From contig JADLHJ010000011.1 in NCBI GenBank assembly GCA_020848835.1, positions 10,862 through 74,861 on the forward strand: DNA of 64,000 nucleotides. The letters run 5' to 3'. The position numbers and the translations under genes are program-made. How positions within the stretch are numbered: the first letter of the stretch is position 1; every line of letters starts with the position of its first letter. The notes below the pieces were generated by a model. That model saw only the letters and a program-made list of their open reading frames with translations. It was not told where the DNA came from and made no database searches. Origin of the DNA: Candidatus Hydrogenedentota bacterium (GTDB taxonomy: Bacteria; Hydrogenedentota; Hydrogenedentia; Hydrogenedentales; SLHB01). Below are positions 1-64,000 of the stretch, piece after piece.

Positions 1-264
1 ACGCTCGGCAAAACGGGCATTCGTGTCAATGTAATTAGCCCGGGCTGGATCGATGTTTCCGCGTGGAGAAAATCTTCCATGCGCAATCAGGCCAAGCTCA
101 GTGAAAAAGATCATGCCCAACACCCGGCGGGACGGGTCGGCATACCAGAAGATATCGCCGAGCTTTGCCTCTACCTCGCCGATAGCAATAAGGCGGGGTT
201 TATCACGGGACAGAATTTTGTCGTGGACGGCGGCATGACCAGAAAAATGATCTACGAAGAATGA
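1..264 (+). CDS. short-chain dehydrogenase/reductase (SDR), C-terminal fragment; start lies upstream of window
   Basis: In-frame translation from base 1 reads ...[14 protein letters not shown]...[17 protein letters not shown]...[10 protein letters not shown], a typical SDR C-terminus. Stop TGA at 262-264. Confidence 0.6.
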
Positions 265-276
265 CGGTATAAAGGG

Positions 277-303
277 GCACGGGCGTCCCGCCCGTGATTG
301 ACC
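277..303. repeat. dispersed hairpin repeat family A, copy 1 (GCACGGGCGTCCCGCCCGTGATTGACC)
   Basis: Perfect 8-bp stem CACGGGCG/CGCCCGTG with a 3-nt loop. An identical 27-mer recurs at 38010..38036. Confidence 0.6.
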
Positions 304-402
304 AGCCACTCGGAATCACCCCACGAGCGCACCAACGCAAAATCCGTGTTCACATGGCAACTGCCTGTACCGATCTCCACGGCGCACCTACTCCATCCGA
401 AT

Positions 403-448
403 GCATAACGAAAATCGCCCGCCCGGCGTTGGTGTAACCGGGCGGGCG
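403..448 (-). terminator. rho-independent terminator for the LTD-protein gene
   Basis: 11-bp perfect stem CGCCCGCCCGG/CCGGGCGGGCG at 416-448. On the minus strand it is followed by ATTTTCGTTATG (T-rich), just after the stop at 471. Confidence 0.5.
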
Positions 449-470
449 AAAATACAAAGTTGGATCAGTG

Positions 471-1247
471 CTATTTCTTAAACGTCGGCACGGAAACAAC
501 ACCAACGCTGGGAAGCGGCGCGTTGTTCTCGTTGCCCGGTGATGCCTCAATGCCACCAAAAGAAACGTCGTTAATTTCGCTGGCCGCAAGCGTGTATGGC
601 CCGGGGCTTGTGCCCACTACGTCGCCTGCAATCCACGTCGAAGGATTATTCGGATCCCGCACGATATAGTCAGGCGTGAAAGACGGCGACGCGAATATGG
701 GCAATACAACGCCGCCCAAATCGTCCCCGTGCGGGAAATCGCCGCCACCGCTGTCCTGAATGGTGATCGCATCCAAAACCGCGGTCCACGGGAGGGTCAG
801 ATCGAAGGTTCCGTCGTTGTTTGTGTCAAAGTCCTGGTTGACCGCGCCGGTGAAATTCGTGACCAGTGCAAACGTAGACGTATTGTTTTCGAGGTCGGGA
901 TTGAAGTTGTTGATCAGGATGGTCGTGGCAGCATCGGGCGAGGGGGAGAGGGCGGTCGCGGCGTCACGAATAAGCAGTAGACCGTTCGTACCTACGGTAC
1001 CCGCGCTGGTCAAATTGACGGCATTGAGAACTTGGCCATTCGTCGTGCCGTTACTGTCTATCTCAAGAAACCAGACGTTGGCAACGCTCTCGCTCGCACT
1101 GCCTTTAATCTCAACAAACTCAAAACCGTTGTCTCCACCGCCCGGCGCATTCGTCAGCAATTCGTTAATCTGCAACGCCGCCCAGGCCGGTTCGGCGCAG
1201 GCCAGCACGGTAAGCATGCACAATCCAAGCCGCACACAATTACGCAT
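471..1247 (-). CDS. secreted lamin-tail-domain (LTD) protein
   Basis: Signal peptide MRNCVRLGLCMLTVLACAEPAWA. LTD hallmark QINELLTNAPGGGDNGFEFVEIKG. Gly/Asn/Thr-rich remainder. Confidence 0.6.
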   Translation of the reverse strand: MRNCVRLGLCMLTVLACAEPAWAALQINELLTNAPGGGDNGFEFVEIKGSASESVANVWFLEIDSNGTTNGQVLNAVNLTSAGTVGTNGLLLIRDAATALSPSPDAATTILINNFNPDLENNTSTFALVTNFTGAVNQDFDTNNDGTFDLTLPWTAVLDAITIQDSGGGDFPHGDDLGGVVLPIFASPSFTPDYIVRDPNNPSTWIAGDVVGTSPGPYTLAASEINDVSFGGIEASPGNENNAPLPSVGVVSVPTFKK

Positions 1248-1471
1248 TGTTTCTCTCCCAGAGTTGTCCCGAACAAATGACAGGAATGAATACCCTTAGC
1301 CCCACAGCCAAGAAGCGGAACGCACACTAAGCAGCAATTGTTACACAGCAATTACTTATTTATTAGTGTTTGGCTTGGCTTATGTTAGAAACTGCGGAAA
1401 ACCGGTGCAAAGTTCATCACGCCGCACCATACTTGCGCAAGCGCTGCCGCGCGGTATACCTTTGCCGCATC

Positions 1472-2443
1472 ATGAGCAGTACTCCCTTCGGTCTACTTCA
1501 ATTCAGCGAACAATACTTTGAAAGAATCTGGGGTGGACAGCGCCTCAATACCCTTTTTCAAAAACCCATCCCTGGCGATAAACCGATCGGCGAGGCTTGG
1601 TTGATTTCCGATCATCCCTCTGCGGTGAGCGTCGTACGGAAAGGTCCACACGCTGGGCGCACGCTGCATGATTTAATCGAAGAGGACGCGGATGCCTTAA
1701 TCGGGTCACGTTCCAAGCTCACCCCGCATGGGCGCTTTCCTCTCTTGCTGAAGTTGTTGGATTCCACCGACGTCCTTTCTGTTCAGGTCCATCCAGACGA
1801 CGATACTGCCGCCGCGCTGGGAGAGCCGGATGTCGGCAAAACGGAGATGTGGCACATCCTCCACGCCGACCCCGGCGCGGAATTGTTTTGCGGACTCGAA
1901 CCAGGGACCACATCGGTCGCAATGAAATCCGCCATCGAGCACGGCGCCTTGGAGCAGCACTTAACCCGGTTCAAAGTGGTCCCGGGAGATTCCGTGTTCG
2001 TAGCCGCGGGCACAGTCCACGCAATCGGCGCGGGTATTGTCCTAGCGGAGATACAGCAAAACAGTGACCTCACGTACCGACTGTACGATTGGAACCGGGT
2101 TGACACATCGGGCAAAGCCCGAGAACTCCATATCGAAAAGGGCCTGCGCGCAACCAGATTCGATTGCCAGCCTGTGTTAAAAGGAGAAGACAGGCCAAAG
2201 CAAGGACTGATCGAATTGGCCGCGTCCAAGTATTTCGAAGCGCACCGCTTCGAAGAACAGGCACCGCGCCAGTTTTCCACGAATGGCCGCTTCATAATAG
2301 TTCTGGCAGTTGGGAAACACGCAACTGTATCGATTGAAACAGAACAAGTCCGCCTTCAATGCGGCGAGTGCTGCCTAATTCCGGCATGTATTTCAGCATT
2401 TACATTGGACAGCAATGGCCCATCGCTAATCTACGCCGCGTGA
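1472..2443 (+). CDS. manA: mannose-6-phosphate isomerase, class I (cupin type)
   Basis: Motifs QVHPDDD, KTEMWHIL, GTVHAIGAGIVLAEIQQNSDLTYRLYDWNR are typical of type I PMI. The ATG at 1472 gives MSSTPFGLLQF...; the ORF-track start at 1370 is probably an N-terminal over-extension. Confidence 0.7.
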   Translation: MSSTPFGLLQFSEQYFERIWGGQRLNTLFQKPIPGDKPIGEAWLISDHPSAVSVVRKGPHAGRTLHDLIEEDADALIGSRSKLTPHGRFPLLLKLLDSTDVLSVQVHPDDDTAAALGEPDVGKTEMWHILHADPGAELFCGLEPGTTSVAMKSAIEHGALEQHLTRFKVVPGDSVFVAAGTVHAIGAGIVLAEIQQNSDLTYRLYDWNRVDTSGKARELHIEKGLRATRFDCQPVLKGEDRPKQGLIELAASKYFEAHRFEEQAPRQFSTNGRFIIVLAVGKHATVSIETEQVRLQCGECCLIPACISAFTLDSNGPSLIYAA

Positions 2444-2455
2444 CCACCACCTTGC

Positions 2456-3319
2456 TTACTGGATCTTGTTGATTCCCGGTGGGGGCACAAAACCCGGCGC
2501 ACTACCGCCGATGATAGCGTCCATTCTCATTTGCACCGCAGGCGTCATTTCCGGATGGGTGAGAATGTAGAACTGCTTCGCAACGATTGCGCTCACGACG
2601 TGGTTCGCGATTACATCGGGAGATAGACCCGCCTTGACAACTTGCCTCGTGTATTCCTGCAGCATTTTAGCCGTCGGACCCAGTTCCTCGGTTGGATTTG
2701 CGGCTCCTGCAGGACGGTTCCGCCCGGAGTCCACAATCTTTGTGTTTACCCAAGCAGGGCACAATACCGAAACGCCAACCTTGGTTTGCATAAGTTGCAT
2801 CTCATGGTACAGCGCTTCCGATAACGCGACGACTGCATGCTTGGTCGTGCAATAAATTCCCATGCCCGGTCCCACGATCAGGCCCGCGATCGAAGCGGTA
2901 TTGACGAAATGGCATTCCTCGCCCTGCCGCAAGAGGATTGGTAGAAACGCCTGAACGCCGTTAATGACGCCGAAAAGGTTTACGCCTACCACCCACTGCC
3001 AATCGTGAATCGTCGCTTCGGCCAAAAACCCCGCCGTAGCGACGCCTGCGTTGTTACAGACGATATGTACCTTGCCAAAGCGATCGACTGCACGGTTCGC
3101 GAGATCTTGCACATCGTCAAACCTCGCCACGTCAGTGCGCACGGCAAGCACTTCCGCACCCGTCGCAGCCAGTTCGTTCGCGGCGCTTTGAAGTGCGGCG
3201 TCTTCTACATCCGCAAGCACAAGCTTCGCTCCCTCTGCCGCGAAACGTTTCGCCATCGCCAAGCCAATCCCGCTGGCACCGCCCGTGATGACGGCGATTT
3301 TTCCCTGAATCGATTCCAT
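2456..3319 (-). CDS. SDR family NAD(P)-dependent oxidoreductase
   Basis: N-terminal GKIAVITGGASGIGLA Rossmann motif. NNAG motif. Catalytic YxxxK (YCTTK). Confidence 0.8.
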   Translation of the reverse strand: MESIQGKIAVITGGASGIGLAMAKRFAAEGAKLVLADVEDAALQSAANELAATGAEVLAVRTDVARFDDVQDLANRAVDRFGKVHIVCNNAGVATAGFLAEATIHDWQWVVGVNLFGVINGVQAFLPILLRQGEECHFVNTASIAGLIVGPGMGIYCTTKHAVVALSEALYHEMQLMQTKVGVSVLCPAWVNTKIVDSGRNRPAGAANPTEELGPTAKMLQEYTRQVVKAGLSPDVIANHVVSAIVAKQFYILTHPEMTPAVQMRMDAIIGGSAPGFVPPPGINKIQ

Positions 3320-3429
3320 GCGTTTTTCACCCTCTGAGTAGAGCCGGATTGGAATTCGGCCCGCATTGCTTTCAAAGTTATCCCGGAATAGATATTCGAT
3401 CGCTCAAACAAGCCGGATTCCGACTCGCC

Positions 3430-4908
3430 CTACTTGACCTGTCCGCCTTGTCGCACGCCGGCGATCCCATCGGGATCGAGATGCCCGATAATCGGACAGT
3501 TTCGACACGAAGGATTCGGTTCGCACCAGTCCTGATAAATCTGCAACAGCCCTTGTTGCAGCCGGAAGTCTACTTTCTTTGGTGGCGCATCGCCAAACAC
3601 CCTGGGCAGCATCCGCGCGACAACATGATTCTCGCTCTCTTTCGGCATCTGCGCGAAGAACTCGAGCGCCACTTCCTCTAATCCACGGTCCCGCTCGCGC
3701 CGCGCGATCGCCAGCGCCGCAGGCAGGAACACATTGCCGATGATCGAATGCATGCGCGCCGCGCCAAGCGTAGCGATAGGCTTCGCGAGTCGCTTTCCCG
3801 TCCACGTGCAATGCTCCGCCCAAAATCCCATCGCCTGCGGAAACAATTCCTCAAACGCCGCGCAACGCGCTTTCACATTCGCATTCGAGCGCCATACCAG
3901 CTCCAGCGCCTTCCACAAACCCTCGCGTGACGTGCGCGCGAGAAACCTCGCCGCACCGCTCAACCGCCGCTCGGGATAATTGTTCGGCCGCACGCCCACG
4001 CGCTTCCACGTCAACGGCAGCGAACGCAGGCCGGATAAATGATCGCGGCGTAGCGCGCGCATCCGTGCAAAGTGGGGGACTGCCGTCGTGCCTTCCGGCA
4101 AGGTGTCCGGCAACAACCCCGACAATTGGAAGAACGCTGCCTCGACAAGAAATGCATCCACCTTCGCAAGCTGCACCACGCGCTCGTAGGGCAACTGCTG
4201 CGCCATCGCGCGGAAATGGTGTTTGTACCTGCTGTAGCCGCACGCTGCCATGAATGCCTCGTACAACCCTTGGTCGATACCCACACGCTCCATGCGCTCG
4301 CGGATGGCGCGGGCCTTGTTCAGCATTCGCCACTCGCCCGCGAGCATGGTGAAGTCGCGGATGCGCGCCACACCCTGCGCCTGCGCAATAGCGGCGCAGT
4401 AGCCGCGGCCCAGCGTCGCATCCACCTCGCCATTGCCTGGCTCTGCGAGATCGGGCAGGTTGTAAACGGACTCATCCACGTAGTTGCCGAGGAGCAGGCA
4501 CGGGATGGGGCGGCCTACTGAGGTGAGTGGCAGTGTTGCTGGTGGTTTTGGTTCGAGCACAACGACCAGCAGGACGTTGTCGTAACGCGGATCGAGATGA
4601 TGCCCATGCGCGCGCCACGCGGCATGATCCAGATGAACCTCGATGTCGCCCGTGCGTACCGTATCGCCAAATGCAATCTGCGCGCCTCGAAAGTCGGGCC
4701 CTTCGGAGTGATTCCACCATCCCGGTGACACCACGCGCACGCGCTGCCCTTCTGTCGTCAGCAGTGCATCTGTCTTGAAAAGCTGGTCGTACCAAACCGC
4801 CTGGATGATGTGCTCGGACACCGCGCGCTTACCCTCGCGCGCAACCGTCATCACGCGCGCATACGCATCGCGAAACGCACCCACCGTATCGGTATTAGCC
4901 ACAGCCAT
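3430..4908 (-). CDS. DUF2851 family protein
   Basis: Conserved DUF2851-like stretch WYDQLFKTDALLTTEGQRVRVVSPGWWNHSEGPDF. Start uncertain: the ORF extends to 5340 but its first ~100 aa are Arg/His-rich junk. Internal ATGs at 4908, 4995 and 5022 are candidates. Confidence 0.6.
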   Translation of the reverse strand: MAVANTDTVGAFRDAYARVMTVAREGKRAVSEHIIQAVWYDQLFKTDALLTTEGQRVRVVSPGWWNHSEGPDFRGAQIAFGDTVRTGDIEVHLDHAAWRAHGHHLDPRYDNVLLVVVLEPKPPATLPLTSVGRPIPCLLLGNYVDESVYNLPDLAEPGNGEVDATLGRGYCAAIAQAQGVARIRDFTMLAGEWRMLNKARAIRERMERVGIDQGLYEAFMAACGYSRYKHHFRAMAQQLPYERVVQLAKVDAFLVEAAFFQLSGLLPDTLPEGTTAVPHFARMRALRRDHLSGLRSLPLTWKRVGVRPNNYPERRLSGAARFLARTSREGLWKALELVWRSNANVKARCAAFEELFPQAMGFWAEHCTWTGKRLAKPIATLGAARMHSIIGNVFLPAALAIARRERDRGLEEVALEFFAQMPKESENHVVARMLPRVFGDAPPKKVDFRLQQGLLQIYQDWCEPNPSCRNCPIIGHLDPDGIAGVRQGGQVK

Positions 4909-5073
4909 TGGAATCGCCGCCACCTCGCGACGATGATAGCACCCCGGTGCATTCGCGAGATAGGGCAAGGGACCGATACCAAAACCTATGCCCATTGCGT
5001 ATAGTAAAAATCTGCAAGGCATACGGCGGGTAGTCCGCTGAGCCATTACGACCTGGGGAAAGGATATGGCGCA

Positions 5074-5253
5074 ATGAAGGGGTTTCAGAAGAGTTGGGCC
5101 ATGTGGGCGCTTGTGGTGCTCGTTGCGATAACGCTGTTCGGTCCGAGCATGGTCGCGCATGCGGCCGCGGCTGAACCATCGCAGGCGCTCCTGGAAGTTA
5201 TTCGGAATGCATTTGGCGATTGTGGGCGCGTGATGAGCGGAGAGATTCACTAG
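5074..5253 (+). CDS. possible small secreted/membrane protein (59 aa), not in ORF track
   Basis: Translation from ATG at 5074 gives MKGFQKSWAMWALVVLVAITLFGPSMVAHAAAAEPSQALLEVIRNAFGDCGRVMSGEIH*. AGGA lies 9 nt upstream. It has a signal-peptide-like hydrophobic core and sits in an otherwise unassigned ~390-nt gap. Confidence 0.25.
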   Translation: MKGFQKSWAMWALVVLVAITLFGPSMVAHAAAAEPSQALLEVIRNAFGDCGRVMSGEIH

Positions 5254-5409
5254 TCTCGATGGGCCATATTTGCCGTTGCTGGAGGGCCGTGGAAACCGGG
5301 GCGTGCCGGTCAACCTTCGGCCCTCGGTTTTCTTCACCACGCGAGTACCCCGTTGACCGCCAAGTCTATTCAGACTCCTCTGCAGGGGTTCCGGAAAGGG
5401 GCGCGAGGA

Positions 5410-6411
5410 TTATTGATCTCCGAGCAGTCTTCTGAATTTTTGAATACGGTGGGTCTTATCCTCATCGGCGACATCAGAAAGATATAGATTGCCCTTGGAG
5501 TCTACTGCCGTGCCGTGGGCCCAGGCGGTCATGCCAGGTTTCCAGTTGCCATCGGCACAGAGCGGAAACGACCACTGCTCCAGTGCGCGGCCGGTGGCGT
5601 CGAAGTGCATGACGATTTGATCGTGCGGTGGATTGCCGAGGTTGCCGCGTTGGGTCCAGCGCGCGGGGGTGGAGCCGCTCACGACGATTTCGTCGTTCGG
5701 CAAAATCACGATGCCCCAGGGATTGATCAGGTTGCGCCATTGCGCGAGTGACTTGCCGGACTGGTCGAAGACCTGAATGCGGCAGTTGTTGCGCTCGCAT
5801 ACGTAGAGCAGGCCCTTTGTATCCATCGCGATCGCGTGTGGCTGGCTGAGGTCGCCCGCGCCGACGCCGAGTTGTCCCCAGCTCTTGATGAACTTCCCGT
5901 GTTTGTCGTAGTGAACGATGCGATTGTTGCCGTAGCCGTCGGTCACAAAAACATCGCCGTTCGGCGCGATTGCCATATCGGTGGGCATGTTCAGGTGCGT
6001 TTCATCGCGGCCGGGTACGTCCGGCGTGCCGAGCGTCAAGAGCAGTTCGCCCTTCTCCGTGAACTTGCGGACCATGTGGCGACCATAGTCGGCACACCAG
6101 ATGTTTCCATCAGGATCAATGCGCAAGAAGTGCGGGTTCTTGAAAATGCCAGTGCCCCACGCGAACAAAAAGTCACCGCTTTCGGCATCATAAACCTGCA
6201 CGGCAGGATTGCCCGTGTGAAAGACCCACACGCGATCCTGCTTATCGACCGCGACGCCGGTGACAACATACCAGTTGAATTCCGCCGGCTTTTTCGGCCA
6301 ATCGGGAACGAGTTCGTAACCATTCGCCAGGTTTATTTTTGGATATGCAGCGATAGCTGCTGTCGCAAACGTTATGGTTGCCAGTAGAGCAGCGAATAGG
6401 AAGCGCTTCAA
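5410..6411 (-). CDS. NHL-repeat / six-bladed beta-propeller protein (PAL-like), secreted
   Basis: Repeated NHL-like blades (GNIWCADYGRHMVRKF, GDVFVTDGYGNNRIVHYD, GLLYVCERNNCRIQVFD). Signal peptide LKRFLFAALLATITFATAAIA. The ORF-track start at 6438 is TTG and reads through repeat element B; the TTG at 6411 is the more likely start. Confidence 0.7.
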   Translation of the reverse strand: MKRFLFAALLATITFATAAIAAYPKINLANGYELVPDWPKKPAEFNWYVVTGVAVDKQDRVWVFHTGNPAVQVYDAESGDFLFAWGTGIFKNPHFLRIDPDGNIWCADYGRHMVRKFTEKGELLLTLGTPDVPGRDETHLNMPTDMAIAPNGDVFVTDGYGNNRIVHYDKHGKFIKSWGQLGVGAGDLSQPHAIAMDTKGLLYVCERNNCRIQVFDQSGKSLAQWRNLINPWGIVILPNDEIVVSGSTPARWTQRGNLGNPPHDQIVMHFDATGRALEQWSFPLCADGNWKPGMTAWAHGTAVDSKGNLYLSDVADEDKTHRIQKFRRLLGDQ

Positions 6412-6414
6412 TAC

Positions 6415-6445
6415 ACATCCCCCTGAATCCCCCTTCAAAGGAGGA
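6415..6445. repeat. dispersed repeat family B, copy 1 (ACATCCCCCTGAATCCCCCTT-N-AAGGAGGA)
   Basis: A 21-nt identical core plus an imperfect C5TT/AAG5 hairpin. Second copy at 43625..43655. Both copies lie immediately 5' of a minus-strand gene. Confidence 0.55.
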
Positions 6446-6490
6446 CCGTTAGAACCGAAAATTTTCGTTAACCTAAGACTTGCTAGAGCT

Positions 6491-7723
6491 TCACTTCGTC
6501 TTGTCGATTGCGGCGCTAGCGTTCATTTGAAAAATCTCCGCCAGCTTGGGCAGCACTTCAAAGGGCGGCTCCACCTTATTTTCGCGGCGCGTGAAGAAAT
6601 TGAACATGGCGATGCCGTCGGCATTCTCGGTCTTCAACTGCTTCGCAATTTCCACATAGGTATTCGCATCGTGCTCAACTTCAATCGATGCGTACAGCGG
6701 GATTGTTGCCGGAATCGCATCGCGAAACGGTTTTAGCTTCAACGGAAAATTATTGTGCAGGTAATGAGAGACTACGAGAAAATCAACGAGGCCTTCATTT
6801 GCCCACGAGATTGGATCGAGCCCTATCGCACGATTCTGCTCCGGTGACGTGAGTATTCGCGCAGAAAGCAGAATAGGCCGGCCGCGCTTCTCCCCTACTT
6901 CACGCGTCATCGCGCGCACATCACGCAACCACGCCGTCATCGTCGCGATGTTCTTCTCGCCTTCTTTCTGCGGGAAGTAGATTGGGAAACGCTGGAAGTC
7001 GAGGTCCAGCCCGTCCATCTGCGGGTAACGCTCGTAGCATTCCCGAAGTTCCGCAAGACGCAGCGCGCGTACTTCCGGCACAGCAAAGTTCATCGCGGCG
7101 GGAAACCATGAACCGACGATCGGATGCGTGCGCGGTCCGATGATCTCGGTGAAGATTGGTTCGAGCGGATCGCCAAGTTTCCCAACGCGCCACTCGGGAT
7201 GCTTACGCCAAAACTGCGAGACAATAAGGCTGGTCTCGCCATTCTCCACATCGTGGATTTCGTTCAGACGCCACGTAACGAAAGCTTCCATGCCTTTCGC
7301 TTTTGCGCGGTCCAACACCAGGCCGATTGGATCGTGTCCCGCGTCGATCAATGCGCGCAGATTCACGATGGCCCGCTCGCTGGTCATCGCCTGTTCGTTG
7401 CCCGTCTTATAGACCTGTCTCAACTCATCAGGCGCGACAAAGTCGCCGATCATCTCCGTGACTTTGCCGCGATACATCAGCGGCATGCCGTAGTTCGGAC
7501 AGACGAAGTAACTGGTAACACCTTTGCCCGCCACTTCATCGACATACTTGTAGACGTCCTCGGGCGACATCGGCGGCGCTTTGTCAATGAAGATGTTTCC
7601 GCCGTCGCTGTTGTAGATGAAGCGGAATTGACGCTGCTGCTCAGCCGATGTGGTGTGTGGCAACGCGCAGGCAATCAGCGAGAGCGCGCATGTCCAAAAC
7701 CAATTTCGTTGCGCCGTGTTCAT
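6491..7723 (-). CDS. secreted hypothetical protein (possible TIM-barrel glycoside-hydrolase-like fold)
   Basis: Signal peptide MNTAQRNWFWTCALSLIACALPHTTSA. 410-aa ORF with good codon usage. Function not recognisable from sequence alone. Confidence 0.5.
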   Translation of the reverse strand: MNTAQRNWFWTCALSLIACALPHTTSAEQQRQFRFIYNSDGGNIFIDKAPPMSPEDVYKYVDEVAGKGVTSYFVCPNYGMPLMYRGKVTEMIGDFVAPDELRQVYKTGNEQAMTSERAIVNLRALIDAGHDPIGLVLDRAKAKGMEAFVTWRLNEIHDVENGETSLIVSQFWRKHPEWRVGKLGDPLEPIFTEIIGPRTHPIVGSWFPAAMNFAVPEVRALRLAELRECYERYPQMDGLDLDFQRFPIYFPQKEGEKNIATMTAWLRDVRAMTREVGEKRGRPILLSARILTSPEQNRAIGLDPISWANEGLVDFLVVSHYLHNNFPLKLKPFRDAIPATIPLYASIEVEHDANTYVEIAKQLKTENADGIAMFNFFTRRENKVEPPFEVLPKLAEIFQMNASAAIDKTK

Positions 7724-7730
7724 TTCTATT

Positions 7731-8438
7731 TTACGCGCTCGCGGCAGGTTCCGCCGCTATCACGCGATAGCTCAATCCGGCAAGCGCAGCGCCGAGTATT
7801 GGGCAGACCCAGAACATCCACAGTTGTTGCAGCGCCCAACCGCCTTCGAAGATCGCGGTGGCGGTGCTGCGCGCGGGGTTGAGCGAGGTGTTGGTGACGG
7901 GGATGGTCACGAGGAGAATGAGCACGAGCCCGAGACTAATCGCGATAGGTGCGAAGCCCGCTGGGGCGCGTTTGTCGGTTGCGCCGAGGATGATGGCCAT
8001 GAACATAAAACCCGTGAATACTTCGGAAACGAAACCCGCGACCATCGAGTAGCCGCCGGGCGAGTGTGCGCCGTAGCCGTTGGAGGCGAAGCCTGCGGCG
8101 GCGGAGAAGCCGGCCTTACCGCTCGCGATAAAATAGAGGATTGCCGCGCCTGCGATTGCACCCAGCAGTTGCGCGACGATATACGGCAATAACCGCGCCG
8201 ATGAGAATCGCCCGCCAAGCATCAGCCCAATCGACACCGCCGGATTAAGGTGGCAACCGGAGACGTGGCCAATTGCGTAGGCCATTGTCAATACCGCGAA
8301 TCCAAACGCGAAAGAAACGCCCAACAATCCGATGCCGTTCGCGGGGGACGACAACGCCATCACGGCCGCGCCACAACCGCAAAATACCAACCACGCCGTA
8401 CCGATGAATTCAGCCGCCAGACAATTGCCCAGTTTCAT
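7731..8438 (-). CDS. aqpZ: aquaporin Z (MIP family water channel)
   Basis: Both NPA boxes present (HLNPAVSIG and SLNPARS) and six TM segments. Length 235 aa. Confidence 0.85.
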
Positions 8439-8634
8439 TGCCGCCGCCTTTCGTTAGCGCGCAGGACGCGCGCGACCCAGGACCCACTTGCACCCTTACA
8501 GAAACCTCAACCGATTTAATGATACCGCACCTAGCAAAATTGTGGTGCGGGCATCTTCGCTAATGCATGCAGTCGAGATGGCCACTCCAAGATGGCAATC
8601 GCACAACACGCTATTCGGAGGGCCGGCACGAATT

Positions 8635-9405
8635 TTACAGTTGTTTCAACTCAACTTTTCTAACAAATACTTCCGCACCTTCTGACTGAATCTGAATTCG
8701 GCCCTTTGCCGGCTTCACATCAATCGCTTCGTTCACAATCACACCGTTGAGTTCGACTTTCAACGTGTTGCCTTTCGCGATCACATGAACCACATTCCAC
8801 TCGCCGTGCGGTTTTTCGACGTCCTGCTTGCCGCGGAAGTTAATTGTGTCCGTCCATGCAGGGTCGCGTCCCCACCAGTCGATGCGGCCTTTGTTGATCG
8901 TGTGCGGTTTGCCGCCTTCTTTGTAAACGTGTGGCGTACCATCCTTCACCTCTGCCGTCGGGCAGGTAATCTCGAACGTCTTTGAACCGTCGCCTACCGC
9001 CAGCAAATCTCCCGTGCCACCTTCGATCATTTGCACTTCGATCCCGTGCATCCACACGCCGCTATATGCGCCGTCTTCTCCGATCGAGTGGATGAGAATG
9101 CCGCTATCGCGTGCGGCCTTCTCACGATCGCCCCAGGTCTTGTCGCCCCATTTGAACTCTAGGGTCAACTCGTAGTTACCAAATTCCTCTTTCGAGGTTA
9201 TACATCCCCACTCTTCGCCGGATATGCGGATCATGCCGTCAGTAACGGTGAAGACTTTCTTGGGGTCAACATCTTTTCCGCGATCGCGCAGGAAAGTGTA
9301 AAAGTGGGAGAGGTCTTTGCCATTGAACAAATGAATGGGCTCGGCAGCTTGCGCACAGCAAACCGATGCGAACATCACAGAGATAGCGAAAGTAAAACGG
9401 ATCAT
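8635..9405 (-). CDS. secreted DUF1080 (3-keto-disaccharide hydrolase-like) protein
   Basis: LFNGKDLSHF...NYELTLEFKW...NSGILIHS profile of DUF1080. Start ATG at 9405 is preceded by AAGGAG with 9-nt spacing. Signal peptide MIRFTFAISVMFASVCCAQA. Confidence 0.7.
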   Translation of the reverse strand: MIRFTFAISVMFASVCCAQAAEPIHLFNGKDLSHFYTFLRDRGKDVDPKKVFTVTDGMIRISGEEWGCITSKEEFGNYELTLEFKWGDKTWGDREKAARDSGILIHSIGEDGAYSGVWMHGIEVQMIEGGTGDLLAVGDGSKTFEITCPTAEVKDGTPHVYKEGGKPHTINKGRIDWWGRDPAWTDTINFRGKQDVEKPHGEWNVVHVIAKGNTLKVELNGVIVNEAIDVKPAKGRIQIQSEGAEVFVRKVELKQL

Positions 9406-9590
9406 ATGATTGTGCTCCTTAGACATCTGGGACATGATGAGTCTAACGGCGGCGGGTTTGGACTTCCACATCGTCACCTCTTTGTATCACCCACAAAAGT
9501 GCCGCAACCGCCCGCCGAGGTGGAAGTTGCGGAATATGCGGACTCTTATTACAATCGACTGTTGGCGGGGTCTAGCTGCCGCAAGGGAGA

Positions 9591-12500
9591 TTGGTGATGA
9601 AGCAGTGTACGAGAGCATTTCGTTTCCGCAATGTCTTCAAGGGTCTGGGCTGGCTCGCGATGGCATGCGCCGTCGTAGCGTTCGGGTCTGGCGCGGTCGC
9701 CAAGGCCGAAGACGCCAAAATCGACTTCAACAAGGAAATCGCGCCGATCCTCGCGGCTTCGTGCGTGAAGTGCCACGGGCCGGAACGCCAGAAGGCCAAG
9801 TTGCGGCTGGATTCGCCCGAGGCGATCAACGCCGGGAGCGAAAACGGCCCCGTGCTGGTTGCCGGAAAACCTGGCGAGAGCACACTTTGCAAACTCATTT
9901 CCCTGCCTGCGGACCACCCGGACCGCATGCCGGTAAACGCGGACCCGCTAAACCCCGAACAGGTCGCGCTCATCGCCAAGTGGATTGAGCAGGGCGCGGC
10001 CATGCTGGCGGCGGAAGGTGCGCCGGCCGATGCGCCCGCGCCTGCACCAACAACGGAACCGGCAGCCGCGACGGGCAACGTGGATTTCTCAAAAGACATC
10101 TATCCAATCTTTGTGGCGTCATGCGTAAAATGCCACGGGCCGGAGAAACAAAAAGGCGAACTTCGTCTCGATTCGATAGATGCCATTAAGGCTGGTGGTG
10201 AAAACGGCCCAATATTTGTCGCCGGTAAGCCCGCGGAGAGTTCGCTGTGCGTGCTCATCTCGAAGCCAAAAGGCGACCCGGACATCATGCCCGCGAACGG
10301 CGACCCACTGACGCCCGAACAGATCGCGCTCGTCGCGAAATGGATCGAGCAGGGCGCGGTGTTGCCGGAAACCTTGCCGGATATTTCCACGTTGGGCGCA
10401 CCCGCGCCGGTATCGTCCCCTGCTGCAGCTGCAGGTTCGGAAGCGGAAGCAGAGGCCCAGCTTCTCGCGAAACTTGCCGATGGTGTGCAGCCCGCCGCAG
10501 CGGAAACTATCGAGCCAGTTAAACAGATCGGCGGTCTCGCAATGCCGCTGGACCTGAAGTCTCCCCTGCTCTCCGTGAATTTGCAGTACGGCGCGGACAA
10601 AGTGAACGACGAGGCCTTGGCGAAACTCGCTGCGCTTGCGCCACAGGTCACCTGGCTGAATCTCGCCGGTACGAAAGTTACCGATGCCGGCCTCGCGCAG
10701 GTCGCGAACCTGAAAAAAATCACACGCCTGCACCTTGAACGTACGGAAGTGACCGATGCGGGTATCGCGAATCTTGCGGGCCTGGAAAATCTTCAGTACC
10801 TGAATGTCTACGGCACAAAGGTAAGTGACGCGAGCATCGACGCGCTGCAGAAGATGGCGTCGCTGAAAAAACTTTATGTTTGGAATTCGCAGATAACGAA
10901 AGAAGGCGCGGACAAATTGAAAGATGCGCGCCCAGACTTGTATGTAAACATCGGCATCGAGCAAGCGCCGCCTGCACCTGCAGCCGCTACCGCAGGCACC
11001 GTGGATTTTGCAAAGGACATCGCGCCGATCTTGCAGGCCAAGTGCTATGGTTGCCACGGTCCGGAGAAGCAGGCCGGTAAACTGCGTCTCGATCTTCCCG
11101 AATGTATCACGGCGGGTGGCGCAAGCGGTCCGGCGGTTCTCGCGGGCAAGCCCGGAGAGAGCCCGCTGTGCGTGCGCGTTCACCTTCCCAAGGAAGACGA
11201 AAAACACATGCCGAAAGAAGGCGAGCCTCTGACTGCGGAGCAGTTGGCGCTTGTTGCAAAGTGGATCACCGAGGGCGCGGTATTGCCCGCGAAGGTGGCT
11301 GATGCGCCCGCTCCTGCCGACAGTAAACCCGCGATTGACCTGGCTTTGTTCTTCGAGGCTGACGGATGCTGCGCCAAGGCCAAGGCGGCTGGAAAAGATT
11401 GCGATCATCCCTGCTGCGCGGAGGCCAAGGCGAAGGGCGAAGTCTGCGCTAAGTGTAACGCTAAGGGCGCAAAATTGTCCGCGCTCGTGAAATCGTTTGA
11501 CGCGGACGGGTGCTGCGCAAAAGCAATCGCGGGCGGAAAGCCTTGTGACCACCCCTGCTGCGTCGAGGCGGTCGCGAAGGGCGAGTTGTGTGCGAAGTGC
11601 AATCCTAACGGCGCAATAACAATCCAGCTTTCCAAGTTCGACAAAGACAGTTGCTGCGCCAAGTCGGTTGCGGAAGGCAGGGAGTGTGATCACCCCTGCT
11701 GCGCGGAAGCGCGCGCCAAAGGAGAAGTCTGTGCCAAATGCAATCCAAGCATCGCAAAGGCGAAATTGACGGCATTGTTCGACGCGGACAGTTGTTGCAG
11801 CAAAGCACTGGCAGCTTCGAAAGACTGCGAACATCCGTGTTGTGTGGAGGCACGCGGCAAAGGGGAAGCGTGCACAAAATGCAATCCGGGCGCAGCGGAG
11901 AAATTGAAGGCCGCCGCCCCGCCGGGCGCAGCGGCGCCCGATCCGAACGCGCCGAAAAAAGTCGCCTCACTCACCTACAACCGCTTCATTCACCCCATCC
12001 TCGCCGACAACTGCTTCACTTGCCACGGCCCCGACAAGAATGCGCGCAAAGGCGACCTGCGCCTCGATGTGCGGGAGGCGGCACTCGAAACGCACGAGGG
12101 CCGGGCTGCGATTGTGCCGGGGAACAGCGGAGCAAGTGAGTTGGTGCGCCGCATAACATCGTCGAAGGCCGACGATCTTATGCCGCCCACCAACTCGGGA
12201 CACGCGCTGAAGCCGGAGCAGATTGCGGCGTTGACAAAATGGATCGACGACGGCGCGGAATACGAACCGCACTGGTCATACCTGCCGGTTGTCCGCCCGG
12301 AAGTGCCCTCGACTTCAAGCGACGCGTGGTCAAAAAATCCTGTCGATCGATTTGTTCTGGCTAACCTTGATGTGCACGGCTTGAAACCATCGCCAGAAGC
12401 CGATCGCATCACCTTGATTCGCCGCGCGAGTCTCGACCTGATTGGCCTCCCTCCCACGCCGGACGAAGTGGACGCGTTTGTAAATGACACTGCACCGGAC

Positions 12501-14972
12501 GCTTACGAAAAGCTGATCGACCGTCTGCTGGCCTCGCCGCAGTACGGCGAACGCATGGCAGTAAGCTGGCTGGACTGGGTGCGCTACGCCGACACAAACG
12601 GATATCACGGCGACGAGCCGCGAATTGTATGGCCATACCGAGACTACGTGATTAAAGCCTTTAACGAAAATATGCCTTTCGATCGCTTCACAATCGAACA
12701 ACTCGCGGGCGACCTTTTACCAAACGCCACGCGCGAACAGAAAATCGCGTCGGGATATAACCGCCTCAACCAACTCACGGCGGAAGGCGGCGCGCAGGCC
12801 GCGGAATACGTGCAGAAGTATATGGCCGACCGCATTCGCACGACGACGTCGGTGTGGATGGGATCGACGTTTGGCTGTGCAGAGTGCCACGATCATAAGT
12901 TCGACCCGACGACGATGAAGGATTTCTACTCGTTGGGGGCATTCTTTGCTGACGTCAACGAGAAAGGCGTCTATACGGCAGGCGGGCCTTGGGATCCGAC
13001 CTTGCCGCTACCCGACGAAGCGCAGGCCGCGGAACAGTCCACTCTGGAATCGTCCATTGCGTCGCTCGAGCAATCGCTCGACACCCCAACCGATGCACTA
13101 GCCGCCGCGCAACAAGCTTGGGAAGCGGCGCATCGGGCCGAATTGGCTGCGGCGTATAACGATTGGACGATGCTTCTGCCCGAATCCGTAACAGCAGAAG
13201 GCGGCGCTACGCCGACGGCGGGAAACGATTTGATTGTCACCGTCTCTGGCGCGGACCCTGCGACGAACGTCTACAACGTGACGCTGCCGGTGAACCAGCC
13301 CGCGATCACCGGTTTGCGCCTGGAGCTTTTCACGCATCCGAAGAGCGGTAAATTATCGCGCGCCGGTGGCAATGGAAATATCATACTCAGCGGGTTTGAC
13401 GTTGCCCTTACGTCGGCACCGGATCAAGTCATTCCGATTGCATCTGCGCAGGCTGACTACGAACAGCCAAACTATCCCATCGCCGCGGCACTGGATGCTG
13501 ACCCGAAAACTGGCTGGGCCGTTTCCGGACACGAGGTGAAGGGCATCAATCATTTCGCTCTGTTCACATTCGCGCAGCCAATCGCAGGTGGGCCGGGCAC
13601 AAAGCTGATCGTCCGCTTGAAACAGGAATCGGAATTTCCGAACCACACTATCCTGAAATTCCGGCTATCTGCGACCACGGTGGCCACGCCCAAACTGGTG
13701 AGCACCGCTAGCGCCAATGCGACAATTTCAGCGATCCTGCTGAAAGACGCTTCAGCGAGGACCGTCGAAGACAATACCGAACTTGCCAAACATTACCGCA
13801 GCATCGCGCCAGAACTTGAGGCAACCCGCGCTGAATTGAAGGCAAAGCAGGACCGGCTCGCCGCATTGAATAAAGAAATTCCGACCATGCTTGTCGCGAA
13901 TTCAATTTCGCCGCGCGAAGTAAAGATTCTGCCGCGAGGGAACTTCCTCGATACTTCCGGAGATGTCGTACAACCGGCAACGCCGCACTACCTTCCTCAG
14001 TTGCAGATCACGGATCGCCGCGCAAACCGGCTCGATCTCGCGCAATGGCTTGTGTCGCGCGAAAATCCCGTTACCGCGCGCACGACGGTGAATCGATTTT
14101 GGGAAATGTATTTCGGCTCAGGCCTGTCTAAAGTGCTCGACGATCTCGGCGCGCGCGGCGAGTGGCCAGTGAATGCAGACACGTTGGATTGGCTCTCGGC
14201 GGAATTCATGGACAGCGGCTGGGATGTAAAGCACATCGTTAGGTTGATGGTCACTTCAGCAACGTATCGCCAATCGTCGAGCGTCACAACCGACCTGAAT
14301 GCAACGGACCCGTTCAATCGCCTGTACGCGCGACAGTCCACTTACAGGCTCGCCGCTGAAGAAGTGCGCGATAGCGCGCTACGCATCGCCGGTCTGCTTT
14401 CGCCAAAGCTCGGCGGGCGCACCGTGTTCCCGTATCAGCCAGATGGCTACTATGCCGACTGCAATACCTTTTCCGAACCTGCTCGCTGGCTCACTAGTCC
14501 GGGTGAAGACCAATACCGGCGTGGGCTGTATACGTTTTGGAAACGCTCCTTCCTGCACCCGAGCATGCTGGCTTTCGATGCGCCCACGCGCGAAGAGTGC
14601 ACCGCGGAACGTGTCATCTCGAACACACCCCTGCAAGCCCTCGCACTGCTGAATGATCCAAGCTACGTGGAAGCGTCCCGTGTGTTCGCAGAGCATATAA
14701 TGAAAGACGGCGGCGCAACCCCCGAATCGCGCATTCAGTTCGCTTTCCGCCGTGCACTGTCCCGAAATGCGTCGGCGGATGAAATCGCCGTACTCACCGC
14801 ACTCTGTAAAAAGCATTATGACGAATTCTCAAAAGAGCCTGATATGGCAAAGCAGGCCATTAGCGTTGGCCAGGCACCGGTGCCTGCCGAAGTAAATGTC
14901 GCCGAACTCGCCGCGTGGACCTCTGTCGCACGCACGATCTTGAATTTGCACGAAACGATCACGCGAACCTAG
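9591..14972 (+). CDS. giant PSCyt1(x4)-LRR-Cys-repeat-PSCyt2(DUF1549)-PSD1(DUF1553) protein
   Basis: Signal peptide. Four planctomycete cytochrome-c-like modules with CxxCH (CVKCHGPE x2, CYGCHGPE, CFTCHGPD). Leucine-rich repeats at about 10540-10940. DUF1549 signature NPVDRFVLANL...LIRRASLDLIGLPPTPDEVDAFV. DUF1553 signature TVNRFWEMYFGSGL...FDAPTREEC. Confidence 0.85.
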   Translation: MVMKQCTRAFRFRNVFKGLGWLAMACAVVAFGSGAVAKAEDAKIDFNKEIAPILAASCVKCHGPERQKAKLRLDSPEAINAGSENGPVLVAGKPGESTLCKLISLPADHPDRMPVNADPLNPEQVALIAKWIEQGAAMLAAEGAPADAPAPAPTTEPAAATGNVDFSKDIYPIFVASCVKCHGPEKQKGELRLDSIDAIKAGGENGPIFVAGKPAESSLCVLISKPKGDPDIMPANGDPLTPEQIALVAKWIEQGAVLPETLPDISTLGAPAPVSSPAAAAGSEAEAEAQLLAKLADGVQPAAAETIEPVKQIGGLAMPLDLKSPLLSVNLQYGADKVNDEALAKLAALAPQVTWLNLAGTKVTDAGLAQVANLKKITRLHLERTEVTDAGIANLAGLENLQYLNVYGTKVSDASIDALQKMASLKKLYVWNSQITKEGADKLKDARPDLYVNIGIEQAPPAPAAATAGTVDFAKDIAPILQAKCYGCHGPEKQAGKLRLDLPECITAGGASGPAVLAGKPGESPLCVRVHLPKEDEKHMPKEGEPLTAEQLALVAKWITEGAVLPAKVADAPAPADSKPAIDLALFFEADGCCAKAKAAGKDCDHPCCAEAKAKGEVCAKCNAKGAKLSALVKSFDADGCCAKAIAGGKPCDHPCCVEAVAKGELCAKCNPNGAITIQLSKFDKDSCCAKSVAEGRECDHPCCAEARAKGEVCAKCNPSIAKAKLTALFDADSCCSKALAASKDCEHPCCVEARGKGEACTKCNPGAAEKLKAAAPPGAAAPDPNAPKKVASLTYNRFIHPILADNCFTCHGPDKNARKGDLRLDVREAALETHEGRAAIVPGNSGASELVRRITSSKADDLMPPTNSGHALKPEQIAALTKWIDDGAEYEPHWSYLPVVRPEVPSTSSDAWSKNPVDRFVLANLDVHGLKPSPEADRITLIRRASLDLIGLPPTPDEVDAFVNDTAPDAYEKLIDRLLASPQYGERMAVSWLDWVRYADTNGYHGDEPRIVWPYRDYVIKAFNENMPFDRFTIEQLAGDLLPNATREQKIASGYNRLNQLTAEGGAQAAEYVQKYMADRIRTTTSVWMGSTFGCAECHDHKFDPTTMKDFYSLGAFFADVNEKGVYTAGGPWDPTLPLPDEAQAAEQSTLESSIASLEQSLDTPTDALAAAQQAWEAAHRAELAAAYNDWTMLLPESVTAEGGATPTAGNDLIVTVSGADPATNVYNVTLPVNQPAITGLRLELFTHPKSGKLSRAGGNGNIILSGFDVALTSAPDQVIPIASAQADYEQPNYPIAAALDADPKTGWAVSGHEVKGINHFALFTFAQPIAGGPGTKLIVRLKQESEFPNHTILKFRLSATTVATPKLVSTASANATISAILLKDASARTVEDNTELAKHYRSIAPELEATRAELKAKQDRLAALNKEIPTMLVANSISPREVKILPRGNFLDTSGDVVQPATPHYLPQLQITDRRANRLDLAQWLVSRENPVTARTTVNRFWEMYFGSGLSKVLDDLGARGEWPVNADTLDWLSAEFMDSGWDVKHIVRLMVTSATYRQSSSVTTDLNATDPFNRLYARQSTYRLAAEEVRDSALRIAGLLSPKLGGRTVFPYQPDGYYADCNTFSEPARWLTSPGEDQYRRGLYTFWKRSFLHPSMLAFDAPTREECTAERVISNTPLQALALLNDPSYVEASRVFAEHIMKDGGATPESRIQFAFRRALSRNASADEIAVLTALCKKHYDEFSKEPDMAKQAISVGQAPVPAEVNVAELAAWTSVARTILNLHETITRT
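11347..11895 (+). repeat. four tandem ~45-aa cysteine-rich repeats inside the PSCyt protein
   Basis: Each unit reads F(E/D)ADGCCAKAxAxGKxC(D/E)HPCCxEAxAKGExCAKCN (7 Cys). Units begin at about 11350, 11500, 11640 and 11770. Confidence 0.6.
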
Positions 14973-14983
14973 GTAGCAGTAAC

Positions 14984-16411
14984 ATGGACCCCTTTCACGA
15001 ACAATCGTTACGCACCACGCGCCGCCACTTCCTCGGCCGTGCCGCAAAAGGCATTGGCAGTGCGGCGCTGGCTTCTCTGTTGAATCCAAGCCTTTTCGCG
15101 GCCAGCACTACTGATGATGCATGGCGCGGTGTCGTGCAGCCACTGCACTTCGCGCCGAAGGCCAAGCGCGTAATCCATCTAGTCATGTCAGGCGGTCCCT
15201 CCCACCTCGAAACCTTTGATTACAAACCAAAGCTGGGAGAGTTGGCCGGCCAGCCAATGCCCGAATCGTTTACCAAGGGCCAACCAATCGCGCAGTTGCA
15301 GGGCGCACAATTGAAGTGCCTCGCACCGCAACATGTATTCAACACCGTCGGCAAATCGGGCCAGGTCATCAGCGAGATTTTCCCGCACATCTCCAAGATC
15401 GCGGACGATATCTGCATCGTGCGTTCCATGCAAACAGAACAGATTAATCACGATCCCGCGAATACCTTCATGAATTCCGGCACTTCGATCTCCGGCCGGC
15501 CCAGCATGGGCTCCTGGGTGCTCTACGGTCTCGGCAGCGAGACGCAAAACCTGCCCGGCTTTGTCGTGCTCACGTCGGCAGGTGGCGGACAAAACCAACC
15601 CATCGCCGCGCGGCAATGGCATAGCGGTTTCCTGCCTAGCAAGTTCCAAGGCGTGAAGCTGCACTCCTCCGGCGATCCGGTGAACTACGTCGCGAATCCT
15701 CCCGGCATCACCACCGCGCGGCAGCGCGACGTGGTGGATGCGATCGAAAAGCTGAACGCTATCCGTCAAGATTCGGTAGACGATCCGGAAATCGCCACGC
15801 GCATCAGTCAATATGAAATGGCGTTTCGCATGCAGGCGAGCGTGCCCGATCTGGTGGACTTCTCAGACGAGCCGCAGCACATCCGCGACCTGTACGGCAC
15901 CCAAGGTGGCGACGGTAGCTTTGCATCGAACTGTCTCATGGCGCGCCGTCTCGCCGAACGTGGTGTGCGCTTCATTCAGGTATATCATCGTGGCTGGGAC
16001 CATCACGGCGGTGTAAAGCAAGGTACGGCCACGACCGCTGGCTTGACCGACCAAGCCAGCGCGGCGCTTGTAACAGACCTGAAACAGCGCGGCATGCTCG
16101 AAGACACCCTCGTGATCTGGGGCGGCGAATTCGGCCGCACGCCGATGGCGCAGGGCGACGGCCGAGATCACCATATCAAAGGGTATTCCATCTGGATGGC
16201 GGGCGGCGGCATCAAACCTGGCTTCGCCTACGGCGCAACCGATGAACTCGGTTACAACGCCGAAATCGACAAAGTCCACGTGCACGACTGGCACGCAACG
16301 ATCATGCACCTGCTGGGCATCGACCATAAAAAACTCACCTACCGATTCCAAGGACGCGATTTCCGCCTCACTGACGTCGCGGGCAACGTAGTCCATCCCA
16401 TCATCGTGTAA
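14984..16411 (+). CDS. DUF1501 domain protein (sulfatase-like, Tat-exported)
   Basis: Twin-arginine leader TTRRHFLGRAAKGIGSAALASL. Classical partner of DUF1549/DUF1553 genes. ATG at 14984 lies 12 nt after the upstream stop. Confidence 0.85.
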   Translation: MDPFHEQSLRTTRRHFLGRAAKGIGSAALASLLNPSLFAASTTDDAWRGVVQPLHFAPKAKRVIHLVMSGGPSHLETFDYKPKLGELAGQPMPESFTKGQPIAQLQGAQLKCLAPQHVFNTVGKSGQVISEIFPHISKIADDICIVRSMQTEQINHDPANTFMNSGTSISGRPSMGSWVLYGLGSETQNLPGFVVLTSAGGGQNQPIAARQWHSGFLPSKFQGVKLHSSGDPVNYVANPPGITTARQRDVVDAIEKLNAIRQDSVDDPEIATRISQYEMAFRMQASVPDLVDFSDEPQHIRDLYGTQGGDGSFASNCLMARRLAERGVRFIQVYHRGWDHHGGVKQGTATTAGLTDQASAALVTDLKQRGMLEDTLVIWGGEFGRTPMAQGDGRDHHIKGYSIWMAGGGIKPGFAYGATDELGYNAEIDKVHVHDWHATIMHLLGIDHKKLTYRFQGRDFRLTDVAGNVVHPIIV

Positions 16412-16427
16412 CCGCGGTGCGCGCGGT

Positions 16428-17741
16428 ATGACGACAATTGACGGCTCACCACTCCGCCGCACGCTCGGCTTCTGGGCGCTGCTCGCCTATGGCGTTGGTG
16501 ACATGCTCGGCGCGGGGATCTACGCATTGATCGGAAAGGTGGCAGGCATAGCCGGCGCGTGGGCATGGGCATCCTTCGCACTCGCGATGGTTGCGGCAAC
16601 GCTAACTGCGTGCGTCTACGCGGAACTCGCAACAAGATTCCCACAGAGCGGCGGCGCGGCCTACTACTGTGAACGCGCGTTTAGGAAGCCTGCGCTTTCA
16701 GTATTCATTGGATGGCTCGTGCTTTGTTCCGGTGTCGTGTCGATGGCAACCTCATCACTCGCGTTTGCAGGCTACTTTAATAAGCTTGGCGTTTCTGTCC
16801 CCGTCCCATTGATAGTCTGCGCATTTCTATTTGTCGTCGGCACAATCGCAATGCGAGGCATCCGCGAGTCCTCAACATCGAATATGATCTGTACTGCAGT
16901 CGAACTTTCAGGGCTGCTAATCGTCGTAGTCACAGGCCTGATGATCGTATTTGGCAGCAAGCCCGTTGCAGAACCAATACCAAATGTCGCCTCTGAAGCA
17001 GCGACCTGGCTCCCGATACTCATCCTCCAGGGCGCAGGCCTTGCATTCTTCGCGTGCATAGGATTCGAAGACATCGCAAACGTCGCCGAAGAAGTGAAAG
17101 ACCCGGAGCGTACCATCCCGCGCGGCCTGCTCAGTGCGATGTTCGTCGTCGGCACCGTGTACATGCTTGTGGCATTCGTATCCACGCGCGCGGTTCCTCC
17201 CCAGGTACTCGGCGCAAGCGAAGCGCCATTGCTCACCGTCGTTGAATACGCCGCGCCATCGTTTCCTTTAAAAGTATTCAGCGGCATCGCGATGTTTGCG
17301 GTAGCAAATACCACGCTGCTCAATTGCGTCATGGGATCCCGCCTACTCTACGGCATGTCCCGCGAAAAACTTTTGCCCGATTGGTTGGGCCGCGTACACG
17401 CCACACGCCACACACCCTATATCGCAACGCTTTTCGTAATTACAATCGCGCTTATATTGGCGCTTACCGGTACCGTCCAGCACCTCGGCGGTACGACAAG
17501 TTTGTTGTTACTAATCGTCTTTATTGTTGTAGACATTGCCCTGCTCCTGATTCGTCGCGATAAAACGGACCGCACGGGATTTCGTGTGCCGGTCATCGTG
17601 CCGATTGGAAGTACTGCAATATGCGCGGTGCTCATTGTGTTCTCTCAACAGGCCTCCATGGCAATCGCCGCGGTGCTGGGAGCAATCGGCGCGGTTATCG
17701 CCTTTGTCCGGTGGAAAACCATGACCGTCACCAATACATAA
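16428..17741 (+). CDS. APC-family amino acid permease
   Basis: 12 predicted TM segments. N-terminal FWALLAYGVGDMLGAGIYALIGKVAG motif typical of amino acid transporters. Confidence 0.8.
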   Translation: MTTIDGSPLRRTLGFWALLAYGVGDMLGAGIYALIGKVAGIAGAWAWASFALAMVAATLTACVYAELATRFPQSGGAAYYCERAFRKPALSVFIGWLVLCSGVVSMATSSLAFAGYFNKLGVSVPVPLIVCAFLFVVGTIAMRGIRESSTSNMICTAVELSGLLIVVVTGLMIVFGSKPVAEPIPNVASEAATWLPILILQGAGLAFFACIGFEDIANVAEEVKDPERTIPRGLLSAMFVVGTVYMLVAFVSTRAVPPQVLGASEAPLLTVVEYAAPSFPLKVFSGIAMFAVANTTLLNCVMGSRLLYGMSREKLLPDWLGRVHATRHTPYIATLFVITIALILALTGTVQHLGGTTSLLLLIVFIVVDIALLLIRRDKTDRTGFRVPVIVPIGSTAICAVLIVFSQQASMAIAAVLGAIGAVIAFVRWKTMTVTNT

Positions 17742-17759
17742 GAAGCGAGGAAATCAGCC

Positions 17760-18650
17760 ATGCGCATAGTCATCGGTGGCGCAAGCGGATTGATCGGTAC
17801 CGCTCTCGTACAAGAATTACGCGCACAAGACCACCATGTGCGGAAACTCGCGCGGCGTGCTAGCTCGGATGGTGATATTTCTTGGGACCCCGATACCGGA
17901 AAGCTTGACGCTGCTCAACTCAACGGCATCGACGCGCTGATTCATCTCTCCGGCGAAAGCGTCGCAAGCGGACGTTGGACTGCGGCAAAGAAAAAGGCCA
18001 TTCGCGAGAGCCGGGTGAAATCCACACAATTGTTGGCAAAAGCGCTCACTTCTACCGAGAATCCCCCGAAAACTTGGCTTTGCGCGTCAGCGGTTGGCTG
18101 GTACGGCGATCGCGGTAATACATGGCTAGATGAAGATACCGCCGCTGGCGAAGGTTTTCTCGCAAGCGTGTGCAAGGAATGGGAAGCGGCGACAAGACCC
18201 GCGGCGGATGCGGGTATTCGCGTCGTCAATATGCGCTTCTCCGTCGTACTTAGCGCAGATGGCGGCGCTTTCAAGACGATGATGACAGCGTTCAAACTCG
18301 GCGCAGGCGGTATCATCGGCAGCGGCGAACAATACGTGAGTTGGATTACAGTGGACGATGCAGTGCGAGCGATCATGTACGCACTCGCAAACCCGTACAT
18401 TTCAGGACCCATGAACGTGGCCACACCCAATCCCGTCACGAACCGAGAACTCACCAAGTCCCTGGGCGCGGCGCTGCATCGCCCGACCATCCTCCCCATG
18501 CCCGCATTTCTCGCACGAGCCGCCTTTGGCGAAATGGCAGACGAAATGTTTCTCGCCAGCACAAGGGTCCGGCCGAAGAAGCTCGCAGATGCTGGTTTCG
18601 CCTTTGAGTCACCAATACTTTACGAAGCGCTTCACAAAATCCTCGGTTAA
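17760..18650 (+). CDS. TIGR01777 (YfcH-like) NAD-dependent epimerase family protein
   Basis: MRIVIGGASGLIGTAL Rossmann start. 296-aa length and C-terminal DUF1731-like region. Confidence 0.75.
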   Translation: MRIVIGGASGLIGTALVQELRAQDHHVRKLARRASSDGDISWDPDTGKLDAAQLNGIDALIHLSGESVASGRWTAAKKKAIRESRVKSTQLLAKALTSTENPPKTWLCASAVGWYGDRGNTWLDEDTAAGEGFLASVCKEWEAATRPAADAGIRVVNMRFSVVLSADGGAFKTMMTAFKLGAGGIIGSGEQYVSWITVDDAVRAIMYALANPYISGPMNVATPNPVTNRELTKSLGAALHRPTILPMPAFLARAAFGEMADEMFLASTRVRPKKLADAGFAFESPILYEALHKILG

Positions 18651-18672
18651 TGTATGCTTCGAGGTTCCTTAC

Positions 18673-20205
18673 TTACCACGTGTAATGCACGAGATAGGTG
18701 ACCTTCTTTTCCTCATCCGGCTGCAACGGCACGCGAAATTCGATCGTTTGCGCGTCAGTCTTCTCGAATTGCATGGACGGGCTGCGGATTTCCCAGTTGG
18801 TCCCGCGGTAGAGATGCTCGACAACACGAATCTCCGCGGCCTCCTTCTTCCGATTGCGCAACTTTATCTCGAACATTTCATCTACCCAATGCGCGTTGTA
18901 GTCCATGCTGTAGCTGACCTGCTTGCGCTCGCCTACCAGGTCGAACGCGTCGCCGGTATAGACGCGCACGGTTTCGCCCTGCGGCGTGTGGGTGATGACA
19001 TTCTCGCCCGTGAATTCCAGTTGGCCGCTGGCCGCGCCGCTTGCGCTTACCTCCGGCGCCGCTTCGTCGCGCTGATAGAAACGCGTTTTACCCGCGGGAA
19101 GCGGAATACCAAGTCCATTCTCCTTCGTGTTTTCGAACTCGCGCATAACCCATACGAGCTTGTTCGATTGCGTACCGTAATCGCGCTGCTGCATGAGCTG
19201 TTCTGTGCCCCAGCCGCGATATTGATTCGGATCGATCTTGGTCCCATCGTAGACATAGAATCGGGTCGAGGTGATGCCGTCTGCACGGACGAACTCGACT
19301 TGCTTCGTTTCGCGATCGCGTAGTGTAGTCGCGCGCTCAACGGTATAGAGGTGATACTCGTCAAACGATTTCTCGCTAACTGTCGGCTCGAACCCGCCGC
19401 GTGACCTCCGCTCGCCGCTGATCGAGAAATCGTTCAACATCTGGTTTTCCGGCTGAAGCTTACTCACATTGCCCGCCATAAGTTTTATCTGCGCATTTTC
19501 AAAGGTCTTGCCGCTCTGGTTGTCCATCGTCACCCAACCGACGAGATCCACTTTGTCTCCTTCCTTCGGCGCGACAAAGTTGTAGCTCGCTTCCCAGCTC
19601 ATCCCGCCGGTGAGGTAACCGATCTCCGCATCGAGGGCGCCTGCCGTATCCGACTCAAGCGTCCAAGTTAATGAGGGCTTTAGAATCGTGTCATCGGGGA
19701 TTGCGGGGAACAACGGCTGCCCAGGCAGACCAAAGTGCAACTTGCCATAGATCTCGATGATCGGTTGCGAGGCCCCGCCGTAGGCATAAGCTTGTTGCAT
19801 CATCTGATATTGCTGCCCATATCGCTGCATGGCAGCGTCGCCGTGCGGCGCATAATTACTGCGTACAACACGTCCCTGCACGATGTCCCGCTGATCGCCA
19901 TTTTGAATGATGAAGTCGATAAACTTGCCTTCATTCAGTTTTAGCAATAGCTCAGTCGAAAGCTGATCCGCCCGGTAATTTTGTTCGAGAATGCGAATAT
20001 TCGCCTTACCTGCTGGATCGCGCAGCATTACGGAATCGGGTTCAAGGTGGGCCGTCGTATCATTGAACGTGACCTGATTGACCCCGTGTTGCAAGTCGAG
20101 GTGAATGCTCTCCCTAACGACACCAAAGCGCTGATTGTAAATCGTCACGGAGGGTTCCGCCGCCGCAAACGCAGTAGCGGCAAGTAGGACGAAGATTGGA
20201 CGCAT
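18673..20205 (-). CDS. secreted DUF4140/DUF4139 (TIGR02231-like) protein
   Basis: N-terminal VTIYNQRFGVVRESIHLDLQHGVNQVTFNDTTAHLEPDSVMLR matches the DUF4140 pattern. ATG at 20205 is preceded by AGGAG. Signal peptide MRPIFVLLAATAFAAA. Confidence 0.6.
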   Translation of the reverse strand: MRPIFVLLAATAFAAAEPSVTIYNQRFGVVRESIHLDLQHGVNQVTFNDTTAHLEPDSVMLRDPAGKANIRILEQNYRADQLSTELLLKLNEGKFIDFIIQNGDQRDIVQGRVVRSNYAPHGDAAMQRYGQQYQMMQQAYAYGGASQPIIEIYGKLHFGLPGQPLFPAIPDDTILKPSLTWTLESDTAGALDAEIGYLTGGMSWEASYNFVAPKEGDKVDLVGWVTMDNQSGKTFENAQIKLMAGNVSKLQPENQMLNDFSISGERRSRGGFEPTVSEKSFDEYHLYTVERATTLRDRETKQVEFVRADGITSTRFYVYDGTKIDPNQYRGWGTEQLMQQRDYGTQSNKLVWVMREFENTKENGLGIPLPAGKTRFYQRDEAAPEVSASGAASGQLEFTGENVITHTPQGETVRVYTGDAFDLVGERKQVSYSMDYNAHWVDEMFEIKLRNRKKEAAEIRVVEHLYRGTNWEIRSPSMQFEKTDAQTIEFRVPLQPDEEKKVTYLVHYTW

Positions 20206-20326
20206 GGCAATACTCCTGTTCCCCTGCATATGACACCAAGGTGCCGGCGCAGGTTCGGGGACTTTTTGTACGGACACAATCGTTTTACACTATATCCAAC
20301 GATTTGTAACCTGGATTGTTTAACGC

Positions 20327-20557
20327 ATGGACACGCAGTTCTTGGGACGCGCCCTTATTGGCCTTGGCCTGCTAATCGTTGTGGCGGGATTGGTCGTCTA
20401 TTTTGGAGGCAAGATAGGTTTTTTCGGGCTTGGCAAACTGCCCGGCGACGTGCAGGTAGAGCGAGAAAACTTCAGGTTTTACTTTCCGATCACAACTTCG
20501 ATTATCGTCAGCGTTATACTGACGCTTTTGCTTACGCTATTCGCCAAGCTACGGTGA
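20327..20557 (+). CDS. DUF2905 small membrane protein
   Basis: 76 aa with two TM segments and GKLPGDVQVEREN motif. Confidence 0.65.
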   Translation: MDTQFLGRALIGLGLLIVVAGLVVYFGGKIGFFGLGKLPGDVQVERENFRFYFPITTSIIVSVILTLLLTLFAKLR

Positions 20558-22345
20558 TGTAGGCTCCGGCAGTTTTCGATTCGCGACCAACATCAGTTCT
20601 TTAAACTCAATTGGTCCGGCGAGCACTTCATACGACTTTATTCCCGCGACTTTGATCAAGCTTTGGCGGGTTAGGTAAATATAAGGTTTCTCGCCCGCAA
20701 ATTTTTCCTGTACGCGCGCGGGACTTTGCTCGAGAGGGATGACCGTCTGAGCGTAAAAATCAAACGCGGGATAAACTTTCGACGATTCGACCGTATAGCC
20801 GGCATTAACGTACTGCGCAGCGCGAATCGCAATTCTTTTGGGTGATTCGTCGCCGGTATTCTCGTCGCCGCGCGAGATGAGAAACAACAGGATTGCGCAC
20901 AACGACGCAATAAAAACACCCGCGCTCCGGTAGGTATGGCTGCGAAGCGAAATCAGGCACGCAGCCAATCCCAGCGCTGCGAGCGGGAGAATAAGCGCGA
21001 ACAGGCCTACAGAGAAATGCTCAACGGCGACATATACGACGCCGCCAAGCAACGCGACAATGAGCAGGACCAGCGCGCCAATTTGCCAATACTTGCACCA
21101 ACGCTCCATCCACGGTGATAACAAACCCGTGTCGATTTGAGCGACATGATGGCCAAGCGCGATAGCCATAAACGGAATGCAAGGCAGGATATACTCATAT
21201 TCTTTACCGGCAATCAACGAAAATACGAGTACGCTCAGCCACGATACCAATACGCAAAAACGATACATATCGCTTTGCCGCTCCCATTCGCGCTTCGAGA
21301 ACTGTAGCGGGAGCAAGAATCCCCAAGGCGCGAGCATGGGACCGATCATGACGAGGAAATACCAAGGCGCGCCACTGTTGATCTCGCTCGCGACGTAGGT
21401 ACGCTCCACAACTTGATTGTTCAGCATCGCGCGAATGCTGTCCCAGCCCATCGTGTGGAGTACCGCAAGCCCCCAAGGAAGCGCGAGCAGAACGCCAATC
21501 AGCATTGCGCCGAGCCAAATCCCGATGACCGAGAGCGGCAATCCGGAATAGCGCAATGCGAGAAACGCCCAGACCAGCATCACCACGACGAGCGCAATTG
21601 GTGCGCTGACCAGATTCGCATACGCCGGCAGCACGCGCGAGGCAAGAACCTTTAGTAGTACTTCCAAACCAAAAGCCGCGACGCTGACCTTGATTCCGAT
21701 GTTCATCACGCGTCCCAGTTGCGGACTGCTCGCCACGAGTGTCGCAACAAGACCTGCCCCAAAAAACAAAAATGGGACCGGCCCTTTTAACATCACCGCC
21801 GCGCCGAACGAAACACCGGATAAAATGCAAAAACGAATCCGCTGCTGCACGGGGTCGCTCAAGGTTGCGTTACGTGCAAAAAGAATGGCGAGAAATGTTG
21901 CGAGCGTGAGGGGAATATCCAGCTCCGCAAATCGCATACGCTGGAACGCGTATGGTGACGCCAACAGCGCGAGTGCGCCCCAACGTGCCGCGCGCTCTCC
22001 TGCTGCTTTTCGCGCAAACAGGTACATCGATACGACCAACGCCGCGCCACAAAGGGCCGTAGGCACACGCGCCGTGAATTCAGAAACACCCGCCACGGAA
22101 TAAACGCCCGCAATGGCCCAATACAGCAGCGGCGGTTTCACGAGATAGGGTTCGCCGTTTAGACGCGGAATGATGTAGTCGCCGGTGCGCAGCATGGTAG
22201 CGGGCGGCGCGGCGCGCTGACCTTCGTTATCCTCCCGCACGTCGCCCACGCCCAATGCGTAGAACACCGCGACAAGCGCGACGCAAAGCAGCACGATCCA
22301 GAATCGATTACCCATTCCCCGATAAGTCCCGAAACAACCAGCCAT
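20549..22345 (-). CDS. GT39/ArnT-like glycosyltransferase (polyprenyl-phosphate sugar transferase family)
   Basis: Multi-TM protein with the N-terminal GT39 pattern DxxxEGxRAxxAxxMLxTGDYIIPRLNGEPYLxKPPLLYW. Confidence 0.75.
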   Translation of the reverse strand: MAGCFGTYRGMGNRFWIVLLCVALVAVFYALGVGDVREDNEGQRAAPPATMLRTGDYIIPRLNGEPYLVKPPLLYWAIAGVYSVAGVSEFTARVPTALCGAALVVSMYLFARKAAGERAARWGALALLASPYAFQRMRFAELDIPLTLATFLAILFARNATLSDPVQQRIRFCILSGVSFGAAVMLKGPVPFLFFGAGLVATLVASSPQLGRVMNIGIKVSVAAFGLEVLLKVLASRVLPAYANLVSAPIALVVVMLVWAFLALRYSGLPLSVIGIWLGAMLIGVLLALPWGLAVLHTMGWDSIRAMLNNQVVERTYVASEINSGAPWYFLVMIGPMLAPWGFLLPLQFSKREWERQSDMYRFCVLVSWLSVLVFSLIAGKEYEYILPCIPFMAIALGHHVAQIDTGLLSPWMERWCKYWQIGALVLLIVALLGGVVYVAVEHFSVGLFALILPLAALGLAACLISLRSHTYRSAGVFIASLCAILLFLISRGDENTGDESPKRIAIRAAQYVNAGYTVESSKVYPAFDFYAQTVIPLEQSPARVQEKFAGEKPYIYLTRQSLIKVAGIKSYEVLAGPIEFKELMLVANRKLPEPTSP

Positions 22346-22352
22346 CTACCCT

Positions 22353-22387
22353 AGAACACAAAAAACGCCCGGCATCTCGCCGGGCGT
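22353..22387 (-). terminator. rho-independent terminator after gene 22412..23188
   Basis: Minus strand reads ACGCCCGGCGAGATGCCGGGCGT followed by TTTTTGTGTTC. Confidence 0.55.
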
Positions 22388-22411
22388 TATGAACATATTG
22401 TCGAGCTACGC

Positions 22412-23188
22412 CTACTTACCGTTAATCGAACCTTTGCGCGCTTTCTTAATCATATCGCCTGAGTAAGGATTGCCTTCCTTCACCCGCTCATCGGCCTTCG
22501 CTGCATCGTCCGCGTCTTTCCATTCGCCGGTATACTTGAGTCCACCGGGTCGCGGTGTGTTGCGATCGCGCGCGTCTGCAGGCCATTTCTGCTTAGAGAA
22601 TTTCGCAGCGGCGCGCGCAACCTCTGCCCGTTCTTCCGGCGTCATTGCATATCGATCGACTTCCGATTGCGCGACAGTCACAGCGCCCGGACCAAACACC
22701 GCGCCCACACTACCGGCGCCGCCGTAGTAAAAGATCGCCGCAGTAGACGGCAAATCCGCCAGCGCGGCGAGGCGCCGATCCGAATCGATGAATTCGTTCG
22801 CGGGATGCGTCTGCTCGACTGGAAGTGGATACTGCCCGGCCATGCCCATATAGGTGCCCGCACCGATTTCAACGAGACCGCGGCGAACACCACGAAAAAC
22901 CTGCACGCCACCACCAACGCGACCCGCTTTCTGCTCGCCTTCGTTTACGGTAAAGCGAAATTGATACTTAAACGCTTTAAGACCGCGCCAAAAGGCTTTG
23001 AAAGGACGCGTTGCTGGTTCTTCAGGATTGCCGTACTTGCCCCAGTGTGAAGGTTCGATTGCCGTGCGCGGCTCGGATCTTGTGCTCTTGTGTCCCCAGC
23101 TCATCGCTGGCGGCGTCAAATCATCTACCGCACCGGCCGTAAACGAGACGGCGCAGGCCGCCGCTATCAGGAGTCTCATCCGCTTCAT
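22412..23188 (-). CDS. secreted hypothetical protein
   Basis: Signal peptide MKRMRLLIAAACAVSFTAGA. 258 aa. No recognisable domain. Confidence 0.5.
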   Translation of the reverse strand: MKRMRLLIAAACAVSFTAGAVDDLTPPAMSWGHKSTRSEPRTAIEPSHWGKYGNPEEPATRPFKAFWRGLKAFKYQFRFTVNEGEQKAGRVGGGVQVFRGVRRGLVEIGAGTYMGMAGQYPLPVEQTHPANEFIDSDRRLAALADLPSTAAIFYYGGAGSVGAVFGPGAVTVAQSEVDRYAMTPEERAEVARAAAKFSKQKWPADARDRNTPRPGGLKYTGEWKDADDAAKADERVKEGNPYSGDMIKKARKGSINGK

Positions 23189-23333
23189 GAAGTCTCTCCA
23201 TGTAGAGCCGAATTCCGCTTCGGCTTGGCACTAAATGCCTCACGCCAAAAAGGATACCAATGTCCCTCACGCATATTCAGTTTACAACAACGCCACCGTG
23301 ATTGCCAAGCCCAAATACCGCGGAGCCCGTGGC

Positions 23334-24815
23334 TTATTCTGCCACGGTGATGGCAAGCGTAGGCCGCCCTCTCTCGCCGGAAATTGCCGACGCCCAATAC
23401 CACGCACTCGCGTCGGGCCACGATTCTGTGTCTTTGAGCCAATCGTTCAATTCGCCGCCTTGGGGGTGGTCCCAGTTCAGCGCGATATAACATTCACGCA
23501 CACTTGTCTGGCTGCCATCCGGGCCTCGATACCAAAACCTGCTCCAGAGGCGTCCGGCCTCGTCGCGAAATGTCGGCTGTGGCGTGCATGTTCCGCCCTG
23601 GGCAAGATAGCAGTTTTGCGCTGAGTGCAAGTCACGTGTCGGCCCATCGCATAATCGCAGCAGTACATGCCTCTTGCCGTCGTGCCACCGAAATTGTGCA
23701 GACTGGCCGGGCACGTCCTGAAGCCAGGCCTTCATAGCGCCGGTCTCTTCAACGGGCTCCAACCATTTACCGTTCCATGTTTGCGGCCATGCTATCGCGC
23801 GATGCGATACTTGCGACGGTTTTGATGCAGCTTCGCTTACGCCAGAACGCACACCCGCCACCACGCACCCCATCACAAAACATACCGAGAGCAATCTCCC
23901 GGCGGGCAGCCTTGGCCACACGAGGTGCCGTCTTGCGTCCAGCCTCTTCCAACTTCTGATTCCGTTTGCGATCACTAGAAGGAGCAACGCGCATTCCGCG
24001 AACACGATAATCCCTAAAACACCGTGCTCGGGATAGTCCGGCCCGATTCCTGCCACGTACAGCGTTGCCGCGCGGTGGGCGTTCCCGAAAATCGCAAGTG
24101 CAAAAGATATTGCTATTAGAAGCGCAGTGCGCAACGGATTAAATTGGTACAGCACTGCGACACCCGCGCCCATCGCGATTGACGCCGAAAGCATGCGCAC
24201 GCCACTGCATGGCGCGTCCACAAAAAACGTCGTCGCGCCGTTTGACAGCGCGGTCCCCTCCGCCCGAATTTCCGGCCCCAGCATGAACGCAGCGATGTTA
24301 CTCGACGCCACGCGCAATGGAAATCCGATGAAGAAATCGAGCGATGTCGCAACGTGGACACATAGCAGCATTAGCACCGCGATCCCCCACGCGCCCCGCC
24401 GCGATCTTGATGCGAGCGTTCCCATCATGGTGCATCCGACAATTCCAGCAGCCAACTCACACCGAACCAACTGAGGCGCAGTAGGCCAAGTCAGCGCATA
24501 CAACCCTAACAGCACAACCGCCGCGATCAACCAACCGCGCGCCGGGGCAACGCGCAAAGGACCGCCCGACGGGCCCGTGATCAGGAACAGCCACGCGCCA
24601 ACGGCGAACAGAGCGATGACCGCGCCCATCGGCGATCCCCACGGCGCAAACCAGCGTATCCACAACTCGGGCGCTGCGGCCCAGACCGCGGCGACACTTG
24701 CCAAGACCCAAGAGAAGCCAATCAAAGTTTGGAGCGCGACGCGCTGCGGCGGCACGATCTTTGGGTGTGCGTGCATCACCAGCACGTCAATTGCTTTATT
24801 GGCGGCAGAACCCAT
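23334..24815 (-). CDS. exosortase (EpsH/Xrt family) fused to a C-terminal EpsI-like domain
   Basis: Eight-TM core with active-site motif FFVDAPCSGVRMLSASIAMG (exosortase Cys-Ser-Gly-Arg). C-terminal about 190 aa carry an EpsI-like LHSAQNCYLAQGG motif (compare HSPxxCLPGxGW). ATG at 24815 lies 2 nt after the upstream stop (TGA AC ATG). Confidence 0.75.
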   Translation of the reverse strand: MGSAANKAIDVLVMHAHPKIVPPQRVALQTLIGFSWVLASVAAVWAAAPELWIRWFAPWGSPMGAVIALFAVGAWLFLITGPSGGPLRVAPARGWLIAAVVLLGLYALTWPTAPQLVRCELAAGIVGCTMMGTLASRSRRGAWGIAVLMLLCVHVATSLDFFIGFPLRVASSNIAAFMLGPEIRAEGTALSNGATTFFVDAPCSGVRMLSASIAMGAGVAVLYQFNPLRTALLIAISFALAIFGNAHRAATLYVAGIGPDYPEHGVLGIIVFAECALLLLVIANGIRSWKRLDARRHLVWPRLPAGRLLSVCFVMGCVVAGVRSGVSEAASKPSQVSHRAIAWPQTWNGKWLEPVEETGAMKAWLQDVPGQSAQFRWHDGKRHVLLRLCDGPTRDLHSAQNCYLAQGGTCTPQPTFRDEAGRLWSRFWYRGPDGSQTSVRECYIALNWDHPQGGELNDWLKDTESWPDASAWYWASAISGERGRPTLAITVAE

Positions 24816-24817
24816 GT

Positions 24818-27550
24818 TCACGCGCGCCTTAACTGCTGCCTGCGCTGGTAGGCCACCCACGCGAGCACAATACACACAACAACAATCAACGCCCACTCGT
24901 GTGGCTCCGGCACGCCGGGTATTGCCTCTTCGTTTTTCGTGGGATCAAGACCGTGCCGCGCGTATTGTTCCATCGTTTCAAGCACGACGGCGCCGGAGAG
25001 CGGCGTTACCAACCGCGCTTCAATGGCAACCTGACGGAGCGCGTCAATCTCGTTCGACTGGTGGCTCTGCACTGCTCGCATGACAGCATCATTCACGGCC
25101 AGTCGCACAAGATGGCTTGCAGGGGGCTCAATTGCGGTTTGCACCGCAGCGTCAGAGACACCCATGGCAAACTTCGCGGAAACGGATTCTGGGGATCGTA
25201 TTTTGACGACCTGCGAAATTGTTTCTTCCAACGATTCGAATATGGGCACACGCTCGATAATCGCGAGATCGCTGCATTGCTCCAATAAGCGGTTCGGCCC
25301 GGGGACGGCCTCTATCGAGAGTATCTTCACACTCGCGCCACCGCGTCTGCGCTCCCACTGCCGCAGTGGTTCAACGGAAGATAGTTCGACCGGCAACGGT
25401 CCATGAACCCAAATCACCGTACCGCCGCTACCCGCAATATCGCAGGCATGCACAAGCGCCGGCACCTGATCGCAACCGCCTACATACTCGCGCGACGCCA
25501 GCCACTCTCCCAGCGTGGTCGAAGGCGCTGACGATTTATCTTCATAAGTCTCGACCTTGCTTCCCGCAAGCACTGCATTAACATCGACGTCGTCAGGCAC
25601 AGACGACAGAATAGACTCCCAAGGGATGTTTGTATCGCGCATCGACGCCGATCCATCCACCACGAAGCATATCGGATGCTTGCTGCCCGCATTCGGCAAC
25701 TGGCGCGTCATCGTCGCTGATTGAGTTCCCAACGTACCGAGGAAAATATCGTCCGACGTATAGGAAGCAGATACATTGATCGTTCCAGCGTCTACGCGCT
25801 GAAGATCGTTTTCAGCCAATGCGCCGCGCAACGCAATACGCCCGGGCGCCGGCTCTTCCCACTGGAGCGATTTCGACGAAGCCTCGACACCGGCATCGCA
25901 TTCCACCCATACCCCATGTGAAAACTCCGGCGGAACCGTAAAATTGCGTTCGGAGATATACGGCAAACGCAGGTAGGATTTTCCGTCGCGCTCGACTATA
26001 GGCGCGGTAACGCCGATCTTCAGTTTCATCGTGCTGTGGGCATTGATCGGAAAACATTGCAGGAGCACCTTATCGGGACCGCACACATTTAGTAACGCAG
26101 GATCGCGCCGCTGCACGACTGCCACGCTTTGATACGCCTGGCGCACCTGGTCGCGCCCGCCAAACGCGGCTTCGCGTTCTTCCCCGTTAATCCAAAGCGT
26201 CAACCTGCTGGCAACGGCACCGTGCGGCAAGTCAATCTGTGCGCGGGCCTCGCGCTGCCTCCCGGACGCGTTGTTGAACTCAATCGTCCATTCCATATAG
26301 GCGAGGTGCGGCGATCCTTCCGCACCCAGGCGCATGATGTTTACATCCATCGTGCTCGCGTGCAGGGACAATCCGTGCACGCGGCCTGCAACACTGGTTC
26401 CGCCGATTTCGCTGTCAGTCACGCGAGCGTCTTCAAAATCCTCAGCCATCAGGGTGCGTGTACGAAACGTGCCGCGCGTGTCCGGTCGCGGCACGGCGTT
26501 ATATGGCACGCCTGTCACGCGAAAATACAAGTCGCGACAAGCGCCTTGGCGCGCAATGTCTTCGGCGGTCCAACGTCGCGTGGGCCCAATCCCGCGCACA
26601 ATCGGCGAATAACACGTCAACAACACCTGATGTTCGAGATGAAGGTTACGAATGAGGGCGATGCCGCGGTCGCGTTCAGAGGGATTCTCGCTCAGTGCCA
26701 TTGGAATCACTTGTGCGGCAATGAGCCGCGGCCCCGCGTAGATTGAACCCGCCGCAATCACCAACAGAGTGCCCGCAGCCGAATACCAGACTGCCTTAGC
26801 CCAGTGCGTGGAAGTTTCCGCGCGCAACCGGTAAAGCGCGCGCATTTGGAACAGGCCCGCAATGAGACAGAACAGCGGTGAAAAGCCCATTATCCCCAAG
26901 CCGAAAGCCAGAAGCGCAAAAACAGCGATCGGCAAAATAGGGATATACACCGCCGCATAAATCAGCGAGAGAGTTGTTGCGTATGCGTTGGCAAAAAATA
27001 CGGCGTTGTGCCAACGCGCGATCACCTGAGAACTTTCAGCGGGCTTGCGCGTAAGCATGTACAGGAAGACGTCTGTCGCAAGTATGGAAGCCAGCAGCAA
27101 GACGCCGGCGGCAAGGTGCCACGCGGTGGGAATCGGATCGGCGTACAACTCCGCCATGGCCCCCATCGAAAGCTCGAACATCAGGGAGAGCGCGGGAATG
27201 ACTAAACCACAGAGAATTACAAAACTGCGGCCGCTCACCGAATAGATCGGCCTCACTTTTTTCAACCGCTCCTCTACCGCAACGTGCGATCGCCCGTTGC
27301 CATTTGATCGCGCGACGCTATCGCCGGCGACGTCGGCAACCTGTTCTGGCGTGCCGATGCTGGCAATGGCATGTTTCACGTGGACGTCTGTGACGAGCAG
27401 TGGCGATTTACCTTCTGCTTCTGTGCGGATGTGTTGCTTCAGCCCGTCGACGATTTCGTCTGCGTCGTCGCCGTTTGCGCGCGACAACGCGTCTACCCGC
27501 GCGAGATATTCGTTCAGTTGCTTCTCGGCCTCGGGAGTCCATTGCGTCAT
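24818..27550 (-). CDS. HAAS(DUF1700)-like N-domain, multi-TM, VIT-like plus vWA, PEP-CTERM-tailed protein
   Basis: Residues 1-75 (AEKQLNEYLARVDALS...DEIVDGLKQHIRTE...IASIGTPEQVA) have the HAAS/DUF1700 pattern. About six TM helices at residues 105-285. VIT-like block at about 385-520 (TIEFNN, LWINGEE). vWA MIDAS DGSASM at 632-637. Terminal GVPEPHEWALIVVVCIVLAWVAYQRRQQLRRA is a PEP-CTERM-type sorting signal. Confidence 0.75.
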   Translation of the reverse strand: MTQWTPEAEKQLNEYLARVDALSRANGDDADEIVDGLKQHIRTEAEGKSPLLVTDVHVKHAIASIGTPEQVADVAGDSVARSNGNGRSHVAVEERLKKVRPIYSVSGRSFVILCGLVIPALSLMFELSMGAMAELYADPIPTAWHLAAGVLLLASILATDVFLYMLTRKPAESSQVIARWHNAVFFANAYATTLSLIYAAVYIPILPIAVFALLAFGLGIMGFSPLFCLIAGLFQMRALYRLRAETSTHWAKAVWYSAAGTLLVIAAGSIYAGPRLIAAQVIPMALSENPSERDRGIALIRNLHLEHQVLLTCYSPIVRGIGPTRRWTAEDIARQGACRDLYFRVTGVPYNAVPRPDTRGTFRTRTLMAEDFEDARVTDSEIGGTSVAGRVHGLSLHASTMDVNIMRLGAEGSPHLAYMEWTIEFNNASGRQREARAQIDLPHGAVASRLTLWINGEEREAAFGGRDQVRQAYQSVAVVQRRDPALLNVCGPDKVLLQCFPINAHSTMKLKIGVTAPIVERDGKSYLRLPYISERNFTVPPEFSHGVWVECDAGVEASSKSLQWEEPAPGRIALRGALAENDLQRVDAGTINVSASYTSDDIFLGTLGTQSATMTRQLPNAGSKHPICFVVDGSASMRDTNIPWESILSSVPDDVDVNAVLAGSKVETYEDKSSAPSTTLGEWLASREYVGGCDQVPALVHACDIAGSGGTVIWVHGPLPVELSSVEPLRQWERRRGGASVKILSIEAVPGPNRLLEQCSDLAIIERVPIFESLEETISQVVKIRSPESVSAKFAMGVSDAAVQTAIEPPASHLVRLAVNDAVMRAVQSHQSNEIDALRQVAIEARLVTPLSGAVVLETMEQYARHGLDPTKNEEAIPGVPEPHEWALIVVVCIVLAWVAYQRRQQLRRA

Positions 27551-27915
27551 GGTTTACCTTCCTTTTCCAACAAGCTGCCGATGTCGTTGGCCAATCCGCA
27601 CCAATAGGTCCGCATAGCATGCACGGTCCTACGTCCTTCATCGGTAAGAACGTAATATTTCCGCGCGGGACCGTTAGAGGATTCTTCGAGACGCGATGTG
27701 ATGAGGCCCGCACTGCGCAGGCGGGATAGGAGCGGATAAATGGTACCTTCGGTGATGACCAAAGCTTTGATGTTGGCGAGACGCTTCACTAGATCATAAG
27801 CGTACATCTCACCCTCGGCCAAAACGGCGACGATGCACAGCTCAAGCAATCCCTTCCGGACCTGGGTCACCCAATTGTCCAGGTCGAATGCAGTCGGCTT
27901 GGGCTCGGTATGCAT
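27547..27915 (-). CDS. PadR family transcriptional regulator
   Basis: Winged-helix motif LELCIVAVLAEGEMYAYDLVKRL...GTIYPLLSRLRSAGLI...KYYVLTDEGR. Overlaps the downstream gene by 4 nt (ATGA). Confidence 0.85.
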   Translation of the reverse strand: MHTEPKPTAFDLDNWVTQVRKGLLELCIVAVLAEGEMYAYDLVKRLANIKALVITEGTIYPLLSRLRSAGLITSRLEESSNGPARKYYVLTDEGRRTVHAMRTYWCGLANDIGSLLEKEGKP

Positions 27916-27951
27916 GTATTAATTCTAATACAAACTACCTTGTTATGCAAG
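27916..27951 (-). promoter_or_regulatory. candidate PadR operator palindromes abutting the padR start codon
   Basis: GTATTA-ATTC-TAATAC perfect palindrome at 27916-27931, directly 5' of the ATG. Second palindrome CCTTG-TTATG-CAAGG at 27937-27951. Confidence 0.3.
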
Positions 27952-28036
27952 GAAATCTTTCGCCGATAATGAAGCCCGGGACGCGGGGGTTACTCCCCGC
28001 CTCCCGGCTAATTACCACACCGCAAGAGACTTACGA

Positions 28037-28672
28037 CTATTTGGTGCGTTTTCGAAGACCCATCGCAGCGAGTCCCAGGCCGAGCAATCCGACAGTGGCC
28101 GGCTCTGGAACCACGCAACCGTTTAGGCTACCGGCATAGACACTGTCGTCGCAGGGACCTTGAGTCCATTTTACTGCGGCTGTGTTGCAGGAGAAGTCGT
28201 GGCATCCGCCAGTTGGCAGACCGGTGAAAAAGTCGAGCGTATCTAAATTGCTGCCAGTGACGAGGAAAGTTACGGTCACATCGTTTCCATTGGTGAGACC
28301 CCAGTTTCCCCAACCCATGTCGAACTCGTAGTCGTAGGTGCCGAAGGGGCCTGCGGTGGAATTGGGAGTAAGCGATGTGTTCGAAAGCGGGCCGTCGCTG
28401 AGAATAGACATCGACGTTACGTCGCTCGACACATTGAAATACAATTCGGAGAGCGTATAGTCGTTCGGCCAACTGGTCTGGTTGAATATCTGCATCGTCA
28501 ACACATTGCTGCCGGCGTCGAAGCCCCAGATCACTTCGGCGTCAAACACGCCTGCGTTCGGCTGATCGTTATCGCTCAACTGCCCGCTAAACAGAATGAC
28601 TTCCGCGTTCGCGGATAATGTGGCAATGGCGATCAGCGCCAATGTCAGGATGGGTAAATAACGTGTCTTCAT
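28037..28672 (-). CDS. PEP-CTERM sorting-domain protein
   Basis: Signal peptide. C-terminal VPEPATVGLLGLGLAAMGLRKRTK. Confidence 0.8.
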   Translation of the reverse strand: MKTRYLPILTLALIAIATLSANAEVILFSGQLSDNDQPNAGVFDAEVIWGFDAGSNVLTMQIFNQTSWPNDYTLSELYFNVSSDVTSMSILSDGPLSNTSLTPNSTAGPFGTYDYEFDMGWGNWGLTNGNDVTVTFLVTGSNLDTLDFFTGLPTGGCHDFSCNTAAVKWTQGPCDDSVYAGSLNGCVVPEPATVGLLGLGLAAMGLRKRTK

Positions 28673-28968
28673 GGCAACAGCCCCCTACTACGTACTACTT
28701 GTGTAAGTTGCGATGGCAACTACTGGGTTGAGGGGTAACAATTCGAGTGCCAAGTGTTCGTTCAGAATGCCATCCGCATCAGGTTTGCGGTGGCATTGCA
28801 CGTAAACAGCGCTACGCACTCACGTTGGAAAAATTCGGAGTTCGACATATTTGTGATATGCGAAAAATAGCGTAACGGAGATTATTTTATGCAGTTTATC
28901 AATACACGCGTAAGGTTGTGCACGGGTGATTAATCTGTAAACCTACGTAAAATTAGCTACTTTCTTGA

Positions 28969-29010
28969 TTGGAGAAAATAAATGAGGCGAAGTCCACAAG
29001 ACTTCGCCTC
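28969..29010 (-). terminator. rho-independent terminator after PEP-CTERM gene 29033..29815
   Basis: Minus strand reads GAGGCGAAGTC-TTGTG-GACTTCGCCTC (11-bp perfect stem) followed by ATTTATTTTCTCC. Confidence 0.6.
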
Positions 29011-29032
29011 CTCGTAATATACCGTGAATGTA

Positions 29033-29815
29033 TTAGGCGCGTTTCATGCGACGGCGCAAACCGGCCGCGGCGAGGCCGAGTCCGAGTAACGCGAGGCTGG
29101 AGGGTTCGGGAACAACGACTTGCACGTCGCCTTCCGTAATCGCCCACTCTTCAAATCCGCCGTTGTTGTTCTCGTTCACGCCGAAAAGCGAGTAGAGATA
29201 AACATACTCATCCCCAGTTGCGAACACGCTGCTCGGAACATAGAACAGCATGTCGCCACTGCCGCTACCACTGTTGAGATTCGCATCAACGAGGATATAT
29301 GAATCTTCCACTGCGTCAAGGTCGTAAACGAGCGTAGAGTCCGCCAAGTCGATAATGCCGGCTGTAAATGTCTCCGCACTCTGATTCGGCGTGCCCGACG
29401 TGAAGATCTGAATCTCATCCAGCGAAATAAAGGAGTCGCTACCCGACTGGTTCACGTCCAGAATAAATTCGCGATACTCGACACCATCGATTACGACAAC
29501 CGGGATATCCGTCAGTAAAAGTTCATGGTTGAAGTTGTCAGGCGCACCATTGTCGAGCGTTCCGTTTTCGGTGGTGTTATACGCCTGAACCGTGTCCGTA
29601 TTATTACCGATCTGCACAAAGCTATCGATCGTTCCAGTACCTGTTGCCTGCCCGTCCCACTGAAGAAACAAGGCGCCATTGACTTCGCCTTCGGACCCTA
29701 CAGTTGTAAGATCGACGGTTTCTGCTGAAACGACACCGGCGAAGGCCAACGCGCTCAGCATTAGAATTGTTGATTGAATTCCTCGCCGCATACTCATTTT
29801 CATCATCCTTTGCAT
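29033..29815 (-). CDS. PEP-CTERM sorting-domain protein
   Basis: C-terminal VPEPSSLALLGLGLAAAGLRRRMKRA. Signal peptide after MQRMMKMSMRRGIQSTILMLSALAFAGVVSA. Several in-frame ATGs lie between 29789 and 29815. Confidence 0.8.
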   Translation of the reverse strand: MQRMMKMSMRRGIQSTILMLSALAFAGVVSAETVDLTTVGSEGEVNGALFLQWDGQATGTGTIDSFVQIGNNTDTVQAYNTTENGTLDNGAPDNFNHELLLTDIPVVVIDGVEYREFILDVNQSGSDSFISLDEIQIFTSGTPNQSAETFTAGIIDLADSTLVYDLDAVEDSYILVDANLNSGSGSGDMLFYVPSSVFATGDEYVYLYSLFGVNENNNGGFEEWAITEGDVQVVVPEPSSLALLGLGLAAAGLRRRMKRA

Positions 29816-30129
29816 TGTGACACTTAGCAGCTCGCCCACACTGCGGATGAATGAGCAAACCGCATGCCGAAGGCTAATAACGGGCTTTGTACGCCGAAAT
29901 ATTGCTACGGAAATGTAAAAGGAACGCGCCAAGGCGAGTGACAACAATATCTTAGGAAAAACATAGGGGTATTGCCGGAAGGCGTAGGAAATCGTAGCGA
30001 AAACTCGTAGGAAATCACAACTGCATGCGATAAAGCCGACAAAGCCCTGATAAAGGTTATTCAGCGTTGCACAATAGTTTCATAGTATAGTTGTATATAT
30101 AAACAAATCAACCGCCCAAATCAATTCTA

Positions 30130-30933
30130 CTAACGTACAAATAGCTTCTGCGCGTTGCCACCCGCGATTGAACGTTTATTCAATTCATCAACATCAAGAC
30201 ATTGCAGCTTCAAAAAAGCCGGCGACGGCGTCTTGAACGGAAAGCCCGTCCCCAGCAATACACGTTCGGGCCCCAACGCCCCCACCATTGTCTCAATGTC
30301 TTTGCCAAGCACACTCGTCATCCGCGAGCACTCGACATAGAACGGCAGCGCGTGCATGCGTTTCCAGTGATCGCTGTCGCGCGGCCAGGAAAGGATCGAT
30401 TCCAATAAAATAAACGTCGCCTCCGGACGCTGCTCCGCAATCCCAAGGACTTGTTCGGGATCGAGATTGTCGAGCACATCCATCCAATGCCGCTGCCGCA
30501 AATCTTCGACGCGGCACTGAAACGACACCGGTAAACCGGCTTCGGTCGCGGCATCGATGATCGACAGACACTCGGCGCTTTCCAATGTGTACCCGTGATA
30601 AATCGGATACAACCGCAATGCCTTGAAGCCGAGGTCTACGCACTCTTTCAGATCGCGTTGCCATCCCGCATAGGCGGGATTGAGTGTGGCGTAGAGCAGA
30701 AAACGATCGGGGTGGGCGCGGGTTTCGTCGTAGAGTTTCTTGTTACCTTCGTGTGCATCGCGATACAGAATCGAATCGGCCGACGCAACACACGACCTGG
30801 ATATGCCGAACTGATCCATCATGGCGATTAGGCCTGCGGCATCGTTGCGGCGCAGTCTGCGAAACGCCCAATTACCGATGAACGTGTGTGCGTCAATGAC
30901 GTCCGCGCCGAAGATCGAATCGTACTTACTCAC
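30130..30933 (-). CDS. amidohydrolase-2 family (TIM-barrel metal-dependent hydrolase)
   Basis: N-terminal VIDAHTFIG and C-terminal metal-binding region typical of PF04909-like proteins. Confidence 0.7.
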   Translation of the reverse strand: MSKYDSIFGADVIDAHTFIGNWAFRRLRRNDAAGLIAMMDQFGISRSCVASADSILYRDAHEGNKKLYDETRAHPDRFLLYATLNPAYAGWQRDLKECVDLGFKALRLYPIYHGYTLESAECLSIIDAATEAGLPVSFQCRVEDLRQRHWMDVLDNLDPEQVLGIAEQRPEATFILLESILSWPRDSDHWKRMHALPFYVECSRMTSVLGKDIETMVGALGPERVLLGTGFPFKTPSPAFLKLQCLDVDELNKRSIAGGNAQKLFVR

Positions 30934-31703
30934 GCGACAGCCCTCTTATCGAGTATCGCCGCAAAATTTCCACCGAGTACGCGTGCGCGCTGCTCATCGG
31001 TCAGGTTCGCATCGAGAATCTTCCCGACGCCGCCCTCTATCGTCATATCGGTCGCAAACAAGATTCGTTCGACGCCGATCGCCGCAACCGCTTTGTCAAC
31101 CATCCACTCATCGATCACGCTGCCTGCCGTGTCGAGATACACCGTTGGGGCTTCTTGCAAATGTTTCAGCGCCCATTCCCAGTCTCCCCCGCCGCCTAAA
31201 TGAGCATGGATAAGAATCAGCTTCGGGAAACGCTTCACCGCGCGCACAAAATGCGCCGCGTCGCTGATGAAGGGCTGTAACTTCTGCGTAGTTGGATCCA
31301 TCGGATGACCGGCATGCGACAACACCGGTATCTGCCAATCGCTGGCAAGCTGCAAAATTGGCGCGACGATGTCATCGTCGATGAAGTGCTGGTTGTATAA
31401 CTTGATGCCGATAAACCCGTCGTCTTTAATCCGCGCCTTCACTTCGTCCAGTGCCTTAGGATCCGACGGATTCACATAACAATAGCCGCGGTACCGTTTC
31501 GGATGCCGCGCAATCGCCTGCTTCACGCGCTCGTTCGCGCCATGAAATTCGTCGTAAGTTAGCGGCCCGGTAAGCTGTAGATCGGACACGCAAAACACAT
31601 CGATGCCCAAAAGGTCGCCCGCCTCGATCGTCGCATCGCAATACGCCGTATCCAGCGAACCATCCTTCGCCGCCCGCACGTGCATGTGGCAATCAATCAC
31701 CAT
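30930..31703 (-). CDS. amidohydrolase-2 family protein (paralog)
   Basis: MVIDCHMHV start and HAHLGGGGDW...FATD motifs. 4-nt overlap with the downstream paralog. Confidence 0.75.
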   Translation of the reverse strand: MVIDCHMHVRAAKDGSLDTAYCDATIEAGDLLGIDVFCVSDLQLTGPLTYDEFHGANERVKQAIARHPKRYRGYCYVNPSDPKALDEVKARIKDDGFIGIKLYNQHFIDDDIVAPILQLASDWQIPVLSHAGHPMDPTTQKLQPFISDAAHFVRAVKRFPKLILIHAHLGGGGDWEWALKHLQEAPTVYLDTAGSVIDEWMVDKAVAAIGVERILFATDMTIEGGVGKILDANLTDEQRARVLGGNFAAILDKRAVA

Positions 31704-31899
31704 AATTCCACCACGAAGGCACGAAGCACACGAAGAGGAACTTCTGGGAAAGAAATTGCAGGCTTAGGAATTGACGCTTTAAAGTCAAAATCGAGCAACT
31801 GAGAATCTGGTGCAATTCGTTCCACTGACATCTTTCTTCTAAAACGCTTCTTAGTTTTTATATTCTTCGTGCCCTTCGTGCCTTCGTGATAAAGTCCTT

Positions 31900-32694
31900 C
31901 TATTCGGCTTCGAAGCCGAATAAGCCCATCACGTGATAGCCGCTGTCCACGTGGACCACCTCACCGGTGATTGCACTCGAATAATCCGACAACAAGAATA
32001 CCGTGGTCTGACCCACATCGGTCTGCGTCACATTGCGGCGCATCGGCGCGACCTTCTCAGCCGCGGTCAACATGCCGCGCATGCCGGCTATAGCACTCGC
32101 CGACAAGGTACGTATCGGCCCCGCGCTGATGCAGTTCACGCGGATGCCCTTCGGCCCGAGATCGTTGGCGAGATACCGCGCGCTGGCCTCCAGCGCGGCC
32201 TTCGCCACGCCCATCACGTTGTACCGCGGCACAACTTTTTCCGCGCCGTAATACGTCATCGCGACGACGCTCCCGCCGTTCGGCATCAGCGGCGCTGCCT
32301 CGCGTGCCAGCGCCACGAGCGAGTACGCCGAAATGTCGAGCGCCAGCGTGAAGTTTGCGCGCGGCGTGGTGATGTATTGGTCTTTCAAATCTTCGCGGTC
32401 CGCAAATGCGACCGAATGAATCACGAAGTCGATAGTGCCCCACTCTTTTTTTATAGCTTCGAAAAACGAGGCAATTTCTTCGTCGCTCTGCACGTTACAA
32501 TTAAGTACGGGCGACCCGGGAAGAAATTCATCCACCAGTTTGCGCACGCGCTTTTCCAGCGATTCGCCCAAATAATTGAACGCCAACTGCGCCCCTTGCG
32601 CCGCGCACTCCTGCGCACAACCCCACGCAATCGATTTTTCGTTCGCAACGCCAAACACGACGCCGCGCTTCCCCGCGAGCAGACCTTCAGGCAT
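31900..32694 (-). CDS. fabI: enoyl-[acyl-carrier-protein] reductase (NADH), FabI
   Basis: LLAGKRGVVFGVANEKSIAWG start. Catalytic Tyr/Lys region MTYYGAEKVVPRYNVMGVAKAALE. ATG at 32694. Confidence 0.85.
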   Translation of the reverse strand: MPEGLLAGKRGVVFGVANEKSIAWGCAQECAAQGAQLAFNYLGESLEKRVRKLVDEFLPGSPVLNCNVQSDEEIASFFEAIKKEWGTIDFVIHSVAFADREDLKDQYITTPRANFTLALDISAYSLVALAREAAPLMPNGGSVVAMTYYGAEKVVPRYNVMGVAKAALEASARYLANDLGPKGIRVNCISAGPIRTLSASAIAGMRGMLTAAEKVAPMRRNVTQTDVGQTTVFLLSDYSSAITGEVVHVDSGYHVMGLFGFEAE

Positions 32695-32783
32695 AAAGCC
32701 TCCTATAGGATTTACATCACCAAAGTCGGCAATCCTAGCGCACAATCGCACTCTAAGCCAAGGTTTGCTCTTTTAATTCTAAA

Positions 32784-33467
32784 TCAACCACTCGGAGAAG
32801 GTTTTTTTGGTGAGGAATCTCGATAGTACACCCAGTTTCCGCCTTGCCAATCCCACTGCAAAAACGGGCCGCCACCGGGCCCGGATTCCGTTATCCACAC
32901 TGTGCCCGGCGTTTTGCCTATCCCAGGCACGTTTACGACCATATGGGATCCGACACGAACCACTTCACAGTCCTCTGCCTCGTATCGAATAATCGGCAAA
33001 CGCACGCGATCCCATTCACGCAATATATCGTCGCACGCGTTGGCGGATAGTTCGCCACGAACCGGATATCTTCCTTGCGATTCGTAGTAGTCTCGCGATG
33101 CTTTGACGAGTAGTTCCCCAAATGTCTTGGCCTGTACAAGTCCCAAACGAAATGCACAACCAACCGCCAATGCGGTCAGCAGCCCCACAATGATTAGGCT
33201 AATTCCAATGCACAAGCACCCGTACGGCATCTTCGCCTGCAAAAGGGAGACAACAAACACGCTTATCAGCCAAATCCATACAGTGACCGTTGTCGCGTCT
33301 GATGTCAGCGGGTTCGCAAAGCTGCCGACGAGTAGTATTACTCCGCTTGTAAAAATAGACCCGAGGAAGTGCGTTGTTACTCGCTCCCAAAAAGGAACGA
33401 TTCGCGTTTGCGGTCTGTCTTTCACGGCCGTTGAGTGCTCACTCGCAAATCGGTACGCTACCGACAC
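32784..33467 (-). CDS. hypothetical membrane protein
   Basis: Three or four hydrophobic segments. No recognisable domain. Confidence 0.45.
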   Translation of the reverse strand: MSVAYRFASEHSTAVKDRPQTRIVPFWERVTTHFLGSIFTSGVILLVGSFANPLTSDATTVTVWIWLISVFVVSLLQAKMPYGCLCIGISLIIVGLLTALAVGCAFRLGLVQAKTFGELLVKASRDYYESQGRYPVRGELSANACDDILREWDRVRLPIIRYEAEDCEVVRVGSHMVVNVPGIGKTPGTVWITESGPGGGPFLQWDWQGGNWVYYRDSSPKKPSPSG

Positions 33468-33494
33468 AAAGTCTATCTTCAGACATGAGATAAG

Positions 33495-36400
33495 TTAACC
33501 GTAATACGGTCGCATCCCTACCGCAAGCTTGCCCACGCGCAGAGCGTTCTCTATCTGCGTGATTCCGATATCGCGCGCAGTCTCCAGCATCCGCAGTTGG
33601 TTTGCTTCTAACGCTGCGATCGGGGTTCCGTCTTGAAATAGAAGCCTATTGTTGGTCAACGACGATACCCGCGCGCCCGGCGTAACAATACCGACCAGGT
33701 TCAGCGGGTCTGCGGCACTGATCGTAACGAGCTCGCCCTTCGCCTCTTTTCTGCGCAAACTCCGCAGCGTGCCGACAGCTTCCGGCAGCGCGAATTGTTC
33801 GCCGCTCACACCGCTGACGAAATACCCGCCGCGAATTTCGCCGCGCGCTTCCCAGCGGCGATAAATGCGCGCGAGGTCATACCACGTTACGTTGAATGCC
33901 TCGCGCTCGAGCAAGCGGCGAAACACCACGCCATATCGGCGCAGCAGCGTACGCGCGAAACGCTCTTGCGCCGCTTGCGTCTCCGGTGATACGGAATATG
34001 TGCGTGCGTCACTAAGCGGCGGCGCGTCTGCCCATGCGGGTCTCAATAACGACCAGCGCCCCGCGTGCTCCACGCTTGCAATATTCGTCTTCGCATGACG
34101 CCTGCCTTCGTTGCGCCCGAGGGTGGGCCGCTTGTCCGACGGCACGAGTAGTGCGCGCAACCCATCGAAACCATCCGCTGTGACAATCCCGAGCGATGCC
34201 AATTCCGCGAGCGACTGCTCCACCTGCACGGGCAACAGTCCCGACGAGCGGACAATTTCTGTGAAGAACTGCGCGCCGCTTTTATTCAATGCGTCGAACA
34301 CGCGGCGCGCATTCGCCGGCAACTCGGCGGTTTGCGGCCCGCTCGACAATTGCAACCAATCGTGAAGTGACTCACGCAGGTAAAGTGCCATCGGGCTGCT
34401 GCGCAATGGCGCGAACATTTTTGCCACACCGTTCTGCGGCGCGGTGAATCGGCCCCACCCCGCGCGTCCCGAAAAACACAAGCGATCCAAGTGGTGCGAT
34501 TTGTAATCGCCCACGCGCGCGCTAATGACCTCCGGTTCCCAGGCGGACAAGGGCAGCTCGCAACCGTCAAGCAATTCAATGATGGTCTCGACACCATGCG
34601 GCCCATTCAAGCGATGCTCAGAATCCACATGCTGCCACGCAAACAAAAACCGCAAGTACTCGTGTGCAGACACCGCTTGTATCTCGGAGCGCAGCCGATC
34701 GATGGTCATGCGGTGGATACGTGCGAGCAATCGCCGGTCACACCATTCCGTTTCCTCCGCATCGGGGCGAAAATGTCCGCGCAACACGAAGCCTTCGCCT
34801 TCCAACGCAACCAACGCGATTTCGATGTCAGACGCAGCGATATAGATCGCGCGCGACAACGCAGCGACGGTAATTGGCCCGGACACTTCTATCCGCCCGC
34901 GAACCAGTTCACGCACGGCTTCTTCGCGCGTATTGGACCACTCACCCACTTCCGGAACAAAGGCGGCATCAAATGCGCCGCCGAAAATCACGCGCAACAT
35001 CGGCACCCGTTCCGAAGCCGTATAGTAGGTCATTTCGCCCAAACGGGCCATGGCCACCCGGCGTTGCGCAATCAGTTCGTCGAGCACGCGGTTCGCGTCG
35101 AGTTCGAGCGATTCGTCGCGGGCGCGGACCGTGCGCCGAATCTCCTCCTCAGACATCACGCCTACCATCATTAATGCATCGTGCAATTCGTCTGCGTTGC
35201 TCGCATCCGGCCAGGCGTCCGCCTGCACTTTCTTGATCGCCGCGATATCCAGCGCGCCGAGTTCATCACCGCGCGCGGGTTCCGATGCGCGCCGCGTGTA
35301 TACCGCCTGCGTGCGGCGCTCTTCCAAGGGCGCGTTATCCAGGAACGCGTACGGCTTCGCATTCAAAATCTCGTGCGCGAATACCGATGGCTCCGGCAAA
35401 TCGCGCGCGATGCAGCGAATAACGCCCGCTTCCATGCGCCGCAGCACGGCCTCAAGCCCGTCGATATCCATCGCTTCCGTGAGACAGTCTTCAATAGTCT
35501 GCGTAATTAAAGGATGGTCAGGAACTTCGCGGTCGCCCACGATGTGTTCGAGGCACGCCAATTGATCGGGAAACACCGCGGCCATCAAGTTCTCTGCTTC
35601 CATTCGTTGTAAAGGCGCAGGCAATCGCGCATTGCCACGACGACGCGGTATCGCAAGCGACCGCGTGGCATTCCAGCGCCAGCGTATCGTGAACATCGGC
35701 GCATCGAGCAAGGCTTGCACCAGCACCTCGCGCACAGTATTCGCGTGCAAATACCGGAACACGTCTTCGAGCGGAAACGAATGCTGAGTTCCCAATGAGA
35801 TTACGATTGCGTCTTCCGTCGCGGCCGCCTGCAACTCGAAATTGAAACTCCTGCAAAATCGCTTTCGCAGCGCAAGCCCCCACGCGCGATTGATGCGATT
35901 GCCATAAGGCGAATGCAACACCAACTGCATCCCGCCGGATTCGTCAAAGAACCGCTCCAACACCAATGTATGTTGCGATGGAATTACACCCAAAGTGCGG
36001 TATGCATCGGCGAAATACGATGCGAGCTGTTCCGCGCCGTGCCGCGGCAACATGCCATTCAACTCCGCGCACAACCATTCGGTAAGATTGCCGGATGTAT
36101 TTGCTTGCCGCGGTGCACTCAATTCTACGGCAGACCCGCCAGACCCTATAGCCTCGGCAGACCCGATTAGTATTCGCCCACATTCTTCGCGCAATTGCGA
36201 CACCGCGCGCGACAATTCATCCGTCCGCGACGGCGCCTCGCCGAGCCAGAACGGAATCCCCGGCGGTTGTCCTTTCGCATCCTCGACGCGCACTGTGCTC
36301 GCATTGATCCCGAGAATGCGCCACGACGTATTGCCCAGTTGGAAAATGTCACCGGCCATGCTCTCGACTGCGAAGTCTTCATTCACCGTGCCGATAAATG

Positions 36401-37940
36401 TGTCAGATGCATCGAGCACGACACGATAGTCCGCGTTATCTGGGATCGCGCCGCCGGATGTCAGCGCGAGCAACCGCGCACTGCGACGCCCGCGGATGCG
36501 ATGGTTGATCTTGTCGTGATGAATCAGCGCGGCGCGGCGTCCGCGCTTCGTGCTGAAACCCTCCGCGAGCATGCAGACGACTTTATCGAATTCCTCGCGC
36601 GCGAGATTGCGATACGGCCACGCGCGGCGAATAAGGTCGAACACTTCGTTTTCATCGAGATCGTCGTTGCCCGCCATCGCAACGATCTGTTGCGCGAGGA
36701 CATCCAGCGGCTTCTCAGGAACGAGCAACCGATCGAGATCGCCGCGTTGTACCGCGCGCAGCAACGCAACGCATTCGACCAATTCATCGCGCGTGAGCGG
36801 AAACAAACGTCCTTTGGGCAACCCGCCGAGCCGATGTTCCGCACGCCCCACGCGTTGCAGAAAAGCGGCAATGGATCGCGTCGATCCCAACTGACACACG
36901 AGATCGACCGACCCAATATCGATACCGAGTTCCAGCGAAGCCGTCGCCACCAGCGCTTTCAGCTCGCCGCGCTTCAGGCGATCTTCCGCGTTCAACCGCA
37001 ACTCTGCAGACAAACTGCCATGATGCGACGTAACGAATTCTTCGCCGATCAATTCGCCAAGCTGCCGCGTGACGCGTTCCGCCATTCTGCGCGTGTTCAC
37101 GAATACTAGCGTGGTCTTGTGCGCTTCAATCAGCGCCGCGATACGTTTGTAGACCTCTTCCCAAACCTCGTTCGACATCACCGCTTCGAGCTGCGACCCC
37201 GGCAGTTCGAGCGCGAGATCCATCTTGCGCTTGTGGCCCACGTTAACAATTGCGCAATCCGGTTCGTTCGCCGAATTCACGGCACGCGCGCCGACAAGGA
37301 ATCGCGCGACTTCTTCAATCGGCTTCTGCGTCGCGGACAGGCCAATTCGTTGCAACGGCCGGCCCGTCAACGTTTCGAGGCGTTCGATGCTCAAGGCAAG
37401 ATGCGATCCGCGACGGTCGTCCGCAATCGCGTGAATCTCATCGACAATCAACGTCCGCACCGTGCGCAACATCGCGCGCCCCGACTGGGAAGTCAGCAAA
37501 AGGTAGAATGATTCAGGCGTGGTCACCACAATGTGCGGCGGCTTCTTGATCAGCGCGCGCCGCGCCGCCGCCGAAGTGTCCCCCGTTCGCACCTCCGCCC
37601 GCACATCAACCGCACGGCCATCCATCGCAAGAAACGCCGCGCGAATTCCCTCCAACGGCTCCTGCAGATTTTTGCGGATGTCATTCGACAGTGCCTTCAA
37701 CGGCGAGACGTAAACGACACGCGTTTCGTCTGGCAACGGCGATTCCGCGCCCTCGCGAAACAGGGTATCGAGCGACGCAAGAAAAGCCGAAAGCGTCTTA
37801 CCGGAACCCGTCGGCGCAGCGATCAACACATGCCGGCCCGACTGAATCGCCGGCCAGCCCAATGCCTGCGGCTCAGTAGGCCCGGCAAAGGTCCGCGAAA
37901 ACCACCGCATCACGGCGGGATGAAATTGAAACGTGTTCAT
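33495..37940 (-). CDS. lhr: Lhr-like large ATP-dependent DEAD/DEAH-box helicase
   Basis: Walker A AAPTGSGKT. DEIH box LIVDEIHAIADDRRG. 1481-aa length typical of Lhr. Confidence 0.85.
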   Translation of the reverse strand: MNTFQFHPAVMRWFSRTFAGPTEPQALGWPAIQSGRHVLIAAPTGSGKTLSAFLASLDTLFREGAESPLPDETRVVYVSPLKALSNDIRKNLQEPLEGIRAAFLAMDGRAVDVRAEVRTGDTSAAARRALIKKPPHIVVTTPESFYLLLTSQSGRAMLRTVRTLIVDEIHAIADDRRGSHLALSIERLETLTGRPLQRIGLSATQKPIEEVARFLVGARAVNSANEPDCAIVNVGHKRKMDLALELPGSQLEAVMSNEVWEEVYKRIAALIEAHKTTLVFVNTRRMAERVTRQLGELIGEEFVTSHHGSLSAELRLNAEDRLKRGELKALVATASLELGIDIGSVDLVCQLGSTRSIAAFLQRVGRAEHRLGGLPKGRLFPLTRDELVECVALLRAVQRGDLDRLLVPEKPLDVLAQQIVAMAGNDDLDENEVFDLIRRAWPYRNLAREEFDKVVCMLAEGFSTKRGRRAALIHHDKINHRIRGRRSARLLALTSGGAIPDNADYRVVLDASDTFIGTVNEDFAVESMAGDIFQLGNTSWRILGINASTVRVEDAKGQPPGIPFWLGEAPSRTDELSRAVSQLREECGRILIGSAEAIGSGGSAVELSAPRQANTSGNLTEWLCAELNGMLPRHGAEQLASYFADAYRTLGVIPSQHTLVLERFFDESGGMQLVLHSPYGNRINRAWGLALRKRFCRSFNFELQAAATEDAIVISLGTQHSFPLEDVFRYLHANTVREVLVQALLDAPMFTIRWRWNATRSLAIPRRRGNARLPAPLQRMEAENLMAAVFPDQLACLEHIVGDREVPDHPLITQTIEDCLTEAMDIDGLEAVLRRMEAGVIRCIARDLPEPSVFAHEILNAKPYAFLDNAPLEERRTQAVYTRRASEPARGDELGALDIAAIKKVQADAWPDASNADELHDALMMVGVMSEEEIRRTVRARDESLELDANRVLDELIAQRRVAMARLGEMTYYTASERVPMLRVIFGGAFDAAFVPEVGEWSNTREEAVRELVRGRIEVSGPITVAALSRAIYIAASDIEIALVALEGEGFVLRGHFRPDAEETEWCDRRLLARIHRMTIDRLRSEIQAVSAHEYLRFLFAWQHVDSEHRLNGPHGVETIIELLDGCELPLSAWEPEVISARVGDYKSHHLDRLCFSGRAGWGRFTAPQNGVAKMFAPLRSSPMALYLRESLHDWLQLSSGPQTAELPANARRVFDALNKSGAQFFTEIVRSSGLLPVQVEQSLAELASLGIVTADGFDGLRALLVPSDKRPTLGRNEGRRHAKTNIASVEHAGRWSLLRPAWADAPPLSDARTYSVSPETQAAQERFARTLLRRYGVVFRRLLEREAFNVTWYDLARIYRRWEARGEIRGGYFVSGVSGEQFALPEAVGTLRSLRRKEAKGELVTISAADPLNLVGIVTPGARVSSLTNNRLLFQDGTPIAALEANQLRMLETARDIGITQIENALRVGKLAVGMRPYYG

Positions 37941-38009
37941 AAGTGAGGCTCTACACGCGAAAATTGCAGCAGCCTTATTCTACCGCGAAAAGTTGAATCT
38001 CCCAAAGGA

Positions 38010-38036
38010 GCACGGGCGTCCCGCCCGTGATTGACC
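38010..38036. repeat. dispersed hairpin repeat family A, copy 2
   Basis: Identical 27-mer to 277..303, here in the divergent lhr/ECF-fusion intergenic region. Confidence 0.6.
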
Positions 38037-38314
38037 GCAACGATTACAGCATGCCGTCACAACAACGACCCCACCGCGATCCGCCGCAATGCGAGACTAA
38101 TTGTCCTCTAATTTTCCTCGTATTCTTGCTTAGACGCAGCTTTAGTCAATTAAACAGGGGTCGTTTCGCAGAACTAGTCGCGCGAAAACAGTATCTGTCA
38201 ACCGTTTCTCCCTTGATTTCCATTGCCAAGTCAGCGCCCAAAGTGCAACGCACTGGGCAAGTAACTAGAGGTAAGTCAGCAAGAATCGCAGAGTAGAGAA
38301 ATGCGACAGCTCCC

Positions 38315-41300
38315 ATGTCACACTTTTGCCCCGCCATGGCACATGATAGGTGCAAGGAGACAAGGGCAGTGCTGGGTATTGCGCGAAATAACGATGTTGA
38401 GCTGATCCGGAGGACACTGTCAGGACAACGCGACGCGTTTGGTTTGCTGGTGGATCGCTATCTGCGTTTTGCCTATGCCATCGCGTACGCACGGGCGCAC
38501 TCGCGTACGGATGCCGACGACGTTGTCCAAGACTCCTTCCTCACCGCTTACCAGCAACTGAATACCCTTCGCGAACCCGCACGGTTCTCCGCGTGGCTGG
38601 CCACGATCGTGCGCAGGTTGTCTGGAAAATCGAACCAGCGCGCGCGACTCGCCGAGTCGGCGGAATCAGCCGCGGCGCCAAGCGAGTTAGTCCATCCAGA
38701 ACACGAACGCGATGAACTCCGCGCACTTATCCGCACGGAAGTACAAGCGTTGGATGAATCGGACCGCGAAGTCATTCTGCTCTGCTACTTCGCAGGCAAG
38801 TCCGCGGGCGAAATTGCAGCGGCACTGGATTCTACCCCCGCGGCGATTCGTAAACGCCTCCAGCGCGCCCGCGAAAAACTCGGCGAGCGGCTCCTCTCGT
38901 CCATCGCTGAAACGTCCAAACCAAATACTGACGCAAACAAACAGATCATGGGCGTTATCGCTGCGGCGCCTACAGTGTGGAACGTGACAACGTCCAGCAC
39001 AGGCGTGTTAACAACAGGAGGCGCATTTGCAATGAAAGTCGCGGCCGTTTTAGCAGTGGTTCTGGCTCTGGGCGGCGGCGCCTACAGTTTGCGCAACCGG
39101 AGTCTTGACGCAAATAAGCCGTCCGCGCCAACGCAATACGCAAAAACTTCTTCGACTTCTGCCCCCAGACAAGTGCCGAAAGCTGATACTGAAGTCGCGA
39201 CAAATGAAGCAGATAAAGCCGCAGATAAATGGGTATCCGTCGCTCCTAAATATCCCTTTCGCTTCGAAGCTATTGTGCTCGATCCGAATGGAGAGATTGC
39301 GGTAGACGTTCCGGTCCAAATCAGAGTGCTCGAAAGATACTCGCCATCCTTCAATGGGACGGATAGGGTCATTGCCGAAGCTTCCGTGAGAAGCGACGAA
39401 AACGGTTGTGTTGTTGCGCAACTAGAGAGCGGGCCGCAGTCAGATCAAGGCTATGTCTACATCGAGCTCTCTGCGCAACGAGATACTACAGGCCGCTATA
39501 CAAAAGCGATGTTTTCACAGTCAACAACGAGACTCTACGCGCTTCAACTCATATCATTGGGAACCATTCGCGGACTGGTGCGAGATGCTCTGGGCAACCC
39601 CATCGAGAATGCTCGCATAGAACCACGCGCCTACGATCGTCCAGATGGTCAATCTCACATGTATCAATGGAACGAAAGCGGCGTCGTCACTGCCAATGAC
39701 GGCACTTTTAGAATTGACCACCTGTACGCTGGTCGTTGGCAATTCCAAATCATTGCCGACGGTTTCGCGCCCAAGTTGACCGAGTTCATTCCGACCGAAT
39801 CAAACCTTGAGATAACGCTGGATCCGGGTCTTCGTCTGGCAGGAACGCTCATCGACGACGCTTCTGGAAACGTAGCTCCCAACGTACGCTTGCAACTCTC
39901 TTCGAAACAGATGTGGCAGGAGCGACATCAATCGACTACAGACTCGAATGGCCACTTTACCTTTTCCTCGCTGAGCAGTGGTGTGTATCAATTGAATACA
40001 GATGATCACCCCCACTACATCGCGCTGGAGCAAAGCGAAATCACAGTGCAGAATTCGGTCGAAGACTTGGCGATTCACCTTGAAACTGGTGGAATCATCA
40101 CTGGCCAACTTGTTGATGCGGATTCGCAGAAAGGCATTGCGGGCACAAAAGCCGTGGCGAATCTTACTGCGTCATCGCAAACGAAACACCCAAGAAACCG
40201 TTCGGAGGCCACGACGGACAAAAACGGGAATTATCAAATTGAAGGACTTCCCTCGGGCGAATATAAGGTGATGTTCTGGTCACCCGACGCGTTACCTAAA
40301 GCAACACCAGAATCAATCCAATTGATGCCCACTACGAACATTGCGGCGGGCAAGACGGTCGAGTTACATGCCCACGCCATTGACCGCCGAAACCAAATTC
40401 GAGGTAATGTGCGCACGATAGACGGCAAAGCCATTCAAGGGATATATGTCTTCGCAGTCGCCCTCGATCATCCGGAGTGGTACGACCCCACCATTATTTC
40501 TTTCAACGGCGTGAGGACCGATGAACACGGTACATTTGTAATTTATCTTCCCGGGACTTCGCAAAACACTTTCGTTATTGCAAGAGGTCTTGGATTTGCC
40601 ACTCGAGAATCAGGCCCGTATATCGTCCATGGCCAGCCAGACGATGCGATAAATCTCATCGCATATCCCGTTGGCCGAATACTTGGTCAGGTAATCGATT
40701 CGCGCGGCGCACGAATTTCCCGGGCACGGTTTACATACCGGGGATCGGCTTCGCCGTTGCAGCAGACCAACACCAAACCCGGTTCTTCCAATAGTTTGAA
40801 TAGACTGCTTGAACGAGATCAATTATCCGAAGACGGTAATTTTTATCTTACGAATCTTCCTCCTGACACTTACACCTTTGAATACAAAGGAAGTTCGACA
40901 TCCGCAACTCTCGAACAAGCCAAGACGCTTCGAAGTTTTAGTATTTCGGCGGCCCCTTTGGGTAGCGCGATCCTTTCTGGAAACGTCACGATCAAGAAGG
41001 TAGCGGCAGAAGACGTGCTCATTCAGATATTGGGAGGGACCGAAGGAAGCAGTAGTGAGACTAAAACCAATGCCTATGGAAACTTTTCACAGGTTGATAT
41101 GCCCGAAGGCGAATATAATCTAATCATAAATTGCCGGGACGACGCAGACGGTGCGCGCATTGTGCGTCGTTCATCTACAAAAGTGACTCTTCCCGCGTCA
41201 GGCACGACGACGCTCAATACGGACTTCGCAACGGGTGATTGTGGAATCGAGGGACATATTAAAGAGAATGGGAAAGCGGTACGCGCCGAATTTTACATGG

Positions 41301-41833
41301 TTGAAGCGCTGCCAGATGATCGAGACGAGACAATTAGCGTTACGGCAAATGACAAGGGATACTATCGCGTGACGGGACTGAGGCCCGGTGAGCACGTAAT
41401 TCGGCTAATGCGGAAGGCCCCTTCCGATCCGAATCAACGTTACGAAACACCTTTCAAAGTCGAACTGCAATCCGGCCAAATACTGAACCATGATATTTCG
41501 TTTGGTACGGGTTCGATAGTAGCGGCGTGCTCGGGCGTACGCGCCGGGTTTGATGGACGACTTCTAATTGTACCGGGAGAGAACAATACCGAAAACATGA
41601 CGCTGTTAGGCGCGTATTCGCTAATTGAAAAGGCAATCTATGACAAAGAAATCACAACGGACGAAACACTAATCGCGAAAGAGGTGCCGGAAGGACCTTA
41701 CACAGTCTTGTGGGCAACTTACGATGCAAAGGCTGAAACCGATGAAGCGCGTTTCGCCTCGACCGAGTTCATAGCCGCGATAGCGATTGTGGAAACGGGA
41801 CAGGAAACAAAGATGCAGCTTTCGCTTCGTTGA
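38315..41833 (+). CDS. ECF sigma-70 factor fused to a TM helix and a large extracytoplasmic CarboxypepD_reg-like repeat region
   Basis: Sigma region 2 (VVQDSFLTAYQQL). Region 4 HTH (LDESDREVILLCYFAGKSAGEIAAALDSTPAAIRKRLQRAREKL). A TM helix MKVAAVLAVVLALGGGAY at about residue 240. About 900 aa follow with repeated GxxxGxVxDxxGxPI blocks. Confidence 0.7.
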   Translation: MSHFCPAMAHDRCKETRAVLGIARNNDVELIRRTLSGQRDAFGLLVDRYLRFAYAIAYARAHSRTDADDVVQDSFLTAYQQLNTLREPARFSAWLATIVRRLSGKSNQRARLAESAESAAAPSELVHPEHERDELRALIRTEVQALDESDREVILLCYFAGKSAGEIAAALDSTPAAIRKRLQRAREKLGERLLSSIAETSKPNTDANKQIMGVIAAAPTVWNVTTSSTGVLTTGGAFAMKVAAVLAVVLALGGGAYSLRNRSLDANKPSAPTQYAKTSSTSAPRQVPKADTEVATNEADKAADKWVSVAPKYPFRFEAIVLDPNGEIAVDVPVQIRVLERYSPSFNGTDRVIAEASVRSDENGCVVAQLESGPQSDQGYVYIELSAQRDTTGRYTKAMFSQSTTRLYALQLISLGTIRGLVRDALGNPIENARIEPRAYDRPDGQSHMYQWNESGVVTANDGTFRIDHLYAGRWQFQIIADGFAPKLTEFIPTESNLEITLDPGLRLAGTLIDDASGNVAPNVRLQLSSKQMWQERHQSTTDSNGHFTFSSLSSGVYQLNTDDHPHYIALEQSEITVQNSVEDLAIHLETGGIITGQLVDADSQKGIAGTKAVANLTASSQTKHPRNRSEATTDKNGNYQIEGLPSGEYKVMFWSPDALPKATPESIQLMPTTNIAAGKTVELHAHAIDRRNQIRGNVRTIDGKAIQGIYVFAVALDHPEWYDPTIISFNGVRTDEHGTFVIYLPGTSQNTFVIARGLGFATRESGPYIVHGQPDDAINLIAYPVGRILGQVIDSRGARISRARFTYRGSASPLQQTNTKPGSSNSLNRLLERDQLSEDGNFYLTNLPPDTYTFEYKGSSTSATLEQAKTLRSFSISAAPLGSAILSGNVTIKKVAAEDVLIQILGGTEGSSSETKTNAYGNFSQVDMPEGEYNLIINCRDDADGARIVRRSSTKVTLPASGTTTLNTDFATGDCGIEGHIKENGKAVRAEFYMVEALPDDRDETISVTANDKGYYRVTGLRPGEHVIRLMRKAPSDPNQRYETPFKVELQSGQILNHDISFGTGSIVAACSGVRAGFDGRLLIVPGENNTENMTLLGAYSLIEKAIYDKEITTDETLIAKEVPEGPYTVLWATYDAKAETDEARFASTEFIAAIAIVETGQETKMQLSLR

Positions 41834-41839
41834 GGCGAA

Positions 41840-43528
41840 TCAATCAATCCCTTCTCGCTTCATCAGACGCCACAATGTCGTGCGGCCGATGCCGAGGAGT
41901 TCGGCGGCTTCGGAGCGATTGCCGCGGGTTCGTTTGAGCATGGCGCGGAGCACGTCGCCATTGAGTTCTTGTGAGGGCCGTACTGAACGGAACGATATGA
42001 TTTCTTCGGGCAGGTCTTCGATACCGAGCTCGCGGTTCGGCCCGAAGACGACGGAGTGATCGATCGTATTCTTGAGTTGCCGTAGATTCCCTGGCCACGC
42101 ACAGTCAAGCAAGGCCTGCTTGAACTCCTTCGAGAACTGCGCAGCGGGACGATCATATTTGTCCCGCGCGTCTACCATGAACAAGTGCGCGAGTGGAAGC
42201 ACGCAATCGAGGCGATCGCGCAGAGGCGGCACATCGATGCGGCCGATGGCGATTGCGTAGTAAAGGTCCTCGCGGATTTTACCGTGCGCCAATTGCGTCT
42301 GCGGATCGTACTGCGTCGCGGCAATCACGCGGATATCCGCCTTTGCCGGCTCTTCCGAACCGAGCGGTGTGACAATCTTATCCTCCATTGCCCGCAACAA
42401 CAGGCCCTGCGCTTCAGGCGTCAGGTGCGTGATCTCGTCGAAGTAGATCGTACCCTTGTTTGCCCGGGCCAGCGCGCCCACGTGTCCTCGCGACGCGCCT
42501 TGAAAAGCACCCTGCGCAAACCCGGCGAGCTCTTGTACCAACAACGATGCGGCCAGCGATCGGCAATCGACGACTTCGAAAGAACCCGCCTTACGCCCAC
42601 TGGCGAGATGGATCGCCTTGGCGAGGGTGGCACGGCCCGTCCCCGGTTCGCCGACGATGAGTACTGGCACGTCGGATACCGCGACCTGCTTGGCGCGGCG
42701 CATCACCGCCTGCATATTCTCGGAATCTGCAATGAGACTGTCTAGCAAGAGGTCGCTTTTGAGCCTGCGCTGCAACGCTTGTAGCGCAGCGTTCGAGCGG
42801 CTTGCCGCTTCTCTGTATTGGTTCGCTTGCTCGTCGCGGGCGGCGAAATCAACCTCGATGGAATCCGTCTTGAACGCATTCCGCGCCCAGTCGGCCTCTT
42901 CGCCCCATTCGTTCTCGAACCGCGCCAGAATCCGGCAAGGGCCTTTGTTGGAGGCTGCGCAGGACTTTTCCAAGGCAATGACCCTGCGCCCGAGGACTTC
43001 CGAGGTATGGCCCGCCAGGTAACCGCAGGTTGTCCAGCAGACCGATTCGGCAGGTTCGGTGGTGACGAGGCGGTGGACGGTGGCTTCCGTACAAGATTGG
43101 AGGGCGATTTCCCTGTAAAGTGTATTTGACTCCAGGTCGTACTCGAATCGGACAGGTTCCGCGACTACTTTTCCCAGCATTTGGGCGAAAACGCAGACAG
43201 CCTGGAGCGCCAAACGCACATTCCCCTCGTATTGCTCCAGGTGACGAAGCGCGTCGCGGCGGCCTTGCTCGAAGCCTATCCGGTAGAAAAGGGCGCGGGC
43301 CCTATCTCGTCCCAGCATTTGGAGGATTTGGCGGCGTTGAACTGCCATAGACTCGACATCTTCAAAGACGCCGACCCGCCCCATGAAGCTGACCTTACCC
43401 GAGGGAGGGCTGGTCTCTATCCAACTGGTTCGGGTGTTTTCGAGGTAGTGGCCGAGAACGGGTGGTAAATCGAGGAAGACTTGTGCGCTAAGACGGGTCG
43501 GACGCTTGATCATGTGGTGTGCCCCCAA
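41840..43528 (-). CDS. sigma-54-dependent transcriptional activator with XylR-N/V4R-like sensor (no receiver domain)
   Basis: AAA+ core VLIVGEPGTGRATLAKAIH and GAFQGA box. C-terminal Fis HTH AAELLGIGRTTLWRLMK. N-terminal about 230 aa resemble the XylR/DmpR sensor. Confidence 0.8.
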   Translation of the reverse strand: MGAHHMIKRPTRLSAQVFLDLPPVLGHYLENTRTSWIETSPPSGKVSFMGRVGVFEDVESMAVQRRQILQMLGRDRARALFYRIGFEQGRRDALRHLEQYEGNVRLALQAVCVFAQMLGKVVAEPVRFEYDLESNTLYREIALQSCTEATVHRLVTTEPAESVCWTTCGYLAGHTSEVLGRRVIALEKSCAASNKGPCRILARFENEWGEEADWARNAFKTDSIEVDFAARDEQANQYREAASRSNAALQALQRRLKSDLLLDSLIADSENMQAVMRRAKQVAVSDVPVLIVGEPGTGRATLAKAIHLASGRKAGSFEVVDCRSLAASLLVQELAGFAQGAFQGASRGHVGALARANKGTIYFDEITHLTPEAQGLLLRAMEDKIVTPLGSEEPAKADIRVIAATQYDPQTQLAHGKIREDLYYAIAIGRIDVPPLRDRLDCVLPLAHLFMVDARDKYDRPAAQFSKEFKQALLDCAWPGNLRQLKNTIDHSVVFGPNRELGIEDLPEEIISFRSVRPSQELNGDVLRAMLKRTRGNRSEAAELLGIGRTTLWRLMKREGID

Positions 43529-43624
43529 GCCGCAAGAGTCTAACAGCTACTTGATGGAAAATCAAGTGTTTCAGTAGAAACATGACGGATGTGAGGATAG
43601 TGATAGGAGCGCGAGGCGAGAATT

Positions 43625-43655
43625 ACATCCCCCTGAATCCCCCTTCTAAGGGGGA
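43625..43655. repeat. dispersed repeat family B, copy 2
   Basis: ACATCCCCCTGAATCCCCCTTCTAAGGGGGA with a perfect CCCCCTT/AAGGGGG hairpin. Lies about 95 nt 5' of the sigma-54 activator ATG. Confidence 0.55.
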
Positions 43656-43697
43656 CTAAGATGGTTAGTGCGGGCGTAATTGCAATGAACCGGTCAA

Positions 43698-44579
43698 TCA
43701 TTTTGTGGGTGCCGATTCCGTCTGCTTCTTGAGGCGGAGGTGGCGTTTCTTCATTCCGCTGAGGATAATCCAGAGGATGATGCCCGCCACTGAAGCGGCA
43801 AGTGCCATCACCTGCTGATCCGTGAGGCCGAAAAGGTGAACCGGGTTGCCGTCGTCGCGGAGCATTTCGATGCCAAAGCGGCCGATTCCGTAGAAGATGA
43901 AGTAGTAACAGGCGGTAGAACCGTGAAAGGGACGGCAGTACTTGCGAAGAGTAATTAATAATATACACAAAAACAATAGGCCGGCGCTGCTGTAAAGCTG
44001 TGTGGGGTGTACGTGATAGGACCATTGATCGACTGCGGGGTCGAGGCCGAAGCGGTGTACATGGTCCATGAACGCCGGGCTGCCTGTATAGGACTTCGTG
44101 GTGTCAAAGGGCACACGGGGAAAGCTGATCCCCCAGGGGACATCCGTGCGGGCACCGTAGCAACAGCCGTTGAGAAAGCAGCCGAGCCGACCGATTGCAT
44201 GGCCCAGTGCAAGGCAGGGTACGGCGAGATCGGCGAGCGTCCAGAAGGGCATCTTGTGCTTGCGCGTCCAGTAATAAAGAAACGCAACGGCAGGCGGAAT
44301 GGCGCCCTGGAAGACGAGTCCCCCATTCCAGATCGCGAACCAGCCGAGCGGGTCACGCCATGAAAAGTCCTCCGGGAACATCATGATAAAGGCCACGCGG
44401 GTCCCGGCGATGGCGAGCAACAAGACCCAGAATGCGGCATCGGCGATCTTATCGGGGTCAAGGCCGTACTTGGGAGCGTGGCGGCGCGCGAGGAAAAGGC
44501 CTGCGAGAAATCCAAGGGCGAGCATTAGCCCATAGGAATGGACAGGAAGAGGACCAAGCTTCAAAAGGACAGGGTACAT
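43698..44579 (-). CDS. lgt: prolipoprotein diacylglyceryl transferase
   Basis: MYPVLLKLGPLPVHSYGLMLALGFLAG start. Lgt signature region around GRLGCFLNGCCYG. Confidence 0.85.
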   Translation of the reverse strand: MYPVLLKLGPLPVHSYGLMLALGFLAGLFLARRHAPKYGLDPDKIADAAFWVLLLAIAGTRVAFIMMFPEDFSWRDPLGWFAIWNGGLVFQGAIPPAVAFLYYWTRKHKMPFWTLADLAVPCLALGHAIGRLGCFLNGCCYGARTDVPWGISFPRVPFDTTKSYTGSPAFMDHVHRFGLDPAVDQWSYHVHPTQLYSSAGLLFLCILLITLRKYCRPFHGSTACYYFIFYGIGRFGIEMLRDDGNPVHLFGLTDQQVMALAASVAGIILWIILSGMKKRHLRLKKQTESAPTK

Positions 44580-45438
44580 GCGTAGTTCCTAAACGGTTAA
44601 ACCACTCCGCACGATGACGGGGATTGAAACGAAGATGTTACTGCGTCGGGGTGTGGGGTGTCGATTTTTTGGTTCGGATTGATGCCATCGCGTTGCATTA
44701 CACATACCTTACCTATTTGGATGTCGCTTTTTTGACTTCTACGCGGTCGGTGGATTGTTAACAGCCTCCGCGAAAGACGGCGCCAGTTCCCTGTACAACG
44801 TCCGGCGCGGAGACCGGACGCTACACCAAGCACGTTGGACACGGAGGGGGGTGTGAAGAACTTTTTTCTGACGAAACAATGGGGGGTGATCTTTCTTTTT
44901 TTTTTGACGATTCAAGGGGGTGGTGAGCGAAAAAAACCTCATAACTCCTGATTCTACGGTCGAGGGTGAGGTGACACCCCCAGGGGGTGTCGTGGGGGTG
45001 CAGGCGGTGGTTGCGTGGAAGGAAGATAATGATGACGTGGGTTGCGTGGTCGCGCTCCCCCGCTTTGGCTGGCGGTTTGCATGCGTATTGGGATGCATTG
45101 GATTTCATTTGTTTAGGCTCCTGTCTGCATTCGGCGGTATTTATTTCCTGGCTCCTATTTTGCGCGTTTGGGCACGCGGGGGCATCGTCCGGCGCGAAGG
45201 CTGGACGCTACGACGAGCGAACCAAGACCGCGTAAACTCGGAATTACGAACCTGACTCGTTTCGACGGAAGACCGCTTCAACGCGGAACTCCGAACCGAA
45301 CTCGATGCGTACGAAGTCTGCGGCGGAAGTGGAACGGTGCACACTCTATAGCCCAGCGCGTTGTACTCTGGACGGGGCGTGTCAAACTGCGGACATTCTT
45401 ACCTCACGCGAAGACGGCGTGAAGGACGCTATACTGCG

Positions 45439-45789
45439 CGAATGCGAATTCGGATTGTCAGCACTCCACAAGGCGAAGCGCCGGAAGAAGTCCGGAGGGG
45501 TTGGATTGGGCTGGAATTGCCGCTGCCGCCAAAGTTCAATGGTCCCGCGACTTTTCTTGGAACAAGCGTTCTTGCTGCGCCTCAGAACTGGATTGGGCAG
45601 ATAATCGCCATGCTGACCGGACGTGCGAGAATACGCACGGGATACAGCGTGGAAACCTCAGACGCGCTTCGCCTGCTGGTGCGACACAACCCGGACGCCG
45701 CGGAGTGGTGGTACAAGAACACACCGCGACTAGTTCATCCCGGGCGCTATTTCGTGTTCGCAGCCGATTGTTGCGAAGAAGTGGAGTGA
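45439..45789 (+). CDS. hypothetical protein (weakly supported)
   Basis: 116-aa ORF MRIRIVSTPQGEAPEEVRRGWIGLELPLPP...WWYKNTPRLVHPGRYFVFAADCCEEVE with balanced composition. No recognisable domain. It overlaps the convergent downstream gene by about 40 nt. Confidence 0.3.
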   Translation, partial: RMRIRIVSTPQGEAPEEVRRGWIGLELPLPPKFNGPATFLGTSVLAAPQNWIGQIIAMLTGRARIRTGYSVETSDALRLLVRHNPDAAEWWYKNTPRLVHPGRYFVFAADCCEEVE

Positions 45790-46499
45790 CTGCGAAATAG
45801 AGCTGCAGGAAAGTCTTTGATCCACGTGACGTGCCCATCCATGTATAGCACGTTGTTACCATTGGCTGACTTGAGTGGCGGCGTGATGCTAATCACGACC
45901 GGTATTTTGGCCTGTGTCTCGGCGGGCGCTGATGCATTCGTTGTGTCGGTTATAAATTGCCGTTCCACGCCCTCTTTGAGCCTGTAGAAAGTTTTGCCTT
46001 CGACAACAATGTCATCGCTCAACTTTTCTGAACTGAGCCCGCGCCGCGCTTCGATTAGCTGCGCCAACTCGACGTTATCTTCCGTCGCCCACCCGGTGTA
46101 CGCGTAACTTTGGGCCGCGAGCCGTGTAAGCGCCTCCCAATCTATTGGCTGTTGTGTGGACAGTGTATTAATTTGACCGCGCAATTCTTCCGCGTTCGGC
46201 AGATTGGGACTCACCATAATGGAAAGATCAGATAGGTATTCGGGATAAACTGATTGCAAATCGAACATCCAAATGTCAGCGTATCGCGTCGTGGGCGGGA
46301 ACAAATCATCGTGCTCACCCGAGTACATCTTAAAGACAATGCCTAGCTGCTTGAGATTGTTCTGATCGCCCGCCCGAGGCGATCCCGATCGTGATCTGCC
46401 TAATGCTGGCAAGAGAACTGTGCCAACAATAGTGAGGACAACAGCAACGCCTAGAACCTCGAACCACGGGAACCATCGTGCCTTTTGACCCGAATCCAT
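45747..46499 (-). CDS. DUF1559-like (H-X9-DG) protein with plain TM anchor instead of prepilin leader
   Basis: QNNLKQLGIVFKMY and C-terminal NVLYMDGHVTW match the DUF1559 core. N-terminus is WFPWFEVLGVAVVLTIVGTVLLPA rather than a G-FTLIE prepilin motif. Confidence 0.65.
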   Translation of the reverse strand: MDSGQKARWFPWFEVLGVAVVLTIVGTVLLPALGRSRSGSPRAGDQNNLKQLGIVFKMYSGEHDDLFPPTTRYADIWMFDLQSVYPEYLSDLSIMVSPNLPNAEELRGQINTLSTQQPIDWEALTRLAAQSYAYTGWATEDNVELAQLIEARRGLSSEKLSDDIVVEGKTFYRLKEGVERQFITDTTNASAPAETQAKIPVVISITPPLKSANGNNVLYMDGHVTWIKDFPAALFRSHSTSSQQSAANTK

Positions 46500-46572
46500 G
46501 TGTGAACCTCCCTGGATGATGCTTTCCGGCGTGTCTGACTTGCTTCTTACTACGCCGTCGCCGCAGGAAGGT

Positions 46573-47505
46573 TCATTTTATGAGTAGAGAAATATTGGGT
46601 AGGTTGCCCTCGAAGGACACGTGCCCATCCAAATACAACACATTCCCGCCTTCAGCATTTGTCGTGCAGTTAAACATTACTGGAATGGACTTCTGTAAGA
46701 AATCCGGCCCCGCCGCCGGACCGTTGATGTCGGTAACAAGGAAGCGCGCGACGCCTTCCTTCAGGCGGTAGTAATATTTTCCATTCCATTCCAAATGGTC
46801 ATCCAGTTGCTGCGGATTTACCCGGCGCGCGTTGGAGAGCGTCTCCAACTCTGAAACGTCTAGCATTCCCCAACCGGTATAGGTGTAGCTCTGCGCTGCG
46901 ATACGCGTAATGGCTTCCCAATCTGTCGGTGTCTGTGATACGAGCGCGTTGAGTTTTTTGACCAATTCCTCTGCGTCCGGCCGATTGGGGTTTACAAGAA
47001 CGGCAAGGTCTGTAAGATATTCCGGGTACACTGCGCGGAGATCAAACATCCAAACATCGTTATACGGCGCCATGGGCGGGTACTTTTCCCCGGGATCATC
47101 GCTCGCATACATTTTGAACACAATGCCGAGCTGTTTGAGATTATTTTGATCGCTGGCACGGCGGGAAGCCTCACGAGCCTGCGGCAGAAGAAGTGTACTA
47201 AGCATCGCGATCACGCAAAGCGTCAACAACAGCGTCGCCAACCTCAGGCCGCGATCGGTGCGTTTCACAGCTTCGGCATGGGCCGCCTCATTCACTGCGG
47301 CAACGGTGGATTTCGCGAGACCGAGCGGGGCTTGTTCTTCAGGCAGCGAACCGAGCACATCGAGCATACGACGTTCATGCGCAAGTGCTTCTCGCCACTC
47401 AGCAGATTCCGCAAGGTGTCGATCAACCACCACGCGTTCTGACGGTGAAAGTGTCTCAAGCAGGTAGCCACGTACCAGCCTTGATTGAACGTCGTGCTCT
47501 GTCAT
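46573..47505 (-). CDS. anti-sigma factor (zinc-less ASD) fused via TM helix to a DUF1559-like ectodomain
   Basis: N-terminal LVRGYLLETLSPSERVVVDRHLAESAEWREALAHERRML equals the anti-sigma HLAxCxxCRxEL motif with the Cys replaced by Ser/Trp. TM LRLATLLLTLCVIAMLSTLLLP. Then SDQNNLKQLGIVFKMY...GGNVLYLDGHVSF. 4-nt overlap (ATGA) with the upstream ECF sigma gene. Confidence 0.65.
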   Translation of the reverse strand: MTEHDVQSRLVRGYLLETLSPSERVVVDRHLAESAEWREALAHERRMLDVLGSLPEEQAPLGLAKSTVAAVNEAAHAEAVKRTDRGLRLATLLLTLCVIAMLSTLLLPQAREASRRASDQNNLKQLGIVFKMYASDDPGEKYPPMAPYNDVWMFDLRAVYPEYLTDLAVLVNPNRPDAEELVKKLNALVSQTPTDWEAITRIAAQSYTYTGWGMLDVSELETLSNARRVNPQQLDDHLEWNGKYYYRLKEGVARFLVTDINGPAAGPDFLQKSIPVMFNCTTNAEGGNVLYLDGHVSFEGNLPNISLLIK

Positions 47506-48107
47506 GGCGCGAGGTCCTTCAATTCATCCATCAAAAATTGCACGGCCTTATTCATGCGCGATTTAACGGTTCCCTGCGGGATAAACAGTGCACGCGCGAT
47601 TTCGCTGTACGGCATATTTTGATAGCGGGCCATCACAAACACTGTTCGTTGTTTAATGGGTAGTCGCTGCAAAGCCGAGTGCAATCGCGCTTGCAGTTCG
47701 GCCGCGCCCGCGTCCGCAGCGGGATTCGGACGACCATCCGGTAGCGTATCAACGACTGGTTTGGCGTCTGGATCACGCGATGCCGGCGCATCGAGCGGAA
47801 TCGTCGGTCTTCGGCGACGCGCGCGTAGTTTATCGCGGCAAAGGTTCGTTGCGATGCGATAGATCCACGGCCGCACGGGCGCACCCCGACGGTACCGTGG
47901 GCGGTGTTTATACACGCGAAGGAAAGTCTCCTGGAAAACGTCGCGGGCATCTTCCCTATTATCGAGTACACGAAAGGCATAGTTGTACAAGGGAGACTCA
48001 TAACGGTGAACGAGTGTCTCGAAAGCCTCGCCGCTATCATCACAGATCGCGGCCATGAGCCTTTCATCGCTCTCGTCAGTGCCATTCGCATGGGTTGAAT
48101 ACGTCAT
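47502..48107 (-). CDS. ECF (group IV) sigma-70 factor
   Basis: Region 2 (DVFQETFLRVYKH...WIYRIATN). Region 4 (LPIKQRTVFVMARYQNMPYSEIARALFIPQGTVKSRMNKA). Confidence 0.85.
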   Translation of the reverse strand: MTYSTHANGTDESDERLMAAICDDSGEAFETLVHRYESPLYNYAFRVLDNREDARDVFQETFLRVYKHRPRYRRGAPVRPWIYRIATNLCRDKLRARRRRPTIPLDAPASRDPDAKPVVDTLPDGRPNPAADAGAAELQARLHSALQRLPIKQRTVFVMARYQNMPYSEIARALFIPQGTVKSRMNKAVQFLMDELKDLAP

Positions 48108-48378
48108 AGCCGCCTGATTGGTTCACGCTTACGGCCGTTGCTCTGTTGAAACCCGTGCTCACCCTGAATGTGCCAGCCCTTCAGGCCTTGAATAAGAAGG
48201 GGTGGTTGGCTCGTACCTGGGCCTCACGGGCCCACGCTAGAAACCGTATCGCGCCTTCAGCGCTGAATACGTCCGACCCGTATGTCGTGTACTCGAGAAG
48301 GTTTCAGCAGAGCAACGGCTAAGTATAGCCGCCGCACTGAGAAATCGTGATGACATTTTTTTTGGAACGTCGTCCGAC

Positions 48379-49749
48379 TTATTTGTCGTCCGCGGCGAGT
48401 CTTTCGACTGCGCGCACTGCGGATACCACGCAGTCGTTGAGACCGACGCCGCGGTAAGCATTGCCCGCGAAGTAGAGGCCGGGGTTGCGTTGTTCGGCGG
48501 CGGCGATGGCTTCGAGGTTTTGGCCGTGGTTGAGCAGGTATTGGGGGATGCCGCGGACGTGGCGGAAGATGCGCGTGAATTTGGGTGCGCCGTTGACCCG
48601 CATGAGCGGGTGAACTTCGCGGTGGACGATGTCGAGTAATTGGGCATCGGACAAGCGCACAGCATCCGGGTCGGTCGCACCACCGATCATCGTGCGCAGG
48701 AGCACGCTGCCGTCCGGCGCTTCGTGCGGAAATATGGACGAGGTCCACAAGCAGCCGAGCATGCGTTTGCCTTCGCTGCGCGGCACGAGAAAACCGAAGC
48801 CGTTTACGTCGTGCGCGATTTGCTCGCGCGAATAGCCGGTGCAAATGACCGCAATGTCCGCGTAGGGAATTTGTGCAAGGACCTTGGCCACGTCCGCATC
48901 GAAATCGGCGAGTGCATCCGCCGCGGCGTAGGTTGGCATTGCGACGATGACGTATTGCGCGTTGACCGTGTCGCCATTGGAAGTTTCTACGCGATATTCT
49001 TTGTTCTCCCGTGTGATGCGCCGTGCGCCGTTTCCGAACAACACACGCGGGTCGAGTTGTTCGGCGACGTGCGCTGGCAGAAAGCCGATGCCTTCACTAA
49101 AGGTCGTCAGCACACCGCTGGGTCCCATTGCGCTCGTTTTCTTGTTCGCGCGACGCTTGCTCATGAGCGCTTTGAACAGCGTGCCGTATTCTTTTTCCAT
49201 GGCCGCCATGCGCGGGAAACAATGTTCCAGCGACAATTGCTTTGCGTCGCCGCCAAAGACGCCGCTGACCATGCAAGATACGAGCGTGTCCGCCGCTTCG
49301 TGCCCGATGCGGCGCGCGGCGAAATTCCAGATCGTTTCCGGATTGTCGTTTGATTTTTGCGGCACGAATGGCTCGCACAAGAGACGCATGCGACCCGCCA
49401 CGGACAGCAATGGACTAAACATAAATGCGGGCGGCGGTTTGATCTCGACAAGATTTCCATTCTTGAGGATGAACCGTTTTGCCGCGGCTTCGTTGGCGCG
49501 CACCAGCGAATCGGTCAGGCCAAGATCGTCCACCCACTTCAAGGTAAGCGGCTCGCGATCGAGGAAACCGTTGGGTCCCCAATCGAGGCGGAAGCCGTCG
49601 ATACATTCCGTGCGGGTCGTTCCGCCTGGCGACTGCGCGGCTTCGAGTACGAGGACACTTTCGCGTCCCAACAATTCGGAAAGGTAATGCGCGGCGCACA
49701 TTCCGGTGACGCCCGCGCCGAGGATTGCGACTTTTGTTTCGTAGGTCAT
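48379..49749 (-). CDS. hemY: protoporphyrinogen/coproporphyrinogen oxidase (HemY/CgoX family, FAD-dependent)
   Basis: VAILGAGVTGMCAAHYL FAD-binding start. 456-aa length. C-terminal LYFAGNAYRGVGLNDCV. Confidence 0.7.
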   Translation of the reverse strand: MTYETKVAILGAGVTGMCAAHYLSELLGRESVLVLEAAQSPGGTTRTECIDGFRLDWGPNGFLDREPLTLKWVDDLGLTDSLVRANEAAAKRFILKNGNLVEIKPPPAFMFSPLLSVAGRMRLLCEPFVPQKSNDNPETIWNFAARRIGHEAADTLVSCMVSGVFGGDAKQLSLEHCFPRMAAMEKEYGTLFKALMSKRRANKKTSAMGPSGVLTTFSEGIGFLPAHVAEQLDPRVLFGNGARRITRENKEYRVETSNGDTVNAQYVIVAMPTYAAADALADFDADVAKVLAQIPYADIAVICTGYSREQIAHDVNGFGFLVPRSEGKRMLGCLWTSSIFPHEAPDGSVLLRTMIGGATDPDAVRLSDAQLLDIVHREVHPLMRVNGAPKFTRIFRHVRGIPQYLLNHGQNLEAIAAAEQRNPGLYFAGNAYRGVGLNDCVVSAVRAVERLAADDK

Positions 49750-49825
49750 ATGCCGCCAGAGTATAGCCGTTTCGTGCTATGCTACGCGAAGCGGGGCGCA
49801 ACGTGTGTGGTAGACTTGGAGTGTC

Positions 49826-50980
49826 ATGAGCGATAATTTCTACCCGCGTCCGCGCAAGTTCTCCTCCTATCATTTGGCCATGGTGGCATCAGGGTGCATC
49901 ATTGGCGGAATCGTAATCGGCAACTGGCTTGGCCGCGAAGAAGATGCACCCGCGTCTGAGATCGAACAAGTACCTCCGACTGCAATCGCAGTCGAAACCG
50001 GTTCGACACCGAAGCAGGGCGTAATTGCGCCGCTGCCTGAGAAACCGTTCACTTCTCAGTTCGAAGATGGCCAATTGCTCGCATATCGTCTTGACACAGA
50101 GATCGAAGGCGGTGGCGCGGAGATGGGCGAGTTCTCGGACGTCTACATGAAATTTGGCAGCGACGTGACGTTGTATACGCAGAAGGTCGCCGATGACGGC
50201 ACAGCAGACCTGAAGTTCACGTTCGACAACGCGTCGGTGGCGGGCACGTTTTTCGACAGCCCCTTTGAAATTGCATTGAGCCAGCCCACGCCGGGCAGCG
50301 AACCGAACGCAAACGTACCTGAGAACGCGCAAACCAAATTCTTAACAACACCGATCGAGATGCGCGTTGCGGCGGACGGCACGGTGCTCGATATATCGAG
50401 CCCCAATTCCATGAAAGACATGCTTGGTTCAATCGCCACAATTCCGCACCTCAAGTTTCCGCGTGAGGAATTGGTCGAAGGGATGGAATGGGAAACGGAA
50501 CTGAAATTGCCCGTGCCGGGAATTGGCGACGCAATCAACACCACGGTACGCAACAAACTTGTCGGGCGCGAGCGCATGGGAAATTACGAGTGCGGGGTCG
50601 TTGTACAGACCATTGGCGCAAAAGCGACGGACACCAAGGCGACTGCGGATCCAGATCGTCCGAATGAAAAGCCGATGTTATTCAGTGTCCCGCTGTTTGA
50701 TCTGCAAGGCGAGAATACGATTTATTTTGATCTAAAGACGGGGCGGCTCATCCACGCTGCTCTCGATCTCGATTTCGCGTTGCGTATCAAGGAACAGCTC
50801 GGCGATGCGGGAAAACTGCTGCAACAACTCATACCGAATATGGCAGGCGAGAACAGCGTGCCGGATTTGGACAAGATGCTGAATCCCGAAGGCAAACCGG
50901 ACTTGATGGATCTGTCGCTAAAGATCAAAGGCGGGATGAGTCTGGTCAACGAAGGTACGCCGCTTCCTATGCCGCAATGA
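49826..50980 (+). CDS. hypothetical membrane-anchored protein
   Basis: Single N-terminal TM segment (LAMVASGCIIGGIVIGNWL) and a 350-aa extracytoplasmic region. No domain recognised. Confidence 0.5.
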   Translation: MSDNFYPRPRKFSSYHLAMVASGCIIGGIVIGNWLGREEDAPASEIEQVPPTAIAVETGSTPKQGVIAPLPEKPFTSQFEDGQLLAYRLDTEIEGGGAEMGEFSDVYMKFGSDVTLYTQKVADDGTADLKFTFDNASVAGTFFDSPFEIALSQPTPGSEPNANVPENAQTKFLTTPIEMRVAADGTVLDISSPNSMKDMLGSIATIPHLKFPREELVEGMEWETELKLPVPGIGDAINTTVRNKLVGRERMGNYECGVVVQTIGAKATDTKATADPDRPNEKPMLFSVPLFDLQGENTIYFDLKTGRLIHAALDLDFALRIKEQLGDAGKLLQQLIPNMAGENSVPDLDKMLNPEGKPDLMDLSLKIKGGMSLVNEGTPLPMPQ

Positions 50981-51002
50981 CCGCGGCAAACAAGTTTCTT
51001 AA

Positions 51003-51494
51003 CTACCCTCTCCCCCGCCGTTCAGGGCGCGGCAGCAGGTCGGAGCGAAATTCCGTGCTTACAAGTTTTGCATCAACGCCCGTGCCTTGAAAGGCAAGTG
51101 CGACGGTGGCGGGCCCCTTTGCGAAGGTTGCGTCGTACGTTATCACGGTGGCGGCGGGCCCGCGTTCGCGGACGATCTTGACCCCGCGAATTGTTTTTGA
51201 TTGGTACTCGCCTAGCTTTTCATGGATAAGTTGCTGGTTCGTCATAAACTTGTCCTGATCCACCGAATCCTGGAGCGGTTTCGCCGCGCTCTCGTATATG
51301 GGTGCAAAGTCGCTCGCATTGTATTTGGCAAAATAGTTTTCGATTGCCGGTTTGAGCGGGCGTTCGCCGAGATACATGGACATCGTCATTGCGCCGAAGG
51401 TGACGACTACGAACCCAAGTGCTATGCCGAGCGCGGTCGCAAATATCGCAGGCGATCCGCGGCGAGGTGTCTGTATCTGGTTATCTTCTGCCAT
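51003..51494 (-). CDS. hypothetical membrane-anchored protein
   Basis: N-terminal TM (AIFATALGIALGFVVVTFGAM). 163 aa. Confidence 0.45.
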   Translation of the reverse strand: MAEDNQIQTPRRGSPAIFATALGIALGFVVVTFGAMTMSMYLGERPLKPAIENYFAKYNASDFAPIYESAAKPLQDSVDQDKFMTNQQLIHEKLGEYQSKTIRGVKIVRERGPAATVITYDATFAKGPATVALAFQGTGVDAKLVSTEFRSDLLPRPERRGRG

Positions 51495-51564
51495 GTCATG
51501 CGGCCTCCTTCAACAAGTGTACACCCGCAGGCTTGCGCAGGATCAAATGTGACCGGACCACGAT

Positions 51565-52680
51565 TCAAATGCGTATTGCCCGGGGGAGGCCGGTGCCGTT
51601 GCTGTGAGTGGGCGCGCGCTTTTCCCATACACCCGGAACGACTGTGCCGCATTCGTAGCAGGCGTTTCCCGTCATCCGATTTTCAATCACCGTAAAGCCG
51701 CGCCTGCGGATCAGCGTTGCGCCGCAAGCCGCACAGTTCGTGTTCTTGCGGTCGCCGACCAAACCGGGGAGATTGCCAGGATAGACGAAGCGAAGCCCTG
51801 CTTCCTTACCTGCGGCGTAAGCGCGATCGAGTTCGGTGGTGGAAGTCCGCGGCGGAGCAGTCATCTTATAGTCAGGATGAAACGCAGTGACGTGCCACGG
51901 GACATCGACCGAAACGCTTGCGATGAACTTCGCCATTTCTCGCAATTCCGTCTCGCTATCGTTGAATCCGGGTATTACCAAGGTGACCAGTTCAACCCAG
52001 AACCCTTTTTCTTTCAGCAGCACAATCGTGTCAAGAATGTGTTGGAGAACGCCGCCAAGCTGGCGATAGTGTTTGTCGTCAAAACTTTTTAGATCGACTT
52101 TGTAAAGCGACACGAATGGCCGGATATATTCGATGACTTCCGGCGTACCATTCCCGTTGCTCACATAGCCGCAGACAAGTCCCTGCTCGCGCGCTTTCTC
52201 AAACACCTTCACGGCCCAGTCCGATGTGATGAGCGGTTCGTTGTAGGTGCTCACGACGACCGGCGCGCCGTGTTGAACGGCGAGGGCGACTAAATCTTCG
52301 GCGGAACACTTTCGCGGCAACGCAACAGCGTCGTCGTCGCGCAATGCCTGGCTTGTTATCCAGTTCTGGCAATAGCCGCAATGAAAGTCGCATCCAAGCA
52401 TTCCGAACGAAAGCGCATCGCGGCCGGGGTACGCGTGGAAAAACGGTTTCTTTTCGATTGGATCAATTTGCAGACCGGCCACGTAGCCGCCTGGAACGCG
52501 AAGCGCACCGCCGCGATTAAAACGAACGCGGCAGATACCTGACCGAGCTTCTTTTATATAACAGCGGTGACCGCAGGCTACACACCGAATTGCGCCCTCG
52601 CCTTCAGCAAATGCCAAAGCTGGGGCGGCGGGAATCGTAGTCGCTTCCACGAGGTCTTTAAGCTTTAGTGGCATTGGCAC
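51565..52680 (-). CDS. radical SAM enzyme, AmmeMemoRadiSam-system (AmrS)-like
   Basis: CxxxCxxC cluster CDFHCGYCQNW. N-terminal Cys ribbon CVACGHRCYIKEARSGICRVR. Length 371 aa. Confidence 0.65.
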   Translation of the reverse strand: MPMPLKLKDLVEATTIPAAPALAFAEGEGAIRCVACGHRCYIKEARSGICRVRFNRGGALRVPGGYVAGLQIDPIEKKPFFHAYPGRDALSFGMLGCDFHCGYCQNWITSQALRDDDAVALPRKCSAEDLVALAVQHGAPVVVSTYNEPLITSDWAVKVFEKAREQGLVCGYVSNGNGTPEVIEYIRPFVSLYKVDLKSFDDKHYRQLGGVLQHILDTIVLLKEKGFWVELVTLVIPGFNDSETELREMAKFIASVSVDVPWHVTAFHPDYKMTAPPRTSTTELDRAYAAGKEAGLRFVYPGNLPGLVGDRKNTNCAACGATLIRRRGFTVIENRMTGNACYECGTVVPGVWEKRAPTHSNGTGLPRAIRI

Positions 52681-52863
52681 GGCCTAGACTCGCTCACATT
52701 AATTAATTGTATCACCAAAGCGGCTCTGTGACATGTTCGCGTGTTCAGAATTTATTCACCGCTGACCAACTTGTGACCCTTATTTCGTGTATTTTTCAAT
52801 CCTTCCATTTATCACATCTTCTTAAGTATATGTGTTTCATGGACTTGATGAACACAACATATA

Positions 52864-52879
52864 TGGCTCAAAACTTGCT
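52864..52879 (+). promoter_or_regulatory. sigma-54 (-24/-12) promoter upstream of PEP-CTERM gene 52953
   Basis: TGGCTC-AAAAC-TTGCT: GG and GC at exact consensus spacing (TGGCAC-N5-TTGCA). About 74 nt upstream of the ATG, in an AT-rich leader. Confidence 0.5.
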
Positions 52880-52952
52880 ATCCTACAAGTGGTGGTAAGG
52901 GTCAAATCTGCTGGTTCTGCGGATTTGCCAATATTGATGCAAGGAGAATCTG

Positions 52953-53630
52953 ATGAAATTCCGCTTTTTATTTGGCGTGGTGCTGGTCGCCGTCGCGTGC
53001 TTTGCGCCTGCCGGCGCTGAAGTCATTTATGACAACGGGGATTCCATCCAGTCAATTGGTTTGCCTGGGATTGATCCCTTTTTCATGCCCGCAGATAATT
53101 TCGTGCTGCAAACTGGCGCAAGCACAATCACGGAGTTCCATTGGACGGGTTATTACGCATTGAATGAAGTCGATAAAGTTGTTCCTATCGACGATTTCAC
53201 CGTCTACATTTTCGCGGACAATGGGGGCAGCCCGGGCACCCAACTTTTCAGCTTCGATGATGCCGTGACCGCCACCGCGACCGGCACAAATGCCTTGGGT
53301 ATTTTTCCCGAGTATGAATATGTGATGGCGATTGATCCCTTGGCGCTCACCGCGGGTACAACGTACTGGATCGGAATCCTGAACGATATTACGTTTCCGG
53401 ATCCTGTTAAGGGCGTAACTCCTGTTCAAAACGCTTGGTTCTGGTCTACGTCGCAAGTACAGACTGGCGATGCGCACCAAAAGTTTGTGACCGCCTGGCT
53501 TGACGCGAATGTTGAATTGGCCTTTGACTTACACGGTCCCGGCGTAGTCCCAGAGCCTGCGACGATGACATTGCTGGGTGCTGGACTCGTGGCGATCGCA
53601 GCGCGCCGCAGATTCATGCGCGGGAAATAG
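52953..53630 (+). CDS. PEP-CTERM sorting-domain protein
   Basis: Signal peptide. C-terminal VPEPATMTLLGAGLVAIAARRRFMRGK. Paralog of 54426..55076 (shared DVIYDNGD and FHW motifs). Confidence 0.8.
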   Translation: MKFRFLFGVVLVAVACFAPAGAEVIYDNGDSIQSIGLPGIDPFFMPADNFVLQTGASTITEFHWTGYYALNEVDKVVPIDDFTVYIFADNGGSPGTQLFSFDDAVTATATGTNALGIFPEYEYVMAIDPLALTAGTTYWIGILNDITFPDPVKGVTPVQNAWFWSTSQVQTGDAHQKFVTAWLDANVELAFDLHGPGVVPEPATMTLLGAGLVAIAARRRFMRGK

Positions 53631-53646
53631 TGCGCTCGAAAATGTG

Positions 53647-53687
53647 ACCGCCGCCGTTGTTGAATACGGCGGCGGTTTTTTATTTTC
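53647..53687 (+). terminator. rho-independent terminator
   Basis: ACCGCCGCCG-ttgttgaata-CGGCGGCGGT followed by TTTTTTATTTT. Confidence 0.6.
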
Positions 53688-53697
53688 GATTACTTTT

Positions 53698-54123
53698 TTA
53701 ATCCGGGATCTCGACCTTAAGTTCGCCATTTTCGATCTGGACCTTGTAGCGGCATAGACCGTCCTTTGGGTCTTCATCGCAAAGCTTTACGTCAAAGCTC
53801 CATCCGTGCCAGGGACACGTTACCTCGGTGCCGTCCAACCACCCGTCCGACAAGGGTCCCCCGGCGTGCGGGCAGGAATCGCTGACGGCGTAAAACGCGC
53901 CATCAATGTTGAAGACAGCAACGCGGTGTTTGCCGCAGGTAAAGGCTTTGCCTTCCCCGTTGGGTATCTGGTTCGCGCTGCCGATTGGGACAAGTTCGGG
54001 CATGGGTACCTCACATTGTTTGTTGAAGGCGGCAATCTTATTCGAGCCGGGTATTGTACGTCCAATCGCCACTATCTGAACTATTGTACAATTTAATTTA
54101 CTACTTTCTTTTTCTTGAGACAA
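53698..54123 (-). CDS. Rieske [2Fe-2S] domain protein (NirD-like small subunit)
   Basis: CPHAGGPLSDG ... CPWHGWSFDV Rieske ligands. 141 aa. Confidence 0.75.
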   Translation of the reverse strand: MSQEKESSKLNCTIVQIVAIGRTIPGSNKIAAFNKQCEVPMPELVPIGSANQIPNGEGKAFTCGKHRVAVFNIDGAFYAVSDSCPHAGGPLSDGWLDGTEVTCPWHGWSFDVKLCDEDPKDGLCRYKVQIENGELKVEIPD

Positions 54124-54348
54124 CTGTCAATTATTTACTTCGGCCTGCATAGCATGGGCTGAGCAAAACTCCCGATAGTTATGAAAATAATGCCCCAACT
54201 GCCAAGTTAATCACTTGACAATTTTACTATTAAGTGTTCTTCAATTGTGATTACTTTTGAATCATCGTTAAAAAAACAATTTCAAAGGTGTCCCACAAAG
54301 CGATTTGTAAATCATTGAAAATAAACGACTTGCAAATCATTTTTCGCG

Positions 54349-54364
54349 TGGCATATATATTGCT
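54349..54364 (+). promoter_or_regulatory. sigma-54 (-24/-12) promoter upstream of PEP-CTERM gene 54426
   Basis: TGGCAT-ATATA-TTGCT with perfect GG/GC spacing. About 62 nt upstream of the ATG, in a ~300-nt AT-rich leader. Confidence 0.55.
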
Positions 54365-54425
54365 ACTCTCCTTACGCATTCTTAGGCTGTGTTCTGGGTA
54401 AACAAAAAATAGAGGTGGGAGAGTT

Positions 54426-55076
54426 ATGACAAAGACACTAGCGCGCATGGCGATGGTTGTCCTCCTGCTGCTCGGCGCTGTGTCGAGTCAGGCGGACGTC
54501 ATCTATGACAACGGAGATCCTTCGGGATACATCGCTCCGACGAGCAGCTATCTGCTCACGATTCTGGATGACTTTGAACTTGAGACGGGTGCATCGACCG
54601 TTACCGATTTTCATTGGTATGGCGCGTACTATGGTGATGTTCCCGCCGAAGACGATTTCACGCTGTACATCTTCGACGAAAACTTCAACCTTGTAACCGA
54701 GATCGATGGCAGCGGCACCACGCGCACTGCGACCGGTGAAACCGTTGACGTTCCGGTCTTTGGCGGCGACTACGACGAGTATTACTACGAACTCTTCGTG
54801 GATCCGATCAACCTCACGGCAGGTTCGACCTATTACCTCGGTATCGCCAATGCCAATAATGCAGCGTGGGCCTGGGAAGGTACCGACAATGTGTTCGACG
54901 GTTTTGCGCTTTGGTATCAGCCGGAAAACGAATTTGAAGACGTCGGCCTGGGTGACTTCTCGTTCCAGATCACTGGCGACGGTACGACCGGCGTAGTTCC
55001 GGAACCGGCTTCGATGACGCTGCTTGGCCTTGGCTTGGTGGTAGTCGCCGCGCGCAGGAAGTTTTCGCGCAGCTAA
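54426..55076 (+). CDS. PEP-CTERM sorting-domain protein
   Basis: Signal peptide. C-terminal VPEPASMTLLGLGLVVVAARRKFSRS. Confidence 0.8.
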   Translation: MTKTLARMAMVVLLLLGAVSSQADVIYDNGDPSGYIAPTSSYLLTILDDFELETGASTVTDFHWYGAYYGDVPAEDDFTLYIFDENFNLVTEIDGSGTTRTATGETVDVPVFGGDYDEYYYELFVDPINLTAGSTYYLGIANANNAAWAWEGTDNVFDGFALWYQPENEFEDVGLGDFSFQITGDGTTGVVPEPASMTLLGLGLVVVAARRKFSRS

Positions 55077-55094
55077 TACGTTGAATTGATTTGC

Positions 55095-55133
55095 GAGCGC
55101 CCTCGGCCTTGCGCCGGGGGCGCTTTCTTTTTG
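55095..55133 (+). terminator. probable rho-independent terminator
   Basis: GC-rich hairpin GAGCGCCC...GGGCGCT followed by TTCTTTTTG. Confidence 0.5.
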
Positions 55134-55241
55134 CGCGTTGCTGGAATCCCGCGTCGCGTTTATGTTGTTATAGTGCTTATCCACGTCATTTCTGGGAAGA
55201 ATTTTGTTTGGCCCTTCGGGCCGTAAGGAAGGAGACGATAG

Positions 55242-55850
55242 ATGCCCTACACATTGCCCCCGCTGCCGTATGCGTTCAACGCGCTGGAACCGCACATCGA
55301 CGCGAAGACGATGGAAATCCACCACGGCAAACACCACCAGGCCTACATCACGAACGTGAATACGGCGCTGGAAGGCACGGGGATTGATGCGCACCCCATC
55401 GAAGAGGTGTTGAAGAACATCAACGACGTGCCGGAGGCGAAGCGCCAGGCGGTTATCAACAATGGCGGTGGCCACGCGAACCACACCCTGTTCTGGCAGA
55501 TCATGGCGGCAAACGCGGGCGGTAAGCCGAGCGGCGATCTGGCGAAGGCCATCGACGCAGAGCTGGGCGGCTTTGAGAAATTCCAAGAGGATTTCACGAA
55601 GGCGGGGACGACGCGTTTCGGTAGCGGCTGGGCATGGATCGTCGTTGGCAAAGACGGCAAGTTGCAAGTCATCAGCACCGCGAACCAGGATTCGCCGTTG
55701 ATGCAGGGCCTCACGCCCATTCTTGGCATGGATGTGTGGGAGCACGCGTATTACCTCAACTATCAGAACCGCCGGCCGGATTACATCAAGGCGTTTTTCA
55801 ACGTCATCAACTGGCCAAAGGTCGCGGAATTTTACGCTGCCGCGAAATAG
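55242..55850 (+). CDS. Fe/Mn superoxide dismutase
   Basis: [40 protein letters not shown] and C-terminal DVWEHAYYL signature. Confidence 0.9.
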
Positions 55851-55873
55851 GCAATTTCGCAGCATCTTTTTTG

Positions 55874-55908
55874 GGGCCGCGCGACTGTCGCGCGGCCCTA
55901 TTTATTTT
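55874..55908 (+). terminator. rho-independent terminator after SOD gene
   Basis: GGGCCGCGCG-actgt-CGCGCGGCCC followed by TATTTATTTT. Confidence 0.6.
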
Positions 55909-56016
55909 GCCCAACGGGTTGCATTGACGAACCCCGCGAAGAGGTTTAGCGTATAGGTATAAGCGTGTACGCGCGCATGGTTTTCCAGGTGCCGCAGTTG
56001 TGGCGAGGTCCGGGGC

Positions 56017-56406
56017 ATGGGTATTACCTACGAAATTCAAGACGACGTAATTCGCTTCACCACGCATGGCGCGGTGGATTTCGTCGAAGGGTTGCATGTT
56101 CTTCAATGCGGCTTTGCCGAAGCTTCCGATATCACAGCAAAGGACGCGTCGCGGAAATGGTTTCTCCTGTTCGACGTGCGCGAGTCGACTGAATCGCGTA
56201 CATCTGGCGAGTTGCGCGACATCGCGACGCTAATCGCATCACATCGCGGCATGCTGAAGGGACGCAGCGCGATCATCGTTTCAAAGCCGTTGTATTACGG
56301 ACTCGGGCGGATGTTTGCGGTGTTTATGGAGAGTTTTGGTTTGACGACTTCGGTGCTGCATTCGGATGAGGAGGCGCTGCATTGGCTGCACGCGCCGTTG
56401 CATTGA
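56017..56406 (+). CDS. hypothetical protein
   Basis: 129-aa ORF with good composition. No recognisable motif. Confidence 0.45.
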   Translation: MGITYEIQDDVIRFTTHGAVDFVEGLHVLQCGFAEASDITAKDASRKWFLLFDVRESTESRTSGELRDIATLIASHRGMLKGRSAIIVSKPLYYGLGRMFAVFMESFGLTTSVLHSDEEALHWLHAPLH

Positions 56407-56523
56407 ACACAACACCAAAGAATCAGCGCACGCACGGTAGCGCAGCTTCGACTGAATATGACGCTGGGCTCCGAGACGCGCCGCGCTCAGGCGAGCGAGG
56501 CGCTACTTGCGCGCGATCCTATA

Positions 56524-57228
56524 TTAACCGCCAATGCCAAACTTCACGTTTACCGAAACGCGCACGTCAATTGCGCCCGGCGCGAAGGTGCCTTGCACTT
56601 CATCGTCTTGCATGATCGCCGCGGGTGCGATCGTGTTGGAAATGTTCGTGTAGGCAAATGCTCGATCTGATGTTTCCTCGACAGTAATTACCGGACCGAG
56701 TGTCGCGCCGAGTTCTGCGAGCATGGACTCCGCTTTCTCTTTTGCGATTTTCGCCGCGCGCTTGCGGGCTTCTTTGCGCAACTCCAGAGCTTGCGACGAT
56801 TGCCACGAAAAATTCACGTCGGCCTGTGTCTTTTCGACGAGCGCGTTGAAGAACTCATCGAAGCGATCGAGATCGCGCTGCTTCACCACAACGCTGCGCT
56901 GCACAAGGTAGTGTTTGAATTCGGTTTGACGGCCTTGTTCATCGTGGTTGTACTCTTTGCCGACAGAAACGTTTGAGGTCTGCATGTCGGCGGGTTCTGT
57001 GTCGAGCGATCGGATTAATTCCATTGCAGCGGTGACGCGTTCGTCGTTGCGTTTCTTTGCGTTCAACAAGTCCGGGTTGGTATCGACAATGTTGATGTAC
57101 CACGCGACGTGGTCCGGCACGACTTGCACGACGGCAGTGCCGGTTACGGTAATGTTGCGCTCGGTTTCGGCGAGGGCGAGCGGTAATAGAAAAGATGCGA
57201 AAGCGATTAGACGAAGTGAATTGCGCAT
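56524..57228 (-). CDS. SIMPL (DUF541) domain periplasmic protein
   Basis: Signal peptide MRNSLRLIAFASFLLPLALA. ITVTGTAVVQVVPDHV start and overall DUF541 pattern. Confidence 0.7.
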   Translation of the reverse strand: MRNSLRLIAFASFLLPLALAETERNITVTGTAVVQVVPDHVAWYINIVDTNPDLLNAKKRNDERVTAAMELIRSLDTEPADMQTSNVSVGKEYNHDEQGRQTEFKHYLVQRSVVVKQRDLDRFDEFFNALVEKTQADVNFSWQSSQALELRKEARKRAAKIAKEKAESMLAELGATLGPVITVEETSDRAFAYTNISNTIAPAAIMQDDEVQGTFAPGAIDVRVSVNVKFGIGG

Positions 57229-57475
57229 GATCGTGGACTCCTGTTGTTTTGCATCATACTGCCTAGACACGCCGGAGTTGTGATCTATTTGTAAAAGAAA
57301 TCTATCGACTCGAACAAAATTGCCACAACCCTTTCAGGGTTGAGAAAGAGAATGGTGAGGCACACGGTTACCCAGGGTAGACCCGCCTGCGTCGAAGCGA
57401 CTCCGGCGGGTCAACCCTGGGCTGCACGCTGAAATCCCTTCGGGATAATAAAAATGAGGATTGCTTCATTCATTC

Positions 57476-59188
57476 CTATTTTCCACTTGCGATACCGGCT
57501 ATTGCGAAATCGATTGCGGTATCAATTGACACAACGCCGCTTTCGCCGGTGTCGCGGCGTTTCCATTCGATGTTACCTTCTTTGAGATTGCGTTCGCCGA
57601 CGATGAGACGGACTGGGATGCCGAGGAGATCGGCATCGGCGAATTGTACGCCGGGGCGTTCGTCGCGATCGTCGAAGAGGACTTCGATACCTTTTGCGGT
57701 GAGGTCGGCATAGAGTTTTTCGGCGGCTTCTTTGACGCCGGGTGTGTTGAGTTTAAGGGCGTTCAGGTGGACCTGCCACGGCGCGACCGACATTGGCCAT
57801 TTCGGGCCGTATTGATCGCGGTGGACTTCCATGATCGAGCTCATCATGCGACCGATACCGATGCCGTAGCAGCCCATGATCGGCACGCACTTCTGCTGCG
57901 CTTCGTCGTTGTAGGTCATGCCCATCGACTCGGTGTACTTCGTACCGAGCTGAAAGATGTTCCCCACTTCGATGCCGCGCTGCAATGCGATCACGCCTTT
58001 GTCATCCGGTGTGCGATCGCCGTCGGCGATCATCGCGATGTCGTGCGTTTCTACGCCCGGGAGATCGCGCGAGAGATTAAAGTTCTTGTAGTGATAATCG
58101 GCTTCGTTTGCGCCGGTGACGAGATTGTTCGAAGTTGCCACCGTCGAATCGACGACGATGCGCCACTTCGATTTGTCGAGTCCCAACGGCGAAGCAAAAC
58201 CGGGCACGCCGCCCGCACCGCGAATGCGCGCGTCGTTTGCGGGTGTTGGAATTGCGCGGATAATTTTCGCAAGTTTGGGTTCGCAGATTTCGCGATCGCC
58301 GCGAATTACCGCGATGACCGGTTTGCCGTGTTCATCGGAATCGTAGAAGACGGCCTTCGCGGTTTGGTGTTGCTGTACGCCGAGGAATGCTGCGACTTCC
58401 TCAATCGTCTTTTGATTCGGGGTGTGTACTTTTTCCAAAGCCTGTTCTGCTTCTGCGTAGCCTTGGATGATCCCTGTAGCGACTTCGCGGTTTGCGTAAT
58501 AGCCGGTTTCCGTGCAGGTCGCGATGGTGTCCTCCCCCACTTCGGTGAGGAGAATAAACTCATGCGAAATTTTTCCACCCATCATGCCGGAGTCTGCTTC
58601 GACGGCGACGACGTTCGAAAATCCCGCACGCTGAAAGATGCGTTCGTAGGCGCGGAAGCATTCCATATAATAAGACTCAAGATCTTCCTTCGTGCGGTGG
58701 AACGAGTACCCGTCCTTCATCGTGAATTCGCGGACGCGGATAAGCCCGCCGCGCGACCGCGGTTCGTCGCGGAATTTGGTCTGGATTTGGTAGACCATGA
58801 AGGGCAACTGGGCGTAGCTGTGGATTTCGTTGCGGCAGAGGTGGACGACCCCCTCCTCATGGGTCATGGCGAGGACCATGTCGTGGCCGGCGCGGTCTTT
58901 GAACCGGGCCAGCTCCGGCCCGACGCTCTGGTAGCGGCCGGACTCCTCCCATAGTTCGCGCGGCTGGGCCAGGGGCATCAGCACTTCCTGGCCGCCGATC
59001 CGATCCATTTCCTCTCGCACGATGCGCTCGATTTTGCGAATCACTCGTAGGCCGGCCGGCAGTAAAGAATAAATCCCGTTGGCAACCTGCCGGGCGTAGC
59101 CCCCACGGAGGAGAAGTGCGTGGGATTCAAGGGTGGCTTCGGCCGGGCGTTCCTTATATCGATGGCCGACGAGTTCGCTCATGCGCAT
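57476..59188 (-). CDS. proS: proline--tRNA ligase (bacterial type with INS editing domain)
   Basis: Class II motifs (FRDEPRSRGGLIRVREF, GCYGIGIGR). Anticodon-binding C-terminus. ATG at 59188 gives MRMSELVG. Confidence 0.9.
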   Translation of the reverse strand: MRMSELVGHRYKERPAEATLESHALLLRGGYARQVANGIYSLLPAGLRVIRKIERIVREEMDRIGGQEVLMPLAQPRELWEESGRYQSVGPELARFKDRAGHDMVLAMTHEEGVVHLCRNEIHSYAQLPFMVYQIQTKFRDEPRSRGGLIRVREFTMKDGYSFHRTKEDLESYYMECFRAYERIFQRAGFSNVVAVEADSGMMGGKISHEFILLTEVGEDTIATCTETGYYANREVATGIIQGYAEAEQALEKVHTPNQKTIEEVAAFLGVQQHQTAKAVFYDSDEHGKPVIAVIRGDREICEPKLAKIIRAIPTPANDARIRGAGGVPGFASPLGLDKSKWRIVVDSTVATSNNLVTGANEADYHYKNFNLSRDLPGVETHDIAMIADGDRTPDDKGVIALQRGIEVGNIFQLGTKYTESMGMTYNDEAQQKCVPIMGCYGIGIGRMMSSIMEVHRDQYGPKWPMSVAPWQVHLNALKLNTPGVKEAAEKLYADLTAKGIEVLFDDRDERPGVQFADADLLGIPVRLIVGERNLKEGNIEWKRRDTGESGVVSIDTAIDFAIAGIASGK

Positions 59189-59620
59189 GGCGGGGAATGG
59201 CTCCTTTGGTTGGTCAATGGGTCGGTAGGTTATAGCAGAGCTTCCATTTATATTGCCACTTCGTTGCATTGGGGATTTGGGAAATAAGGGTTAATTGCTT
59301 GACGAAATTCTTGTAAGCCGTTTAATAATTGATGGTTATGGGAAGTATGGGGCGTATGGGATATGTGGAATGACTGGAGCCGGTTCGGTATTAGCCCTGT
59401 GTTTAGGGACTTGCTTTAGTGATTTATTATCATTTTTCATATTTAAGAACGTTAATTAATTACGTATAGTATTGAGTTGCGTGAAGTGGGTTTGGGGCAT
59501 TTACCGACCCAATCCGGGGAACTTTGATGAGTAATGTTTTGTTTGCGGGGTATTCGGTGTAGAATATGGTAGTATAGGGACTGAGGGTTCCAGAGGGGAT
59601 TCCAGAGACAAGGAAAATTA

Positions 59621-59649
59621 TTGACAATAGTGTCGTGTTGCTCCATAAT
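59621..59649 (+). promoter_or_regulatory. candidate sigma-70 promoter for the LRR lipoprotein gene
   Basis: TTGACA - 17 nt - CATAAT in a low-GC divergent intergenic region. Confidence 0.35.
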
Positions 59650-59753
59650 ACAACAGACTGAGGAGGTTGTGTTTGGGACTTTGCTGGGCCGTTGCCCGTA
59701 GCGAGACGGGTGCTGGCCGCAACACGCGCACTTGCGCCATGGGAATGAGTGGC

Positions 59754-60320
59754 ATGAAACGATTGGGAATGGCAATAGCGCTGGTAGTAGCGATGACGCT
59801 TGGTACGGGATGTCCGTTGAACCAGGCGATTGTGAGTATTCCCGACCCGGTCCTTGAGGCGGCGATCCGCGCGGAGCTGGGAGCTCCCCTCGGTTTCCTG
59901 ACACGCGGAGATTTGTTACGCCTGCGGCAGTTGGACGCGCGGGGCAGCGAGAAGGCTGGGATAGCCAACCTGAGCGGCCTTGAGTTCGCCACGAACCTCA
60001 CATTCCTGGACATCAGCGGTAACCCGCTTTCGGATATTACGCCAGTCGCTAGCTTGGTGAATTTGCTTAGTTTGAATATCGATGGAACGTCGGTGTTCGA
60101 ATTGTCCCCCCTTGCGAACCTCACGTTGCTCGATTCATTGAGCGCGTGCGGGACATTAGTCACAGACATCCAGCCGCTCGTCACCAACTCGGTGAACGGT
60201 GGCCTTAACACCGGAGACTTTGTAAACCTTTCCTGTGGGGACTTGGGCGACCAAGCCAACGACTTCGATATTCCCTTCCTACAGAATGCCGGCGTAAACG
60301 TCGTCTGCTGCGATAGCTGA
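59754..60320 (+). CDS. leucine-rich-repeat lipoprotein
   Basis: MKRLGMAIALVVAMTLGTGC lipobox. LRR units (LSGLEFATNLTFLDISGNPLSDITPVASLVNLLSLNIDGT). Confidence 0.6.
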   Translation: MKRLGMAIALVVAMTLGTGCPLNQAIVSIPDPVLEAAIRAELGAPLGFLTRGDLLRLRQLDARGSEKAGIANLSGLEFATNLTFLDISGNPLSDITPVASLVNLLSLNIDGTSVFELSPLANLTLLDSLSACGTLVTDIQPLVTNSVNGGLNTGDFVNLSCGDLGDQANDFDIPFLQNAGVNVVCCDS

Positions 60321-60477
60321 TGCTGCGCACGACGCCATACGCAACGACCTGAGAATTGCCAGCCGCTGGCCTTCGCCCGCGGCTGTTTGTTAGACCACGG
60401 CGCGGTCCGGGCCTGGGGCATGCGCCATAGAAGCGGCCGCATGACCGCGCTGCTTCGTTTTCGGAGGTACGTCATCC

Positions 60478-62970
60478 ATGCATCGACTACTGGGTTGCGC
60501 GAAGGCGGTGGCTGTCGTGCTGGCATGCGCGGCGCTCGCGGGCTGTCCGTCGGGCGGCGGCGGAGGTTTGTCCGGTCTATCGGTGAATCCCGCGGCGGTA
60601 AACTTCGGCGCGAACGGCAATAATGAAAACATATCCGTCTTTAATACGGGCGCGGGCGTGATCGCGTGGACCTTGACGGAAAACGTGGCGTGGCTGAGCG
60701 CGAACATTTCGTCTGGGACAGTTTCGACCGAAATCGATCATGTAAAGTTGACGGTAGACCGGAGTGGCCTCGGGCCAGGCACCTATACGGGCAAAGTGGC
60801 GATCACCGGTGGGGGCACGACGAAGCAGATCAATGTGGCGATGACCGTCGCAGGTAGCCCTGATTTTGAAGTTGATCCGCTGACGTTGAACTTCCTGAAC
60901 AATCAGGAAGAAGACGAATTCACGATCACGAATACGGGGTTGGGCCCGCTGACCTGGAACGTGAAGCTGCAGGATCCCGATGACGATACGGAAACCATCC
61001 CCTTCCCCGACTATCTGACTGTGGAACCCGCGTCGGGGACGATTCAACCCGGCGACACCGAGACGATAGAGGTCACGATCGACCGCGAGTTGTTGGATGA
61101 CGGCATCTTCGGGCTTGTATTGCTCATTGATACGAACGCGGGCGACACGCAGGTTGCGATCAATATTACACAGGGCGCAAGCGCGTCGATTGGCGTCGAG
61201 CCTTCCACGCTGGATTTTGGCGAGACGGAAAACACGTTGACCTTTGACGTGTTCAACAATGGCGAGCCGGGCAGCGTGTTGAATTTCACGCTTTCGACGG
61301 ACCGCCCCGATCTGATTTTCTTCGATCCCGCGGATGGTACAAGTGTCGGCACGGACAACGTGCTGGATTACGACCGCGTGCCGATCACGGTAACCATCGA
61401 TCGCAATGCGCTGACAGGTTCGAGCGACGGCGGCACAATTACGGTATCAGGCCTTGGCATCGATCCGGTGGATGTGATCATCAACGTGCAGGCCGCGCCG
61501 CTTGGATTTGAAGGCGCGGAAAACCGCGCGCGCCCTCCGTTCATCATGCGCTTCGTATTTCTGATTCGCGACGCGCTGGGCAATGCGATCGATACGACGG
61601 ACGAAGACGTTTTCGAGGAATTAAGCACGGCGTTTTCAATACAGGAAGACGGGGTCGATCTCGACACGGATGAGACAAACCTGTTCGTAACGCCCGCGGA
61701 CAATCTGCGGTACAACGTTGCGCTGATGCTCGATTACACGGGCAGCATGTACAACGCGGCGCCGGGGAATGGCGCGATCATCGAGCAAATGGTTACGGCC
61801 ACGCTCGATTTTATTGACGACACGCCGGATTCGTGGCGGCTTGCGCTGATGGAGTATCACGATCGTCAGCAAACCGATCGCCTGATTCACAACTTCTCGA
61901 CATCGAAGGACTCGCTGAAAGCCGGCCTGCAAGAATTTCAAGTACCGATCGGCGAGAACGGCGCGTCCGAGGTTTACGATGCGGTCATCGATGGCTGTAA
62001 ACGAATAGAAAACGAAGACGCGGGCAGTTTGTCGTTCGATGACGCAGACGTGCGCGCGCTGATCTTTATTTCGGACGGGCGCGACACATCGAGTATCGCA
62101 TCGCTCGAAGAGTGCATCACGGCTGCGACGGATCGCCGTGTGCGGCTTTATCCGATTGGGTTTGGCCAGACGGTGAATGCCGCGCCGCTGATTCAGATGG
62201 CGACGGAGACGGGTGGGCATTACTACGCGGCGCCGACGGCCGCGGATCTGGTGAGCTTACTGCAAAACGAAGCTGGCGAACCCAGCAACGCGCCCGGCCG
62301 AATCGTGACGGAACTTAAACGCCAGATTGTGTTGACGTATATCTCGTTGTTCCAGGAGGGGTCGCACAATTATTTGATCAGCGCCGAGTACCAGGGCATC
62401 GAGGGATCGTTTGAACGCGATGGCGTGTTTGTCGGCGGCGACGTGCGCGCGGGACAGTTGTCGTTGCGCTCTGCTGGAATTCAGCCCGACGGCAGCGCGG
62501 ACGTATTTGTGCGCGCTGAGTACGTGCCGCGCAATGTGAGTCAGATCAAGGTCAAGTTGCTGAGCACTGAAGCTTTCACCCTCGCAATCGATCCCGATGG
62601 ATTGATCAGCGATTGGTTCCTTGTGAACAACGGCGGGGGCGTTTGGACGGCGTTAACGTCAGAGACGACTCCACTGAAGTACGGCGCGTTTGGAAACATG
62701 TTCAAGGTCAGCTATACGGGCCTGAACCAAAACGACATTGTGCCGCTGATCTTCCGCGTGGATAACCAGGTTTATGTGAACCCGCCGTTTACAAAGTTCT
62801 TCCAATATCCCGACGGGGTCTTAATTGAAGAGGGATCGACGCAGGCATCGGTCGTTCCGCTTTCGATAGAAGACGGTTTCGATCCCGATGCGGCTGACGC
62901 TTGGGACCGCGACGAGGACAGCGTGCCTGATTTTGACGATTTGTTCCCGGATGACGATACGCAGTCGTAG
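60478..62970 (+). CDS. lipoprotein with three BACON/Ig-like N-terminal repeats and a vWA domain
   Basis: Lipobox LAGCPSGGGGG. Repeats of the form LSVNPxxxNFG...WxxxExxxWLS...TVDRSGLxPGTY. vWA-like NVALMLDYTGSM ... IFISDGRDT. Confidence 0.65.
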   Translation: MHRLLGCAKAVAVVLACAALAGCPSGGGGGLSGLSVNPAAVNFGANGNNENISVFNTGAGVIAWTLTENVAWLSANISSGTVSTEIDHVKLTVDRSGLGPGTYTGKVAITGGGTTKQINVAMTVAGSPDFEVDPLTLNFLNNQEEDEFTITNTGLGPLTWNVKLQDPDDDTETIPFPDYLTVEPASGTIQPGDTETIEVTIDRELLDDGIFGLVLLIDTNAGDTQVAINITQGASASIGVEPSTLDFGETENTLTFDVFNNGEPGSVLNFTLSTDRPDLIFFDPADGTSVGTDNVLDYDRVPITVTIDRNALTGSSDGGTITVSGLGIDPVDVIINVQAAPLGFEGAENRARPPFIMRFVFLIRDALGNAIDTTDEDVFEELSTAFSIQEDGVDLDTDETNLFVTPADNLRYNVALMLDYTGSMYNAAPGNGAIIEQMVTATLDFIDDTPDSWRLALMEYHDRQQTDRLIHNFSTSKDSLKAGLQEFQVPIGENGASEVYDAVIDGCKRIENEDAGSLSFDDADVRALIFISDGRDTSSIASLEECITAATDRRVRLYPIGFGQTVNAAPLIQMATETGGHYYAAPTAADLVSLLQNEAGEPSNAPGRIVTELKRQIVLTYISLFQEGSHNYLISAEYQGIEGSFERDGVFVGGDVRAGQLSLRSAGIQPDGSADVFVRAEYVPRNVSQIKVKLLSTEAFTLAIDPDGLISDWFLVNNGGGVWTALTSETTPLKYGAFGNMFKVSYTGLNQNDIVPLIFRVDNQVYVNPPFTKFFQYPDGVLIEEGSTQASVVPLSIEDGFDPDAADAWDRDEDSVPDFDDLFPDDDTQS

Positions 62971-63090
62971 AAAATAAACCAATGAGCAAATAGCGAGACC
63001 AAATACTCGATACCGATTACGAGAAATTTTACGAGCACGAGCACGATGCGTTCGAGAAGAACGCGTTGCTTTGGATGAGGAGTTTTGCCC

Positions 63091-64000
63091 ATGACACGGC
63101 GCACACTTGTTACGCTGCAGATGACCGCGTTAATCGCGATGCTGGTCGCGGCGGGATGCCCCACCGGCGGTGGCGGCGCAGCCACACCGTCATTGTCGGT
63201 CATTCCAGCGGCGTTCAACTTCGGCGTGAACAAGGACGAAGACAGCTTCGCCGTTCAGAACGTTGGCTCGGGCGTGCTCGTGTGGAGCGTGAACGAATCG
63301 ATTGATTGGCTAAGCGTATCGCCGTCGAACGGTAGCACGCCGGTGGGCGGCCCCACTGTTGCGACCATTACGGTCGATCGCAGCGACCTCGATCCGGGGA
63401 CGTATACGGAAGAGTTTGGAATCGCGTCGAACGGCGGAACGCGGATGATTTCGGTGACGATAAAAGTCAGCGAAGACCCGCTGCCCCCCACGCTTTCGGT
63501 GAATCCCGACGATCTGAATTTTGGTACGACGGACACGCTGATCGAAGTGGACGTTGAAAATGACGGCGAAGGCACCGTTAATTGGGATTTGAGCGAAACG
63601 GAAGCGTGGCTGAACACGTCAGTCACTTCAGGTTCGTCTACTTCCGCGACACCAACGACCGTGGTGGTGACCGTCGATCGCACGGGCCTTTCACCGGGGT
63701 TGTATACGACAAATATTGAATTCACTTCCGATGGCGGCGACGTTACCGTGCCGGTGCGCATGCGCGTGCCGGGGCCAACGCCGGAACTGGCGGTGAATCC
63801 GAGTTCGCTGGATTTTGAAACGAACACGACGCAGTTGCAGTTCACGATTCGAAACGACGGCACAGGCACTTTGACTTGGAACATCAGCGAGTCGATGCCG
63901 TGGTTAGTGCTGGATGTAACCAGCGGTTCGACGACGAACGAGACGGAGACTATCACCGCTACGGTAGACCGGACAGGTCTCGGCGCAAATGACTACAGCG
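63091..64000 (+). CDS. paralogous BACON/Ig-like repeat lipoprotein (5' part; runs off window)
   Basis: ATG at 63091 gives MTRRTLVTLQMTALIAMLVAAGCPTGGGGA, followed by at least four of the same repeats. There is no stop before the window end, so the ORF is absent from the track. Confidence 0.6.
   Translation, partial: MTRRTLVTLQMTALIAMLVAAGCPTGGGGAATPSLSVIPAAFNFGVNKDEDSFAVQNVGSGVLVWSVNESIDWLSVSPSNGSTPVGGPTVATITVDRSDLDPGTYTEEFGIASNGGTRMISVTIKVSEDPLPPTLSVNPDDLNFGTTDTLIEVDVENDGEGTVNWDLSETEAWLNTSVTSGSSTSATPTTVVVTVDRTGLSPGLYTTNIEFTSDGGDVTVPVRMRVPGPTPELAVNPSSLDFETNTTQLQFTIRNDGTGTLTWNISESMPWLVLDVTSGSTTNETETITATVDRTGLGANDYS

Follow-up and report, generated by a model that had tools for sequence, protein, structure and literature searches.

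The window analysed here is a 64-kb stretch of DNA from the little-known phylum Hydrogenedentota. It contains three co-oriented genes on the (-) strand, which encode an ECF sigma factor, an anti-sigma factor and a pilin-like paralog of the DUF1559 subfamily. The longest open reading frame of the sigma factor gene spans positions 47502..48107 (201 aa), its probable true extent being 47502..48056 (184 aa, from M18). The anti-sigma factor gene occupies 46573..47505 (310 aa, stop codon 46573..46575), and the gene of the paralog, which has the ribosome binding site GGGAGG, is found at 45747..46499 (250 aa). The sigma stop codon and the anti-sigma start codon share the four nucleotides ATGA. The reading frames have the coordinates given in the original prediction, and the pairing it described, an ECF sigma factor with a downstream partner overlapping it by 4 nt, agrees with the reading frames, the ATGA overlap and the domain scores of the sigma factor.

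The sigma/anti-sigma pair is kept, always with the 4-nt overlap, in the window and in all ten related loci examined (11/11), and a DUF1559-like gene lies downstream of it in 10 of these 11. An orthologue of the paralog has the equivalent position in loci L001 and L002. The fusion of an anti-sigma domain to a DUF1559 domain defines a family that falls into about 85 clusters of full-length proteins at 50% identity, and its architecture and sigma adjacency are kept in every related locus examined. No literature was found on this fusion family. Searches of the 64-kb window for type IV pilus or type II secretion machinery and for canonical prepilin DUF1559 genes found none of these.

The sigma factor has only the regions sigma2 and sigma4, as expected of an ECF (group 4) sigma-70 factor. 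The Pfam models Sigma70_r2 and r4_2 match it with 68.8 and 55.4 bits, respectively, and its score with the sigma70-ECF model TIGR02937 is 106 bits, above the curated family cut-off of 42.9. There is strong support for the translational coupling of the sigma and anti-sigma genes.

An ECF-type motif, TGAACC-N16-CGTA, is situated at 48100..48125 (-), with the -35 element at 48125..48120 and the -10 element at 48103..48100. This motif, P1, is the putative autoregulatory promoter of the sigma/anti-sigma operon. As a sequence motif it has the AAC-containing -35 element and the CGT-containing -10 element of ECF autoregulatory promoters, for which -35 GAAC and -10 CGTA is the typical layout (PMC5758882). 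Because P1 overlaps the ATG at 48107, translation of the sigma factor probably starts at the next in-frame ATG, that of M18 at 48056, which is preceded by GAAAGG. In L002, L003, L089 and the P0042 locus, gene calling gave the sigma orthologues a length of 182-184 aa.

A second motif, P2 (TGAACC-N15-CGTA, 46551..46575, (-)), is found about 50 nt upstream of the start of the paralog gene, and its TGA is the stop codon of the anti-sigma gene. The exact P1 motif recurs at the equivalent place before the sigma gene in L001-L006, L089 and L090, and versions of it that differ by one base are present in L007 and L088. Homologues of P2 (aaTGAACCtt-N13-CGTAgt) are situated behind the anti-sigma gene or ahead of partner genes in L001-L007, L018, L088 and L089; in L090, partner gene and P2 are both absent. 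Among the 87 loci compared, exact TGAACC-N16-CGTA is confined to sigma loci, and the strict motif has a single match in the 570,299 bp of 76 unrelated control loci. Both P1 and P2 are seen in independent Hydrogenedentota loci. It is thus probable from the motifs that the sigma factor recognises TGAACC-N15/16-CGTA and drives its own operon together with the pilin-like paralog, a putative direct target.

In most relatives P2 probably drives a multi-beta-sandwich membrane protein of about 750 aa and a short DUF1559 protein. The gene of the larger protein, the main P2 target in five relatives, is missing from the window locus, so that the output may differ between lineages. In L004, three P2 sites precede genes arranged in tandem; two of these genes, of 242 and 256 aa, encode paralogs of the anti-sigma ectodomain with up to 68% identity to it.

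Residues 1-84 of the anti-sigma factor (47254..47505, (-)) correspond to a cytoplasmic class I anti-sigma domain, as indicated by the AF2 model, the Foldseek matches, the family profile and the overlap with the sigma gene. The model (pLDDT 91.9) has helices at residues 3-15, 21-33 and 35-53, followed by the start of a helix spanning residues 63-106. This helical bundle has the fold of solved anti-sigma domains. The best Foldseek matches are all to such domains, namely those of RsiW (5wuq), RskA (4nqw), RslA (3hug), MucA (6in7) and ChrR (2q1z), with probabilities of 0.87-0.98 and TM-scores (target) of 0.5-0.66, albeit at E-values of only about 1. When a profile built from the fused members alone was compared with the PDB, RsiW was matched with E = 7.8e-4 and RskA with E = 4.4e-3.

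In the segment HLAESAEWRE of the anti-sigma domain, H30 is retained, and S34 and W37 take the place of the two cysteines (H30-x3-S34-x2-W37), in agreement with the original prediction that the zinc-ligand cysteines are replaced. The window protein consequently is without the H-x3-C-x2-C zinc motif, which is the mark of the ZAS subclass only; 12 of 40 fused homologues have the motif at the aligned position. Class I anti-sigma groups commonly mix zinc and non-zinc members (PMC7406223). The window protein stays under the cut-offs of zf-HC2 (PF13490; 16.8 bits, cut-off 22.2) and of the NCBIfam antisigma model NF052375 (29.4 bits, cut-off 100), while zf-HC2 matches 10 of 28 relatives at E <= 0.01, the best at 8e-8. 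The search with anti-sigma models that had been proposed as a check is thus divided in its outcome, these two models falling short and the profile and structure comparisons matching RsiW and RskA. The N-terminus does align with known anti-sigma families. It is strongly supported that the 310-aa protein is a class I anti-sigma factor coupled to the ECF sigma factor, which it would bind.

The membrane helix of the anti-sigma factor (47185..47253, (-), approximately residues 85-107; hydropathy segment, residues 85-111) is homologous to the alpha1-N helix of type IV pilins. It aligns in register with the sequence G|FTLIE...LLPAL of canonical homologues, having Thr91 at position +5 and a 3-residue deletion past Pro108, the equivalent of pilin P22. 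In the profile comparisons, a hydrophobic alpha1-N running into an amphipathic alpha1-C is homologous to that of pilins: the profile of fused members alone matches geopilin (9egp, E = 3.9e-4), PilA (8tj2, 3.5e-3) and GspG (5wda, 0.06), and a broader family profile matches PDB pilins with E-values down to 3e-9. The N-terminus of the paralog, with a transmembrane segment at residues 9-36, has W9 at -1, F10 at +1, E14 at +5 and P31 at +22.

The site for the prepilin peptidase and for methylation (Gly-1, F+1, E+5) is incomplete in both window proteins. In the alignment register, Gly-1 is present in none of 40 fused proteins compared with 65-66 of 67 canonical ones, and E+5 in 9 of 40 fused, 4 of 8 short and 64 of 67 canonical proteins. 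A search with N_methyl models (PF07963/TIGR02532) had no match in the window proteins or in the fused proteins. The original prediction of plain membrane anchors lacking a prepilin leader was correct in that a working leader is absent, but the helices are in-register homologues of pilin alpha1-N. Judged by these alignments, the two segments are pilin alpha1-N helices that have lost the peptidase site, not generic anchors. There is likewise strong support from sequence for the paralog being a prepilin-like protein in which the Trp at -1 has put the peptidase site out of action. It should therefore remain anchored in the inner membrane.

The extracytoplasmic domain of the anti-sigma factor (46576..47184, (-), residues 108-310) was assigned to the DUF1559 subfamily by its homology to canonical proteins. 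It contains QNNLKQLGIVFKMY at residues 120-133 (QNNLKQ, 120-125), RLKEGVARFLVTDING at residues 247-262 and GGNVLYLDGHVSF, which includes D293-G294-H295 (DGH). Canonical proteins having both N_methyl and DUF1559 match the whole ectodomain with E ~1e-30 over ~58% of the query. The family-invariant residues P143, P161, Y209, D293 and V296 are all present, as are nearly all near-invariant ones, among fused members that have diverged by ~40-60%. The paralog shares 51% identity with the ectodomain over 187 aa and 35% with the canonical protein P0050 over 234 aa (E = 3e-32), which bears out the predicted DUF1559 paralog next to the anti-sigma gene (45747..46499).

Pfam and TIGRFAM models recognise only the two end motifs of the ectodomain. 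PF07596 scores 25.4 bits with the anti-sigma factor (gathering score 23.3), aligning residues 109-136 with model positions 2-29 of 268; neither it nor any other Pfam model matches the paralog. The scores with TIGR04294 (H-X9-DG) are 15.8 bits for the anti-sigma factor and 15.7 bits for the paralog, under the cut-off of 19. Both window proteins retain the DG of this motif and lack its His, which is found in 11 of 40 fused and 67 of 67 canonical proteins; the spacing in this DUF1559 subfamily is X10. The conserved Cys pair of the family, lost in both window proteins, is jointly lost in 33 of 40 fused members and jointly present in 6 of 40. No solved structure matching the ectodomain was found with Foldseek on the AF2 model, and the term "pilin fold", as applied to the globular part, refers only to the homology of the alpha1 helix and the order of the secondary structure elements.

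The assignment of the ectodomain as a genuine DUF1559-subfamily homolog is nevertheless solid at the level of sequence. Of the H-X9-DG module originally proposed, the whole-length homology is upheld and the motif His is absent. The support from hidden Markov models is thinner than had been assumed, since PF07596 passes its gathering score by aligning the N-terminal motif only. Structural prediction, also suggested as a check, was informative for the N-terminus, which resembles anti-sigma domains, and yielded no solved counterpart of the ectodomain. The central proposal, of an ECF sigma factor paired with a membrane anti-sigma factor that uses a DUF1559 module outside the cytoplasm, is sustained by the agreement of profile, fold and conservation, and by the zinc motif that 12 of 40 relatives retain. 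The sensory role of this domain, also part of the proposal, is putative.

The locus is likely to constitute a three-gene regulatory module, made up of a chimeric pilin-derived anti-sigma factor, its ECF sigma factor and a paralog of the sensor as the output. In the chimera, an anti-sigma domain of the RsiW/RskA type takes the position that a short prepilin leader has in DUF1559 pilin-like proteins, the membrane helix being the pilin alpha1-N and the outer part the DUF1559 globular head. Such a fusion keeps the N-in/C-out topology that prepilins and anti-sigma factors have in common. In the resting state, the sigma factor would be held at the membrane by the anti-sigma domain. The ectodomain may bind the same ligand or partner as the DUF1559 pilin-like proteins, and this binding could make the anti-sigma factor accessible to regulated proteolysis, as with RsiW and RseA. 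The freed sigma factor would then transcribe from P1 and P2, producing more of the membrane-anchored pilin-like paralog. Gene structure, homologies, their conservation and the promoter motifs are established from the sequences; that the anti-sigma factor binds sigma, that the promoters are used, what the signal is and how sigma is released are inferred. To our knowledge, no ligand, partner or regulator has been described for any DUF1559 protein.

The window pair resembles SigW/RsiW of Bacillus subtilis, RskA/SigK, RslA/SigL, ChrR/SigE and MucA/AlgU in having a two-domain ECF sigma factor and a co-transcribed, overlapping anti-sigma gene. As in other class I pairs, an N-terminal helical anti-sigma domain is followed by a single transmembrane helix and an extracytoplasmic C-terminal domain. 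The style of the autoregulatory promoter (-35 GAAC, -10 CGTA) is that of sigma-W (PMC5758882), although here it is a sequence motif only. Unlike in those pairs, it was a type IV pilin-like DUF1559 protein that gave rise to the transmembrane helix and ectodomain, and the regulon appears to consist of a sensor paralog rather than of detoxification or envelope genes; proteolytic release is assumed. Zinc-binding class I members differ further in that the window protein has Ser and Trp in place of zinc ligands.

With the DUF1559/SBP_bac_10 proteins (PF07596) of Planctomycetota, Verrucomicrobiota and Hydrogenedentota the window proteins share the alpha1 helix and the motifs NNLKQxG..KMY, REGxERFxITDINNP and DG(H). 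Canonical members have a short leader and G|FTLIE, whereas the anti-sigma factor has a cytoplasmic anti-sigma domain of ~85 residues and the paralog a Trp at -1. Both window proteins also depart from the canonical ones in the loss of the C-terminal motif His and the Cys pair.

Two other systems offer analogies. In Clostridium thermocellum SigI/RsgI, the anti-sigma ectodomain copies a domain of the sigma-induced proteins, so that the sensor "sees" the targets of the output proteins. The window sensor may likewise be a copy of an output-protein domain, although RsgI has a different N-terminal anti-sigma class, SigI belongs to a different sigma family, and the RsgI ectodomains bind carbohydrates as known ligands. 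In Pseudomonas aeruginosa, PilS-PilR controls pilin expression, PilS sensing unassembled PilA. By analogy, a membrane sensor could monitor pilin-like proteins through their N-terminal helix with a pilin-like output, but PilS-PilR is a two-component system and PilS is not derived from a pilin.

The second analogy leads to a reading that is possible, if well short of probable: the anti-sigma factor would be a pilin mimic that gauges the membrane pool or assembly of DUF1559 pilin-like proteins, with no external ligand. Contacts with the P2-encoded paralog, either within the membrane through alpha1-N and residues of the E+5 type or homotypically between ectodomains, would let the paralog feed back on its own synthesis. 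Consistent with this, sensor and output are paralogs in the window and in L004, the membrane helix is an alpha1-N, and the Glu at +5 occurs in exact register in some fused proteins and half of the short partners. Moreover, the polar core motifs NNLKQ, REGxERFxITDINNP and DGH are common to sensor, partners and canonical proteins, and one shared protein partner therefore fits better than diverse ligands. However, the anti-sigma factor of the window and the proteins closest to it have Thr, Gln or Ala instead of E+5 although the module is still kept, and the short partner next to the sensor is just ~30% identical to it in five relatives. That the anti-sigma factor reports the pool, assembly or partner occupancy of the DUF1559 system, and so tunes non-cleavable, membrane-retained paralogs, is accordingly put forward as a tentative and rather speculative proposal.

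A DUF1559 part acting as a mere periplasmic stuffer or anchor, left over from the gene fusion, appears unlikely. The system would then answer to envelope stress in general, with proteolysis set off by unfolding, or to no specific signal; generic envelope damage is the trigger of many ECF systems, and the loss of the disulfide pair and of the His of H-X(9/10)-DG can be read as relaxed constraint. Yet the invariant and nearly all near-invariant residues persist across the diverged fused members, and the joint loss or retention of the cysteines indicates that structural selection is still acting. The apparent regulon is, besides, of the same protein family as the sensor: the promoter motifs suggest that the sigma factor drives a paralog of the sensor paired with it, and a dedicated circuit is likely on this account. 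Release of the anti-sigma domain, with or without sigma, through a cut by the prepilin peptidase (PilD/GspO) at the cytoplasmic face is very improbable. Counting from Pro108 places Gly86 at -1 (RG|LRLAT), but a Gly is so placed only in the window protein and the 93%-identical P0002, and in none of 40 in the alignment register; F, T and E are replaced by L, R and T at positions +1, +2 and +5, and the N_methyl model finds no fused protein. Hardly any credence can be given to the view that there is no true pair, the sigma adjacency being incidental and the N-terminus something other than an anti-sigma domain. The scores of the window protein under the zf-HC2 and NCBIfam cut-offs would suit it, but it is disfavoured by the 4-nt overlap in 11/11 loci, by the matches to RsiW, RskA, RslA, MucA and ChrR, and by the zinc motif at the aligned position in 12/40 homologues.

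ECF sigma/anti-sigma pairs are common, and novel ectodomains on such pairs are not rare. What sets this case apart is where the sensor comes from and the logic it follows: a pilin-like protein turned anti-sigma factor in exact register, with the prepilin leader swapped for a sigma-binding domain and a sigma factor that appears to induce paralogs with a disabled peptidase site. Some DUF1559 members are thus apparently built for membrane retention and not for pilin-like processing. The locus would provide a first regulatory handle on this very large uncharacterised family. If the pilin-mimic reading is true, it would be the first sigma/anti-sigma switch on a pilin scaffold, and the first defined circuit and experimental entry point for the family. 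With one sigma factor, one anti-sigma factor, two short promoters and one output protein, the module makes a small, portable test system, in which transcription could serve as the readout of partner binding by a DUF1559 domain.

The expansion of the DUF1559 family ranks with the largest unexplained ones in the PVC superphylum and neighbouring groups, planctomycete, verrucomicrobial and Hydrogenedentota genomes each carrying from dozens to a hundred paralogs. Counts of 41-100 genes per planctomycete genome have been given (PMC8567305), and P. limnophila has 68 paralogs, two of them essential (PMC10632474). Among the matches listed in a genome scan, planctomycete and verrucomicrobial members match by the alpha1 region only, and the full head domain occurs nearly only in MAGs labelled Hydrogenedentota.

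The sigma factor, the anti-sigma factor and the paralog are encoded by three minus-strand ORFs, all found where they had been predicted. The ECF sigma factor ORF (47502..48107, 201 aa) matches TIGR02937 with 106 bits (cut-off 42.9), as well as the Pfam domains Sigma70_r2 and r4_2. An ATGA common to both genes forms the predicted 4-nt overlap with the anti-sigma gene (46573..47505), whose 310-aa product consists of a class I anti-sigma domain, a pilin-type helix and a DUF1559 ectodomain. The paralog of this ectodomain (45747..46499) has 250 aa. The anti-sigma motifs quoted in the original prediction are present: HLAESAEWRE (H30, S34, W37), QNNLKQLGIVFKMY at residues 120-133 and GGNVLYLDGHVSF with D293-G294-H295. 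An identical NCBI entry from a Candidatus Hydrogenedentes MAG is named "DUF1559 domain-containing protein", and public annotation of the 310-aa protein says DUF1559 or H-X9-DG protein and nothing more.

The assignment of an anti-sigma domain to the N-terminus is borne out, and the class I type is indicated by the fold and by profile matches to solved anti-sigma domains. In an AF2 model based on 115 homologues (pLDDT 91.9), three N-terminal helices are followed by a long membrane-crossing helix (residues 63-106) and an alpha/beta C-terminal domain. Its best fold matches in the PDB are all anti-sigma domains, namely RsiW, RskA, RslA, MucA and ChrR, with probabilities of 0.87-0.98 and E near 1. 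RsiW (E = 7.8e-4) and RskA (4.4e-3) are also matched in sequence by a profile made solely from 28 fused homologues, which carry an anti-sigma domain and a DUF1559 ectodomain. Ten of these 28 members match zf-HC2, and the window protein scores 16.8, under the cut-off of 22.2. The H-x3-C-x2-C motif is retained at the aligned position in 12 of 40 fused homologues, most others having Ser and Trp. The loss of the Cys residues is ordinary, because the mixing of zinc and non-zinc members within class I groups is documented (PMC7406223). That the N-terminal region is something other than an anti-sigma domain is essentially excluded.

The predicted DUF1559 match is partial for the anti-sigma factor: PF07596 scores 25.4 bits (gathering score 23.3), but the alignment covers residues 109-136 only. 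TIGR04294 scores 15.8, under its cut-off of 19, and the paralog has no match in Pfam; HMM support from the window proteins alone is thin. The whole ectodomain is matched at E ~1e-30 by thousands of canonical proteins, that is, prepilins with N_methyl and DUF1559 domains, and one of these aligns with the paralog at E = 3e-32 (35% identity over 234 aa). The anti-sigma ectodomain and the paralog are 51% identical over 187 aa. Judged from these alignments, the homology of both to DUF1559 proteins is unambiguous. Of 40 fused members, 33 lack both residues of the conserved family Cys pair and 6 keep both. This joint loss or retention speaks for continued structural selection on the fused members.

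The transmembrane segments had been described as plain anchors replacing the prepilin leader. This description does not stand, as the segment is a pilin helix in which the fused proteins run in register with their canonical relatives. The canonical proteins have a Gly directly before the cleavage site, followed by sequence that aligns in register with the fused proteins. The fused-only profile matches geopilin, PilA and GspG at their alpha1 helices, as does a broader profile, down to E = 3e-9. The Gly at -1 is present in 65-66 of 67 canonical proteins, in one of the eight short DUF1559-like proteins encoded downstream (short partners) and in none of 40 fused proteins; Glu at +5 is found in 64/67, 4/8 and 9/40, respectively, with Gln in 6-7 more of the fused proteins. 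The window paralog keeps the canonical spacing (W9 at -1, F10 at +1, E14 at +5, P31 at +22) and, by its sequence, is a prepilin whose cleavage site is putatively dead. At +5 the window anti-sigma factor carries Thr, and three residues are deleted after its Pro108. Counting from Pro108 (pilin P22), its Gly86 (47248..47250) falls at prepilin position -1, RG|LRLAT. This Gly is common only to the window protein and its 93%-identical relative, and is treated as incidental for that reason. Three proteins (P0078, P0119 and P0055) have ectodomains of the same DUF1559 subfamily behind other long N-terminal cytoplasmic or membrane modules, e.g. DUF4190 (PF13828). These modules differ, and the prepilin leader was therefore replaced more than once.

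The fused architecture constitutes a family. Among the best 150 representatives (50% identity), about 85 fit the profile end to end, and the named members are from Hydrogenedentes/Hydrogenedentota MAGs. A profile search of genome contigs (at least 600 matches) is dominated by the generic NNLKQ motif; among the matches listed, planctomycete and verrucomicrobial genomes match in the alpha1 region only. Gene contexts were taken from ten related homologue loci, and every one of them has the 4-nt overlap between ECF sigma and anti-sigma genes. In L001/L002, L003, L004, the P0042 locus and the window, the downstream genes include one or more close paralogs of the sensor ectodomain. A protein of ~750 aa and a more distant short DUF1559 protein are found downstream in L003, L005, L007, L088 and L089; L090 has no partner gene. 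Two further arrangements occur among the homologues. Giant relatives of 930-1462 aa (P0121-P0124, of which P0122 was read entire) carry 4-7 DUF1559-like heads in tandem behind a single TM helix at the N-terminus. P0200, P0207 and P0162 (474-532 aa) combine ECF sigma factor, anti-sigma domain and DUF1559 ectodomain in one polypeptide; they represent natural sigma/anti-sigma fusions or, alternatively, gene calls with a frameshift at the 4-nt overlap.

The ECF-type promoter motif P1, an exact TGAACC-N16-CGTA (48125..48100, minus strand), precedes the sigma gene. The exact motif is also found before the sigma gene in L001-L006, L089 and L090, and one-base variants in L007 and L088. P1 overlaps the ATG at 48107, and the true sigma start is therefore most likely M18 (48056), with GAAAGG ahead of it; orthologues are called at 182-184 aa. 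The second motif, P2 (aaTGAACCtt-N13-CGTAgt, 46575..46551, minus strand), has the anti-sigma stop codon as its TGA and lies ~50 nt upstream of the start of the paralog. In every locus with partner genes, these are preceded by homologous sites, L004 having three copies, and L090 lacks both partner and P2. Control DNA from 76 unrelated loci (570,299 bp) contains a single copy of the strict motif. A -35 GAAC with a -10 CGTA is typical of ECF promoters in the classic, sigma-W-like style (PMC5758882). Scans of the locus for sigma-70 promoters and intrinsic terminators gave hits at chance level only; no terminator separates the anti-sigma gene from the paralog. We conclude that the sigma factor probably activates its own expression and, directly, that of the pilin-like paralog. 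A similar motif, CGAACC-N16-CGTATA (55928..55953, plus strand), occupies the intergenic gap between a Fe/Mn superoxide-dismutase-like gene (55242..55850) and an ORF of 129 aa without family match (56017..56406, plus strand). It precedes this ORF by 64 nt and could mark a further target of this or a related sigma factor.

In the relatives, P2 would drive the ~750-aa proteins (L003 7086-9284, L005 6010-8274, L007 6264-8582, L088 6059-8245, L089 6077-8398). These are homologous to one another, have no match in Pfam, NCBIfam or PDB sequences and no homologue within the window, and are unrelated to its DUF4139 protein. The model has a signal peptide, a beta-sandwich array and three C-terminal TM helices, with a loose resemblance only to ribophorin I/Ost1. 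They share a stretch of 20-28 residues, RLREGxERFLITDINxP (tblastn against the window, E = 2.8e-4), which is also the top-conserved internal motif of the DUF1559-like ectodomains, to which these beta-sandwich membrane proteins are otherwise unrelated.

The chimeric architecture, its conservation and the paired promoter motifs are established at the level of sequence. In the proposed mechanism, the anti-sigma domain would sequester the sigma factor, and the ectodomain would perceive a ligand or partner bound by the DUF1559 family. Regulated proteolysis would then free the sigma factor, which may induce the membrane-retained pilin-like proteins. The main alternative, that the pilin-like sensor takes inventory or provides feedback through contact with the paralogs that form its output, or with other members of the DUF1559 family, is a possible but tentative reading. 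Less likely are two others. A passive ectodomain is doubtful, and release of the anti-sigma domain through cleavage by prepilin peptidase is highly improbable, having been rejected because the Gly at -1 is not conserved.

The few papers on DUF1559 (PMC8567305, PMC10632474) describe a family that has expanded massively and whose function is unknown. Literature searches found nothing tying DUF1559, pilin-like or pseudopilin domains to anti-sigma factors and nothing relevant on Hydrogenedentes and pilins; the main text of the ECF reclassification paper mentions neither pilin, prepilin nor Hydrogenedentes. The module varies a type of system that is already known and does not establish a new one; what makes it valuable is that it gives an orphan family a compact circuit open to testing.

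Elsewhere in the window, an EpsH-family exosortase and three PEP-CTERM proteins are encoded at scattered positions (23334..24896, 28037..28672 and 29033..29947, minus strand; 52953..53630, plus strand). A multi-haem PSCyt1/PSCyt2/PSD1 protein of 1793 aa and the DUF1501 protein after it (9591..16411, plus strand) form a pair typical of planctomycete-like genomes. A protein of 1172 aa (38315..41833, plus strand) has an entire N-terminal ECF sigma factor (Sigma70_r2 at 45-102, r4_2 at 138-189) and a very long C-terminal extension of CarboxypepD_reg/prealbumin-like repeats, an unusual giant sigma-fusion architecture.

Follow-up and report, generated by a model that had tools for sequence, protein, structure and literature searches.

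Candidate sigma-54 promoters and a conserved palindrome upstream of PEP-CTERM genes in Hydrogenedentota

The window analyzed here is a stretch of 64,000 nucleotides from contig JADLHJ010000011.1 of a Candidatus Hydrogenedentota bacterium (GCA_020848835.1). It encodes four short PEP-CTERM proteins, whose genes are referred to as g1 to g4, an exosortase, and a regulator that resembles enhancer-binding proteins (EBPs). The gene g1 (52953..53630, plus strand) encodes a protein of 225 aa that combines a signal peptide and a beta-sandwich domain with a PEP-CTERM anchor (PF07589, 30.6 bits) and is 100% identical to a protein from a Hydrogenedentes MAG at NCBI. The AlphaFold model of the g1 protein is all-beta (pLDDT 81), and a Foldseek search of its cargo domain against the PDB gave no significant fold match. 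The gene g2 (54426..55076, plus strand) encodes a 216-aa paralogue of g1 with 42% protein identity. On the minus strand, g3 (29033..29797) encodes a 254-aa PEP-CTERM protein (P0145) of a different, PepA-like family and g4 (28037..28672) one of 211 aa that represents a third family. All four proteins score above the cut-offs of both PF07589 (Pfam) and TIGR02595. The exosortase (EpsH family, 23334..24896, minus strand; PF09721, E = 1.2e-16) presumably sorts the PEP-CTERM cargo, and no NCBIfam Xrt subtype matched it above its cut-off. PEP-CTERM proteins and exosortases are believed to be responsible for the protein component of biofilm and floc matrices.

A first-pass annotation of this DNA had described the genes at 52953 and 54426 as paralogous PEP-CTERM genes with AT-rich leaders, each preceded by a -24/-12 element with exact GG-N10-GC spacing, and this description proved accurate: the GC content is 40% in the g1 leader and 37% in the g2 leader versus 56% in the window, and both elements are present. 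That annotation is extended here by the exosortase gene and by g3 and g4, whose architecture matches that of g1 and g2.

The g1 promoter element lies at 52864..52879 on the plus strand (TGGCTCAAAACTTGCT, read as TGGCTC-AAAAC-TTGCT) with the GG at 52865-66 and the GC at 52877-78, and the distance from the -12 C to the ATG at 52953 is 75 nt. The g2 element (54349..54364, plus strand; TGGCATATATATTGCT, TGGCAT-ATATA-TTGCT) is 63 nt from -12 element to ATG. On the minus strand, the g3 element is found at 29853..29870 (TCGGCATGCGGTTTGCTC, core CGGCAT-GCGGT-TTGCT) and a sigma-54-like element of g4 at 28736..28753 (TTGGCACTCGAATTGTTA, core TGGCAC-TCGAA-TTGTT), 58-66 nt before the respective ATGs. Within the consensus TGGCAC-N5-TTGCW the GG-N10-GC spacing is exact in g1, g2 and g3, and g4 deviates at -12, where it has GT instead of GC. 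Both strands of the window (~128,000 positions) were scored with a sigma-54 matrix that approximates the consensus of Barrios et al. rather than reproducing a curated file. The two elements that the first-pass annotation had flagged are the two best matches, g2 ranking first (16.0) and g1 second (15.1), followed by g3 in third place (15.0) and g4 in sixth (12.7). These four ranks all fall 58-75 nt upstream of PEP-CTERM ATGs.

The elements could be functionless chance occurrences in AT-rich intergenic DNA, and the bare patterns in the window would agree with this, as TGGC-N7-TTGCW is not over-represented (3 found versus 1.66 expected) and GG-N10-GC is common, so that counts of bare patterns are uninformative by themselves. 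Against it stand the top matrix ranks, the constant spacing to the ATG, the behavior of shuffled sequence and the invariance among orthologues. Composition-matched shuffles reached the observed score in 3/2000 trials for the g1 intergenic region and in 2/2000 for that of g2; over the four intergenic regions the range was 2-15/2000 (p ~0.001-0.008 per region). In an alignment of eight orthologous or paralogous g1-type upstream regions with a mean identity of 52%, the GG and the C..TGCT are invariant and the flanks diverge. The invariance of the core holds across orthologues down to ~50% protein identity, and the core is kept in 17 further sites from other loci. The g2 promoter is kept in three loci (L031, L025, L040), the site corresponding to that of g3 ranks first in each of the orthologous loci L054, L056 and L058, and the g4 core, including its GT, is identical in the L054 orthologue with diverged flanks. 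In every orthologous locus the best upstream match falls 63-88 nt before the ATG and takes one of the ranks 1-3 within that locus; for Hydrogenedentes sites overall the distance is 55-88 nt, with the exception of L038 (114 nt). The chance reading has a probability close to nil, since the conservation data effectively refute it. When genome contigs were searched with the full alignment, the generic PEP-CTERM peptide dominated and most of the loci obtained were unrelated; L001 and L002 were the only useful ones.

Enrichment upstream of PEP-CTERM genes was also observed: a match of >=12 bits within 200 nt upstream was found for 8/9 PEP-CTERM genes versus 1/105 other genes (Fisher 1.5e-10, a count that includes orthologues, which are not independent). 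Because of their position, their conservation in orthologues, this enrichment and the conserved inverted repeat described below, the g1 and g2 elements very probably are true sigma-54 promoters, each serving one of the two paralogous, monocistronic PEP-CTERM genes. We infer sigma-54 dependence of these genes from what is shown of the motifs, namely their position, conservation and enrichment, and transcription is predicted to start at about 52889-52891 for g1 and at about 54374-54376 for g2. On their coding strands, the g1 and g2 leaders contain no sigma-70-like promoter.

Both genes are followed by intrinsic terminators: the g1 terminator (53646..53685, plus strand) has a 12-bp GC-rich stem and a T-run, and a strong terminator (55095..55135, plus strand) follows g2. 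The 5' UTR of g1 can fold into a hairpin at 52903..52927 on the plus strand (CAAATCTGC / GCGGATTTG, ViennaRNA). In single-sequence ViennaRNA folds all g1-type leaders form a hairpin at an equivalent position from differing sequences, mostly with weak z-scores, which hints at a conserved structure. Rfam gave no match in the window at the gathering threshold, nor in 44400-45500 at a relaxed E-value threshold.

An inverted repeat of the kind that the first-pass annotation had anticipated upstream of the promoters was found as an 18-bp palindrome, TTnnTCA-N4-TGAnnAA. When at most one mismatch is allowed, the palindrome has exactly four matches in the window, one upstream of each of the four PEP-CTERM genes. 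The g1 palindrome (52752..52769, TTATTCACCGCTGACCAA) and the g2 palindrome (54237..54254, TTCTTCAATTGTGATTAC) are candidate enhancers (UAS) whose centers both lie 104.5 nt upstream of the -24 GG. The g1 palindrome is the sole perfect match to TTNNTCANNNNTGANNAA within the window, and its TCA-N4-TGA columns are invariant in the alignment of eight upstream sequences. The palindromes of g3 (30057..30074, TTATTCAGCGTTGCACAA) and g4 (28916..28933, TTAATCACCCGTGCACAA as read on the minus strand) have one mismatch each and are centered 197.5 and 173.5 nt from the GG, respectively. A second site near g2 (54207..54222, TTAATCACTTGACAAT) repeats these half-sites with 2 nt between them; its center is 31 bp from that of the g2 palindrome and it falls in a stretch with 100% conservation in L031 and L025. 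A similar variant with an N2 spacer (TTAATCAATTGACAG) is present upstream of gene A of locus L022. The g1 and g2 palindromes also sit in divergent intergenic regions, beside radical-SAM and Rieske genes.

The palindrome was derived from g1 and g2 and turned up afterwards, independently, upstream of g3 and g4, of their orthologues in L054, L056 and L058, and in L038 and L040; orthologues belonging to three unrelated PEP-CTERM families thus carry it. In the g3 orthologues it has no mismatch and lies at 198.5 nt (L054), 177.5 nt (L056) and 212.5 nt (L058), and in the g4 orthologue of L054 it lies at 172.5 nt. In 181 kb of Hydrogenedentes-type DNA, 20/22 matches are upstream of PEP-CTERM genes. 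Helical phasing of the distances between palindrome and promoter was sought across the families and none was found. Between palindrome and promoter, the g1 leader has a conserved AT-rich block (52817..52832, plus strand; TCTTCTTAAGTATATG) with invariant T..TAA columns; in orthologues the block reads TAA-N4-TTGA(A/T) and resembles the reverse of the IHF consensus. By this resemblance, the block may be an IHF-like bending site.

An alternative is that the sigma-54 promoters are real and the palindrome is the site of a repressor or of a factor for the divergent genes, the true activator sites being located elsewhere in the leaders. In favor of this, the g1 and g2 palindromes in their divergent regions are ~70 nt from the radical-SAM start and near a sigma-70-like match (52734-52706), and the g1 and g2 leaders contain other conserved blocks besides the palindrome; for these two genes alone, a role at the divergent promoters is possible. 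However, the upstream neighbor is co-oriented in g3, g4 and the L054 and L058 orthologues, and therefore a divergent promoter is absent there. Moreover, PEP-CTERM genes are the sole class common to all 20 occurrences, and the palindrome is always paired with a sigma-54 site 105-212 nt downstream. Its distance to the promoter is variable, a typical enhancer trait, which therefore fits an enhancer rather than an operator. We regard the alternative as unlikely and read the palindrome as the putative enhancer of a Hydrogenedentes PEP-CTERM regulon. The PadR protein encoded at 27547-27915 was considered as the palindrome binder and rejected, because the variable and distant position of the sites relative to the promoters does not suit a repressor operator.

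The EBP-like regulator of the window is encoded at 41840..43528 on the minus strand, and its domains are as the first-pass annotation had given them: XylR_N, a weak V4R, Sigma54_activat, AAA_lid_14 and HTH_8, with the receiver absent (PF00158, 162.7 bits; PF02954, 43.6 bits). The best sequence match in the PDB is CapR (6iy8, E = 4e-63). The same annotation had put this protein forward as the activator, in which case it would respond to a small hydrophobic ligand, occupy the palindrome and switch on the sigma-54 promoters. It is the sole Sigma54_activat protein among the window ORFs scanned with Pfam, which comprise most of the ORFs in the 64 kb and among which neither rpoN nor a canonical GAFTGA-bearing activator was found. 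It carries the HTH_8 DNA-binding domain, the window copy retains the Walker B DE and the arginine finger, and orthologues occur in genomes or contigs that also carry g1 orthologues.

The motifs that an activator needs to contact sigma-54 and hydrolyze ATP are nevertheless degenerate in this protein. GAFQGA aligns to the GAFTGA of CapR, NtrC1 and ZraR, and the Walker A motif, GxxxxGK(S/T), reads GEPGTGRAT with Lys replaced by Arg. Among 121 relatives, the Thr position is occupied by P, Q, A, S or E and by T in 0/121; Walker A has Arg in 65 and Lys in 53, and the Walker B Asp is replaced by Asn or Ser in 62. GAFTGA-less variants such as TyrR, DhaR, HupR and VpsR have been classed as non-functional for sigma-54 (PMC3162934, PMC6158489). 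The conserved neighbor of the gene is lgt and not a PEP-CTERM gene. In GCA_013359265.1 the orthologues of this gene and of g1 are on separate contigs, and on a JGI contig they are >20 kb apart. Autoregulation of the EBP-like gene might show itself by a palindrome nearby, but none was found around the gene or its orthologues; the loci L035 and L036 of two orthologues hold 0 palindromes. A sigma-54-like match at 45065-45082 was considered as a divergent target of the EBP-like gene and rejected, as the palindrome is absent and the downstream gene is unconvincing. Because of GAFQGA, the Walker A Arg and the lack of Thr in all 121 relatives, the protein is a poor candidate; it is probably not the activator, and we consider the proposal of the first-pass annotation quite improbable. 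The large conserved family to which it belongs, annotated as "sigma-54-interacting", probably does not interact with sigma-54, judging from these motifs. A useful correction of annotation follows for this XylR_N/V4R-type family, whose label is probably wrong.

Overall, we consider it likely that the four short PEP-CTERM genes are monocistronic enhancer-dependent sigma-54 units of one Hydrogenedentes regulon that has its own enhancer and whose activator is encoded outside the window. In such a regulon, sigma-54 RNA polymerase would occupy the -24/-12 element, which precedes the start codon by 55-80 nt, and wait there as a closed complex. A dimeric AAA+ enhancer-binding activator would bind TTnnTCA-N4-TGAnnAA, located 105 nt (g1, g2) to ~200 nt (g3, g4) from the -24 GG. 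The activator would then oligomerize, reach the polymerase by looping of the AT-rich spacer, possibly assisted by a bending protein, and open the promoter through ATP hydrolysis; binding of the activator to the palindrome and DNA looping are what the arrangement of the sites suggests. The products would be exported and their PEP-CTERM anchors processed by the exosortase at 23334-24896. The regulon would work like PrsK/PrsR with another enhancer sequence, and the activator would probably not be the protein encoded at 41840-43528.

The regulation of PEP-CTERM genes is understood in Proteobacteria alone, where it acts via PrsK/PrsR and sigma-54. The promoters reported here would extend sigma-54 control of PEP-CTERM genes, previously described solely in Proteobacteria, to Hydrogenedentes, and the 18-bp palindrome TTnnTCA-N4-TGAnnAA upstream of Hydrogenedentes PEP-CTERM genes appears to be new. 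The palindrome and the -24/-12 promoter would together provide a precise, testable cis-regulatory code, common to three unrelated cargo families, for an uncultured phylum associated with wastewater and sediment. The code could be used to list the regulon in Hydrogenedentota MAGs, to find the activator by phylogenetic profiling and to build reporters. A bolder proposal, that Hydrogenedentota wired their PEP-CTERM regulon independently and that its phylum-specific palindromic enhancer and sigma-54 promoters are read by the widespread, lgt-linked XylR_N/V4R family through a GAF(Q/P)GA loop, seems to us decidedly improbable; if true, activation via GAF(Q/P)GA would break with the rule by which sigma-54 activators cannot do without the Thr of GAFTGA.

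Classical enhancer-dependent sigma-54 promoters include glnAp2/NtrC, nifH/NifA and Pu/XylR. The promoters described here share with them the GG-N10-GC core within the consensus TGGCAY-N5-TTGCT, a dyad-symmetric site 100-200 bp upstream and an AT-rich spacer with a possible bending site. The half-sites of known activators are TGCACC for NtrC, TGT-N10-ACA for NifA and GTCA-N6-TGAC for FleQ, and the half-site of the Hydrogenedentes palindrome is another sequence. The targets also differ, being surface-anchored cargo proteins here.

The protein encoded at 41840-43528 resembles XylR, DmpR and CapR in having XylR_N, V4R, AAA+ and HTH_8 domains and no receiver. It differs from them in its GAFQGA and Walker A Arg, in belonging to a family of 121 members without the Thr, and in that this family is conserved beside lgt and not beside catabolic operons. 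It is similar to TyrR, DhaR, HupR, VpsR and Caulobacter NtrC, GAFTGA-less EBP homologues whose action does not involve sigma-54 (PMC3162934, PMC6158489, bioRxiv 10.1101/2023.06.06.543975), in that the sigma-54 contact loop is degenerate, as are the ATPase motifs in many members of the XylR_N/V4R family. Francke et al. noted that Thr-to-Pro is the preferred substitution in GAFTGA-less homologues (PMC3162934). The window copy is set apart from these homologues by its intact Walker B motif and arginine finger.

The closest comparison is with the PrsK-PrsR-PrsT regulon. RpoN dependence was shown experimentally for the Aquincola PEP-CTERM gene pepA (PMC9850573) and binding of PrsR was shown for DVUA0057 of Desulfovibrio vulgaris (PMC3333781). 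In Haft et al. 2006 (PMC1569441), the genes form single-gene operons with long leaders and the sigma-54 motif is on average 71 +/- 38 nt from the ATG; motif 1, a 17-nt element with TTTACA at its end, precedes motif 2 by 63 +/- 11 nt. The same paper places the PEP-CTERM box solely in Proteobacteria and regards regulatory motifs outside Proteobacteria as still to be found. The two regulons have in common that PEP-CTERM genes stand alone as operons behind long non-coding leaders, that a -24/-12 motif is found ~70 nt from the ATG, that another conserved motif farther upstream is the presumed activator site, and that the genome encodes an exosortase. This agreement in architecture and distances could mean that the promoters are under ordinary PrsK/PrsR control, with the gene for a PrsR orthologue at another place in the genome, and the weak matches of g1 and g3 to the PepA model, as well as TTTACA 63, 63 and 35 nt upstream of the sigma-54 site in the metagenomic homologues L039, L053 and L049, point the same way. 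On the other hand, the host belongs to Hydrogenedentota and not to Proteobacteria, and PrsK, PrsR and PrsT are not encoded in the window, whose one EBP-type protein lacks a receiver and scores far below the TIGR02915 cut-off (229 bits versus 502.6). Motif 1, as characterized by Haft et al., is absent from g1, g2 and their orthologues, and the one TTTACA ahead of g3, at a distance of 43 nt, is not kept in L054, L056 or L058. Because motif 1 is absent, the g1 and g2 promoters differ from the PrsK/PrsR box, and control by an ordinary PrsR seems very improbable. In place of the 17-nt motif with its TTTACA end ~63 nt upstream, the Hydrogenedentes genes have an 18-bp palindrome at 105-212 nt.

Two paralogous plus-strand genes, g1 (52953-53630) and g2 (54426-55076), are each preceded by a -24/-12 element with the exact GG-N10-GC spacing that the first-pass annotation had described (TGGCTC-AAAAC-TTGCT at 52864-52879 and TGGCAT-ATATA-TTGCT at 54349-54364), and the -12 C lies 75 nt from the ATG at 52953 and 63 nt from that at 54426. 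The assignment of both products to the PEP-CTERM class also holds, as g1 and g2 pass the Pfam and NCBIfam PEP-CTERM cut-offs and share 42% protein identity. The leaders are AT-rich as had been proposed, with a GC content of 37-40% vs 56% for the window. The window derives from a Candidatus Hydrogenedentes MAG. An NCBI protein from such a MAG, on a contig of 139,911 nt, matches the g1 protein at 100% identity. The AlphaFold model of g1 (pLDDT 81) contains a signal helix, an all-beta sandwich and a C-terminal anchor helix, with no significant match among solved structures. A strong intrinsic terminator lies 3' of each gene, and no sigma-70-like promoter was found on the coding strand in either leader; g1 and g2 are each monocistronic.

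A loose sigma-54 pattern matched the window three times vs 1.66 expected, which is not significant, and a position matrix approximating the Barrios consensus was therefore built. The g1 and g2 sites ranked first and second among ~128,000 positions, and ranks 3 and 6 unexpectedly fell 58 and 66 nt before the ATGs of two other PEP-CTERM genes on the minus strand, g3 (29033-29797) and g4 (28037-28672), which the first-pass annotation had not named and which belong to protein families different from that of g1/g2. When the four AT-rich intergenic regions were shuffled, the observed score was reached in 3, 2, 4 and 15 of 2000 trials. Several Hydrogenedentes contigs keep the arrangement radical-SAM / g1 / Rieske / g2 / SOD, and in all of these the best match within 300 nt upstream of the PEP-CTERM gene has a rank of 1-3 in its locus and a distance of 63-88 nt to the ATG. 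Eight upstream regions were aligned (mean identity only 52%), and neither the -24 GG nor the -12 C..TGCT varies among them; both are likewise kept in g2 orthologues and in two metagenomic relatives (L038 and L040). In Hydrogenedentes-type DNA, a match scoring 12 bits or more in the 200 nt upstream was found for 8/9 PEP-CTERM genes vs 1/105 other genes (Fisher 1.5e-10, the orthologues not being independent). The condition under which the first-pass annotation would have been refuted, matches no better than background, therefore does not hold in view of the matrix ranks, the conservation in orthologues and the enrichment.

The single other gene with a strong site (4872-6059 of locus L026) encodes a 395-aa protein with no Pfam domain and lies immediately 3' of a g1 orthologue; its own sigma-54-like site, TCGGCAAACTTCTTGCTT (4783-4800), is 71 nt before the ATG.

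Also invariant in these upstream alignments is TCA-N4-TGA, the core of an 18-bp palindrome, TTnnTCA-N4-TGAnnAA. The palindromes of g1 (52752-52769) and g2 (54237-54254) both have their center exactly 104.5 nt 5' of the -24 GG (counted to its first G), a distance also found in most g1/g2 orthologues. Allowing one mismatch, the window contains four occurrences vs 1.4 expected, including those upstream of g3 (30057-30074) and g4 (28916-28933), which constitute an independent test, g1 and g2 having been the source of the pattern. Orthologues of g3/g4 at three loci (L054, L056 and L058) are also an independent test: perfect or one-mismatch palindromes occur 172-212 nt upstream of rank-1 sigma-54 sites, the DNA around them is unalignable, and the genomic context of L056 is different. 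In 181 kb of Hydrogenedentes-type sequence, 20 of the 22 palindrome matches are upstream of PEP-CTERM genes; none was found at the L026 gene 4872-6059. As the g3/g4 families differ from g1/g2, the common denominator is the PEP-CTERM class and not a particular neighbor. The palindrome might instead serve a divergent promoter, which is argued against by the co-oriented gene upstream of both g3 and g4. Enhancers for AAA+ activators have a textbook signature, dyad symmetry at a varying distance 5' of a -24/-12 promoter, which the palindrome fits at 105-212 nt.

Further elements are present in the leaders. An AT-rich block between the g1 palindrome and promoter (52817-32) is conserved; in some orthologues it resembles an IHF site, and it may act as one. 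Upstream of g2, a fully conserved second site (54207-54222) carries the half-sites of the palindrome with a 2-nt spacer, 31 bp from the palindrome center. An ACTTRCAAA block directly 5' of the -24 element (54328-54340), specific to g2-type promoters and conserved in L031 and L025, is part of two GAYTTGYAAATC near-palindromes 26 bp apart in the window and may be the site of a second regulator. Folding predicts a hairpin at one shared position in all g1-type 5' UTRs (52903-52927 in the window), formed by different sequences in L018, L026 and L022, with weak statistics; it may be an mRNA-stabilizing or regulatory structure. A GTGGTG motif near the predicted +1 is also conserved in these leaders.

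The first-pass annotation had proposed as activator the XylR_N/V4R regulator encoded at 41840-43528. Its domain architecture is as described, and the activator role is not upheld. Alignment with CapR, NtrC1 and ZraR gives a sigma-54 contact loop of GAFQGA and a Walker A of GEPGTGR. Among 121 family members, the Thr position of GAFTGA is occupied by Pro (75), Gln (18), Ala, Ser or Glu, and never by Thr, while the Walker A Lys is replaced by Arg in 65 and the Walker B Asp by Asn or Ser in 62. Francke et al. take such substitutions, of which they note Thr to Pro as the commonest, to be the mark of homologues that are not partners of sigma-54 (TyrR, DhaR, HupR, VpsR) (PMC3162934; see also PMC6158489). 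The conserved partner of the gene is lgt: in the window as well as in L036, the regulator gene lies directly 3' of lgt. The regulator gene and the g1 orthologue are on separate contigs in GCA_013359265.1 and >20 kb apart on a JGI contig, and no palindrome was found in the loci of the regulator's orthologues (L035 and L036). The degenerate motifs, the lgt partnership, the distance from g1 orthologues and the lack of a palindrome in its own loci make this protein an unlikely activator; the role presumably falls to a protein with an intact GAFTGA whose gene is outside the window. The family comprises at least 140 clusters at E <= 1e-60, mostly of 555-557 aa, annotated in Hydrogenedentes as 'sigma 54-interacting transcriptional regulator'; the GAFTGA Thr is absent throughout, and in many members so are the Walker A Lys and the Walker B Asp.

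An EpsH-family exosortase (23334-24896, minus strand) is encoded in the window too and, as the presumed sorting enzyme, completes the sorting system for PEP-CTERM. The exosortase reaches no NCBIfam Xrt subtype cut-off and may be of an unclassified subtype. Upstream on the same strand are a 910-aa HAAS+VIT protein with a PEP-CTERM-like tail (24818-27550), which resembles XrtN-system cargo only below the cut-off (149 vs 250 bits), and a PadR regulator (27547-27915); the three genes appear to form an operon.

Elsewhere, ~780 nt upstream of lgt (44580-45360) contain no convincing ORF and no Rfam match. Its repeats are a 36-nt direct repeat (44796-44831 and 45183-45218), which has a hairpin inside it, and a 45-nt tandem pair (45224-45313); G-rich GGGGGTG motifs are also present, as is a sigma-54-like match (45065-45082, score 14.8). 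Convergent with the XylR_N/V4R gene, 38315-41833 encodes a 1172-aa protein in which an N-terminal ECF sigma factor (regions 2 and 4) is fused to repeated CarboxypepD_reg/prealbumin-like domains. At 9591-16411, a DUF1501 protein follows a 1793-aa multihaem PSCyt1/PSCyt2/PSD1 protein, a pairing typical of Planctomycetes; a DUF1559 protein (46573-47505) is another marker usually tied to Planctomycetes, here in a Hydrogenedentes genome.

The original observation is thus confirmed and extended, the first-pass annotation being right on the promoters and on a system unlike the PrsR type and probably wrong on the activator. A literature search found no paper tying Hydrogenedentes to PEP-CTERM, exosortase or sigma-54 regulation. 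In Proteobacteria, Haft et al. (2006) described, for 99 of 167 PEP-CTERM genes, a sigma-54 motif ~71 nt ahead of the ATG together with a partner ~63 nt further upstream, a 17-nt motif that ends in TTTACA (motif 1), and linked the pair to PrsK, PrsR and PrsT (PMC1569441). RpoN dependence and a mapped start site have been reported for Aquincola pepA (PMC9850573), and PrsR binding for Desulfovibrio vulgaris DVUA0057 (PMC3333781). In three metagenomic g1-family homologues of unknown taxonomy (L039, L053 and L049), TTTACA occurs 63, 63 and 35 nt upstream of the sigma-54 site, the spacing reported for the proteobacterial PrsR box; two different enhancers therefore seem to serve one cargo family. The architecture of the Hydrogenedentes units is expected in principle, and their overall logic is common to the PrsK/PrsR/PrsT system, but motif 1 is not shared. 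Haft et al. found the motifs to be common to Proteobacteria only, with regulators elsewhere remaining to be found (PMC1569441); the palindrome-promoter pair fills this gap and defines, sharply and in testable form, a regulon of an uncultured phylum.
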